Source of the DNA: Obrimoposthia wandeli
Lineage: Eukaryota
Direction of reading: 5' to 3'
Assembly (NCBI GenBank): GCA_977020255.1
Contig: CDROCS010000463.1
Location: forward strand, 372,001 to 436,000
DNA: 64,000 bases
Within the stretch, counting starts at the first letter, position 1. The number at the start of each line of letters is the position of its first letter. Positions 1-64,000 of this stretch are shown here, in pieces. Both the position numbers and the translations under genes were made by a program. The notes under the pieces are model-generated. The model worked only from the letters and a program-made list of their open reading frames with translations. It searched no databases and was not told the origin of the DNA.

Positions 1-239
1 CTGTTCAACTCGGCTAAAATTATTATTATTTATCTCTTCCTGGGGAATCTGACATTTTTTCCTAGTATTAAACGCGGGTCCTTTTGTATTATTCGTTGTC
101 TTATCAATTGTGTATTCGTTCACGATATCAATTTACTTATTACATTTATCTTATTTCACAATTCTTATTTTACGATTTCTTATATCAATTTGTTTAGTTC
201 GAGGACTCGTCACTCGACTTGACCTATTCAATTAATTAC

Positions 240-520
240 TTCGAGGAACAAATCCACTTGATTCACAAACTTTATCCAAATTACTTAATTCGAGGAACAA
301 TTCTACTCGATTTTACAACTTTATCAATTACTGAATTCTAGGAACAAATCTACTCGATTTTACAATCTTTATCAAATTACTGAATTCGAGGAACAAATCT
401 ACTCGATTTTACAAACTTTATCAAATTACTTAATTCGAGGAACAAATCCACTCGATTTTCAAACTTTATCAAATTACTTAATTCGAGGAACAAATCTACT
501 CGATTCTCAAACTTATTCAA
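240..520. repeat. ~48-bp minisatellite (about 6 units) in the 5' leader of an LTR retrotransposon
   Basis: Repeated unit TCGAGGAACAAATCTACTCGATTTTACAAACTTTATCAAATTACTTAAT, lying just inside the PBS at 613-630. Confidence 0.9.
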
Positions 521-612
521 TTCTCTTATCTCAATTTGCTTATATCTTCTTCTGTAACTTATTCTCAATTTGCTTTCTTATTCTACGTGAAGTCGCTGTG
601 TCCGACGAGCTA

Positions 613-630
613 TCCTCACTCGGGGCACCA
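613..630 (-). promoter_or_regulatory. Primer-binding site complementary to the 3' end of an elongator tRNA-Met
   Basis: Minus strand reads TGGTGCCCCGAGTGAGGA, 8 nt after the LTR end. The plus strand (TCCTCACTCGGGGCACCA) looks like the eukaryotic elongator tRNA-Met 3' end plus CCA as recalled. Confidence 0.7.
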
Positions 631-638
631 ATTTAATA

Positions 639-2163
639 TGTTGGGGTTTCTATATGAAACTGTGTTCTAATATAGATCCTCTTTAGTGGAGGGCCCCAAC
701 GTGAGTTCTATAGAAGCAGGACTTGTAGATGGTTGTGGCCTACTTAATGTTATACTTGCCTGTCTCAATTCTTATCTGAAGGTTTGTTGTTTTGTCTTAA
801 TCTGAAGGGTTTAGAACAACGGTTTCTAGTTGTAGGAAATCGTTTATTATTAAGCACACTAAATTAACACGTCTAAGTACGTTCTAAAAATTACAATAAA
901 ATTCCTAAGACTTCTGTAAGTCTCTACACAAGTGGGGATGATCCACGTATCGATTTTATTTTAGAGTTGGTTAGTTACCAGTGTCTCTACTCTGAACTGT
1001 GGTTAAGTGCAAGGGTATAGATTTTGGAGAGCTGGTTGCTCTAAAATAGGGATTGAGTTTAGTAAACTTTCTTAATCAAACTCTTTGGTAATGATCTGAT
1101 TCTCTAAATTAATATTCAATTGTGCTCTACTTTATAGAGTCTTTCTAAATTGATACGTTGAAAAATCACTCTAAATTAATATTCAATTTGTGCTCTACTT
1201 TATAGAGTCTTTCTAAATTAATATTCAAATCAACTCTCTACTTTTATCTCCGCGCTTGTTCCTTACCTCTTCTGTATAACCTGGCGTCCGGTCTCAGTTG
1301 GCCTCCTCAGATGTCGGTCGAATCCTCTGCTCGGTACTCTTGACGTGCTGTGATCACACTGTACGGCTCTCGTTCTGGGTGATTCCGACGGTCTCTCCTT
1401 GTTTTCAGTTGTGCTGTCTATAATAATCGAGTAATTTGCTTTCGATTATTTAATCTTACCTTCTTCTTCGTTCTCTCTTTTTGCTTCTCTTGATTTGGGT
1501 GTTCGGAATCTATCTCCGAGACTTTCTTTAACAAATTGTCGCTCTTGATTTGGTTGCTCGGAATCTATCGCCGAGACTTGCTTTAACAAATTGTCGCTCT
1601 TGATTTGATCACGAGTCTTTTTGATTCCAACTTTCGGGCAAAATAATAACTGCTACTGTCAAATTTAATAATAATTTAGACTTATATAGTCTACCTTTCT
1701 CGTGGTGTATCGCTGTCACTCGAATTTCCTTCCTTCTCTTCTTACGGTCCTGCAAGGCAATGATTAATCGATCTGATTACTAATCGACACTCACCTCAGA
1801 GAAAACAGCTGTTGCTTCTGTTTTCTTGGCGACGTGGAATTGGTGACGTGGTTTGTTCTCAGCAATTGATTTTAGACTTGATATTCTTCTTTAATGATTG
1901 ACTGGCGACGTGGCTTAACTGTAATTTTCTGGCTTCTTCGTAATTGTAATTTTTTGGGCCTTTAATATTCTTTTTAAAATCCTTATATACTTACCCACGC
2001 TTACACATGACCTTCATGGTCCTAATATTTAATTCCCGTCTTCATTTTATCAATTTAATTTAATAATATAAATTTTATTTTAATTATAACCTTGCTTTCA
2101 AGGATTTTTATTTTACTATAAATTCAATTAATTATTTAAATTTACCAAAACCTAATCCTAACA
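639..2163 (-). mobile_element. 5' LTR of a minus-strand Ty3/Gypsy-like LTR retrotransposon; internal region runs off the left edge
   Basis: TG...CA termini. Ends match the solo LTRs at 7548-9318 and 12495-14165. A PBS is adjacent. Confidence 0.85.
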
Positions 2164-5100
2164 GAAGCGTTAAAATACTTACAAAAACGCAGAAGCATAG
2201 TTAACCCGAATCTCAAATTTCTTGTACAGATTTTTTAAGTATCAGACCAAACAGCAAGAAAACCGTAGATTGCGTGATATTCCGGAAATCCGGATAAAAA
2301 AAGAATTTTTTACAATCTCTAACTACAACAAGGTTATTGTTAATTGACCAAATTAAAACACCAGAAATATTACTTTATATATAAGTCATGTGAGATATAT
2401 AAATGTAATTGTGTTAAATTATATGATGTTTCGGTAACAATCGACGTGATGATTAATCGATAGTTCAAATTAATAAGTTTGCATAGCACCCACCTACAAT
2501 TTATTTTGCCAAATCTTGGACCAATTTCAATCATCATAGGTGTCACAAAAGGAGCATCTAAGTATATACTTATTCGTAGTCAAAGTGAAAACATCTCAAA
2601 ACCTTATAAAAGATAAACTTCAAGAACGAGAAGTTTGATGATACACTCAAAAATATTCCTTCAAATTATACCCACGGGTAAATAGCCCAATAGCTCACCC
2701 TTTCCAAAGACCAACAGAGCCTTGGAACCACAGACTAAAAACCTTTTCGTTAGCGGGTAAATCATTTCTCTGTACAAATGATACAACCAAAGTTCTCAAA
2801 CACAAAGCGATAACAATTGCATATCGAAATGAATACAATAAGGTAAACAAATCACACCCAGTCCAAAATACAATATGTGATTTTGACCATAGAATTTTTA
2901 CCACCATCAACCAAACCCTGTATACGTATTTATCTAATTATATTACCAAAATCAGGTCTGCATGGAAGAACAGATCAAATGAATGTAGCTAATCAACTGT
3001 CTTCAATGATCAACCGCAAACTGATCATTGAAAGCGACTTACATACACTATTAGCATACTTCCATATACCTTTAACTTTAACAATAGGAATTTGGAACCT
3101 CACTCAAAATGCATCCACCACCAGTTCAGGAGAAACCCCAAAATTTTGTAAAAAGAGGTTGTTATCAACGGATTCATATAAAACTAGATTGCATCAGTAA
3201 TGCTACGATGGAAGCAGATTAATAATAGAGTCACATGAGGCACTACGTCAGCCGTGGATTTGTGACTCAGAAGAAGAATTCATAATACAACAGAGGAAAG
3301 GCAACATCAGAATTTAATTTGCAGACAAGTCGTGCAGCGAATCCAGAGACAAAAAAGAGAAGATATAAAAGAAGGAAAGAAAGAGAATATATACACAAGA
3401 AACAGACAAAGAGGCACATTGAAGAAAACGGATATGCAGCACATCTAAGAAGACAAATATACGAGTATTACAATCCGTCTCTCTCGCAACGAGATCAACA
3501 AAAACATGGATCACGCCGAACCAATGAAGACTCCGGATCAGTAACACGACTTTGGAACAAACTATGTAAGAAATACTAGGATTAATTGCCACAAATTATT
3601 TATTTATTTAATAATGTTTTCTAACATGACAGAGTACTAACCAGTATCGGTCTTTGTATTTTGTAGATAGAGGTTTGACAAAATAAACAGCCTATGAAGG
3701 CAACAGTATTTTAAAATCAGCACAATTAGAATGATGATTAGGATTAGGATTTGACCGTTTGTATTTAAAGACTTTTGATATTGTTACTGCACCCAAGTAC
3801 TGAGTTTCTCCATGAAGTTTTATTGCTGTAGTTGATAAATTATTTTGCATTTATTAATTTTATTGACCATATTAACTAGTTACTATAAATTGTACATTGT
3901 CAAAGCAACTCATTTTGGTTGTTCATGTTTTCGACAGTTTGTAACTTATCTGTTAAGACAGCATTATCTAACGTCACCCTAATGAAAATATATTCACATT
4001 CTGAAATAAGCGTAGATCACAGAACCACGTGAACAGATTCATTAAGTTAATAGTTATTGTTCTGACGTGAGGTCAGATATTTTGAGAGAATGTATGTACA
4101 AAAATAATAATTATATTTTAAATGTCACATATGCTTTTTGTTAAAAAGAGAAAACGTATGTTTAGAATAAAAATTTGAATTGGTGATCAGTGTGAAACAT
4201 TTTTTGTGGTGTTTAATTGAATAAATTTTTTGAAGTTAAGCCTTTTTGTTATCTATCAAAACCAGTGATACAAATACAACCAAAATACATTAGTACGCGA
4301 AATAACCTTCAGACATTTGAGACACTTCAGGATAGGCCATACAAGTCTTATTAGTAAATTATTAGTTATTACTCTTAAGAAATCACGCATCAGAGGCTTC
4401 TTTAAGAAGTAAAACAACTTTAGTTCGAACATAATAAACAACTCTGGCTTCATTACGGTGTACATTGTGTTTCGTACTATATGTTTTTTCCCAAAACTAA
4501 TTAACTTTCAGATTTGAGAATACCCGGGAAAGGATTTAACATGCAAGTTATTTTAAGAACTCACAAACTAGAGGCTTTCTAAAGAAGTGACACAACTCTA
4601 GTCTAAACAGATTTATTCGATATTAGCGCTTTAAATATATTATGATTATTGTTATTAAAATGACTATGAAACGAACTACAAGAATTTATGTATACAATAT
4701 ATCAGACGTCAGCCAAAGAAATTCATTGAGCTACATAGCGTAATATACAATACTGAATTATGGAATTAAAATTATTTAAATTAAAATTTCTTTAAAATTT
4801 ATTAGTCTAAACTTACGGATCAGACATGATCTCAGCCGTAATCTTTAAGTAAATATATAGAATAACACGACACGATTTGCCTGACATTATGTAGGACCAG
4901 TTAATCTAATATTTTATTTCGTTGTACATAATTTCTTGTATAAACCATCAGTGAAATGTGTAATATATTGTCTTAATGTAATTGATCATTGTATTAACTG
5001 TCAGTGGGAAATTTAATATAATAAAACATTTTATACTCATTATTTTTGAACACGTATAATACTTAAATTATTTAAGAAACAAGTTATATTTGTTGTGGAA

Positions 5101-5512
5101 TACGCATGAACATTCAATGTAGTTCAGCATACAGTACGAATGCACATGTGAGTTGCACCTTCACATTGAGATTAACCAATTCTGTACGATCTAGCGTATA
5201 AATAACTTTAACAAAAATAGCTTCATTAAAATAAATTTAAAAAGATTATTCTTAATTAACGTCAGATAGAATGAAACTGAATTAATTAAACTTATGACCG
5301 AAACATAGATTGGCTTCATTATTTTAAAAACACATTCTGAATAAAATTACTTTTAAACAAAAACATTAACGGAATCAAACTAAAATTAACATTTTCCTAT
5401 ACATTTAAAAACCGTTTACAAAGTAAATTAATTGAATCAAAAATGATTTTAAGGCAGCACAAGTCATTTGGAACGGTATAATACACTAAGAAAACAAAAT
5501 GTGAACCCATAA

Positions 5513-5518
5513 TTTATT
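5513..5518 (-). terminator. Probable polyadenylation signal of GAPDH
   Basis: AATAAA on the minus strand about 200 nt after the GAPDH stop codon. Confidence 0.45.
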
Positions 5519-5713
5519 ATCTCTATTACACAGGTATTATTATTTATCATATAACGATAGTAGCATAAGTCATATTGGGCTGAAGTCAGACGCAGAGCTC
5601 AGACAACATGACAACTAACAGTACGGATAGTAATATTAAAACAGAATTGTTCTAACACAAGCGTCAGCTATAGAAACTGCACAGATAATATGCACGCAGA
5701 TTCTTCACCCAGA

Positions 5714-6748
<1,035 letters not shown>

Positions 6749-7547
6749 CTAAAAAATTAGACTAATAACAATAATGAAAATCTAAATCCTACGTGATTGA
6801 AATATCAGACAATGTTTAGGTGCACTTTGCAAATTTGTATTGAAATAGTTAAACAAATTTATTTCAGGAAATTCACATAAAATATTTTATAATTACCAAA
6901 ATTACTGCACAATTTCATAAATATTTATGTTGACTTTCTAAAATTTCTTATTTTTAAAATATTTTTTCTGTATCTTGTAATTGAATTCTAAAAATTGATA
7001 TATTATGTAATTATTTATTACGTGATTTAGAGTTACAAAAATATTCCTGTATTATTAATATAAAGTAAGTATTTTAGTTTCTAATAACGGTAACATTGTA
7101 CCATAATCCCGTAAAATTTATTTCAAGCTTCATTCGATTCAAAATATTATACGTTAACAAATTGATAAATAGTAATCAATATCATACTATAAATTGATAT
7201 TATTATTTCCTACACTCAAAAGTATTTTATATTTTTATATATTCTGAAAACGGTTAAAATTGTTAATATTATTTGTTATTTTTTATTGTTAGCTACATGT
7301 TTTAACTTTTGGTAATAATTTTTTTTTAAACTATCATTACACAGTGCAGCAATCTTTAAAATTTTACACAAAACTTATTAGTATTTGCACTTTTATTTAA
7401 TGACATACAATTTCTCTTCATTAGATTTTGTTTAAATCAAAAGTGTCTGAATTATCTGGTAGTTAGAAAAGATTTTTACAACTTTTTCTTTCAAAATGTT
7501 GGGTTAGAATTCTCGTGTTAAGGCCCCCAGCGTGAGTTCTATAGAGA

Positions 7548-9318
7548 TGTTAGGATTAGGATTTGATAAATTTTAAATAATTAATCTAATTTATATAAAA
7601 ATAAAATCCTTGAAAGCAAGGTTATAAAACTAAATAAAAAAAAATATTTAAAATAAATTGATGAGAGTAAAAGGCAAATTAAATATTAGGACCTTGAAAG
7701 GTCATGTTCAATGTGTTATATATAAGGAGGTTGAAATTAAATAAAAGGACCCCAAAAAACAAAGTTTGAAAGAAGAGAATTTAGAAGTTAAGAAAAAAAT
7801 AAGTTAATTAAACGAGAAAAAGGACGAAGAAGAAAATCCAATTAGAGAAAATCAAGAAGAAGTCCATTAGCGACCGACGGGAGGACAGCAATCGAGCAGC
7901 AAAGAAACGACAAACCCATTAGCAGTCTGGGAGCCACGACAAATCAAACAAGAAACACTCACCTAATCTCCGAGAATCGAGCAGCAAGAGGCGACAGATC
8001 CATTAGCATCAGCAGACGGAATCCAGCCACGAAGGTAGGAGCACTTAGCTTAAGTGCAAGTGATTAATTTATTTTAGGAAAACTGCGACAGGAAAATTGA
8101 AATAGCCTCACTGGCCGAGAGACATATAAAAGCGAGTGACGCTTTCAAGGAGACGCACAAAAAACATAGAAATATTCAGCAGTCATCGCCACGCAAAAGC
8201 TCCAGAAGTCGAACAGCGGAGATTGTATTATAAATTCTCATCTGACGAAATTGTGAATCCTCATCTGACGAAATCTAGCGAGACCGGACGTCAATTTATA
8301 CGGAAACGAGGTAAGAGGAGGACGTGGTATAGTAAATTAACTAGTTTTGAATCTGAAATACCCCATATTTAAAGTTTGAAAGTCAGGAAAGATATATTAA
8401 TTTAACCAATTTTGAATCTGAAATACCCCATATTTAAAGTTTGAAAGTCAATAAAGATATATTAATTTAACTAGTTTTGAATCTGAAATACTCCATATTT
8501 AAAGTTTGAAAGTCAGGAAAGATATATTAATTTAACTAGTTTTGAATCTGAAATACCCCATATTTAAAGTTTGAAAGTCAAGAAAGATATATTAATTTAA
8601 CTAGTTTTGAATCTGAAATACCCCATATTTAAAGTGTGAAAGTCAAGAAAGATATATTAATTTAACTAATTTTGAATCTGAAATACCCCATATTTAAAGT
8701 TTGAAAGTCAAGAAAGATATATTAATTTAACTAGTTTTGAATCTGAAATACGCTGATAATCGATAAGAAAATATATTCATATTTTAGAGTGGTTACCCTA
8801 TATAAAATCAACCATTAACTGTCATATTTTAGAGCAACAAGCTCTCTAAACTCATTTCCTATTTTAGAGCAAAAAGCTCTCTAAACTCATTTCCTATTTT
8901 AGAGCGACAGCTTTGTAAAATCTATAAACTTAAATTGCCCGCATTTTTAGAGTAAAGACTCTAGCGCCCAACCAACCCTAAACTTAAAATCGATACGTGG
9001 ATCATCCCCACTTGTGTAGAGACTTACAGAAGTCTTAGGAATTTTATTGTAACTTTTTAGAATACGTACTTAGACGTATTAATTCGTGTTAGTCTAGTGT
9101 GTTTAATAATAAACGATTTCCTACAACTAGAAAGCATTGTTCTAAACCCTTCAGATTAAGACAAAACAACAAACCTTCAGATAAGAATTGAGACAGGCAA
9201 GCATAACATTAAGTAGGCCACAACCATCTACAAGTCCTTCTTCTATAGAACTCACGTTGGGGCCCTCCATCTAAAGAGGATCTATATTAGAACACAGTTT
9301 CATATAGAAACCCCAACA
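7548..9318 (+). mobile_element. Solo LTR (Ty3/Gypsy-like) with 4-bp TSD GAGA
   Basis: TGTTAGGATTAGG...GAAACCCCAACA flanked by GAGA at 7544-7547 and 9319-9322. TATA-like TATAAAA near 8125. Confidence 0.92.
8339..8750. repeat. 65-bp minisatellite (about 6.3 units) inside the solo LTR
   Basis: Unit AACTAGTTTTGAATCTGAAATACCCCATATTTAAAGTTTGAAAGTCAAGAAAGATATATTAATTT. Confidence 0.95.
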
Positions 9319-12300
9319 GAGATATGTCTTATTGATTTTATTTGCCAACCTAATGCAATCAAGCCTGAAGTTCAGTTATCCGAAATCTTCCCTAAACTAT
9401 TGTGGTGTGATTTAGATCTTAAAGTAGCCAGTTAAGCCAATTCAAATCTGAACCGAGACTACAAAAATTGGGAATTATAAGCCAGACGACTCTGCTGCGA
9501 ATCGATTTGTCTGGTGTACAGAATATGTCGCTTTTAGGCAGGTTGAGTCTCAACCTTGTTACAAATGTTTTAGTTCCTATTAACTCTCAGGGTGTAACGC
9601 GTCTTTGATTAAAACGAGCAGTATTTGCTTATAATTTATTTAGTCTAAAATTAACACTACTTAATACAATAGCATTTTGAATCACCAATTTCTATGATAC
9701 AACTTACACACAATCATATCGACAGGTGAATTCTATAAGTGGCGACACTAACGTTTTAACAATCCTTTGGCTAATCTATAAGAGTGATGTATAGATCTGC
9801 AAACCATATTTTAATAATGTTAGTGAGACAATTCAATGATAATCTCCAATCTTTACTTCTAATTCACTTCTAATCCACCAAATTTAATTAAAATAAACTT
9901 AGTAAATTTCACCATATTAATTGAATTCACAAAATACTATTCAAATCCAATGTTTAAATTCGGGATAATAAAAATCAAAATCAATTTTTGATTCAATACT
10001 TTAATTCGTGGAAGTGCTACAATTAATTATTTACTGTGTTGAACTTGTGTTTTAGATCGATCACCTGGATAAACTGCGTTAAATATATACCCGATACTGT
10101 CTTAAATACCGTGTGTTGAATTGTGGGTGAATCTTGATCATTCCTTCGATGCGACACTGGGTGCCTGTGGTTCAATGACTGGATATAAGGCCGGATGTAA
10201 CTTCTATGTTGTGTGTTAATTATCTCGTAATTACAGTCTCAGTTGAGTGAATTATTTCAAAATATACAATCTCAGTCGTTTGCAATTCTCATTGTTTTAA
10301 CTTCTTTTAGCGAATTTCATCAGGGCTCTTTTTATTTTCACTGTTATTCTTATGGATTCTTACACATTTTCAATGCATATCAATGAAATAATTTTTTCTA
10401 AACTTCTACTATTTTTCCATGTTTATTCCTAATTTATTTTTAAAATTTTATTATTTTAATTCTAAAGTAAGGTTATTTTATTTACTATAAATAACCGATT
10501 TTAATATTCTTATTTAATATTTTTCTTCATCTTGGCTGCACTTTCTTCGCCCACATTTCCATTAGCATAATTACTGTAAGAAATATCATTGCCATTACTA
10601 TCAATCATTTTACTAGTGTTATCAATTTCTCAGTTAACTGGTGATTGTTATTTTCCTTGTTTTTTATATACTATTTTGAAATCTGACGTTCGTTTTCAGT
10701 ACGTGAGTTGTGATTTTTTGATTTCTAAGAGTTTTTGTTCTTGGGGTACTCATTCAAGTTTTATCATTATCGAGATTTCGTTTCTAGTGGAATTGTTCAT
10801 TTTGCTATTTTCTTCTCAATGGTTAGACTTCAGTTCTTTCAAATTCGTTAAACTGCCCTGATCATGATACCAAATTTACTGAATCTAGTTGTTTGGTAAT
10901 CCAAGTTTAGATAGTACATGTGATTTTGTTGTTCACTTGATAATACAATGATCACAGTATATGTTCTTCTATCATTACTAAGTATTTGACTACACGTCCA
11001 TCTGGTCTCGTTTGTTTGTCTCACAACTTTAAATAGTAGTGTCTATCTTTCTTCAGTGTTCTTTCTGGGACATGCTAAAATTTCTTGCTCGGTATTTTGT
11101 AATCGGAAATATATGGCAACCGAGTTATTTGATTCCATATTGAGTTTTAGTAATTGTAATTTTGTCGACGATTGTCCAGTTGCGTTTATCATCGGGTATT
11201 AGCATAGTTCTGGCTCAAGTGACTTGAATAATCTTTTTTTCTTGGTAATGGTGATTTGAAATGTATAACTTTTTCGTTCCCTATTAAGCTAAGGGGAGTG
11301 TAAGTTAAGCCTTATTGTTATGGTACGTATGAAATGTGTAGGATTCAGTTCTCGATTGTAAACTTTTATTTCTGTAGTTGAGTAGAGGGATGTGCCTCTT
11401 TCAGGACAAACCCCACTCCCTAAAAACCAGTGCAAAAATTGTTTTCAAAAATATTCTGTCAAACTATTGCTTAGGCAACAGTTTCTATGCCGTTATTATA
11501 TATCATATGTATTTTATTTAAATAGGAATTTTATCCATTGTTTTTTTAGCGAAAATTTGTTTTAACGCATCAATGAAATCAATTAGGTCGAGAAGAGTAA
11601 ATAAGAAATTTTTTTAAAGTTTCATTTCATTATTTAAAAAATGTATTACAAGAGAGAAATTTTATTGAAAAAGCTCCCGAACAGCGAGAAGCACTTTTTA
11701 GAAGAGAAGTGCTATCTCGCAGAGGATGGATGCTCCAGGAGTCTCTTGAAGTAAAAATGATCCCGGGCTTCATTGGTTGGTTTCCAAATGGTCAATCACC
11801 TATACTGCCACATAGAAACTGGCAGTTAGACCTTAGCATGGACACACAAACGAGTCTTCATTAGGGCTACAAAAGAAAGGGATGAGAGGGACTCTAATTT
11901 TTTGTTAGAGTTTTTGGAAAAAATAGTTTTAAAATGTTATATATTAAAAAATTAACTTTAGCTACTTACTTTTAAAAGTAGCTAACTATCTACTTGTAAA
12001 AAATTAATTTCTTATTTTATTTATATTAACTACTCATCAAAATAAGTATTATATAATTACCAAAAGTTAATTTCATATTTTCAAATTTGGGTTTTTAGAC
12101 TGTTTACTGAAATATTTTGTACCAAGATATGCACTAGAAACCTTTTTAAGTGCTGTGAATGCTTTATGTAATCCTACAAAAATATCAAGCAAACCATTCC
12201 CCTTTTCCCCATTTCATCTTCAATATATTCCATATTATTTTCAATTTTAGAGCATTCGTATTAACTCCATCAAACCATCTACTTAAAAGATCCCCTACTA

Positions 12301-12494
12301 TAAAGGGAACACTCCCACTCTTCATCATTTTTTTACCCTTTTAGTATTTAATGATTTAGAAGTAGCTTTTTTACTCATTTTCTTATTAAATATTATTAAA
12401 TTATTACTATTGTTTATAAAGAAGAAAATAAAGATAGAAATATATATATTTTAAAATCAACTCTAACTGATTTAATTATTTTCGATATTGGAGT

Positions 12495-14165
12495 TGTTGA
12501 GGGTTTCTATATGAAACTCTCAGATATAGATCCTCTGATGGAGGCCCCCAATGTGAGATCTATAGAAGTAGGGCTTGCAGTTGTTTGTGGCCTACTTAAG
12601 TTTGGGCTTACTTGTCTCAATTTTTATCTGAAGGTTTGTTTTGTCTAAGTGTGGTGGGTCTGTAACAACGCTGTTTAGTTGTAGGAAATCTTTATTCTTT
12701 AACACACTAGTTACGTTCTAAAAAACGTTCTAAAATGACAACAGCTTATCCTAAATACTTTTCCCAAAGTGGGGACGTTTCGCGTATCGATTTTAATTGA
12801 GGGTTTTTAGTTCGATAGAGTCTTTACTCTAAAAATATTGGCGATGCATTTTTAGTTGATTTTAGTAGAGTTGGTTGCTCTAAAAATATGGGCAAGTTAA
12901 GTTTGTTGATTTTAGAGAGCACTCACTCTAAAATATGGGCGGTTAGTTTATTGGTTTTATGCAGAGTAAACACTCTAAAATATGGGCAGTTAGTTTATTG
13001 GTTTTAGTAGAGCTGGTTGCTCTAAAAATATGGGCAATGTAAGTTAAATAAGATCTTTATTTTAACGTAGTTTTTTAACTCAATTTCTTAAAAAATGGAC
13101 AACATAAATGGTTTCCAACTATGCAAAATGCAAAAACTCTTTTACTTCACAATGCTAACTCTTTATAAACTTTAATTTGCCAAACTCTTTCAACTTCAAA
13201 TGCAAAATGCAAAAACTCTTTTAAAACAAACGTGTTTTTCTTTTAATATAACTCACAAAATCAATGTGCTTTCTTTTACAAAAAAACCTTTTAAAACAAT
13301 TTTCTTTTAATATAACTCGCAAAATCAATGTGTTTTCTTTTACACGAAAAACCTTTTAAATCGTTCTCACCTCTTTGCGGCGTTTTTTATTAGTCCCGTT
13401 GGTTCCTCGTTGCTTCCTTGCGCGTATTTCTTGATGGACCTCGTGATCCGATATTCCAGCAAGCTGTATTCAGATTCTCCTGAATTCGGAAATAATGAAC
13501 TCTCCGATTTATTCTCTCACCTTTGTTGTTGATCTTGTTGTAATTCAGCTTCTCAGTTTAATCACGAAAATGGACTTCTTCAATTGTGTTTCTCCAGAAT
13601 TTCTAGCGAGTCTTGTTAATTATGATTTTCTGAATTTTCTAGCGAAAATCACCAATTAAAATTCTTTCATAATATAATTTTTTACCTCTCTTCTTTCCTG
13701 GACACTAATGGAATTCTGATTAGTTTTTCTTTATGGCTCCAAATCTACAGGTTACCGGCGGCTTGATTCTCAGAGGCACTAATTCTGCTAAGTGCTTTTG
13801 TAGACAAATTCGGAGTGCTTTTGTAGACGACTAATGCACGCTCTGTCTACCTGCTGCTTGGATCTCCTGGATGGTAATTGTACTCTTTGGCTCGCTGTAC
13901 TTTTCTTGGGTTAACGGTATCATCTTTTCTTTATTTCTGGTTAATTCGCTAATTTTCTTTTTGGAAAAGTTAATAATTTAAACTTTCCCTTATATACTCA
14001 CACAAGAAACATGACCTCTAAGGTCCTAATTTTATTCAATCCCATTTCTTTTATTTTACATTTTTAATTAATTATTTTATTTTATTTAACCTTTCTTTCA
14101 GGGTTATCTTTCTATGTATATATATATATATATTAATTAATTTTTACTAAATCCTAATCCTAACA
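12495..14165 (-). mobile_element. Solo LTR (Ty3/Gypsy-like) with 4-bp TSD GAGT, inserted into the Polinton relic
   Basis: TG...CA termini with GAGT at 12491-12494 and 14166-14169. The flanks rejoin to match the uninterrupted ORF near 18150. Confidence 0.92.
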
Positions 14166-15009
14166 GAGTCACCAATCCCGAGGGTCCGATCTTATAGCAT
14201 TTTGTCCTTTGATTATGAATAAGATTTCTTGAAGCTTATATTTGATCCCGAATTGATAGAAAAGATTATTGATTATCTCTTTATCCACTGAAGTCAAATT
14301 TGATACTTGAAAATCATATTTAATCGACTCTATATTGATGGGGAAAATTATAGTTATGAGATTTCTTCAAAAAATGCATATCATATCCGTGATATTTATG
14401 CAAGATTGATATAGCTTTTCTAAATTCAGATTCTCAAAATTCATATTTACAATTTAAAATTCAAATATTCAATTGTTTATCCTCTAAAGATCGATTTTAA
14501 TTGGTTAACAATGTTGTTTATGAAACTCGTTTAGTATTAGTTAAATCTCTAAAGGGCTCACGTTCTTCTATTTCTCGTGAAGAACTTGTTGTTGTTTCAG
14601 TTGATAGATTAATATTTTAACTAAGATTATTTCCCAATATCAAGAAACAATATTCTATATTATGGATTATATTGATGGAAAGAAGATCAATTTAGTAAAA
14701 CGAATGTTTCCAAATTACAAAATTGTGAATTATAATAAGTTTCAAAAATTTAAAGAAAATGCCAAAAAATATTCGATGTCCATTTAGAAAACACGGAAAA
14801 CATCATGCTTATTTCCTTTCGGTTGGTGTGCGCACACAGGATGAGTCAGGTGGACTAGAATCTATCCTTCCACCTACTGGCAAAGCCTAAAAAAATCAAT
14901 AAGAAAAAGAAGTGAATTAATCAAGTCTGTAGTTCGAAGTAAAAGAAAACTTAAATGATTTCGAATATAAACAATAATAAACATGAACTTTTTTATATGA
15001 AGAAAGTAT

Positions 15010-15322
15010 AAAAAAGCATACTCTATTTCAAAGCTTTGATGAAAGCTTCTTCTCATAAGAGAATGAGTATTCTTAAAGCATTTTCATCTTTTGTTGCAGA
15101 TGCTTTATTGGAGGTTTGTATAATATAGTTTTGGGTCGAGTAAAAATTGGAAAACGGGAAAATGTATTAAAGAAATATAGAAAATCTCGACTAGATATTT
15201 TTAATGTAAAAAAAGAAGGAAAATGAAATATTATTCTTAAACATAATGGTGCTTTCATAGGAGCTGTTATACCGGCTTTTGCTTCAATTATTAGTAGTAT
15301 TATAGCTGCGACACGTATATAA
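15010..15322 (+). pseudogene. Decayed Polinton/adintovirus-type small basic protein with a hydrophobic C-terminal tail
   Basis: Across one frameshift and one stop it reads YFKALMKASSHKRMSILKAFSSFVADALLEVC/YNIVLGRVKIGKRENVLKKYRK...IILKHNGAFIGAVIPAFASIISSIIA. This resembles, from memory, the conserved small Maverick protein ending ..QxGGFLxxLxxxxxSxxxxL. Confidence 0.6.
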
Positions 15323-16124
15323 ACAATTATTTCTAAAATCACTAAAGATATGAGTACTAAGCCTTCTTTACCTAAATTTAAATTTTCTATAAATTCAAAT
15401 TGTTGTAATGGACAAGATTGGGTTCAATCCAAAAGAACCAATTGGCTACATAGGAGTTTTAAAATTGGTTAAAAGAACAAAACATAATTACGAGAAAACG
15501 GAGAAATGGCTGAGCGATCAGTTAGACTACAGTCTGAACAACTGAATTCCATCATGCCAAATAAGGAAATCGTATTAGTTTACCTGCTATGTTTCAGACA
15601 CTTAAACGGCCACAGGTAGGTAAATGAAGTATTATTTTTCAATTTTACACTCAATAACTGATAATAAGTTTCAAAATACTGCAGACACCGTCCAATTTCG
15701 TGAAAGAAACTTTAAAGTGAGTTAAACAGACAAGTTAACCGGTTAGAACAGACCAAGCTACACAAGATCGAGTAATAAAAATGCCCAAATCATTGAAGAG
15801 ATGCTAAAGCAACAAAAGACTATCAAGATAAACAAGTCAGAAAATTCTTATAAATGTATAACAGAACTTTGTTGTTAACTTTTGTAATATTTTTTAGATA
15901 TATTAATATGAGTTATTTCATCCTGAACAAATTTCAGTCATATAAAAGTCAGCAATTGTTGTATTAAATAAAGAGGTGGTCTGAAATTCAAATTCGTCAG
16001 ATTGTTCAGTCAATAGGACCTTCTGAAACAAGGAAATACAGCTGATTTAGAAGTCGATAATTGTGACAGATGGAAGTGATGAGATACAGCGAAGTTATTA
16101 TAAAATGACCGTCACAAAGGGTCG

Positions 16125-16294
16125 TCACACAAAAACCTTGACAACGGCATCAGCACCAGCAGTAGCAAAGTAGGGCAGACTGGGGTGTACAATTATAGCG
16201 TGGATGGCCTCATCAAACTTCTTGCGGTGAGTTGTCGTTTCTTGGATACATGCCTGTGAGGTGAGATCCCACACACGCACTGAGCAGTCGTGAC
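16125..16294 (-). CDS. STRN: Striatin exon 9 (last; terminal WD40 repeats)
   Basis: SHDCSVRVWDL...HRKKFDEAIH...AGADAVVKVFV* is the striatin C-terminus. AG acceptor at 16295-16296. Confidence 0.95.
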
Positions 16295-16839
16295 CTATTT
16301 TGCGGGAGAAATGTATGTCAATAGCGTATTCATCGTGTGTCATAAGAAGGGCAACCTATTTTCTGCAAAAAAATAATCAACATTTCTGCAACGAATTTTT
16401 GTATTTGCTGCAGTTTACAACATTCTACATTAATTAAAATAGTTTAAAACTTCTATCATCTCCCAACATTGTTTTTAACTATCTACATATGTACAGCAGA
16501 GTTGGCAATATAACATATTATTTGACGATATACTAAATTCATGTTTATACAAGAAAAATACTTTTTTGATAGAACCTTGATTAGAAGAATTTAATTTTTA
16601 AATAAACATTTGAATATTATGTTCTTTCTAAATATTGAAATTTTTTACAGTTTTTTCCTTCTTTGTTTGTATTTATTTACTACCACATAAAACATAATAC
16701 TTAATTATAAAAATATTAAACGTAAACTTGAGAAAAGTAATTCAAAACAATTTAATACATGTTAATGTTTCAAAATGCATAGCGAACAAATATTTTGAAA
16801 TTCTGCAAATTTTCTGATTTTTACCCTAGTAATAAAGTT

Positions 16840-17664
16840 AGTAGGTAGATGTAGCACTTCTGGAACAAAGCCCCCCCTCCTGAGGACAAGTTCAGGTCAA
16901 GTTGAGGACAAAAAATCTAGGTCAAGTTAAGGTCACGGTGAGGACACGATGTAGGTCATGACCTCATAAGGTCATGGGGAAAATCTAGGTCATGACCTCA
17001 TGAGGTCATGACCCCCCACTATGCTCAGGAAAAAATGCCTTTGTCCTGAAAGACACACATACAGTAGTGAGATGTGTGTCTTTCAGGACAAAGACATTTT
17101 GAGCATACCCACCCCCTTGAGCACAGTTTAAGGTCACGATGAGGACAAGATGTAGGTCATGACGTCATGAGAACAATGTACTTTAAGGTCAACTTAAGGT
17201 CATGACGTCATGAGGACAATGTACTTTAAGGTTACGGTGAGGTCAAAAAGATGACTCATCGATGACTCATATTCTATTTTTAGTAACATACTTTAAATCT
17301 ATATATCTTTTTATCTAACGGTGGTATTAACACGCCGTCTTCACCAAAAGACATCTCGTGTGTGTGTGTTTAAGCTTATATAATTTATTTAAATTAAATT
17401 ATCTACTTATAAAATAAAGTATTATAAATTTGATAAATATGTTTAAACTAAATTAAATTAAACTATCTACTTATAAAATAAAGTAGTATATAATTTGATA
17501 ATAATGTTTAGACGTTCGTGTATCTATCTAACAAAGACAGTCACGTACTGCATCTATCTTGCAAATACTTGCATCTTTATGTAATCAATAGTAACAAGTC
17601 ATGTACGACATTTATTATTATACATGTATATATGTGTGTGAGTGTCTAACAAAGACAGTCACGT
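16840..17664 (+). repeat. Left terminal inverted repeat
   Basis: Reverse complement of 21785-22702 apart from tandem-unit copy number and scattered substitutions. Confidence 0.95.
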
Positions 17665-18046
17665 ACTGCATCTATATTGCAATGTAATTACATACTCTTT
17701 GGAGGTTTTACTAAAAAGTTTAGTTTTTTACCAAGATAGGCACTAGGATCCTTTTCAAATGCTTTTACAACTTTATCTAATTTTACAAAAATATCAAGCA
17801 TACCATCCCCTTTTGTATACCATCTCCTTTTTGAAATCCATTCCCATTTTGTATACCTCTAATATAATCCACATTCTTTTTGTGCTTTATAGCTTTTTTA
17901 TCAACTTCACCAAACCATCTACCTAAAAGATTTGCTGCCATCATATGAATACCCAAACCTTCCATGATTTTCTTTTTACTCATAGTCTTTTTAACCTTAG
18001 TCTTTTTCGACTTTAATGATTTAGTAGGTTTTTTAGTCATTTTCAT
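17659..18046 (-). pseudogene. Lys-rich core-protein-like ORF with repeated xxGxG motifs (one frameshift)
   Basis: MKMTKKPTKSLKSKK...MEGLGI...QNGNGF.QKGDGI.QKG(D)GM. The frameshift is near 17810 and the restored frame continues LDIFVKLDKVVKAFEKDP. Confidence 0.55.
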
Positions 18047-18113
18047 AATAAATATTATTATTAAAGTATCACTATTGTTTATATATAAAATAAAATAAAG
18101 ACACAAAAATTTA

Positions 18114-18452
18114 TTAGTCAACTGTAACAGCATCAATTATTTTCCATATCGGAGTTTCCAATCCACTGGGTCCGATCTTGCATCCTTGAATTCTGATTGA
18201 GAGAATCCATTCTAGCTTAAGAGGAGGTACTTCGTATATTGTTCCATTCTCATGCTTGAAAGTGGCATTTGATCCTTTGAGTACGAATTTGTTATCCTGA
18301 AGCGCATAGTTGATTCCGAATTGAGTCAAGAGAATATTGATTCTCTCTTTATCCACAGAAGTCAAATTTGATATTTCAAAATCAAATTTAAGCGGCTCGA
18401 TGTTGACGGGAAAAATAAAATTATAGTTATGAGCCTTCTTCAAAAAGTGCAT
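18114..18452 (-). CDS. Hypothetical protein of the Polinton-like element (112 aa)
   Basis: Open ORF with a recognisable homologue in the relic (14166-14400 plus 12440-12494). No family recognised. Confidence 0.55.
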   Translation of the reverse strand: MHFLKKAHNYNFIFPVNIEPLKFDFEISNLTSVDKERINILLTQFGINYALQDNKFVLKGSNATFKHENGTIYEVPPLKLEWILSIRIQGCKIGPSGLETPIWKIIDAVTVD

Positions 18453-18572
18453 CTCATATAATATGTATGCATAGGTTGATATAGCTTTTCAAAATTCATA
18501 TTGACAATTATAAATTGAAATATTCAATTGTTTATCCTCTAAAGCTCGATTCTAATTGGTCAATATTCTTGT

Positions 18573-18701
18573 TTATGAAAATCGTTTAGTATTAGTCATA
18601 TCCTTAAAGGGTTTACGTTCTTCGGTTACGCGCGTAGGACTTGTTATTGTTTGACTTGATGGATTAATATTTTCTCTCTGATTATTTCTATTATAATTCA
18701 T
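18573..18701 (-). CDS. 42-aa micropeptide with a D-box-like motif (RKPFKDMTN)
   Basis: ATG-to-stop ORF. The homologue in the relic (about 14518-14620) reads EEREPFRDLTNTKRVS, so the motif is conserved at protein level. Confidence 0.45.
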   Translation of the reverse strand: MNYNRNNQRENINPSSQTITSPTRVTEERKPFKDMTNTKRFS

Positions 18702-18933
18702 ATAAATTACTACCGGAACCTATAAATGTACTAGCTTTACTTTGATTATTTTGATTATTTTGATTATTTTGATTATTCATTTTCAATAAAATCATTATCA
18801 AAATATTGTTTATACTGCTTTATTCTTAAGACAAAGACATCACATGACATTTCTTGTAAAAACCAAGAATGTGGTCTAAAAATAGATTTTCACTTACTAT
18901 ATAAGCTAGATAATTTCATCATTCAATGTTGTT

Positions 18934-19921
18934 ATGACTACTAAATTTATTGCATATTATGTTTCAGAAAACGGAGAACTCACCATTAGACGACGGCGTT
19001 TTGACAAGATTTCAAGAAGAAAGGAAGATATGATATATGAGCGACATAGATTAGATACATACAAGCAAAGTTTACTGGTTTAGCAGATAAGAGAGCTTTA
19101 GCAAAAAGAGGATTTTACAAGCACGATGATTCGAAAGATAATGTAAAGTGTATTTACTGTCTGGGAGCAATATCGGAATGGGAGTACTATCTGAATCCAA
19201 TGAAGCGGCATCAGTTATTTTTCCCAAGATGTCAGTTTGTTTAGAAAATGAACGTTTCAAACGTACCAATAATTGATTACAGCACCAAACAAATTGATTT
19301 TGATTCAACTCCAATGGATAAAGTAGTTATTGTACGCAATAATTATTCTAATGATATTGAAATACCTACATTATCGATTTTCGATCATGTATATATTTGG
19401 AATGATTCTTATCGATGTTGTTTCTGTCAGAAAGCAGTACCCCGACTTGAGTTTATTGATACTATGCCTGAAAGAATCTTTCATACTCGAGATTGTAAAG
19501 CATCTAGTATGGGAATCAAGAACGGATGTATTGTGGAATATCATATTAGTAATGATGAAATTGATGCTCAGATGGAAACTCGTCAAATAGTTTTGCTGAA
19601 ACGGGATTATAGTCATGATAGAATCAAAGCCGTTTTAGTTAATAGATTTAAAACATTCGGTAACAAATATGATTCTATATATGAGTTTATAACGGATTTA
19701 AGGTCTTTAGAAATAAAATCTGAACTAAAACATCGTATAAATTATCTCGAGTACCTCTTACCAAATCCCGAATGTGTTGTTTGCATGAGCGATGCGATTT
19801 CCGTGGCATTTTTACCATGCGGTCACTTAAACACGTGTATTAAATGTTCAGATCGTTTTATTACATGTCCATATTGACAATTATCATTAGAAGAGTAAGA
19901 AATATTAGATTTCATAGCATA
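18934..19921 (+). pseudogene. Inhibitor-of-apoptosis (BIR plus C-terminal RING) gene, disrupted
   Basis: BIR: RLDTY../..LAKRGFY..DNVKCIYC..ISEWE..PMKRHQLFFPRC. RING: CVVCMSDAISVAFLPCGHLNTCIKCS..TCPY. One frameshift near 19068, an in-frame TAG at 19242 and stops at the RING end. Confidence 0.9.
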
Positions 19922-20002
19922 GGCAATTAAACAAAGACATGCAATCTAAAAATAGATGTTCAAATAGTATAAATATAAGAAATCAGTTTATAATAATCAG
20001 AA

Positions 20003-20538
20003 ATGCTACTTCACAATATCAAATTAGTGAATATTAATTACAAGGGAATAGTTGTAAGTAACATTCAACACTTACCATTTCGGACTTCGAAGCCTCATCA
20101 GTATCGACTCAAGTGTGAAGGTTACACTATTATCATTTTCAAATCTGGTAATTTATTTTTACATTTATATATAATTATAATTTAGGGACATGCAGAATAA
20201 TGGGTTGCAAAACAGTGCTGGATGAAAACAGTCTTCCTTTTGATATAAAAATCGAAAGAATCCAATCAATCAGTCTCAGTAGCAATCTAGAAACATCAAT
20301 AAACCTGAACAAGATGAGTAAGAGTATGGGATCGGAAGCTGTTTACGAGCCAGAAATCTTCCCGGGACTTCGATACATCAAATACAATCCACTATGCGTG
20401 AACATTTTTGCTAGCGGGAAGATTATGATACTCGGTGTTAAATCTTTAAACTATGAGTATCTGATTGAATGTATTTTGTTTAATATAGATCTTCACACTT
20501 GTGTTATTTATTTCCTAAACCAAATAGTCGTGGTCTAA
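20003..20538 (+). CDS. TBP-like protein, 165 aa; exons 20003-20147 and 20186-20538, 38-bp GT-AG intron
   Basis: Splicing gives IIIFKSGTCRIMGCK (TBP repeat 1). Exon 2 has YEPEIFPGLRY...NIFASGKIMILGVK (TBP repeat 2). The frame is preserved across the intron. Confidence 0.88.
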
Positions 20539-20700
20539 AAATAGATTTATCTTAGAGACAAAGACATCACATGTCATTACTTGCAAATAGTTGCAAATAG
20601 TTGTAATGTGGTCTAAAAATAGATTTATCTTAGAGACATAACATGTCATTACATGCAAATAGTTGCAAATAGTTGTAATGTGGTCTAAAAATAGATTTTT
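20528..20700. repeat. ~75-bp tandem repeat (about 2.3 units) containing TCTAAAAATAGA
   Basis: GTGGTCTAAAAATAGATTT occurs three times, with CTAAAAATAG at 20535, 20613 and 20685. Confidence 0.9.
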
Positions 20701-20739
20701 CATGGGTTATAAACAATATTTGATTTGCTTTATCATAAA

Positions 20740-20983
20740 ATGGATGAAATTATTGAATGTAAAGAGGTTCAGTATGCATTAAAAGATCTTGCTTCAGTTA
20801 TTCTTAATGCTTTAATTAGGAAAAATAATCATGAGTAATATTTATTTGTAGTTTATTTAACTCTTTAGGTTACGTCATCAACTACATTTACATGAGATGT
20901 TAAGTACAATGGAAAGGTTGAATAATACTCCAATCAAATCATATGATGAAACTGATGCTCCAATGAAATCAAACCTCGTTTAG
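20740..20983 (+). CDS. Putative 69-aa spliced ORF; exons 20740-20834 and 20869-20983, 34-bp GT-AG intron
   Basis: GTAATA...CTCTTTAG intron. Removing it joins two short frames into one ATG-to-stop ORF. No family recognised. Confidence 0.4.
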
Positions 20984-21016
20984 TATATAAGAGTAAATTG
21001 ACTCAGATTTGATAAA

Positions 21017-21679
21017 ATGGAGAAAATCAATTCAGCACCAGCAGCAACATCATCGCCAACAACATCATCACTGGCAGCAACATCATCGCCAGCAACAACA
21101 TCATCGCCAGCAACATCATCACTGGCAGCAACACTATCAGCAGCAACATCAGCAACAACAACAACATTTATGAGAAGAGAAGAAACTATTGATGAAGTGA
21201 TGATAGAAGAAGTTATTATAGATCCGATTATTGAAGATAAGAGACGATTAGATTTTTTAAATGCTTTGGCTTTTATGGAACCCATTATAGCTCATGCTGG
21301 TCGTATGGAAATGAACCATATGACCCATCTTTTTGATAGTTTGTTTAGTGCTAGATTTACTCAACTTAATGTAGAAAAGTTAAACAAAACAAAAATGAGT
21401 GAGATTTTAGTAAATCAATTATATATTGGTAATTATCGAGATGGGTTTGATGAAACTACACTTTTGAACTCTAATTTCACTCATGTAATCAATACATCTA
21501 TACTGGATAAGATATCTTATAAGAAATTAAAATATACTTCTGTCTTTGTAAACTCAAAATTAGGAGAAACAATAATGAGATATTATAAACAGACTAATAA
21601 TATAATTAAAGAAACTATCGAAAATGGTGGTAAGATTTTAGTATGTGGTCATTATAGTAGGTGGATGTGTCCGGTCTAA
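21017..21679 (+). CDS. Dual-specificity-phosphatase-fold protein with an Ala/Thr/Ser-rich N-terminus; probably catalytically dead and C-terminally truncated
   Basis: MSEILVNQLYIGNY..THVIN..YYKQTNNIIKETIENGGKILV follows the DUSP pattern. The P-loop reads VCGHY instead of VHCxxG. Confidence 0.78.
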   Translation: MEKINSAPAATSSPTTSSLAATSSPATTSSPATSSLAATLSAATSATTTTFMRREETIDEVMIEEVIIDPIIEDKRRLDFLNALAFMEPIIAHAGRMEMNHMTHLFDSLFSARFTQLNVEKLNKTKMSEILVNQLYIGNYRDGFDETTLLNSNFTHVINTSILDKISYKKLKYTSVFVNSKLGETIMRYYKQTNNIIKETIENGGKILVCGHYSRWMCPV

Positions 21680-21784
21680 TCCACACACCCCCTTGTCCTT
21701 TAAAACCGTGCATGTGTGTGGAGTGAAATTTCGTGTAGGTGTGTGGAGTGAAATTTCAGTATTGATACTGTCTTTGTTAGACAC

Positions 21785-22702
21785 ACGTGACTGTCTTTGT
21801 TAGACACTCACACACATATATACATGTATAAGAATAAATGTAGTACATGACTTGTTACTATTGATTACATAAAGATGCAAGTATTTGCAAGATAGATGCA
21901 GTACGTGACTGTCTTTGTTAGATAGTTACATGAACGTCTAAACATGATTATCAAATTATATAATACTTTATTTTATAAGTAGATAGTTTAAGTTAATTTA
22001 AACATATTTATCAAATTATATAATACTTTATTTTATAAGTAGATAATTTAAATAATTTATATAAGCTTAAACACACACACACGAGATGTCTTTTGGTGAA
22101 GACGGCGTGTTAATACCACCTTTAGATAAAAAGATATATAGATTTAAAGTATGTTACTAAAAATAAAATCTTTTTGACCTCACCGTAACCTTAAAGTACA
22201 TTGTCCTCATGACGTCATGACCTTAACTTGACCTTAAAGTACATTGTCCTCATGACGTCATGTCCTTAACTTGACCTAAAAGTACATTTTCCTCATGACG
22301 TCATGACCTTAAGTTGACCTTGAAGTACATTGTCCTCATGAGGTCATGACCTACATCTTGTCCTCACCATGACCTTAAGTTGACCTCATGAGGTCATGTC
22401 TTCATCGTGACCTTAAACTGTGCTCAAGGGGGGGGTATGCTCAAAATGTCTTTGTCCTGAAAGACACACATCCCACTACTGTATGTGTGTCTTTCAGAAC
22501 AAAGACATTTTTCCTGAGCATAGGGGGGGGTCATGACCTCATGAGGTCATGACCTAGATTTTCCCCATGACCTTATGAGGTCATGACCTACATCGTGTCC
22601 TCACCGTGACCTTAACTTGACCTAGATTTTTTGTCCTCAACTTGACCTGAACTTGTCCTCAGGAGGGGGGGCTTTGTTCCAGAAGTGCTACATCTACATA
22701 CT
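21785..22702 (-). repeat. Right terminal inverted repeat
   Basis: Mirror of 16840-17664 with extra copies of the CATGACGTCATGACCTTAACTTGACCTTAAAGTACATTGTCCT unit. Confidence 0.95.
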
Positions 22703-22922
22703 AAGGTTAATTCTAAGGTTAAGATTTAAAGTTATAGTTATAAATTAAAGAAAACTTTGATAACATTAGATTAAGAAAACGTAAATAAGTAATAGAATGA
22801 ATTATGAAAATTTGAATGAAAGAGTTTTTGTTGCATTGCAAGTTATTTTTCTAAATTATTTTGCATGTAATGTAAATAAAGGATCAACCTTATTGTGTAC
22901 GTTATATAGATAAATATTTTTT

Positions 22923-25900
22923 CTTGTATATAATGAAATTTAAACGTGAAGTAACACAGTTGTATCGTGTTTCATTGTAAGATGTCAGAACCTATACCGA
23001 CGGACTGGAATACATTACCCGACGACCATTTTAGGAAAGGAGAAAGTACCTTTAAGTACGATTTTGTTAATGCCAAGATAGCAAGTTTCTCTCTCAACAT
23101 CAGGAAACAAGACCAAAATTGCAATGAGATAACGTCCTTGTTAAACAAGATACTGGAAGCCAGTACCATGCCTACTGCATGAAGAACCTTCAGGATCAAG
23201 TTTATTCCAAAATCCAGAAACGATTCTTATGGCGACATTTCTGCGTGTAGATCAATTGCGGTTATGAGTTGTCTTTATAAAGTACTGGCAAGTGTTATTG
23301 CTTCTGATCTACGGAACTGGCCATGGAAAGAAAAACTTCTGCATCCATCTCAAAAGAGCATCGGCATGTTTGAGGGCTGTTTTAAACACAATACATTACT
23401 CTATCTCGTCTCCAATAAGTGTCACAGAAACAAAAAATCCTGACATGTTACATTCCTAGATATCGCTGATGCCTATGGATCAGTGCCCATAGACTTCATC
23501 GTGGGAATGATGTTGAAGGTTAACATTTCTGAGAATATGTATAAACTTGTACACAATATCTACGAGGAGAACAAAACCGACATACAATGTGGAGAAATTA
23601 AGATTAAAGATATACCCATTAAGAAGGATGTACGCCAAGGTTGTCCATTGTCGATGATTATATTTAATTTCTGTATTAATCCCGTCATTGAGGCAGTAAA
23701 CAAAGTATCCAACGCTGGGTTCAAGCTTGGTTCTACACATTTTGCTACCCTAGCATATGCAGATGATCTTGTCTTACTCGCTGAGGACAAATCAAGAAAA
23801 AATCAAGGAGATCTTACTCGATGGAGACCCTATACCTGCAGTAACGGAAGATAGTGTCTACAGATACATAGGTATGAACAGGAATGCAGATTCAAAACAC
23901 AAATGCGAGAATCTATTTGAGGGGAATCTTGACATGATAACGAAGATCATGAACAGTATACTGATTATATTTAATATCTGTATTAATCCCGTCATTGAGG
24001 CAGTAAACAAAGTATCCAACGCTGGGTTCAAGCTTGGTTCTACACATTTTGCTACCCTAGCATATGCAGATGATCTTGCCTTACTCGCTGAGGACAAATC
24101 TGTACTGAAGATGATGGTGGATACTGCAGCAGATACTGCAGCCAGGATTCAATTGAGATTCAGACCTAGCAAATGTTGAATACTCACAAGGTATACTGAG
24201 GGGCAGCAATAGTAGAGATGCAAAGAAAGAAATCAATGAGATCTTACTCGATGGAGACCCTATACCTGCAGTAACGGAAGATAGTGTCTACAGATACATA
24301 GGTATGAACAGGAATGCAGATTCAAAACATAAATGCGAGGATCTATTTGAGGGGAATCTTGACATGACAACGAAGATCATGAACAGTAGACTGTATCCTC
24401 AACAGAAAATCTCGGCGTACAAAAGCTTTGTACATTCCAAGTTTGTATTCAGTTTCAGGCAAAACAACATATCCTACGACAGATTCACCAATGTTAGATG
24501 TACTAAAGGAGTAACAAAATACGCTTATGACTGGCAAGTAAAGAAACAACTCCGAAGAATTGCAGGATGACGGAGGATTCGATATCCCAAGTATCACGGA
24601 AGAGTATAATATACAGGTCATAATTAAGGTCTTCAAAATGACGAATGCAGACCGTGGGGGATTACAACAATCATTTAGACTTGAACTAATCTCCTTAGTA
24701 AGTAAACGAATCCCAGAAAGCAGATACTTTTGGAATTGCCTGGCCCAAGCCGTAAATGAAAAACCCATTCAAGCAACGGACAGAAATTAGTGGGCAAGGT
24801 ATACTGAGGCTTACAAGAAAATCAAGAAGGAGTTGAATCTCGAAATTATAATCTACAGAGGGGCTACAGATGGTGAAAATTATGAAGTAGTAATTTGCAT
24901 TAAGGGTAATGTTAATACCGTACTCACAAGCGACGATAACAAAGGAATTAGTGCTAATTTCCACAAACAGATCGCAATTGCTAGGACTGAGCATCTAAGG
25001 ATTAATGATAAACCTGGATCAGTGATTTGTGGAAATGCTAATCTGATACGGACATTAACAGGTTTATCCTCACTCATAAAGCATGGTACTTTATACAAAA
25101 AGCCCAAAAAGAACGCTTGGGGGTTAAAGCGCTATATAGTTAGCGTGAAGTTAACTGTTACCGATATGGGTGTAAAAGAAACAACAAACCATCTCCCGAG
25201 ACGGTATCCCGAGACTTGCCCTAAATGACGGAGATACTATTGCCATGGAAGAAACTACTATGATAATGGATGACAGAGACAATATTCAGCGAGCAAGACC
25301 AGATATTACGGTAAAAGGTAGAACCTACATCCACTATGTGGAAATTAAAGTTCCCTTTGACAGTAATATGAGTCAAAATAATAGTTACAACAAAGCAATG
25401 GACAAATATCAGAATCTAGTCGAGACTACGCGAAAAGATAATAGTTAAAAAATGGTAGAACTCTATGTCATTAAAGTAGGGATTCTCGGGTTCTGGAATA
25501 CTGACAACCAACTTGTCCAGGCTTACAAATATTCAGCTGCAGAAAGAAAGAAGATTAACCTGATCGAGTAGATGCTCTGGCTGCCAACAAGTTGGAGGGG
25601 ATTGAAAAGTGGATGTATGTATTATGAAAATAAATTACTTAATTAAAATTTCTGGACAATAATTTTTGGAAGAAATTGAAATACCAGATAATATAATATT
25701 TACTTTTCCAATACTCTGGAAATAATCAGAAAATGCAGTCACAACCTGGAAACCACCAAGCAATGTCGCACAAACAATCTCCCAGGAGATTCATCGGTCC
25801 TACATGAAGTAGAAGACACCTTACGGTGTATTGCTAAAAGGAATTTAATTCCCTGCATGTGTTTACTATGAATATAGCTTTCTAATATAATATTATATTG

Positions 25901-25967
25901 TATTATTTCCCTTGTATATAATGAAATTTCAACGTGAAGTAACGGAGTTATATCGTATTTCGTTGTA
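22923..25967 (+). mobile_element. Decayed, 5'-truncated non-LTR retrotransposon with a restriction-like endonuclease (R2/R4/NeSL group)
   Basis: RT motifs FLDIADAYGSVP, VRQGCPLSMIIFN and LAYADDL. C-terminal RPDITV..YVEIKVPFD..KYQNL..VGILGFW. Many stops and frameshifts. 57-bp direct repeats at both ends. Confidence 0.85.
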
Positions 25968-26831
25968 TTATAAACTAAAAATTAAAGCCAATAGTACAAA
26001 TTCGCGGTGATCGTACAAGATTTAGGGGCATCACACATTGAAAACTTCACAAGTATTAATCTTAACAGAACATGTATATAGGATTAAGGGGGATACATGT
26101 ATGTACTGTATAAACACGGCTATCTTCATTTTCGAGACAGCTTGGTTTGGTTCGTAACAAAGACGCAGAGACTTGTGACAGCGCCCAAACGAAGGAAGAC
26201 CTTGCCATCAACTATTTTGAGCTTCTTCTATGAGTCTGATAGGCGCTGAATACCCGAATCTTCTCTAATGCTTCCACTCAATCATTGAATGAAGCGAGGG
26301 TCACCAGCTCTTCGGAAATGTAGTTAAGGTAGCGAATGATAGCATTGCTGACTGGTTTCTATAAATTCCTTTGAGAGTACACTCACATGCCACAAATAAA
26401 GTCCAATTCATTCTCCGGAGCAAAATAGGAAATCATCGAAATAGTCAGTCCTTGATGTCTTTTTTCTATGGTAGGCTAGGGACTTATTGAACGTACCACG
26501 TAAATGAAACTCACAAAGATGGCCACCTCGTAAATACCCTAGGCTTGTTAGGGTGTCAACTCCAATTGGTCCTTGAAAAAGACCGCATTGGAAAGAGCAA
26601 CAGGTGGAATAATTTAACGAAACCCTCGATGACATTACGAAAAATGGAACCAAAATATAAGCGACCATCATGAAGTGTAGTTCAAAGGGTGTTTAAGGTT
26701 TAAAAAGGAAAAACCAGCAATTCTGATTTGATGGACTTGCCGAAAGGTTTCCCAAACCTTGCACACTTCGTAGCAATTCTCGATCATGGCACGAAAATGT
26801 AAAAAGAAGAGGATAAAGAAAAGGGACTCAC

Positions 26832-27041
26832 TGGCACTGAGGAGGTGGTGTGACCCGGACTTGTGCTCGAGGGCCAGGCCTGTGACTGCCCCGAGGTGAG
26901 CAGCGAGCGAGGACACTAGCTGACCGGACACCAGGTCAAACAGACGGATATGTCGGTCTTCGTGGCCACTGATCACAAGACCTCGTCCCGGGTGCTCAAT
27001 CAGCTGGTGAATGTGGCTGCCCATCGACTGGCCACTGTCAT
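26832..27041 (-). CDS. STRN: Striatin exon 8 (WD40)
   Basis: HEDRHIRLFD...AHLGAVTGLA. AG and GTGAGT boundaries, phase 1/1. Confidence 0.93.
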
Positions 27042-27829
27042 CTGACGTGTGATAATTGTTATCAGTGTGTACATTTAAGAAAAATCCGATTTAGTAAGTA
27101 ATCAATAATTATATCGATTCAAATTGTTGAGTTAATTAACAACAATTATTATAATATACAATGTGAGAAAATAATTTGTCTTGTTTTCATTTTGAAATCT
27201 TTATGAAATCAAGGTTTGAGGAAAGAGGTAATCGGCATCATGCAATTCTTGGACATAAATTATCCACAAAATAACAAAGATTGTTCAAATAATCTAAACA
27301 TTCTTTACAAAGAATTATTCTAAACAGGGTTGGCCAACCATTTTGTTATCAATGGTGGCACTTATATTTTCAACTTTCTCTGGTTTACTTTAAAAATACA
27401 AATATTTAATACACACAGACACGGAGAACCGATTTAGTAACTTATCTGGCCTTAACGACTAATGTTCTCTTTCCCCTAAAAGTGATTAAACCGAAGAAAC
27501 AAATGAAATTAACCATTCAATGCCATCTAATAAAAAGACCCTAGTGTATCTAAACAGTTTTGAAATATGCCTTGGAAATGATGGTTCATTACAATTAGAC
27601 ACCATAGATAAATTGAGGTTTATCATCTTTAAAGAAAGATAAGAAAGAAAAATAACTATGAATGATTATTTTATCCGGTTATAAGTGATAAATAAATTGG
27701 TATTTAAATTAATTACTCAGTAAATTTGCTACTTTTTTGTTAAAGATTTTCTAGAATGTGCAGATTGTTTTTAAACAGAAAAATATTGAAAAAAAAGATT
27801 GGTCCTATAATTTCGTTTATAATACGCAC

Positions 27830-28755
27830 CCCTGCTAATGCACATCTTAAGAATTTCCTTACGTTAGAAAACCTTGTAAGCTGCACACTGAAATTTTATT
27901 AAATTATGACATCACACCAGACAATTTGGCGAGAGAAAGAAGCGTTATGAACATATATTGGAGAAAGAAAAGTAGCAAAGTAGTAAAAAGGGTTGATAGG
28001 AAAACTAATTGATAATTTTGACGGAGTTACAATGAGTTTGGATATGCCAAGTAATTAAACACTTAATGTCAAAGACAAAGAAGAAATTAAAATTTCCATG
28101 ACGGATTCTGAAAGATCCAATTTTACAGATGTTCTTTGTGTGACAACAAATGGTGGAATGTTGCCTCCGATGATTATTTTCAAAAGGAAGACTATACCCA
28201 AAGAAAAAATTCCTCAAGGAATTATCGTGGTTATTAAGAAGGGATAAATGACCAAAGAGATATAACAATAACGTTTGACGGAACGAATAAACAATAGTGC
28301 AAAAATGCATTCCTCTATTGCACTCATACATGTAGGCTTTACCGAGATATTAGAGTCATTAGACATATGCCAACAAAGGTTTCAAGATCAACATTCGAAT
28401 CGAGTGGGGAAATGGATGTTAAATTGCTTTCATTCGTTCGCTAAAAGAGGATAGTTTCATAAAGCAAAATTGTCAACAGTCTGTGAATGGATTGTTGATG
28501 AATAGAAAGATGGCGTTTTTTTAATGGCTTTAAAAGGGCTAAAAGCATTGATAGCCCAATCAAACAATGATAAAGACGACGATATCAACTGCATTTTTAG
28601 AAGTACTGGAGTAGTTCAAATTATGCGATTAAGCAGATGCCTTTTGACTTTTCGATCTATAACGCACATTGTGTATTATTAATAAAACTTTGTTTATTGT
28701 ATCGTTTTCTTATTACAATGCGCGCAATAAAGTCGGAAATTAATTACTTTTAACT
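27830..28755 (+). pseudogene. pogo/Tigger-family DDE transposase remnant
   Basis: NFDGVTMSLDMPSN*TLNVK..NFTDVLCVTTNGGMLPPMIIFKRKTIPKEKIPQG matches the pogo DDE_1 pattern. Boundaries approximate. Confidence 0.8.
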
Positions 28756-29121
28756 CACGCAATAAGTTAATACCTTTTAGTATGAAAAATTTAAGTAAGT
28801 GTAAAACAGGTTCAATTGTAATTACTTTGTCAAGAAATACCTTAAAAATAACAAATTGTAGTTGATTCAAAAAAAACTGTATGCAGATGTTAGTGATCAA
28901 AATAAGGAACGTCGAGATAATGAATTACTATAAAAAATCTTTAAGTAATAAACATATATTTCAAACACTTATAAAATTTTTAAAAAATCACGTTTATCAC
29001 TCGAATGAAAATAATTTTAAAATCGCAACAAAACTAATGTCTTTTTGTAAAATAATTCCGAGTAATAATTAGAAACAAAAATATTTATTAGATAACTCTT
29101 AGCAAAACAGCGAACCAGTTC

Positions 29122-29739
29122 TTATTGATTCATTCTCAATGTTTTCTCTAGTTCACGACCGAAGATTTCTACAGTATTCTGTTTTATCTTCAGCCGCCGA
29201 CAGTAGACATGATATTCCTTTTGCAGCTCTGTTGATAAATCAAAATACGTCGTCAACTTCTTCAGATCTGAGCTATACTTTTTCTTCAATTTTTCCACCT
29301 TCGTCCGACGCTTCTTAACACTATAACTGAAATCCTGGCGTTTCTGTTTTTCTTTCTCAAAATTTTCCAGAAGTCTGGCACACTCTTGTCCATTCCCTTT
29401 GCGCATGGCACGCTCAAATTGATTCAGCAGCAGTCTCACATCGACTTCTAAGTCCATGAGTCGGTTCTCCATCATCTCGAGATCCTTCTCGGCGCTGTAG
29501 TACTTATGGTAATTACTGATTGACTTCGGATACAAATCCTCCCACTGGAGAAGCTCGTGCTCTATCGTCCGGATGTTGGACTTGTACTCGTCCCTCAATT
29601 GTAACACCTCAAACTCCAACTGGCGCAGCTGCACTGCCGACTGGCTATCTTCGTAGACTAATACCGACAACGACCGCAACGAGGTCTCGATTTCTGACCT
29701 CAGTTGTGTCGAAAGCTGTGAATTGTTTTCCGGTAACAT
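29122..29739 (-). CDS. Intronless 205-aa coiled-coil protein of unknown function, nested in a striatin intron
   Basis: Long clean ORF with GC elevated like host exons and heptad-rich E/K/R/L composition. TATAAAA at 29774-29780 (minus strand), about 35 nt before the ATG. Confidence 0.7.
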   Translation of the reverse strand: MLPENNSQLSTQLRSEIETSLRSLSVLVYEDSQSAVQLRQLEFEVLQLRDEYKSNIRTIEHELLQWEDLYPKSISNYHKYYSAEKDLEMMENRLMDLEVDVRLLLNQFERAMRKGNGQECARLLENFEKEKQKRQDFSYSVKKRRTKVEKLKKKYSSDLKKLTTYFDLSTELQKEYHVYCRRLKIKQNTVEIFGRELEKTLRMNQ

Positions 29740-31073
29740 TTGATAATCTAAGACTCAGTCGTGCTTGCACTGGTTTTATAATATCATCATTACATAACAA
29801 GAAAGCTCTTGTTACAGTTAAAATATACAGTTTCCTACAAAAGACTTACGCAATTGGAAAGTGAGTTCATTTTATTGATTTTGTATTGTACATTTTCGAT
29901 TATCAAAATTTCCAAACTTAGATTTTACTTTTTCAACATCGGAATTGTAATATTTTTTCCTGATAATGAATGAAAATAATAATAATTGAATTTAATATTA
30001 GTAAAAACAATTTGTTTCGTTTTATTCAAAAAAAATGGTTAAAATATTCAGTATTATGAAAATGTAAAGTTTAAGTTTTGAAGTTCAAATAAAAATCACA
30101 GACTTTCAAAGTTATGATTTTCGCTGTAATACGACTCCAACAACGTAGTTTTATTGAAAGAACATTGATACAGTTCAAACAATAAAAACTTTGTGAATAA
30201 AGAATATTTATAGAAAGAAAATTCAGAATTATTTTAAATGAGACAACAAATTGTTAAAAATCCCTATTTATATAGAAAAAAAGAGTCAATTTGACAATGA
30301 TTTCTGTTAAAGCTTTTAAATGTCAGGTTTTCTTACCTACAAATTTTATTTGAACTACAAGAAATGGTTTCTTATGATATGAAGGTCACTGTAACCTTTC
30401 AGAAAAATTAATATAACTAACCTTAAGAAATATAAATTGTTTTATTGAAAAAAAATATTTGATTTAACTTTAATTATATCAAAAAATAGAAATAAACATT
30501 CATCAGTTTTTTTCGACAGAAATTTTAAGCAGAAATTGAAATTTTTGTTAGATATCAAATTTATAAATTTTAAGAATTATTTTATTTTTAGAATTAAAAT
30601 AATTAAATAAGAGAAGAGGATTAAAACTGTTCAATCCTCTTCAGTTAAGTTATCACTTTGAAATATTTTAAACATATTTTGTAACAAAGAATAGTCCCAA
30701 TTTTATTACAATCCTTAACTTTCCACAATATTCCTCAATCATCTATAATTCCAATTTGTGAGGTATATACAACAAAAAAAAAGTATGTATATTTATATAT
30801 GACGTATATATGTCAAAACCGGATTTAAGAGTGGGCAAGCGCCCAGAGGCTTTTACATATTTAAAAAACAGTTTGGTACTTTTATTCTAAACTGAAATAA
30901 TGTGAGAATTCAGTACTTCTATTATATTTCCTTTGTTTAAATTAACGATATGTAAGTGTACAAAAAGATATTCCTAGGTATAGAAAAAAATAATATATGT
31001 AAACACAAGAGGCATATCGATTTTATTTTGTACAATAATAGAAGTAAAAAGAGAAAATATATTCAATTAACAG

Positions 31074-34000
31074 CAGTGGCGTACCTAGTGTTTGTGCCGC
31101 CCAGGGCCGTCGTAGAAGTTGACATTTATCCATTTCGTAAAATTGAAACTGGTCAACAAATACAAAAATACAACTGATTAAAGACGTTATTTTTCTATTA
31201 CATAAACAGCAAAAACAACAAAAGCAATAATTTTAAAGTTGATTTTCCTCAACTTTCTCTCGCAAAATCTAGGAGTACGTCATTTAAAAAAAAACGGCAA
31301 GGTCACGCTCTATTGAAAGTATCACGAGGTCAGTAAAACATGTTTGACGCACTTTGTCTTGAAGTAGCTTTTGATCAACTTTGGCTTCAAGAAAGAGCAT
31401 TCACAGCTTTTAATACTGATTCATATTGTCAGTAAACACACAGCAGTAATACAATATTTGACAATGAATCAACGAGATCATAGTTTTGAATAAATTACTG
31501 TAGTTCCAAAGGACCTCGATCCACTTTTGTTGCAGTAGCTGCAACAAAATGTTGTAGTCTCTTCCTTTCAACGAGGATTTATTCTTTGTCTATATTGTCA
31601 CCAACGTTATTTAAATGGAAGTCATATTCTTCAGGTAACAGATTTGAAGAATTAAGAAAGGTTATCTGAAAGACCACGGACTTGCTCAAATCTGGAAAAT
31701 ATTTCTTCAATCAACCTCTCTAGAACAGAGAATATTTATATCCTTAGCTCAGTTTTGTACCTTAGTGCTGTATTGCTAGATCCTTCACCATCTTTTCGTT
31801 TTTAACAATTCAATACTCAATGCTTAATCCCAGCTCAGAGCAAATACAATTGGAAAAGATTATTGCATCGTTCTGTATATTGCCACTAGTTTGAAGAACA
31901 ACTTTCAATGCTGATAGTTTCATGTCACATTTATTTAGCATCATTAATTTCAGGGAAAATTCTCCCAAGCGCAAGGAAAAACAAAAAAAGGATATGAGGA
32001 TCAATTATGCATCAGACATAGAAGCTGCATTTTCTATATCTTCTGTAAACGTTCAAGAGCATACACAACATCCGAGTATGTTTTCTGAAAACGTGTACAA
32101 CATCTTCTCGACTACTCCAACTAGTTAGTTTCCAAAATCTGTTTGATAGCTTGACCAGTTGTCACAATTCATAGAACTCAATCAGCAATCTCTTGTGGTT
32201 GTATATAAATTGATGTGCCTTGAGTAAGACGGATCTCGTTCACTCTCCATTGAATGTACGCCTCGACATACACACGACTGGAAACATGTTCTTGTATCTT
32301 CGGATTTTATTTCCGTTAGCTTCCAAAATCTACAATTGAAGCAATACTTGAATTCACTTCTGAAAACAGTCTGCACAAAATACAGAACAAATCTTCCTCG
32401 GCAGAGAAGTAAATTATCCTCGTTCTCAAGCTTATCAATTCGTTCTGCCGAGGCACAAGAAACAGTTTCTAGAAAGCTTTCTAGTTTTCCCTTCCTAGAT
32501 GTACAACTTCGTTGAATTCACTATTTTTATACTAAACAACTCGACATCCTTGATGTACAAGCATGACCCGAGTTCCGTAATCAATATTCTAAAGCCGTAG
32601 TCACACATCTTTCAAAAAACAGATTTGTCTTCACGTTCTTCAACAGTTTGACGAAAACATTCATATTTATGAACAACTTTAACAAGTTTGGTGTCATCAG
32701 CATCAGCAACTTCTCTTACAGTTTCAGCAAGAACATCACACTACCCGCAGTTTCATTTTCTTCTTCTCATGTGATGAATTTTAGTTTAATTTTATTTTAT
32801 TCCCGGAATACAGACCAGTTATCCTTCCTTCGCTTCATTCGTAGTAGGAATCGAGAAAAAAAAATCAAACTGAGACGGGTGCATTGATGGTAGTTTATAG
32901 ATGGTGATGTTGTATTTTCAGGTCAACGAATACGTGACAAGGTGTTTTCCTCTTTAGCAGACTGATCATAGTCAACCATTTTTATAAAATGAATATATTT
33001 TTAAAATATTTTCATTAATATAAATTCTTCTAGTTTTATAAAAATCATATCTGTTGTGTTTCTGTGATTTCGGACTTATTATTTATGTTCGGACACACCA
33101 GCGTTTATAATTATATAATTTATCAAGCATTTTTTAAAAATTTCATATACCTTCAGTTATATGTATAATTTTAAGATAGTATATGTATACATTTTAGCTT
33201 TGCTTTAAAAATAATTTATAATCTGTAGAATAAAAATTTATATGAATGAATAACATTATTTTAATCAAAGATAAACGCAAGTATTTTGAAGAAGATTTCA
33301 TAGATTCTTTTTTTAATTTACTGGCCGCATCTTGTGTATGGACTCATGTGGAGGACTCACAGAGTAAATGTAGAGCGGCGTTGAAATCATAAAATCTGTT
33401 CCGTGAAATGAATGACTTTTTGTGGTCCAAGAAAAATACAAGAAGTAATCTTATTTCTATTACATACAGTAATAATTTTAAAGTTGAATTTCTTTACTCC
33501 ATCAATTGCATTTTTGGCAAGGTCACGTTCTATTGAAAGTATTGTAGGGTCAGTTAACCTTAACATGAGATATCTTTTGATCAACTTTAGTTTCAAAGAG
33601 CGCTCTTAGATCGCAACATAAATTACCCTTTTCAAAAACACACAGCAACACAACACTAAAATATATTTTCTCTTTGCGTGATGAATTTTAAAAAACCATC
33701 TTCATTTCTATTTTTGGAATGCAGCACCGCTTTGTTTTGCTTGCTTCATTCGTGAAAGAAATCAAAAAATATTTATCAATCCAAGACGGGTGCCTCATTG
33801 GTATCTTATAGATGGTGATTTTCCGGTCTACGAATAGTTACATTTTTGCTTCCAACACTAGCACACTACACTTCTTCACAATTCCAATTTGAGAAGAGAC
33901 ACGAGATGATAAACATAATACACAAGGTAGCAAGAATGGAGTTGATCGGCGAATTAAGGGTCTCCTGGATGCTATGTAACAGCTTTAACATACCATTCGA

Positions 34001-34348
34001 CATTAAGAAATCAATAAGATTATTTTCCGAACACCACCTTTTTGTTACTATAATTTTGATAACTTGTCAGAAGTCGGGCAGCCGCAGTTTTACTTTTAGC
34101 AACTACGTAATGACTGATCAAGATTTCAACGAAAATAATTCAAATATATTTAGATTTAATATACTGCTACTCACAGTCCAAAAGTAAGTAGAGTGACACA
34201 TCGTAAAATTTTAACGATGTATACTTTTATTTTCGAAATGCGTATCGCATTTCTACAATGCACCGTTAATTTTCACAATTCAAAAAATGCCACCCTAAGA
34301 ATGCTCCGCCCGCACATATCATACCATCCACCCCTAAGTACGCCTCTG
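31074..34348 (-). mobile_element. hAT DNA transposon, decayed and internally composite
   Basis: TIRs CAGTGGCGTACCTAG / CAGAGGCGTACTTAG (13/15 match). Perfect 8-bp TSD ATTAACAG at 31066-31073 and 34349-34356. Remnants of the hAT dimerisation domain (KLKLIKRYL..TILSIERDLA). Confidence 0.9.
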
Positions 34349-37300
34349 ATTAACAGTCATGTTGGGCGCATTTAGTACACATTAATTATCGAATTTTAGG
34401 ATATACTACTTTTACTAACTTCATTTTCTGTTTATTAATTTAATGTGTGTTAATTCAATAATTTTCTCTAATAATATCACTTTTTCAAACGTTTTAGGTA
34501 TATATTACAATTTCTTTACACCTTTTCAAAAATAAGTAGTTTTGACAGGTATAAAAGTTAACAACATTTTGAAAGTGGTGCTGCAAAAAAGGAAAGCAAG
34601 GGACGTAAGAAAATGGAAAGCCAGGAAATTGCAAAAATTCGTCGAGTGACAGATTTGTTTGGCTTGTACATCTGCTGAATCATTAAGTTGTATCTTTAAG
34701 CTGTCAGAATTAAACTTTGGGATATTATAGATTTATCTCAACTACGTAAGAAAATGACATCGGCTTATGGCCAAATCATTTAACAAAATAGTAGTGTACA
34801 TTGTACAGTGTATGAAAGCTGCTCGAAATAAAATTACAATTATAGACAAAATTGTGCCTAATATATTGGATAATTTAAGAAAACTATCAATAAAATGATA
34901 TAAATTATTTAACATGGGAACTTTTCCAAATTTCGTTGTTTTGTTCATTTAGACGACACAGGAATAATCGATATTTCCAGAATCACACACCTAAATTTGC
35001 TTCACTATTTGTCACGTGACAAATAGTGCATCCGAAACGAAATAGGAAAACATTCTCCAATGTATTTTAAGAATCTCACTATTTGACACATTTTCGGAAG
35101 TATATTTATGTATAACTTTTCACGATTTTGCATAAATTAAAAAATCTGTTAAATGAATGAATAACATTTTTTAAATCAAAGATTGTTGACAAAAGAAATA
35201 TTTCATATTTTTAAAATTTGTGAAAAAAACGCAAATATTTAGAAGGAATAAATTCAAAAAAAACTAATTTGGATTACACATAAATACTTTTATGAAGAAC
35301 ATCTTGATTTGAAATTGAAAGAGCATATCGAACCGCTTATTAGCAAAATAAGAAGTATGATAAGGATTTTTCAAAAATCTAAATCAAAATAAGACGTTTC
35401 CATTTTTTATACAGAAAAATTGGGGTCTAAAGAAACTAATCGAAACTTGAAACCTTAGTTATTCATTTATACTAGCTTTTTATAGTTCAACATAATGAAC
35501 GATTCTTAAATTGTGGCATAAGTTTCTAATTAAAACTTGACAAGACGCATTCTTTGAGGCAATACTAAATCTACTGTTTATACCTATTTTATTTATAACA
35601 TTTTCAATCATCGCAGAAAGTTGACATATTAACATAAACTATGAATAAATTTATAGGGATAAAAAAGTTTCATGGATAGTTTTATACATCATTTAGATAT
35701 TACCAAATAATTGACATATTTTACCTGGTATATAACAAAGATAACATTTATTTGGCTAATTCTATCAAATCAAGTCATCCCTGACTATCTTGGTGTTGAC
35801 TAGATGACAAGTCAGTACTTCAGCAAATCTTCCTTTCTTCTTCATGTTCATCCAGGCACGACTATGAGCAAGTTTCCATATTTATGTAGTTTAACAAACT
35901 ATACTCTAATCCATTGACGGTAGTGTCATATATTTCTCGGAAATAACCGATTTGTCTCAAGACCAAAATTGGTACTCTGAACCGTATTTAAATTTTGTAT
36001 TATCTGAACCTTGTTTCAAAATATTTGTCCCAATTAGCGTAGTCGAGGAAGAACTCTGTTTCCAGCCATATATATATAAGATTAGGTATTTTACTCATTT
36101 TTGTATATTGTAATAATTCAATTTAAAAGTTAATTGAAATTTGTCGATCACTTGGAATGTTTAATGCACATAAATCGTTTTAATAAATTAACAAACATTT
36201 AATTATCGTAATTGTTCATTTAATTCTAAAATTGTAACATTAAATGTAAAATTAATTTACCGAATTTTATTTAAAAAATTCCGTATAAGTGTATTACAAA
36301 CATTAATACTTTTTTTTTTGAATTTTTAAAATATAAAAGGTTGGAATAAATAAAATTGTATAACTTATTTGCAAACCACATAAATAATTGCACAAATCAT
36401 ATTTACAACATTATCTTTTATATTCATAGGTTTTAACCAAATTTGGAAATTACGTAATTCAGTTTAAAACAAAATATTCAATATTTGAAACAACTTTTAT
36501 AATACACATTTGTCAGTAGTATGTCGTACGGAATAGTCCGAATAAGAAATATCTACGCTGTAAATAGGAAACATATTCATTACCGGAAACATTTCCAATC
36601 TATCGTATATTCAGAACTTTGTATTCTTAACTTGTAGCTTTATTTGGCTAATAAGAGAATTAAAATGGTATAACACCACAATATTTAAAGTGATAATGTC
36701 ACCTGACTATTTGAAAACATATATAAAATACTCGACTAATAATTGTTCTTCACAGCGGATTCAATTTAATGATGAATGCTTATTGCGTCTCATACGTGAC
36801 AAGGGTTTTTCACTTTAGCAGACTGTGATCATAGTCAACCATTTTTATAAAATGAATATATTTTTAAAATATTTTCATTAATATAAATTCTTCTAGTTTA
36901 TAAAAATCATATCTGTTGTGTTTCTGTGATTTCGGACTTATTATTTATGTTCGGACACACCAGCGTTTATAATTATATAATTTATCAAGCATTTTTTAAG
37001 AATTATATACCTTCAGTTAATGTATAATTTTAAGATAGTATATGTATACATTTAAGCTTTGCTTTAAAATTTTAATTTATAATGCTTTGCTTTATTTTAG
37101 TAGAATAGAATGAATAACATTATATGAATGAATAACAATTAAGATTATTCTTTTTTTTTATTTCATAGATTCTTTTTTAATTTACTGGCCGCATCTTGTG
37201 TATGGACTCATGTGGAGGACTCACAGAGTAAATGTAAGGCGGCTTTGAAATAAAAAAATATGTCCCGGGAAATGAATGATTTTTTTGGGTCCAAAAAAAA

Positions 37301-40300
37301 AACAAGTAATCTTATTTCTATTACATACAGTAATAATTTTAAAGTTGAATTTCTTTACTCCATCAATTGCATTTTTGGCAAGGTCACGTTCTATTGAAAG
37401 TATTGTAGGGTCAGTTAACCTTAACATGAGATATCTTTTGATCAACTTTAGTTTCAAAGAGCGCTCTTAGATCGCAACATAAATTACCCTTTTCAAAAAC
37501 ACACAGCAACACAACACTAAAATATATTTTCTCTTTGCGTGATTTTTAAAAAACCATCTTCATTTCTATTTTTGGAATGCACTGCACCGCTTTGTTTGCT
37601 TGCTTCATTCGTGAAAGAAATCAAAAAATATTTATCAATCCAAGACAGGTGCCTCATTGACAATATCTTATAGATGGTGATTTTCGGTCTACGAATAGTT
37701 ACATTTTGCTTCCAACTTCGCTTTAACACACTACACTTCTTCACAATTCCAATTTGAGAAGAGACACGAGATGATAAACTTATAATACACAAGGTTAGCA
37801 GAATGGAGTTGATCGGCAATTAAGGGTCTCCTGGATGCTATGTAAAGCACACATACCATTCGACATGATGAAGAAATCAATAAGATTATTTTTCGAACAC
37901 TACCTTTTTTTACTATAATTTTGATAACTTGTCAGAAGTCGGGCAGCCACAGTTTTACTTTTAGCAACTACGTAATGACTGATCAAGATTTCAACGAAAA
38001 TAATTCAAATATATTTAGATTTAATATACTGCTACTCACAGTCCAAAAAGTAAGTAGTGTGACACATCGTAAAATTTTAACGATGTATACTTTTATTTTC
38101 GAAATGCGTATCGCATTTCTACAATGCACCGTTAATTTTCACAATTCAAAAAATGCCACCCTAAGAATGCTCCGCCCGCACATATCATACCATCCACCCT
38201 AAGTACGCCTCTGATTAACAGTCATGTTGGGCGCATTTATTTACATTAATTATCGAATTTTAGGATATACTACTTTTACTAACTTCATTTCTGTTTATTA
38301 ATTTAATGTGTGTTAATTCAATAATTTTCTCTAATAATATCACTTTTTCAAACGTTTTAGGTATATATTACAATTTCTTTACCCTTTTCAAAAATAAGTA
38401 ATTTTGACGGAGTATAAAAGTTAACAACATTTTGAAAGTGGTGCTGCAAAAAAGGAAAGCAAGGGACGTAAGAAAATGGAAAGCCAGGAAGTCACAAAAA
38501 ATTCGTCGAGTGAAGATTTGTTTGGCTTGTACATCTGCTGAATCATTAAGTTGTATCTTTAAGCTGTCAGAATTAAACTTTGGGATATTATAGATTTATC
38601 TCAACTACGTAAGAAATGACATCGGCTTATGGCCAAATCATTTAACAAAATAGTAGTGTACATTGTACAGTGTATGAAAGCTGCTCGAAATAAAATTACA
38701 ATTATAGACAAAATTGTGCCTAATATATTGGATAATTTAAAGAAAACTATCAATAAAATGATATAAATTATTTAACATGAGACTTTTCCAAATTTCGTTG
38801 TTTTGTTCATTTAGACGACACAGGAATAATCGATATTTTCAGAATCACACCTAAATTTGCTTCGCTATTTGTCACGTGACAAATAGTGCATCAAGAAACA
38901 AAATGGGAAAACATTCTCCAATGTATTTTAAGAATCTCACTATTTGACACATTTTTTGGAAGTATATTTATGTATAACTTTTCACGATTTTGCATAAATT
39001 AAAAATCTGTTAAATGAATGAATAACATTTTTAAATCAAAGATTGTTGACAAAGAAATATTTCATATTTTTAAAATTTGTGAAAAAAACGCAAATATTTA
39101 GAAGGAATAAATTAAAAAAAACTAATTTGGATTACACATAAATACTTTTATGAAGAACATCTTGATTTGAAATTGAAAGAGCATATCGAACCGCTTATTA
39201 GCAAAATAAGAAGTATGATAAGGATTTTTCAAAATCTAAATCAAAAATAAGACGTTTCCATTTTTATACAGAAAAATTCAGGGGTCTAAAGAAACTAATC
39301 GAAACTTGAAACCTTAGTTATTCATTTATACTAGCTTTTTATAGTTCAACATAATGAACGATTCTTAAATTGTGGCATAAGTTTCTAATTAAAACTTGAC
39401 AAGACGCATTCTTTGAGGCAATACTAAATCTACTGTTTATACCTATTTTATTTATAACATTTTCAATCATCGCAGAAAAGTTGACATATTAACATAAACT
39501 ATGAATAAATTTATAGGGATAAAAGTTTCATGAATAGTTTTTATACATCATTTAGATATTACCAAATAATTGACATATTTTACCTGGTATATAACAAAGA
39601 TAACATTTATTTGGCTAATTCTATCAAATCAAGTCATCCCTGACTATCTTGGTGTTGACTAGATGACAAGTCAGTACTTCAGCAAATCTTCCTTTCTTCT
39701 TCATGTTCATCCAGGCACGACTATGAGCAAGTTTTCCATATTTATGTAGTTTAACAAACTATACTCTAATCCATTGACGGTAGTGTCATATATTTCTCGG
39801 AAATAAAACCGATTTGTCTCAAGACCAAAATTGGTACTCTGAACCGTATTTAAATTTTTGTATTATCTGAACCTTGTTTCAAAATATTTGTCCCAAATAG
39901 CGTAGTCGAGGAAGAACTCTGTTTAATATATATAAGAATTAGGTATTTTACTCATTTTTGTATATTGTAATAATTCAATTTTAAAAGTTAATTGAAATTT
40001 GTCGATCACTTGGAATGTTTAATGCACATAAATCGTTTTAATAAATTAACAAACATTTAATTATCGTAATTGTTCATTTTAATTCTAAAATTATATTAAA
40101 TGTAAAATTAATTTACCGAATTTTTATTTAAAAAATTCCGTATACCAAATTGTTACAAACATTAATAACTTTTTTTTAATTTTTAAAATATAAAAGGTTG
40201 GAATAAATAAAAATTGTATAACTTATTTGCAAACCACATAAATAATGCACAAATCATATTTACAACATTATCTTTTATATTCATAGTTTTTAACCAAATT

Positions 40301-41315
40301 TGGAAATTACGTAATTCAGTTTAAAACAAAATATTCAATATTTGAAACAACTTTTATAATACATTTGTCAGTAGTATGTCGTACGGAATAGTCCGAATAA
40401 GAAATATCTACGCTGTAAATAGGAAACATATTCATTACCGGAAAAACATTTCCAATCTATCGTATATTCAGAACTTTGTATTCTTAACTTGTAACTTTAT
40501 TTGGCTAATAGAGAATTAAAATGGTATTAACACCACAATATTTAAAGTGATAATGTCACCTGACTATTTGAAAACATATATAAAAAACTCGACTAATAAT
40601 TGTTCTTCACAGTTCAATTTAATGATGAATGCTTATTTACGTCTCATACGTGACAAGGGGTTTTCCTCTTTAGCAGACTGATCATAGTCAACCATTTTTA
40701 TAAAATGAATATATTTTTAAAATATTTTCATTAATATAAATTCTTCTAGTTTTATAAAAATCATATCTGTTGTGTTTCTGTGATTTCGGACTAATTATTT
40801 ATGTTCGGACACACCAGCGTTTATAATTATATAATTTATCAAGCATTTTTTAAAAATTTCATATACCTTCAGTTATATGTATAATTTTAAGATACATTTT
40901 AGCTTTGCTTTAAAAATAATTTATAATCTGTAGAATAAAAATTTATATGAATGAATAACATTATTTTAATCAAAGATAAACGCAAGTATTTTGAAGAAGA
41001 TTTCATAGATTCTTTTTTTAATTTACTGGCCGCATCTTGTGTATGGACTCATGTGGAGGACTCACAGAGTAAATGTAGAGCGGCGTTGAAATCATAAAAT
41101 CTGTTCCGTGAAATGAATGACTTTTTGAGGTCCAAGAAAAAACAACACTAAAATATATTTTCTCTTTGCGTGATGAATTTTAAAAACCATCTTCATTTCT
41201 ATTTTTGGAATGCAGCACCGCTTTGTTTTGCTTGCTTCATTCGTGAAAGAAATCAAAAAATATTTATCAATCCAAGACAGGTGCTTCATTGGTATCTTAT
41301 AGATGGTGATTTTTC
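32931..41315. repeat. Tandem segmental duplication with a ~3.86-kb unit (two full copies plus a partial third)
   Basis: Unit starts TACGTGACAAGG at 32931, 36793 and 40647. Copies are near-identical apart from small indels. Confidence 0.95.
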
Positions 41316-41494
41316 GAACTTGCTATGATTTTATGTGTTGTATGAGTTGTTGAGTTGGATGAGTTTTTTTAATGTAAGTCACCAATGCTGTAGTAGAATG
41401 ACCATTAAAATATATAGACGTTCATCCCCACCTCACACTTCTTGAGAACATCGTTTAATAGTAACAGCACACAGAATCGATAGACAACACTCAC

Positions 41495-41759
41495 TGGGAT
41501 CGTAGGTGAACTGGCGCACGACAATGCCTGTCTCCAGATCCACGATGCAGATCCGGCCATCAGCTGTTCCCAGCACTATCTCATGTGATCTGTGCTCCAG
41601 TAGTTGAACTGTGCTGATGCACCGATCCGGACACAGATCCCACTCATGCACTTGCTCCAGACAGCAACTGGTATTGGGGGTTTCTGAGGTGCTGTCGTCA
41701 GTGCGCCACACCATGACCTTCCCGTCACTGGCACCCGTTACCAGGCGAGAGCTGCTCTT
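41495..41759 (-). CDS. STRN: Striatin exon 7 (WD40)
   Basis: KSSSRLVTGASDGKVMVWR...GTADGRICIVDLETG. CAG acceptor and GTGAGT donor. Confidence 0.88.
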
Positions 41760-42049
41760 CTGGCGTAACCGATTAGTGACTTACTCGATGAAGAAGGAAG
41801 CAAAATAAATTATGGGCGAAGTCGAACTTGTAAAATATTTACTAAAGATTGTTTTTACAAAGATCCTGGGTGATATTCCCGGAGGAAGTTGAAGGCGAGG
41901 GGGTGATTTTCTAGTTAATAAGTAAAATGTACCACAATCCATAGTTCAAAACTAAACTTGATGAATCGACAGTGCAAAATAACAAGGCATTGTTGACGAG
42001 GAAATATTGTTTTACAATCATATCGTGACTGACCCTACTGCAGCCCCAA

Positions 42050-43290
42050 TTTACTGCAAAATGAAAGACTACTTCGACATCCATGAGATTCCAATGTCAT
42101 CCATAATATCTTGCCTAATCGATGATGAGCAAACGGATGGAAGAGGACAACCACAACATGCTGTCAATTCGCTATAAAAGTTTGGCTACGCAAAATATAT
42201 CCGGTGAATTGCATCGGTTACGGAACATTGTTATTGGGTGCATCAACTTAATAAAGGCAAATTCCCATCAAGATAATATTTTCCAAACATTTTACCGAGT
42301 TATATAGGAATCACGCGACCAAATACGGCTACATACAGCAGTATGGTGGTTATCACTCGGTGTTTGCCTATATCGGCTGATAGAAATTAACTATACCATT
42401 GTGACATTTCAATTGAGGAGCCTGTAACCGAAATCCTTGGGGCACCATACACAACATACTTAGTATTATAATTATAATCTCACAATAAACTAATTGATTG
42501 AATGTTTGTACCTGTATGATTGCATAAGTAATTATCTCCATATTAATGCACAACTACCTGCATTTCACCACAGTGCGCTTTACTTAGAAGAGCACACAGA
42601 ACGAGGTCAGCAGATTTGGTGTTTAATACATTTTGAATTATTATACAGTTTTAATACATAGTAAGCTATTTTGATGACATTCGTGGAATACTCAATATTC
42701 TCAATAAAGAGTTACAGGGTTCACATTCCACCCTATTGCAAACTAAAACCAAGATATTTTCTTTTATGTCTAAGCTTGTGTTATCGAAGAAAATGATTGC
42801 CCGACAAGACTTCAATCCGTTGCATCAGGCGGCAAAAGTATCAGAAGAAGTGACAACTGTTATTACAGAACATTTGCAAATGCGCATAGCATTTAAAAGT
42901 CATTTTGCCGATTTAGTGAATTTATCATCACCCCTTGGTACATTGGTACTGATTATATAGAACTGTATATAATTGTGGGAACTTCAAAACAACGAATTAG
43001 CTAAAGACCAGAACCACATAAAACACGTTCTTGTGTAGTTCTTTCTTCGGCTCTTTCTTCTTTTTTAGAAAAATATCAATGGAGCCAATTATCTGCTCAT
43101 TTTGCACGCGCATTAAGATACTTTACAAATATGACCTTTCATGAATGTTAGGTGGTTTGGGACCCTGGTCTGCCTCCTTTGAACTTTTTGTGTGAGGACA
43201 TATTAATACAATGGAAAACCATCGAAGAAAGTAAAGATACCATTCCCTTTGAAGCACAGAATATCACAACATAAAGGTGCACAAACGCCA
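42050..43290 (+). pseudogene. hAT (Buster/Charlie-like) transposase remnant
   Basis: Fragments CINLIKANSHQDNIF, LHTAVWWLSLGVCL (compare LHTEVRWLSRG) and QTKTKIFSFMSKL. Boundaries approximate. Confidence 0.65.
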
Positions 43291-43478
43291 TTCACTTTTA
43301 AAGAACGTCATAATAAATGTTTACTTTTAGATGATACAAATATTGATTAAAAACTTTGAAGTTTGTTTTATTTGTTGGCAAATAAATTGTTTGCTTACTT
43401 TATAAATTTCTTTCTTTTTTATTTAATTGAAATTGAAAATCCCTCGTCTACGTTTCGATCAATCTAAAGCCTACCCAC

Positions 43479-43622
43479 CTGATAGGCCAGACTCCACACT
43501 GAAGCCGCTTGTTGTCTTGTAACGGACTGTAAATTAGCATGAGAATACTCATCGTAGAGATCTTTGCAGTAAGGGATTTTCCAAGCCTTTACCGCTCCAT
43601 CAAGATCACTTGAGTAGAGAAC
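43479..43622 (-). CDS. STRN: Striatin exon 6 (WD40); not in the ORF track
   Basis: VLYSSDLDGAVKAWKIPYCKDLYDEY...ASVWSLAYQ matches striatin (DPYDSY..DAVWGLAY). 144 bp, phase 0/0. Confidence 0.9.
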
Positions 43623-44726
43623 CTGAGGAAACACAATGGGTTTTTTTCATAAAAATATCCGGGAATTTGTGTTTGACTCGCAACATACCTACTTACAAAT
43701 GAACAGATATATTAATTAATTTTTCGATAAATTTAGATTACAATTTTGATGATATTCTAAAAATACCATTTCTTTCACATTTATAGCATAACATAAAATC
43801 TTAAATTTGTAAAGAAATAATTTAGCAATAAAAGATAAACGAAAAGGATATCACTTTTATAATTAACTTTCAGAGAGTATTAATGTGAGATTAACACGAA
43901 ATATCTGTTGTCGATATGCTACCGGCAATCTGGGTAATCAGCCAATACCGGTGATGCCTACCCTACCGTAAATCCCGTATTTAGAAAACTGATTATATAT
44001 TTGTAAGAGCAAATAGGGAACAGGTTTAATGTAGATTAAAGGAATGTTAGTCAACTTAATAACTTAAGTATCCAATTTCTATTCAGCCATTGAGTCTAGG
44101 ATTACAAATATTATATCATTTTACAGCTTGTTTATTGAATTTTTATTCTGATAATATTTTTATGCAGTCATTTTAATATTCAGATTTTATTAATTATAAA
44201 ATGGAGTATGACAACATTGTTTTTCGTGGATTTATACGTCAATATTGAAAGAAAGACATAGCAGCAATTGAAACCAGCAAAATTACATGCAAACTAGAAG
44301 ATGCTGACAACGTAAAATAGTACAAAGATGGTTCAGAAAAATCAATTTTAGATGCATATTTTTCAGATGACTCCATCAAAAGTTATGTTGAAGAAAATTC
44401 ATGTACAAGGGTCAGAAAATATCAGATGCGTTGAAAATTCCATGTGCAAGTATTTTTAAAGAACTTAATAGACATTGGAAAATCAAAACGCTGTTATTGA
44501 AAAGTTTCTTTTGGTTTGACAAATGAAGCAGTAAGAGAATGGATAAATGCAAAAATCTGCGGGAGTATACCATTAATGACAGATTTTAGATAAGGATAGT
44601 AATATTAGATTTGTGCATTTATCCGTAAGGGAATCAGGTTAATATTCCCGAACTCGAACACGGATATATGGCCCCTTTTTCATCTAAATTGACACCTACG
44701 TCTACAATTTCTATCATTAGGTAATG

Positions 44727-45062
44727 GAAATTTGATACGTAAGCCGGTCTGTTCACCAGACACCTAATGTTAGTTTCAGGCAATCTCAGAAAACCAATAA
44801 ATCATTATAAAGTTGCAGAGAATTAAAGAAAAATTCATTTTTTAACCTGAAATTTTCCCTTCACTCAGATATTTAAAGTTTACACTGCTCTGAAATGAAA
44901 TTTGATACGTAAGCCGGTCTGTTCACCAGACACCTAATGTTAGTTTCAGGCAATCTCAGAAAACCAATAAATCATTATAAAGTTGCAGAGAATTAAACAA
45001 AAATTCATTTTTTAACCTGAAATTTTCCCTTCACTCAGATATTTAAAGTTTACACTGCTCTG
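44727..45062. repeat. Two-copy ~170-bp tandem duplication
   Basis: GAAATTTGATACGTAAGCCGG...TACACTGCTCTG at 44727 and 44897. Confidence 0.95.
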
Positions 45063-45881
45063 TGTAAATGTACAGGGTGCTGAGAAAGTTCCCGATCAAA
45101 TTTTGAAAATTGAATTAAATATATTATTATTTAACTAAATTTATCCATTTTTGGCTTATTTTGTTTGTAGATACATATATTTATGTTTCAGATCCAAATT
45201 TCCTAAAATTTAATTAGTATTTGTATATTTCATTGGTGAAGAAATGATATTGGGATTGAGAAATGTGGATTATCTGTACAGCATTGAAACGATTTTAGGA
45301 AATATTTTCATAATAACGGATGTCAGTTTAGAAGCAGCTAAGCTAAGTTGAGGCTCTAAGCCATACAATGTCTCACAGGAAGCCCTTCCAATTCCTGAAT
45401 GAAGTTGTACGCACAGAATCTTTCCAATATATTTTTAAAAATACATAAGAAATATCTAATGAACACAGAATATTTTCAAAAAAAACATTTGAATAACCAG
45501 AATCAGGCATTGCCGATATTAGCTGAAAATCACACCGACAAGCAGACACACATAAGCGACCTGATAACATTTATGTTATGACATTAAGAGAGGAAGAGTT
45601 GCAAAAGCTATCCAATAATCAAGAAGACCGAATATTTAAAAATTATTGTACAAATAAGTATAATATTATAACACTGTATCTCGAATTGACAGAATATAGG
45701 CACGTATAAAACTATATTGAATAGTTTCCCATTTATGAAAAACTAGAAAGAGTGCCTGCGTGAAAGTTTGATAATGTGTAGTATAACATTAGATTCTGGT
45801 GCTTTATAAATATATCTTATCTTATACATCAATTTATAGTACAATGATAAATTATAATCCACGTATTCAAAATGTTTTTAG

Positions 45882-46400
45882 AAAGATCTTCTAATAATAT
45901 AAGTGGAGTAAACGTTTCATTAATTTATCCCTTCTTAATAATCAAAATATTTTAAAAATGTAAAAGGTCTGCCTGGCCATTGAAACTGAAACCTTTTCAT
46001 GTTTGAAGACATGAAGTGGATATAAAATATCTTCTAATAATATAAGTGGAGTAAACGTTTCATTAATTTATCCCTTCTTAATAATCAGAATATTTTAAAA
46101 ATGTAAAAGGTCTGCCTGGTTTGAAGACATGAAGTGGATATAAAAGATCTTCTAATAATATAAGTGGAGTAAAAGTTTCATTAATTTATCCCTTCTTAAT
46201 AATCAGAATATTTTAAAAATGTAAAAGGTCTGCCTGGTTTGAAGACATGAAGTGGATATAAAAGATCTTCTAATAATATAAGTGGAGTAAAAGTTTCATT
46301 AATTTATCCCTTCTTAATAATCAGAATATTTTAAAAATGTAAAAGGTCTGCCTGGTCATTGAAACTGAAACCTTTTCGTGTTTGAAGACATGAAGTGGAT
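45882..46400. repeat. Minisatellite of four units (143/118/118/~140 bp)
   Basis: AAAGATCTTCTAATAATATAAGTGGAG starts at 45882, 46025, 46143 and 46261. The middle units share a 25-bp deletion. Confidence 0.95.
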
Positions 46401-46882
46401 AATATCTTTAGTACAATAGCAATTACTACGGATTACAAAATATTTTCAACATATTTGACTACGAATTTCTTTAACGATTATAAGTACTGTTTGTCCTGTA
46501 AACTAACAGGAATATACCATTGCAGTTCCAAAAAATATATCCTTCCTAATCAGGAATACTACAATACAAAAATTACAGTTGTTCTTTAGGACCAGTAGCT
46601 AAGACGCGTCCAAAGTTTGCGTTGAAATATTATTCGAACTTGTTACCGCTATGTAGATAACTTGCTTACATATACAGCTGACTTATTCTTTCTCTTTCAG
46701 TTTATTGTCGTTACTTTCAGCCAGAGTGGTTGTGAACAGAGAATGGCCTCATCAAGACCAAAGTAAAATTTTTAAAACAATCTTAAAACAAATTTTTTTT
46801 TACTGTTTTTAAATGGGCTTACCAACGTTAAATAGACAATCTGCCCTTATTTTAATCTACAGGAGACTGAGTCTGTACTCAC

Positions 46883-47232
46883 GTCGTTGGACGCGACAGT
46901 GAGAGCTAGAACCGGAGCAACGTGGCCTCTGAAGGTGTGGAGTGGCTCCAGCTCAGCAATGGCAGCACTGGACGCCTTCTTACGCGAAGAGCCAGGCCGG
47001 ACATTGTTGGCAGCAGCTAGATCCCACAACTTTAGGCAACCGTCCTCACTACCAGAGAAGAGCTGCAGTGGAGCTCCAGACTCATCGGCACCGGGATGGA
47101 ATCCTACACAGCGTACCGCATCGAAGTGGCTCCGCAAAGTGAACTTGGCACTCCATACCACAGAACTGGCGGTCACTGCCGCTGAGGATCGAGCCTGTTT
47201 GCTCTCTTCGCTGCCGCCACCGTGTACTCCTT
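46883..47232 (-). CDS. STRN: Striatin exon 5 (start of the WD40 domain)
   Basis: WSAKFTLRSHFDAVR..SEDGCLKLW..EPLHTFRGH. The acceptor at 47233-47234 is chosen for phase; an alternative AG lies at 47255-47256. Confidence 0.92.
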
Positions 47233-50200
47233 CTGGGCAAGGTGCAGGGGACCACTAATAGGACAAATTGGACATGGTAAGCCAGAATACTGCAGGTTAT
47301 AATTCATATTATATATAGGATATCGGTAATTTTTTTAATTAAGTAATTTTTCAAAATAGTTTAACTCACTAATAGGTTGCCTAACAAATATTAGCAGAAT
47401 TATTAAAATTGTTTAATCTACAAAACAATTAGGTCAACAGTAATAACATTTCTAACGTGATAAACAGTGCGAAAGTTCAAGGTCACTGAGCGACCACTAA
47501 ATATTAATTATTTTCAACAATATTTTGTCTGGATAACTTTTATGTATATAGAAACAAAATGAGAGGGTGAGACGGTCAAAAATTAAAAGTTAAAAAATAA
47601 GGACCGCCCTAATATATAGTACAGATAAGGAGAAATTAGAAGAAATCGTGGACGAGATGAATTTTCTTGGGATCACATCGTTGTACACATAGTGCCTAGA
47701 AATGTACACACCTAAGATAGTCGATAGTATAATGATTACAACAATGATAGTCAGCAATGGTAAGCCGTTCATTAGAATTTACATTTGTAGCACCGAGAAC
47801 AGACTTATCGATTATTACTTTTTATTTCAGAGAACTGTGGGGATTTAGCGAAGATCGAATAGAGAGAATGGAACAAGCTACCAAGAACGAAAATGACTCT
47901 TGTTTATAAAGGACGCCGCCAGAGAACAGTTGCTTCCACATTAGGCTATTACGACGACAGGTGGGAATACAATAAATAAGAAGTAATAGATGGATTGGGA
48001 ATTAGGGGGATTATTATCTTTCAAGACAACAGTGGATCATTCAACCGTGAGACGACGTAGCTCCAACAGGATATCAGTCGAGGTCGATCATCTTAGGCCA
48101 CAGTCTAGTTTTGTATTGATCAAGAAGGACATTTGTCAACATCAATCATCACACAGAGGACACTACCGAGGGACAACCTCACAGAAAGCGGACACCAGGA
48201 AACTCAGAGTATCTTAATTGGTAATTCCACCAACGAATTGTGAACCTCGTTCAATACGCCACACAAGGAACTATTACTAGATCAGATTGACGCCGGAAAA
48301 TTTAGTCCGCATATCAGGCTAGAACCTCAACACCCTGAAGAGTTTCGCGTCCTCTACCGATTACTGTTGGTTCATAAAAGAAAATAAAAACTGCAATAAT
48401 TTCTTCCTGACTGCAATTCTAATTAAATACAAGTACATAATTTTAAAAAAACCTGTATTAAAGCCAGTGTGCGGACATAACCATTGCGAGACAGTTGTAC
48501 TGAAACTTAATTTCACAATGCAAGGGTACCCTTTTCAAAGTTCCCACAAATAATTAATTACACTTGATAATCTTGATGACGCTCATGAATGCCTGCAATG
48601 TTGATTGTGCTGCTTCAAAGCTTCACAGGTTTCTTTATTGTCATTTGAGGAATTTACGTCGACTAGGTGACTTCTTTGTCGCTTTTCTAGATTTACAACA
48701 GTGCCTTTGGACATTCTACCACATTACTTCAAAACCTTATGGGAAAATTTCCAGTCACATACACTGATATGTTGACTGCAGAAGTATTGACAAGATGACC
48801 AGTCAGCACTTCAACAAATCATCTTTGCTTTTTCAGGCACGATTGTGAGCAATTTAAGAAAACTATACTCAGAGCATTTAAGCGTGCAGGGTGACTTAAT
48901 CATATCAATATTCAAAGCGACATTCATCATATAGGCATATCATAATCTCAACAGTTATCTTGTCTAGACCCATCGGCGTATGGGAACCAACATTCAGATT
49001 GAAAGGCATATACATCTCACCAGCAGTCATGGAGTTTTAATTTACTCCATTTTTGGGCTTTAATGAGGATTATCAGCTCAAATCTCATCATACTTTTATG
49101 GTTGTTATTCAGAAGTTCTCCCCGCGTCACCCAGTTCATTATCCTTAGGGGATTCTAATTTTCCGAAGCGCACTCTGTACACAGTTGTTGGCTTTGATGA
49201 TAGTAGTTTTTATTAATAGCAGGATGAGAAACTGGTATAACTTCATTAAAGGTATTCCTAAATATATGTTTCTGATTGCACATAAATGGCTCCACAATAT
49301 ATTTTTTTCAATATAAACCCTCTTCGGTTCTTCAGAAACCTTTAAAAATACCTGAAGAAATATGTTAGTGTCAGCGTTTTCCATCTGCTCCGGTTACAAA
49401 CTTCGTTTTGTATTGCTGACATTCCGGGAATGTCATCACCAGTAATAATAACAACTTCGCCATTAACAAATCTTCCTGGCGACCGGTGACTAAGATATTT
49501 ATGGCTGACCTCATAATGCATGGCTTGACAGGGTTCTTCGACAATTTAGTAATGTATCACATGCTCGAATAGATTGTATGAAGGCAACGGAGATAAAGAT
49601 TCGACTGAGGAGGCTTATTTTCTGAGTAATTATAACAATATATGTGTACGATTTTTTTGTTTGAAATGAATTTTCTTTTATATGTTTAACTCATTTTGTA
49701 TCAATACAAAAATAATCCCCAATATACGAGATTAAGGATGAAAATAAAAATATGAAAACCCCCTAATATTGATCAAGTACCAATCTAAAGGATGTACAGA
49801 GAGTGAAGAGTAAGAAAGTAAAGTTTTTATCCACTATATATATCAGACATTGAAACAGTTACTGGTAGGGTACAATAAACCTTTTCGAAACCGACCTTGT
49901 TTCTGAGAAGTTCTTTCCTAACAATAGGCAATGTACATTATAGACGGAAGTCAAACAGCATCCTCTAAATCGCATATTTTGAACTGTTCCAATACTTCTA
50001 AACATGCAGTTTGTATTTCACAAATATCCCTTTCATTATTAATGAGTTTGGTCTTTTCCAAGTGATGCCCGAAGCCGACTCACTTTCCCAGACATACACA
50101 ATTCATTCAGAAGTAATTCCCTATGAAAGGTTTTCTTTAAGCATAGTCTTCCTTTTGAAAATAATCATCGGAGGCAACTTTCCACTACCTGTTTTCATGC

Positions 50201-50474
50201 AAAGAACTGTAAAGTTGGATATTTCAAAACCTTTTGTAATACCTAAACCCAAATAAACATTATATAACTCTGAAATAGACCCTAATAACCTTTATAAATA
50301 TTGATTTAATTATGGCGTGTTACTTAGACGTAAAATTCAATAAAATTTCAGTGTGTATTATACAAGGTTTTCTAACGTAATGAAATTCTTCAGCCGCACA
50401 TGAGTGCACTACATATTATAGACGAAATTTTAGGGTAATTCAATAACAAATAAATTAACTTGACGATGACTAAC

Positions 50475-50738
50475 CAGCTTCATTAGCTATAGTAAGACTG
50501 GCCAGTTCTCCAAGGACGGTATCCGGATCGTTGGTCATTAGTGACTTGTTGCCACAAACGGTGGCAGCGGTCGTGGATATGGACGAACCACTGTCGTCTA
50601 CAGTGTCGTATATGGGAGAATCGTCGCCGCCGTTACTGCTGCCTCCCGCATCCCGGAATGAATGCGATTCAGTCCTATTGGTCAACACCAGAGAATCGAC
50701 TGCGATAAAGACGTTTGAGATCATGAATCCTTCAAAAC
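50475..50738 (-). CDS. STRN: Striatin exon 4
   Basis: Ends in the conserved LGELASLTIANEA. Donor GTTAGT. Acceptor inferred from phase. Confidence 0.82.
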
Positions 50739-51123
50739 CTTGAAAGTTACTAGTAGAGTACATTTTAAAATTTAAGGAAGTATTAATTATTCCCAATGTT
50801 TTTTTTTGTTTTTTTTGCAACAGATTTTAAGATGCTATCAAAATAACTAAACCATCCAGCAAAATTCTCGTTACTCCCGTGTGATACATTGTTTTAGGTG
50901 AGTATTTAATAAAATAGTTAAACTTCTATTCTGTAATTTGATTTTTCCTAAAATACTGACAATATCGTTGGCATTTAAAAATATAATTAACTTTCTTCTT
51001 TTGCTCATAACCAAACCGTAACGAAGCAAATGTTTGCACAAACATGTGAACGGGTTATTTTCACTTTCAACAGTATTCGTATACAAAATAGACGCTGAAA
51101 CAAAAGCTGGATACACAACTCAC

Positions 51124-51350
51124 AGTGCATTTTGGCGATAGACGCCTCCTTGGTTGCTGAGTTGCTTGAACTGGTGCAACTGGGATTTGTGAATGTAGTT
51201 TGGATCGATGGCGGTGGATCAATGACACCAACTGCCAGATCCACAGAGTCGTCAGCTGAAGTGCTAACAGAGTCAAGCCCCAGTAACTGCTTCACGCGCG
51301 TTTCGCGCACTTCTGCCATCAGATCTTGGTAACCGCTTTCCAACAATAAT
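51124..51350 (-). CDS. STRN: Striatin exon 3
   Basis: LLLESGYQDLMAEVRETRVKQLLGL (compare YLQEVGYTDTILDVRSQRVRSLLGL). CAG and GTGAGT boundaries. Confidence 0.87.
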
Positions 51351-51665
51351 CTGTTTTCAAAAGCAGAAGAGCAGTGTCAATAAATGTCAATACAATTTAA
51401 AAACATTACGAAGAACAATATATTGGCCGCCGCTAAATACTTTTACTAATTAAAAAATGTTTAGTTTTTAAGTCACACCCATATCTGTGCAATATTTTAC
51501 AACTAAAAGCAAGAGTGTGAAAATATTGAATCCAGACAACACATCAAGATGTTTCTGTTGAAAACGCTTCAGTCAACTACTCAAAGTTGCTGATTTGTAA
51601 AGCACCTCTGAATAATAATTGCTACAGTTATATCTAAGCATATCTAACACTCGAATTGTACTCAC

Positions 51666-51928
51666 TCTTTTATATCTGTCAATTTGTATTGTGGAGTCGT
51701 GCAGTTGTGTACATCTTCCTTTTGTCCGCCGTTATTTTCAACTAACACTCCATTATCAGCATCTTCGTCACCCACTGATTCTCCAGCTCGCAACTGATCC
51801 CGAACAAGATGCACCATCTTCTCTGTCTCCATCTCCAAAGAAAATTCTAACATTTTAATCCGTCTCATGAGATCCAGCATCAAATTCTCCTGGCCCCTTC
51901 TCTCCCCCTGCAGAAAAGCAATTCGAGC
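51666..51928 (-). CDS. STRN: Striatin exon 2 (coiled coil)
   Basis: ARIAFLQGERRGQENLMLDLMRRIKMLEFSL is the striatin N-terminal signature. Confidence 0.95.
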
Positions 51929-51973
51929 CTGAAATCCAATAAAAATATATTCCTAATCATTTCATTGAATTAC

Positions 51974-52105
51974 TTGTAGTTCGGCTTTATCAACATTCCA
52001 TTGTGCTCGAAGCATTTCATTTTTCATGCTCTCATTATGCAAAAATTGCATAACTCCAGAAATGGAATATTCATAATCTTTATGATCGACAATATCTTCA
52101 ATCAT
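51974..52105 (-). CDS. STRN: Striatin first coding exon; not in the ORF track
   Basis: MIEDIVDHKDYEYSISGVMQFLHNESMKNEMLRAQWNVDKAELQ (compare YSIPGILHFIQHEW..RAHWEVERAELQ). A 45-bp intron leads to exon 2. Confidence 0.9.
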
Positions 52106-55067
52106 TTACCTATAGATTAATCATTTTAGAATATTAAATTAAAAATTTAGAATAAAAAATTGGAACATAAAACGAAAATAGAAAATAATTGACCTCAATA
52201 AGTCATATGTATGTATAAGTGAAATTGTGAATATCGAAAAACGAGTAGTCTACACCAATAAAATTTCACCGAATAAGCAACATTTAAAAAACTCATGTAT
52301 TCTACCATTGAACCATCCTGGCTTTTAGTTTCCCTGATATCCTATCCAAAACATTTTTAATGGGATAATACATTTAATAAAATGAAAAATTTACAAATTA
52401 TAACAAGATATTCCTCATTAAAATTCTTAGTTAGTTATGGAAAGAGATTATATACAGCGATGATTCCGTGGTTCAATGTCCGACTTGGAAGAACTTCAAT
52501 TTTGGTCGCCTAAACTGACCATTTAACGTATCTTAAATTTAAGCAATTTGTAAGTACAGTCAGACCTCTACATAACGAACACCAACTTTTTAAAAAATTC
52601 CATGTTCGTTAAAAAAAGGAACGAACAATTTAATAAACTTTTATTTATAAAACAAAATAAACTACAATAAGACATGTATTTTTTTTTTCCTAACCAAATA
52701 GTCAGTAATGTCTTTTGGTTTTTTAGAAGCTAAAATGTTTTTCAATTCTTGGGTAGCAATAACGCCTTCAAAACAGTTTTTAAGCATATATTGCTCGTAT
52801 ATTTACCGTTCGTTAAAAAAAAGTGTTCGTTATGTAGAGTGTTCGTTATGTAGAGGTCTGACTGTAATTGAATATTATTAAATATATTTTAAAAATAAAA
52901 ATCATTGTTATTCGAGGAACTATTTCTATCATTGCACATATTAAACTAGATAGAAAATATTTGATTATGACAAAGATTCAAAGATCATAAAAGCCAACAG
53001 TATCCATCATCAGAAGTAGTTAATTAATTGTTCAATTGACTAACTAAATTCATTTCGATTTTTCACAACTTTATGCATTTGAATATAAAAAATGAATATT
53101 TTATGTTTTAAATACATATTTTCGTAAACTGTTTAACCAGAAAAGTGATTTAATTGTTTTTGTTTTAATTATAAGCATGTTTTACACGAGCACGGCCCTC
53201 GACAAAATTTTACAAAAAACTAAGAATTTAAAAATACACGAGTATTGATTATGAAATTTTCTATTTAAAATATGTATTGGTTGTTAATTCAGTTATGACA
53301 GAACTAAGTAGCAGTTCTCAAACAATGTTTCTTTAAATAGACATTAACATTTTCTCATTTTTTCAATGTATCTTGAATTTTTCTCTTCTCGGCATTAGTC
53401 TTAAATTTAGAAAATACTCAAGGTATCGTTACAATATCTAAGAAAATATATTTATTATTTTTAATTTTCGGACTAATATCAAAATAGTTTGTACTTATCA
53501 CTAAAAAATGTAATGACATTTAAAAGAATGATCTAGGACTTTAGAATAAAGTGGTTGTTTCAAAAATATTTCATTATTGAGCTTCATCAGATATATTTGT
53601 GATAATCAAATTAAATTTTTTAAAGAATATTATTATCATGGTAAATGCTGTATTCATATTTTTATTTGTGTTTTGAAGTGCTAGGCTGCACAAGCACCCA
53701 AAAAAAAGATAAATTTGTTGTTTAAAATTATGTTTTTGAATTAATTTTTAAAAAATATTAGGAATATTAAAAAAATTATATAAAAATAAATATATATGAC
53801 AAACAGGAAAATTATTTTTCACTTAAACATTGTTATCCTCGTTTAAATTAATTTAGAAATCTAATAAGCACCAATATGATGATGAGGTTGTAATAAAATA
53901 TTCTTGTTAAATAAATATTAGCTTTAATTTCATATATATATTTTATATTTTATTTTAAGTTTAGGACGATTATGTAATTTTTTTTTTATTAAACTTTTAG
54001 TTTAAATAAATTCAAGAAAGCTCATTTAAATTTTAAAAATTTATAAGAATCCTTTTTTATATTCGTTATATTTTTTTATAATTCCATTAAAAATCATGTT
54101 TTTTTTAAAAATTTAATATATTGAAATTTGTTTTGATATAAATATTAAATAATATAAATTTCAATTTAATATTACATTTTCAAATTTAATTATTATTTGA
54201 ACGTATAATAGCTAGTTAAAACAATATAATAATATATTTAAGGTTTTTTTAATTATAAAGTTTTTAATTTTTAATTGAATGTAAATAAGGAGATAATTGT
54301 TTAATCTATTTACTTATTATTATTTTTAATTTAACAGTTTCAAATTATATACAGTAGTTTTCAACGTACATAAAACATTATTTCCTAGCAGCAGATCTTC
54401 GCTACCTGTCGCGGACTTTCAGCAGCAGTGCAGACGGCGACTACATCAATAAATTCCACCGACCAGCGGCCTCTCTCATCCATCATCCTCTCTTCCTAGT
54501 GGCCTTCCTACAATAAATCCGCATTGGCGAGTGGGCAGCGATAACAACTAAGTTGCAGAAATACTCGCACACATACACAATTCACGGTACTGGCCTCTCC
54601 CATATGTTCTTATCTGTGTCTTGAAGCTGATAATAGTGATGTGTGCCGAACTGGCTATTATGCCAATTTGGGAAACAGGTATTCGTCCTGTGTTCTTCTG
54701 CAGCGTGTCTTCTCTCGTGCAGTCTGTGTGCAACATTTTGGAGACACTCTCAGGGTCATCCGAGTCTGGTCTGGTTAGCGTGTTCGGTCGTGTCGACTGT
54801 GCTGCACTGTTTTCTGTCGAGTTACAGATTTATTGATTTTCCCCCGCACATTTGTCTCATAAAGATTATCCCACTTGTTCGTGTGCATTTGGCTCTGTGT
54901 GTGTGATATATTTGTCCTTTGTGTTCGGATCCCTATATAATGACAGTGGTGGATATTGACAACACAATAATAATACGACTGATACCAGGATAGAATGAAT
55001 CTGCAGGTGGAAACTCTAAAACAATTTATTACTACAGTTTGAAAACACAAGTTCTGGTATTTTAAAA

Positions 55068-55294
55068 TATAACCGACGAGAATTATTTATTTTGCCTTCA
55101 ATATTATAACCGACGAGAATTATTTATTTTGCCTTCAATATTATAACCGACGAGAATTATTTATTTTGCCTTCAATATTATAACCGACGAGAATTATTTA
55201 TTTTTGCCTTCAATATTATAACCGACAAGAATTATTTATTTTGCCTTCAATATTATAATCGACGAGAATTATTTATTTTGCCTTCAAACTTATA
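55068..55294. repeat. 37-bp minisatellite, 6 units
   Basis: Contiguous TATAACCGACGAGAATTATTTATTTTGCCTTCAATAT units with no spacers. Confidence 0.95.
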
Positions 55295-58200
55295 ACACAT
55301 ATCACAAACCGCACATAACCTAAACAACGAATTAAATAAACTAAAATTCAAATATAAGTCGACAAAACTCAAAAGAAACAATAAATAAAACGTATAGAGT
55401 ACTTTTTAGAAATAAATTAGTAATAGAAAACGGAAATATTATAATGACTTGTTAAATTTTTTAAATAATTAATTCCGTTGCCATCATACCGTCTTAGTAT
55501 CCCTTTATGAACCGGTTTAAGATCACTTTCAACAATAAAATATATAATTTGCTCATCAGTTTTGCGTGGTTATGCCAGTTTCATCATTAAAATTTGTTGA
55601 TTTATTTTCATTGACCATGAAATCTTTAATTGTTAGATAAGTTTGTATAATAAAGAAAAGAATTGTTAAATAAAATAATGCATTTATTTTCTTTAAATTA
55701 TACTATTATAGATAACGACAATTGTATTTCTAAAATTGTTAATTTCATATAATATAAAAAACAGTGAATAAAATAATGCATACATTTTCTTCTTTCAATT
55801 ATATAGTCAAAAAATTGCGTGTATAAAATTGTCTTAATTCAAAGTTTTTTTTGTGAAGTTCAGGCGTAAATGTTGCCGTTATATATAGATAGGGAGAAAT
55901 AGTGAATAAGCATATTTCATCTGGGCAGCATCGAACACATCAGAGAGAAGAGACCAGGGAGCATGGTAGAGTTAAAAGAGCTGGAGATATATAACGGATA
56001 TATAAATATTGTAGGAATTTATTATTATTTTGCCTTGAATTTTTTTTTTAAATCTCATTTATTACTTATGCATATAAAAATTTTGAATTATTTTTTTTTT
56101 AAATTATGAATTATATTTTAACATTTCAGAACGTGTCTGTATTTTTAATAATTGGGTCAATTTGTTTGATTCTTAACAAAATTTAAAAAATGCTCCTATG
56201 ATTAAAATTTTTCTTTATAAAGTTCTTGTTTTCTTGTTTAGTAGTTTGACACAAAGTTGGCGGCTTTTTCGATTTAACTTTGCTATGATTGGCGTTGATT
56301 CTTATTCCATTTCACTATCTTAGAAATCAAAATTGCAGAAAAATTAGAAACAACCTTTCATATTGAATATGTATTAAACTTGCTTTATTAATCGAAATTT
56401 GAATTTACTATTGCGCAATACGAACCGTGTTAAGAATATCATAAGAATTAGAAATTTTCGAAGTTTTCAAAACTGCATTGCTTTAATATTAAATATAATA
56501 AAACATAAAAACTGGATCTGGTGTAAGTACTAAATATAAATTTGTTCTATTTTAAATGAATAATAGATTTACATATATTTTATTTTTGCAATTAAGCAAT
56601 TGTAAAAATACATTTAAAAAAATTAATTAAAATGCTTGTATAAGAAGCGTTATTAGAAACGTTCTTAAGTACACTCGTTGTAACTTACTAAATTGAATCT
56701 AGAAAGTTACTAGATAAATTATGGCTACAACTTACTGTATCACCCGGCAATTGAAATATAATTCAAAAGTAGGTACAAAATAAATTACTAGATGGAAAAA
56801 CAGGTAAAATAAAATTGCACGCACACTTACACAACATTTTAAAATTAAAATCCAATTAAACACAGAGTAAGAACACAAAATTTTAGAATTTTAATAGATG
56901 GATTTAGAGTTTAATAGATTGATTTAAATATTAAAAACTGAGAAAATTCTTTTTACGACAGATATGACTAGATTTGATGACCTTTTATTCTGGGAATAAA
57001 ACAAAATCAGTCTTCCAAGAGTCTGTTAAATGAGAATGTTTGCTACTAAATGTTTTACATACTTGATAATTTTAAATCCGCTTCATCAGGTTTTAAAATC
57101 GACTAAAAATAGTTATTTTAAAAATTTATCACTTACTAAGTTTCTTTATTCGACTTAGTAAGTTACACAGAGTGTAAATTAAAATTGAAGTCTACAAAAT
57201 AAATGAATAAATTAAAAACAACCCATTAAAATATTATTTAACCTCGGGAGATTTCTGAGACTGTATAAAGTAAAAATCATCTGAGAATTGACTAAAATTG
57301 GGATTTTAAGTATATTTATAATTTTCCTGCATAGATTTTCTAATATATAAATTCTATTACTATTATTATTGCTAATTTTATATCAGATTGAATTAAAGTG
57401 ATCTGAATACAAGCGCTCATATAAAACACCGAAGTGTATGTAGAACTGCGACCAAGATCTCTTCTTTATTCTTTTTATATGGGTTTTTAGGTGATTGTCT
57501 TTGGTATCTATGACCTTGGAGCAGACTGGTAAAATCGAATGTTAACTCGAGATGACCATGGGACACTTACACGCACAGGTGCAGCTTTCTCCGATCTGAG
57601 CTCCTCGTATGTTTCAATTGGCTAGATTTAAGTTTCTGACTCTCGATGAGGTTCAGTTGGACGACTGGGGAAAAGCAGATCAAGACGGCAAGTATCAATT
57701 GCCCTTTGCTGCATTTGTGAAAAAGTTAACAATTCTCAAAGCGGTCGCTTTATAGCTGGACAGTTTTAAAAAGGGCAATCTTATAGTAAAAAAAAATGAA
57801 ACAGCAACAAAATTAACTGAATGTCATTAGCGAAGACTTAAAACATCAAAGATCACGACAAGTTATTAATCAATAATAATGCCAAGAGATACTAAATTTA
57901 GAAGTTTTGGTCAGAAACATGTAGTTTTGAAATTTATCGTATAGAAGATCAATTTCCGAAACCTATTGTCAAATCAATCAAGCTTAGATGGGCATATTCG
58001 ACAAGAAACACACAAATTGATAAAGAATTTGCTGTTGTTGGGCTTAAATTAATAAACATTTTATATATGATTTTATGAAGGTCATCAGACTGGTGAATAA
58101 TAACAATATAATAACAATATACTAGGGGCCAACAATTGTGAGAGTACTTTAACAAAATTTTAATATTTTAAAACTTTAACATAAAAAATAACGACGGCGA

Positions 58201-59512
58201 TGATGAACACTTCAAAATTTAAAACAGAATAAAATAAAATAAATAAGGACCCGTAATATTTGTAGGAAGAGGCCAGTCACGATATTTAGTAATTTTTTTT
58301 GTGTTGCTATTTCTAAAAACCAGGGTTTTTATATCCTTTTAATTCTTATGTAGTGACCGGGTCTTCCAGTCGAGGCTTTTGATTTAGATTAGTTTAGATT
58401 AATCTAAATGGGGTTTGGACTTTTAAATAACTTGCCCACTTAGGTTCCAACAGGTAACCCGTTAGTAGGTGTGTTTGCCTGTTAGAGTTGTAAAGTTTTA
58501 TGTACTTTCTTATACTATAGGACGTTTTTACCCAAAGGTGGGATTTTAATGAGCCGTACATTTTTAAATTGGAAATAATTTATGCTTTAAAATGATGTTT
58601 TTTTCATTTATTTGCGACTTTTAGATGTCTAGAAATTCTTCATTAAAGTTTAATTTAATAATTAATCAGTATCCATAGTTGTATATGTTGCGAATAACAA
58701 TATTTAGAACTGTGATTATCTAATTAGAAAAGAGTTAAAACTTAAATGAAGAAAAATGCACTTTGGCATTTACGTTTATAATCTGTAGTACCCGACAGTT
58801 TCTCAAATGTTTTGGCTTACCATGGCTTCGTCAGGAGATTCTCGCAAAGCCAGATATAATGATGGTAGAAACAAAGGAATTAAGTGAACAAGTGGATATG
58901 GGAGTATTAGGCAGACAACCCAATCGAGATCATATTTACTCGATCCAGCAACGTCCAAGAAAGTATCTTGTGGCAGCCATAGCAATTTGATCTGTTTCTT
59001 TATTCTGCAATAGACTTCATGCTGCCTTTACGATATCGGTGTAGTTATCATAGCTCCACTTCTCCTTTCACTCACGGTTGACTCCCAATTACCAGCAGTA
59101 ACAACAGTTGCTACATTCTGCCTTTCGATGGCTTCAGTGCCTTTTTCCCAGTCCATGTTTTTCCTTCTGCCTGTCACCGTCATCATGTCCTGATTCCTGT
59201 GTGTGTGGCTGAAGTTTGTGCAATATATAGCAATATCTGAACACATTTTGAACACAAATTTGTTGATTTTGATCTTAACATAATTTTTATTATGCAGTTA
59301 TTTATCACAAACTATCCTAAATTTTTATTGATGACTGTGAATTGAATCAAAATATTTTTGTCTATCGAATTTAACCAAATCATATTATAAAAGAAAAATA
59401 TTGTTTTATATATTTAAAAGTAACAAGGCAATTTAAAGAAAATCAAATTCTTGAATAACTGATTAGTCAAATATATATCCCATTACTCATTCATAACATA
59501 TATTGAGGAATG

Positions 59513-59761
59513 TCAAACATACCACACAATCACACGACCACCAGGATAAACATTACCTAAAGACTCGTACGTCTTAAAACCATACTTTACCCAATCTATT
59601 AAATTCCCCTCATTTATTTTTTTAATATATTCTATATTTTTTACTTTATATCTTTCATTCGGAAATGTTATTTTGAAAGATCTGTCAGGTTTTTTATCTA
59701 TTATGACTACAAGACCCTCATAGCAATTATTATCCTTATTTGTAACTATGAATTTTACCAA
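59513..59761 (-). CDS. Possible 82-aa orphan ORF
   Basis: ATG-to-stop ORF with protein-like composition in AT-rich DNA. No recognised family. Confidence 0.25.
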   Translation of the reverse strand: MVKFIVTNKDNNCYEGLVVIIDKKPDRSFKITFPNERYKVKNIEYIKKINEGNLIDWVKYGFKTYESLGNVYPGGRVIVWYV

Positions 59762-59943
59762 TATTTCCTCAACGATGTTAAAATTTCATAAATTATTTCC
59801 CTTTAAGTTAATTTCATTCTTTTAATTAATTTTGTTCTTGTACGGTTTTATATATCTTTGTTTCTTTTTTTTGTCTTCAAACTATTCAAGAGCAATTTTT
59901 TAATAAATATTATTTCAGCTAGACTCATATATGTTGTAGCTTG

Positions 59944-60980
59944 TGTTAGAATAGGAAAATATAAATTACATAAATATTTATAGTAAATAAATAACCTTCT
60001 AAGTGAAAGTTATAACATCACAAAATAAAATTAAAATAAATAATTTTTGATTTAAAAAATTAAATAAATTAAGACCTTCAAAGGCCATGAGAATGTGTAT
60101 TTAAGCGAAGAAAACAATTTAAAAAAGGACAGTAGAAGAAATAAGTAGGGAGATGAAAATTGGGCAATCAAACAGAGAATCAGTCGATTCACAAAATCAT
60201 GAACATTCACATCAAGTGATAGATTCGCATCGACCGCGAAGCTACGACAAATTCACACGGACATAAAGATCACAGCAACCACGAGATCTGGCATTGAGAC
60301 ATCGCGACCACCTGAACTATAAACAGGTATATAAAACAACTACAGTACTGTTATTGAAACAAAAATTTACTTAGGTGATAATAAGAAGCGAACAAGCTTA
60401 TCAAGAGGTGATCAACTGAAAAAACGAACAATTTCATCAACAGCTATCGACAGAAAAGTGACTAACTTTATCAAGAAGTTATCAACACTAACCTTCCCAT
60501 GACATACCTATAAATTTATCATTGAGAAAACAGCCGGTGAGTAAATTAATAGAAGCAACATAAATTCTAACTTATAAAATATCGTCAGTAAATTGAATAT
60601 AGTAAAGTATTGAATCTAGTAAAAAGTATTTTTCAAAAAATTGATTTTTAAGTGTTGCCGGATAGCATATGTAGGGTATTATACTGTTTCGGTTTTAATT
60701 AGGAGCAAATGTTTAAATTTCGTAATGGTAATAAATAAATTCATAAATCAATCCTTGTGAATAAAATTTCTAAGATTATCCCTCTCTTAGATTTGTGGTG
60801 ATTTAGAGCAACTAGGATCAGCTTACGGATCGAGATCTAATAAGTGAGATGACAGTTTGTTTTCTGATTATTCGAAAGGCTACTATTAGAACCGATTAAA
60901 TTTCTTGGTTTTGGCTTGCCAGACGATATTTCAAAGTAAAATCACATTCGGCCTAACCGGCTCATTGTTTCAGCCCAACA
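59944..60980 (+). mobile_element. Probable degenerate LTR
   Basis: Starts TGTTAGAATAGG and ends GCCCAACA, like the other LTRs, with an internal TATA-like GTATATAAAA. No matching TSD. Confidence 0.4.
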
Positions 60981-61482
60981 TAACAATACAATTTCATTGA
61001 ACACAATACATTTACACTTCACAAGAAACCTTTAGACAAGATCAGGTAGGCCATACCCATCTGTAATACCTGTCGATACAGAACTCACCATGAGCCCAAT
61101 GTTAACATGCTATCAAGGTTCATGAACCCATGTGCTCACTATGAGCTCATGCCATGAAAGACAGACATCCAATCATATCATCTAAAAGGATTATTGATCG
61201 AATATATATTGACGATTATTATAAATAATGTTTGAAAAACACAATAGAAAGACAACAATCAATAGATATTTGTCCAACTATTATGTCTTTCAAACATATA
61301 TATTTAAATCAAATTAATAAATTAATAAAAACTTACCTAAGATACTGCAGCGTAAATCCATCCAGCGGTTGACTGATGCGATTCCTGCATCGACTGATGG
61401 CATTAACCGCATACATACTCCAATACAAGGCACATAACGTCTGTGCCTTGCATTGGAGTGTGCAGTAGGAAGAGAAATTCAC

Positions 61483-64000
61483 ACTTGAAATCTTAGTTAA
61501 TCATTTATACTAGCTTTTTATAGTTCAGCAAAATGAACGATTCTTCAATTGTGGCATAAGTTTCTAATTAAAACTTGACAAGACGCATTCTTTGATTCAT
61601 CTTTTTATTTTATTAATGATTTCATAATTTTATAGAAGTTTTTTATTTTATAATTTGTTTATGTTTTTAATAATATTTTAAAATGAACTCATACTAAATA
61701 TAAATAGCTATTGTTTATACCTATTTTATTTATAACATTTTCAATCATCGCAGAAAGTTGACATATTAACATAAACTATGAATAAATTTATAGGGATAAA
61801 AGTTTCATGGATAGTTTTTATACATCATTTAGATGTATAATTGACATATTTTACCTGGTATATAACAAAGATAACATTTATTTGGCTAATTCTATCAAAT
61901 CAAGTCATCCCTGACTATCTTGGTGTTGACTAGATGACAAGTCAGTACTTCAGCAAATCTTCCTTTCTTCTTCATGTTCATCCAGGCACGACTATGAGCA
62001 AGTTTTCCATATTTATGTAGTTTAACAAACTATACTCTAATCCATTGACGGTAGTGTCATATATTTCTCGGAAATAACCGATTTGTCTCAAGACCAAAAT
62101 TGGTACTCTGAACCGTATTTAAATTTTTGTATTATCTGAACCTTGTTTCAAAATATTTGTCCCAAATAGCGTAGTCGAGGAAGAACTCTGTTTAATATAT
62201 ATAAGAATTAGGTATTTTACTCATTTTTGTATATTGTAATAATTCAATTTTAAAAGTTAATTGAAATTTGTCGATCACTTGGAATGTTTAATGCACATAA
62301 ATCGTTTTAATAAATTAACAAACATTTAATTATCGTAATTGTTCATTTTAATTCTAAAATTATATTAAATGTAAAATTAATTTACCGAATTTTTATTTAA
62401 AAAATTCCGTATACCAAATTGTTACAAACATTAATAACTTTTTTTTAATTTTTAAAATATAAAAGGTTGGAATAAATAAAAATTGTATAACTTATTTGCA
62501 AACCACATAAATAATGCACAAATCATATTTACAACATTATCTTTTATATTCATACTTTTTAACCAAATTTGGAAATTACGTAATTCAGTTTAAAACAAAA
62601 TATTCAATATTTGAAACAACTTTTATAATACATTTGTCAGTAGTATGTCGTACGGAATAGTCCGAATAAGAAATATCTACGCTGTAAATAGGAAACATAT
62701 TCATTACCGGAAAAACATTTCCAATCTATCGTATATTCAGAACTTTGTATTCTTAACTTGTAACTTTATTTGGCTAATAGAGAATTAAAATGGTATTAAC
62801 ACCACAATATTTAAAGTGATAATGTCACCTGACTATTTGAAAACATATATAAAAAACTCGACTAATAATTGTTCTTCACAGTTCAATTTAATGATGAATG
62901 CTTATTTACGTCTCATACGTGACAAGGGGTTTTCCTCTTTAGCAGACTGATCATAGTCAACCATTTTTATAAAATGAATATATTTTTAAAATATTTTCAT
63001 TAATATAAATTCTTCTAGTTTTATAAAAATCATATCTGTTGTGTTTCTGTGATTTCGGACTAATTATTTATGTTCGGACACACCAGCGTTTATAAGTATA
63101 TAATTTATCAAGCATTTTTTAAAAATTTCATATATGTATAATTTTAAGATATATATATATATATATATATGTATACATTTTAGCTTTGCTTTAAAAATAA
63201 TTTATAATCTGTAGAATAAAAATTTATATGAATGAATAACATTATTTTAATCAAAGATAAACGCAAGTATTTTGAAGAAGATTTCATAGATTCTTTTTTT
63301 AATTTACTGGCCGCATCTTGTGTATGGACTCATGTGGAGGACTCACAGAGTAAATGTAGAGCGGCGTTGAAATCATAAAATCTGTTCCGTGAAATGAATG
63401 ACTTTTTGTGGTCCAAGAAAAATACAAGAAGTAATCTTATTTCTATTACATACAGTAATAATTTTAAAGTTGAATTTCTTTACTCCATCAATTGCATTTT
63501 TGGCAAGGTCACGTTCTATTGAAAGTATTGTAGGGTCAGTTAACCTTAACATGAGATATCTTTTGATCAACTTTAGTTTCAAAGAGCGCTCTTAGATCGC
63601 AACATAAATTACCCTTTTCAAAAACACACAGCAACACAACACTAAAATATATTTTCTCTTTGCGTGATGAATTTTAAAAAACCATCTTCATTTCTATTTT
63701 TGGAATGCAGCACCGCTTTGTTTTGCTTGCTTCATTCGTGAAAGAAATCAAAAAATATTTATCAATCCAAGACGGGTGCCTCATTGGTATCTTATAGATG
63801 GTGATTTTCCGGTCTACGAATAGTTACATTTTTGCTTCCAACACTAGCACACTACACTTCTTCACAATTCCAATTTGAGAAGAGACACGAGATGATAAAC
63901 ATAATACACAAGGTAGCAAGAATGGAGTTGATCGGCGAATTAAGGGTCTCCTGGATGCTATGTAAAGCTTTAACATACCATTCGACATGAAGAAATCAAT
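61483..64000 (+). repeat. Dispersed copy of the duplicated segment (matches about 39305-41100 and continues as in 33400-34010)
   Basis: Near-identical sequence including the unit junction at 62916 and the hAT remnant ORF at 63373-63582. Confidence 0.95.

What the first reader, a model, noticed from the sequence alone, without database searches (positions are those of the whole stretch)
16840..22702. Mini-Polinton: 5.9-kb non-autonomous virus-like element carrying a host-control cassette
Seen: AGTA...TACT ends, ~0.85-kb TIRs, a 6-bp TSD (5/6 match), and between them IAP, TBP-like, DUSP-like, core-protein-like and several small ORFs. No polymerase, integrase, ATPase, protease or capsid gene is recognisable. 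Established: Polintons/Mavericks have AG...CT ends, long TIRs and 6-bp TSDs, are normally about 15-20 kb and encode pPolB and integrase. Inference: a helper-dependent satellite or genome segment specialised in apoptosis, transcription and signalling control, mobilised in trans. The alternative is a one-off internal deletion.
Basis: partly seen in the sequence, partly recalled or inferred. Interest (0 to 1): 0.9.

Follow-up and report, generated by a model that had tools for sequence, protein, structure and literature searches.

The report
Decayed internally deleted Polinton (Maverick) copy
A 5.9-kb piece of an animal genome is the decayed, shortened remnant of a Polinton/Maverick virus-like transposon that kept both long end repeats and its accessory genes but lost all replication, integration and capsid genes; this is an ordinary fate for such elements.

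Summary
The inverted repeats are 843 and 918 bp and 97.7% identical. The ends read AGTA...TACT, and the flanks AAAGTT/AAGGTT match 5/6. Inside are a BIR+RING (IAP-like) gene, a TBP-like gene and a DUSP-like gene. There is no core gene.

The Polinton origin is now supported by homology. The TBP-like gene, a neighbouring 112-aa ORF (fold like T7 gp2.5 ssDNA-binding proteins, tentative), the RING protein and the DUSP all have relatives on metagenomic contigs. Those contigs also carry a protein-primed PolB, an rve integrase and an A32-type ATPase.

In full-length relatives these genes form the ordinary left-arm accessory block. They are therefore not a special host-control cassette. Four of the five genes here are broken, with at least six lesions.

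One copy cannot tell a deletion in place from a short form moved in trans. A second, older remnant of the same family lies 2 kb upstream (11.9-15.5 kb) and keeps integrase and p106 fragments.

Best reading: a dead internal-deletion derivative of a Polinton (about 0.72). A trans-mobilised satellite family remains possible (about 0.17). The TSD is ambiguous, and "core-protein-like" is unsupported.

The parts
16834..16839 (.). Left candidate target-site duplication (AAAGTT)
   Evidence: Matches 22703-22708 (AAGGTT) at 5 of 6 positions. Other boundary/TSD pairs fit about as well.
16840..17664 (+). Left terminal inverted repeat. It starts AGTAGG and holds 34- and 43-bp subrepeats rich in AGGTCA.
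   Evidence: There are 15 AGGTCA/TGACCT motifs here, against 3 or fewer per kb elsewhere in the window.
17688..18046 (-). Lys-rich 'basic protein' gene, broken (one apparent frameshift); function unknown
   Evidence: ORF pieces. A protein-level counterpart lies in the upstream remnant. No Pfam hit and no homologue in the related loci.
18114..18452 (-). Intact 112-aa ORF of a small family, here called SSB-like (possible T7 gp2.5-type OB-fold ssDNA-binding protein)
   Evidence: 21 relatives in the exhaustive search. AF2 model pLDDT 92.9. Fold matches to gp2.5-like SSBs and to giant-virus proteins. It lies next to the TBP-like gene in 20 of the 51 TBP-anchored loci and in L006-L010.
18825..18901 (.). 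Intergenic copy of a 68-78-bp repeat, between the divergent SSB-like and IAP-like genes
   Evidence: Families D7 and D11. The other copies are at 20530-20710.
18934..19877 (+). IAP-like gene (BIR plus IAP-type RING), broken: two premature stops and one inferred frameshift. The RING lacks its last zinc-ligand pair.
   Evidence: BIR PF00653, E 3e-13. RING PF13920, E 1e-9, with best PDB hits cIAP1 and XIAP RINGs. The region before the RING is homologous to the RING protein of Polinton contig L024 (blastp 1e-7).
20003..20538 (+). TBP-like gene (about 155 aa in relatives), broken by one frameshift
   Evidence: PF00352, E 5e-13. PDB TBPs. 30 relatives of about 150 aa at 41-59% identity and 51 metagenomic loci. 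Relatives read continuously across both pieces.
20530..20710 (.). Three tandem 72-78-bp repeats between the TBP-like and DUSP-like genes
   Evidence: families D7, D11.
21017..21679 (+). DUSP-like gene remnant. It has a Ser/Thr/Ala-rich N-terminus and the N-terminal half of the phosphatase domain. The catalytic loop is disrupted and the C-terminal half is absent.
   Evidence: DSPc 1e-5, below the cut-off. DUSP22 is the best PDB hit. Homologous to the DUSP on L013, which has an intact catalytic loop.
21785..22702 (-). Right terminal inverted repeat, ending ...CATACT
   Evidence: 21 AGGTCA/TGACCT motifs.
22703..22708 (.). Right candidate target-site duplication (AAGGTT)
11940..15540 (.). Older, fragmentary remnant of the same Polinton family, outside the finding. 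It holds basic-protein and SSB-like homologues (minus strand, 66-79% nt identity to the element), a p163-like fragment, a p106 homologue and an integrase N-terminal fragment (plus strand). All are broken or partial. An unrelated TIR element is nested at 12495-14167.
   Evidence: blastn. tblastn with relatives' proteins: p106 up to 68% identity and E 4e-19, integrase E 3e-9. Nested element.
44992..45159 (+). Third Polinton-derived piece: a C-terminal fragment of a TBP-like gene inside a 170-bp tandem repeat
   Evidence: tblastn with relatives' TBP-like proteins, E 1e-5 to 1e-6. Tandem repeat 44727-45062.
16125..16343 (-). Neighbour: last exon of a host WD40 gene. With the exon at 26668-27024 it places the element in a host intron.
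   Evidence: WD40 Pfam hits.

Best explanation
This is a dead, non-autonomous derivative of a Polinton/Maverick.

**What the parent looked like.** It belonged to a lineage whose full-length members run, left to right: accessory block (SSB-like, TBP-like, then variably RING/IAP, DUSP, E2), A32-type packaging ATPase, p106, rve integrase, three conserved virion-size proteins, and a protein-primed PolB on the opposite strand next to the right end.

**What happened here.** One internal deletion runs from within the DUSP-like gene to about 0.1 kb inside the right TIR. It removed the whole core, roughly 8-9 kb judged from relatives. Both TIRs and the left accessory block were left.

**Decay since then.** The copy has decayed neutrally in a host intron. 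The arms have diverged by 2.3%. Four of the five genes carry at least six disabling lesions.

**Shown:** the structure, the gene identities, the homology to Polinton accessory genes, the absence of core genes, and the decay.

**Inferred:** that the ends were made by Polinton-type integration (rve integrase, 6-bp duplication) and that the TIRs, with their AGGTCA subrepeats, were the cis sites for protein-primed replication.

**Undecided:** whether the deletion happened in the chromosome after integration or before it.
For: - TIRs and AGT-type ends. They fit published Maverick features: TIR 46-1447 bp, 6-bp TSD, AGT end motif (PMC8097293); TIR 100-1500 bp, TSD 5-8 bp (10.1101/2023.08.22.554363).
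- TBP-like relatives sit on contigs with A32 ATPase, rve+Chromo integrase and pPolB.
- 18 of 51 TBP-anchored loci show at least one core gene, and 20 of 51 show the SSB-like gene next to TBP.
- The RING protein lies beside the ATPase in L024 and is homologous to the element's. A DUSP lies downstream of TBP in L013.
- Gene orientation in the element (SSB minus, TBP plus) matches L027 and L006.
- There are no core genes in the element.
- Broken genes.
- Further remnants of the family in the same window include integrase and p106 fragments.
- 96% of vertebrate Maverick loci are degraded (PMC8097293), so this state is the norm.
Against: - Only one complete copy could be examined, and the assembly is not available.
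- The TSD is imperfect and not unique.
- No full-length copy with the same termini was seen. Relatives are only 41-59% identical in protein and share no TIR sequence. None of their contigs carries both ends.
- The deletion ends within about 0.1 kb of the TIR edge. That is a little surprising for a random chromosomal deletion.
- The virion-size proteins of the relatives were not confirmed as capsid proteins here.
Confidence: 0.72

Rival explanations
1. It belongs to a non-autonomous 'mini-Polinton' family. The short form arose once as a defective genome, for instance by template switching during protein-primed replication. It was then replicated and integrated in trans by full-length partners, like a satellite or defective interfering genome.
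For: - Complete, near-identical TIRs with Polinton-type ends and a plausible 6-bp duplication flank the short form.
- The deletion stops about 0.1 kb from the inner edge of the right TIR and leaves both arms whole, as expected if only replicable and integrable forms persist.
- The family is multi-copy in this genome: three separate pieces lie in 64 kb.
Against: - No second copy with this structure is in the window.
- The upstream remnant carries integrase and p106 fragments and is 21-34% diverged, so it is not a sister mini-element.
- The same structure results from a deletion in place.
- The genes are decayed, so nothing shows a selected 'host-control' function.
Confidence: 0.17
2. It is a cut-and-paste TIR transposon of another superfamily (for example one that targets TTAA) that captured Polinton and host gene fragments, in the manner of a Pack-type element.
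For: - Inverted similarity continues about 19 nt beyond AGTA (13/19).
- Alternative duplications exist further out: GATT/GATT 4/4 and TTTA/TTAA 3/4.
- Another TIR element in the window (639-9318) does carry a captured-looking intronless GAPDH.
Against: - All recognisable genes are homologous to the accessory block of one Polinton lineage, in the same order and orientation. They are not a mix of host fragments.
- There is no transposase.
- The similarity beyond AGTA is far weaker than in the TIR proper (68% against 97.7%).
- AGT-type ends and sub-kb TIRs are typical of Mavericks (PMC8097293).
Confidence: 0.04
3. It is an assembly artefact. A full-length Polinton was collapsed or mis-joined so that its core is missing from the assembled sequence.
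For: Long inverted and tandem repeats are prone to mis-assembly. Short tandem duplications lie at the junction between the DUSP-like remnant and the right TIR.
Against: - There are no N runs in the window.
- The junction lies in unique sequence, not inside a repeat shared with a core gene.
- The arms differ by 19 substitutions and several indels, as expected of two real loci.
Confidence: 0.03

Closest known systems
Polintons / Mavericks (polintoviruses, adintoviruses)
   Same: - Sub-kb to kb TIRs, AG(T)...(A)CT ends and a candidate 6-bp duplication.
- Its genes are homologous to accessory genes that sit beside pPolB, rve integrase and A32-type ATPase in relatives.
- Degraded copies are the rule (PMC8097293).
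   Different: It is 5.9 kb rather than 13-25 kb. It lacks pPolB and integrase, which define the group (PMC5499653), and lacks the whole virion module.
Internally deleted non-autonomous DNA transposons and defective viral genomes that keep both terminal repeats
   Same: Both ends are retained, the enzymatic core is lost, and any movement would depend on functions supplied in trans.
   Different: No amplification is shown. It carries about 4 kb of accessory genes rather than being a small non-coding shell.
MELD viruses with a TBP-like gene (Starrett et al. 2021, PMC8502044, Fig. 5 legend)
   Same: A TBP-like gene sits in a midsize linear dsDNA virus-like element that has pPolB and integrase.
   Different: Whether it is the same TBP family was not tested. 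Those examples were reported from datasets of non-animal eukaryotes. Here the host looks like an animal (GAPDH closest to flatworms).
Transpovirons
   Same: About 7 kb, linear, with long TIRs and a handful of small genes, and dependent on a helper.
   Different: Transpovirons encode a helicase fused to an inactivated pPolB and are associated with mimiviruses (PMC5499653). Nothing of that kind is here.

Membership tests
Polinton/Maverick (autonomous) | [quoted passage not shown] | tested here: not met
   No hit inside 16840-22702 with PolB proteins of relatives L006, L027 and L029 or with any of their ORFs. No Pfam hit.
Polinton/Maverick (autonomous) | Encodes a retrovirus-like (rve) integrase | tested here: not met
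   None in the element. An integrase N-terminal fragment exists only in the separate remnant at 15399-15539.
Polinton/Maverick (autonomous) | Virion module (capsid proteins, A32-type ATPase, adenain-like protease) | tested here: not met
   No hit in the element.
Polinton/Maverick (any copy, including derivatives) | Long TIRs (about 50-1500 bp) | tested here: met
   843 and 918 bp, 97.7% identical. Published ranges in PMC8097293 and 10.1101/2023.08.22.554363.
Polinton/Maverick (any copy, including derivatives) | 5'-AG...CT-3' ends (AGT motif common) | tested here: met
   AGTAGG... and ...CATACT. Weaker inverted similarity continues 19 nt outward, so the end is not proven.
Polinton/Maverick (any copy, including derivatives) | 6-bp target-site duplication | tested here: inconclusive
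   AAAGTT/AAGGTT match 5/6. Alternatives of other lengths fit as well.
Polinton/Maverick (any copy, including derivatives) | Genes homologous to those of bona fide members | tested here: met
   TBP-like, SSB-like, RING and DUSP relatives lie on contigs with pPolB (PF03175, E 2.8e-9), rve (E 1e-12) and A32 (E 2e-6).
Trans-mobilised non-autonomous family (satellite) | Several copies with the same internal junction at different sites with different duplications | not testable with these tools
   The assembly is not available. In the window the terminal 46-mer occurs only at the two ends. No copy was found in public viral contigs.
Trans-mobilised non-autonomous family (satellite) | Autonomous partner with matching termini in the same genome | tested here: inconclusive
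   The remnant at 11.9-15.5 kb links the same left-arm genes to p106 and integrase fragments. It is 21-34% diverged and has no recognisable outer TIR.
IAP (BIR plus RING) | BIR domain and C-terminal RING | tested here: met
   PF00653, E 3e-13. PF13920, E 1e-9. The gene is broken and the RING is cut short.
TATA-binding protein family | TBP fold repeat (PF00352) | tested here: met
   E 5e-13, 49 bits, above the cut-off of 22.9. PDB TBPs down to E 7e-15. The family is short (about 150 aa) and the gene here is frameshifted.
Dual-specificity phosphatase | Complete DSPc domain with catalytic Cys-x5-Arg loop | tested here: not met
   Only profile positions 1-78 of 133 match, at 25.7 bits, below the cut-off of 33.5. 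The loop is intact in relative L013 but not here.
T7 gp2.5-like ssDNA-binding proteins (for the 112-aa ORF) | OB-fold resembling gp2.5 | tested here: inconclusive
   Foldseek against PDB: E 0.07-0.5, probability about 0.9, TM about 0.5. Against BFVD: E 1e-5 to 1e-2, TM 0.5-0.7, mostly unnamed giant-virus proteins plus phage SSBs. No sequence-profile hit.
TTAA-targeting cut-and-paste transposons | TTAA duplication and a transposase | tested here: not met
   Only TTTA/TTAA (3/4) at a boundary 16 nt outside the strong TIR. No transposase.

The most novel reading that the evidence does not exclude
The 5.9-kb form is one member of an amplified family of mini-Polintons. These would be defective genomes that keep only the ends and the accessory block (ssDNA-binding-like, TBP-like, IAP, DUSP) and spread with the help of full-length partners, as a satellite of a virus-like transposon in an animal genome.
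Probability: 0.15. Interest if true: 0.6.

Novelty: new member of a known kind. Interest (0 to 1): 0.3.

Why it matters
The locus itself is an ordinary genomic fossil.

Two by-products are of modest value.
- It anchors a poorly described Polinton lineage, seen here in an animal genome and in many metagenomic contigs. That lineage carries a conserved pair of a short TBP-like protein and a possible gp2.5-type ssDNA-binding protein. It also variably carries ubiquitin-system genes (RING/IAP, E2) and a DUSP.
- It gives a diagnostic junction (DUSP remnant to right TIR). A search of the assembly with that junction can settle at once whether short Polinton derivatives amplify in this genome.

Tried and rejected
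**Searches that found nothing**
- Exact-protein look-ups for the RING ORF and the GAPDH.
- Word-based homologue search with the RING ORF.
- Scans of viral contigs with a TIR 19-mer, the TBP piece, the RING ORF and the TBP alignment.
- Rfam and tRNA scans of the window.
- Nucleotide similarity between the element's TIR and any related locus.

**Tests that could not decide**
- None of the relatives' contigs carries an inverted-repeat pair, so their termini could not be compared.
- The basic protein has no Pfam hit and no homologue in relatives, p106 included. 'Core-protein-like' is dropped.
- dN/dS between the element and the upstream remnant is 0.6-1.0 on 30-51 codons, which is uninformative.
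- Sequence-profile searches of the SSB-like family against PDB, Pfam and PHROGs gave nothing. Only the fold comparison gave a lead.
It was rerun with permitted rows only.

**Ideas considered and dropped**
- Polydnavirus segment: it has no direct-repeat junctions, and the genes match Polinton relatives.
- Endogenous giant-virus fragment: the relatives carry pPolB, rve and A32 on contigs consistent with elements of about 13-20 kb.
- Transpoviron: there is no helicase-pPolB fusion.
- Recent capture of host genes: the TBP, IAP and DUSP are highly divergent from cellular ones and are shared with Polinton contigs.
Full report
**Setting**

The window is AT-rich (about 31% GC), repeat-rich and without N. 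The element lies in an intron of a minus-strand WD40 host gene, whose exons are at 16125-16343 and 26668-27024. A reverse-transcriptase fragment lies next to it at 23.3-25.4 kb. An intronless GAPDH elsewhere in the window has flatworms as its closest named relatives: Macrostomum 80%, Clonorchis 76%, Schistosoma 74-76%. The host is therefore probably an animal, perhaps a platyhelminth. This is an inference.

**Observation**

- *Inverted repeats.* They are real and long. The left arm is 16840-17664 and the right arm 21785-22702. They are 97.7% identical over 811 aligned columns. They differ mainly in the number of 43-bp subrepeats.
- *Subrepeats.* The arms are packed with AGGTCA-containing subrepeats: 15 and 21 motifs, against 3 or fewer per kb elsewhere.
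- *Ends and flanks.* The ends read AGTAGG.../...CATACT, and the flanks AAAGTT and AAGGTT match 5/6.
- *Caveat.* The two flanks remain 13/19 alike in inverted orientation beyond these ends, and other boundary/duplication pairs fit about as well (7/8, 4/4, 3/4). One copy cannot fix the terminus.

**Gene content**

On the minus strand, next to the left TIR:
- A Lys-rich protein gene of unknown function. It has no family hit and is apparently frameshifted once.
- An intact 112-aa ORF.

On the plus strand:
- An IAP-like gene: BIR PF00653, E 3e-13, and IAP-type RING PF13920, E 1e-9.
- A TBP-like gene: PF00352, E 5e-13.
- A DUSP-like remnant: DSPc N-terminal half, below the cut-off.

Counting lesions against relatives:
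- IAP-like: two premature stops and one inferred frameshift.
- TBP-like: one frameshift.
- DUSP-like: a disrupted catalytic loop, with the C-terminal half missing.
- Basic protein: one apparent frameshift.
- 112-aa ORF: none.

That makes at least six lesions in four of five genes. With 2.3% divergence between the arms, this much damage is what neutral decay since insertion would give. This is an inference.

**Relatives**

The TBP-like piece found 30 proteins of about 150 aa at 41-59% identity. An alignment of them found 51 loci in metagenome contigs. Their neighbours identify the lineage:
- The contig of P0018 and locus L002 carry an A32-type ATPase, an rve+Chromo integrase, three conserved larger proteins and then the TBP-like gene.
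- L006, from a 20-kb contig, adds a protein-primed PolB (PF03175, E 2.8e-9).
- L027 and L029 (12.6-12.9 kb) show the order SSB-like, TBP-like, ATPase, p106, integrase, p373, p108, p408, then PolB on the other strand.
- The 112-aa ORF has 21 relatives in the exhaustive search. It lies next to the TBP-like gene in 20 of the 51 loci and in L006-L010.
- A RING protein homologous to the element's lies between TBP and ATPase in L024. A RING protein is also present in L001.
- A DUSP with an intact catalytic loop lies downstream of TBP in L013.
- L027 also carries an E2 enzyme.

**The 112-aa ORF**

A model built from the family alignment is confident (pLDDT 92.9). Its best solved-structure matches are T7 gp2.5-type ssDNA-binding proteins (DUF2815, Enc34 SSB, gp2.5). 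The E-values are weak, with probability about 0.9 and TM about 0.5. Among predicted viral structures it matches many unnamed giant-virus proteins and some phage ssDNA-binding proteins (E 1e-5 to 1e-2, TM 0.5-0.7). No sequence-profile method supports this. A replication-linked ssDNA-binding role is plausible but tentative.

**No core genes**

All ORFs of 50 aa or more from the 61 related loci were compared with the window. Inside the element only the SSB-like, RING and TBP-like genes are hit.

**More of the family in the window**

- Upstream, 11.9-15.5 kb holds an older remnant. It has homologues of the basic protein and the SSB-like ORF (66% and 79% nt identity).
- The remnant also holds a p106 homologue (up to 68% identity, E 4e-19) and an integrase N-terminal fragment (E 3e-9).
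- An unrelated TIR element is nested in the remnant at 12495-14167.
- A third piece, a TBP-like C-terminal fragment, lies at 44992-45159 inside a tandem repeat.

The family is thus multi-copy in this genome and once included integrase-bearing members. None of these pieces is a second mini-element.

**Interpretation**

The simplest account is a single internal deletion. It runs from within the DUSP-like gene to about 0.1 kb inside the right TIR and removes the ATPase-to-PolB core. Neutral decay followed.

This fits what is known of Mavericks:
- TIRs of 46-1447 bp.
- AGT end motifs.
- 6-bp duplications.
- 96% of loci degraded (PMC8097293).

Polintons by definition encode pPolB and integrase (PMC5499653). 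The element is therefore a derivative, not a member in the strict sense.

A deletion in place and the integration of an already short form leave identical structures. The data cannot separate them. The deletion does stop just short of the TIR, which is a weak pointer towards a replication-generated defective genome. However, the locus was chosen because both TIRs are intact, which biases that observation. I put the dead deletion derivative at about 0.72 and a trans-mobilised mini-family at about 0.17. A transposon of another superfamily or an assembly artefact gets a few per cent each.

**Comparison and novelty**

A TBP-like gene in midsize linear dsDNA elements has been noted before (PMC8502044, Fig. 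5 legend). Deleted and degraded Mavericks are common. The locus is a new member of a known kind. The recurrent SSB-like/TBP-like pair in this lineage is the more interesting by-product.

2. The places of breaks can be inferred from them. I noticed this afterwards, have deleted nothing, and do not repeat those bounds here.

No repaired, joined or consensus sequence was built.

Noticed in passing
window 639-9318 (GAPDH ORF 5714-6730, minus strand): An 8.7-kb element is bounded by about 430-bp inverted repeats (89% identical). It has a second inner inverted pair (1950-2163 / 7548-7759). It carries an intact, intronless, GC-rich (47%) GAPDH ORF of 338 aa. This looks like gene capture or a retrogene inside a TIR transposon.
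   Followed up: partly
window 12495-14167: A 1.7-kb short copy of the same TIR family as 639-9318 is nested in the older Polinton remnant, between its basic-protein and SSB-like genes.
   Followed up: partly
window 5714-6730: The closest named relatives of the GAPDH are flatworms (Macrostomum 80%, Clonorchis 76%, Schistosoma 74-76%). Unnamed JGI/Logan contigs of about 1.1 kb reach 83-85%. The host is probably a platyhelminth or a near relative.
   Followed up: partly
window 44727-45159: A TBP-like C-terminal fragment of the Polinton type is embedded in a 170-bp tandem repeat. Part of a virus-like gene appears to have been turned into a short satellite.
   Followed up: no
L006 15380-15546; window TIRs: The 20-kb Polinton contig L006 ends in tandem 41-bp repeats containing GTAGGTCAAGGTCA. 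The element's TIRs are built from subrepeats with the same AGGTCA core, although the proteins are only about 30-50% identical. This may be a conserved protein-binding site in the ends of this lineage.
   Followed up: partly
L011-L061, L006-L010: A short TBP-like gene (about 150 aa) and the SSB-like gene form a conserved neighbouring pair, either divergent or tandem, at the left arm of this Polinton lineage. RING, E2 (L027) and DUSP (L013) genes vary around them.
   Followed up: yes
window 18825-18901 and 20530-20710: A 68-78-bp repeat occurs in two intergenic regions of the element: upstream of the IAP-like gene, and three times between the TBP-like and DUSP-like genes. These may be shared regulatory elements.
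   Followed up: no
window 32.8-41.3 kb and 61.4-63.8 kb: Units of about 3.86 kb are repeated in tandem and again 22 kb away, at 90-100% identity. Their nature was not examined.
   Followed up: no
window 23264-25448: A reverse-transcriptase (non-LTR type) remnant with an internal duplication of about 430 bp lies directly right of the element.
   Followed up: no
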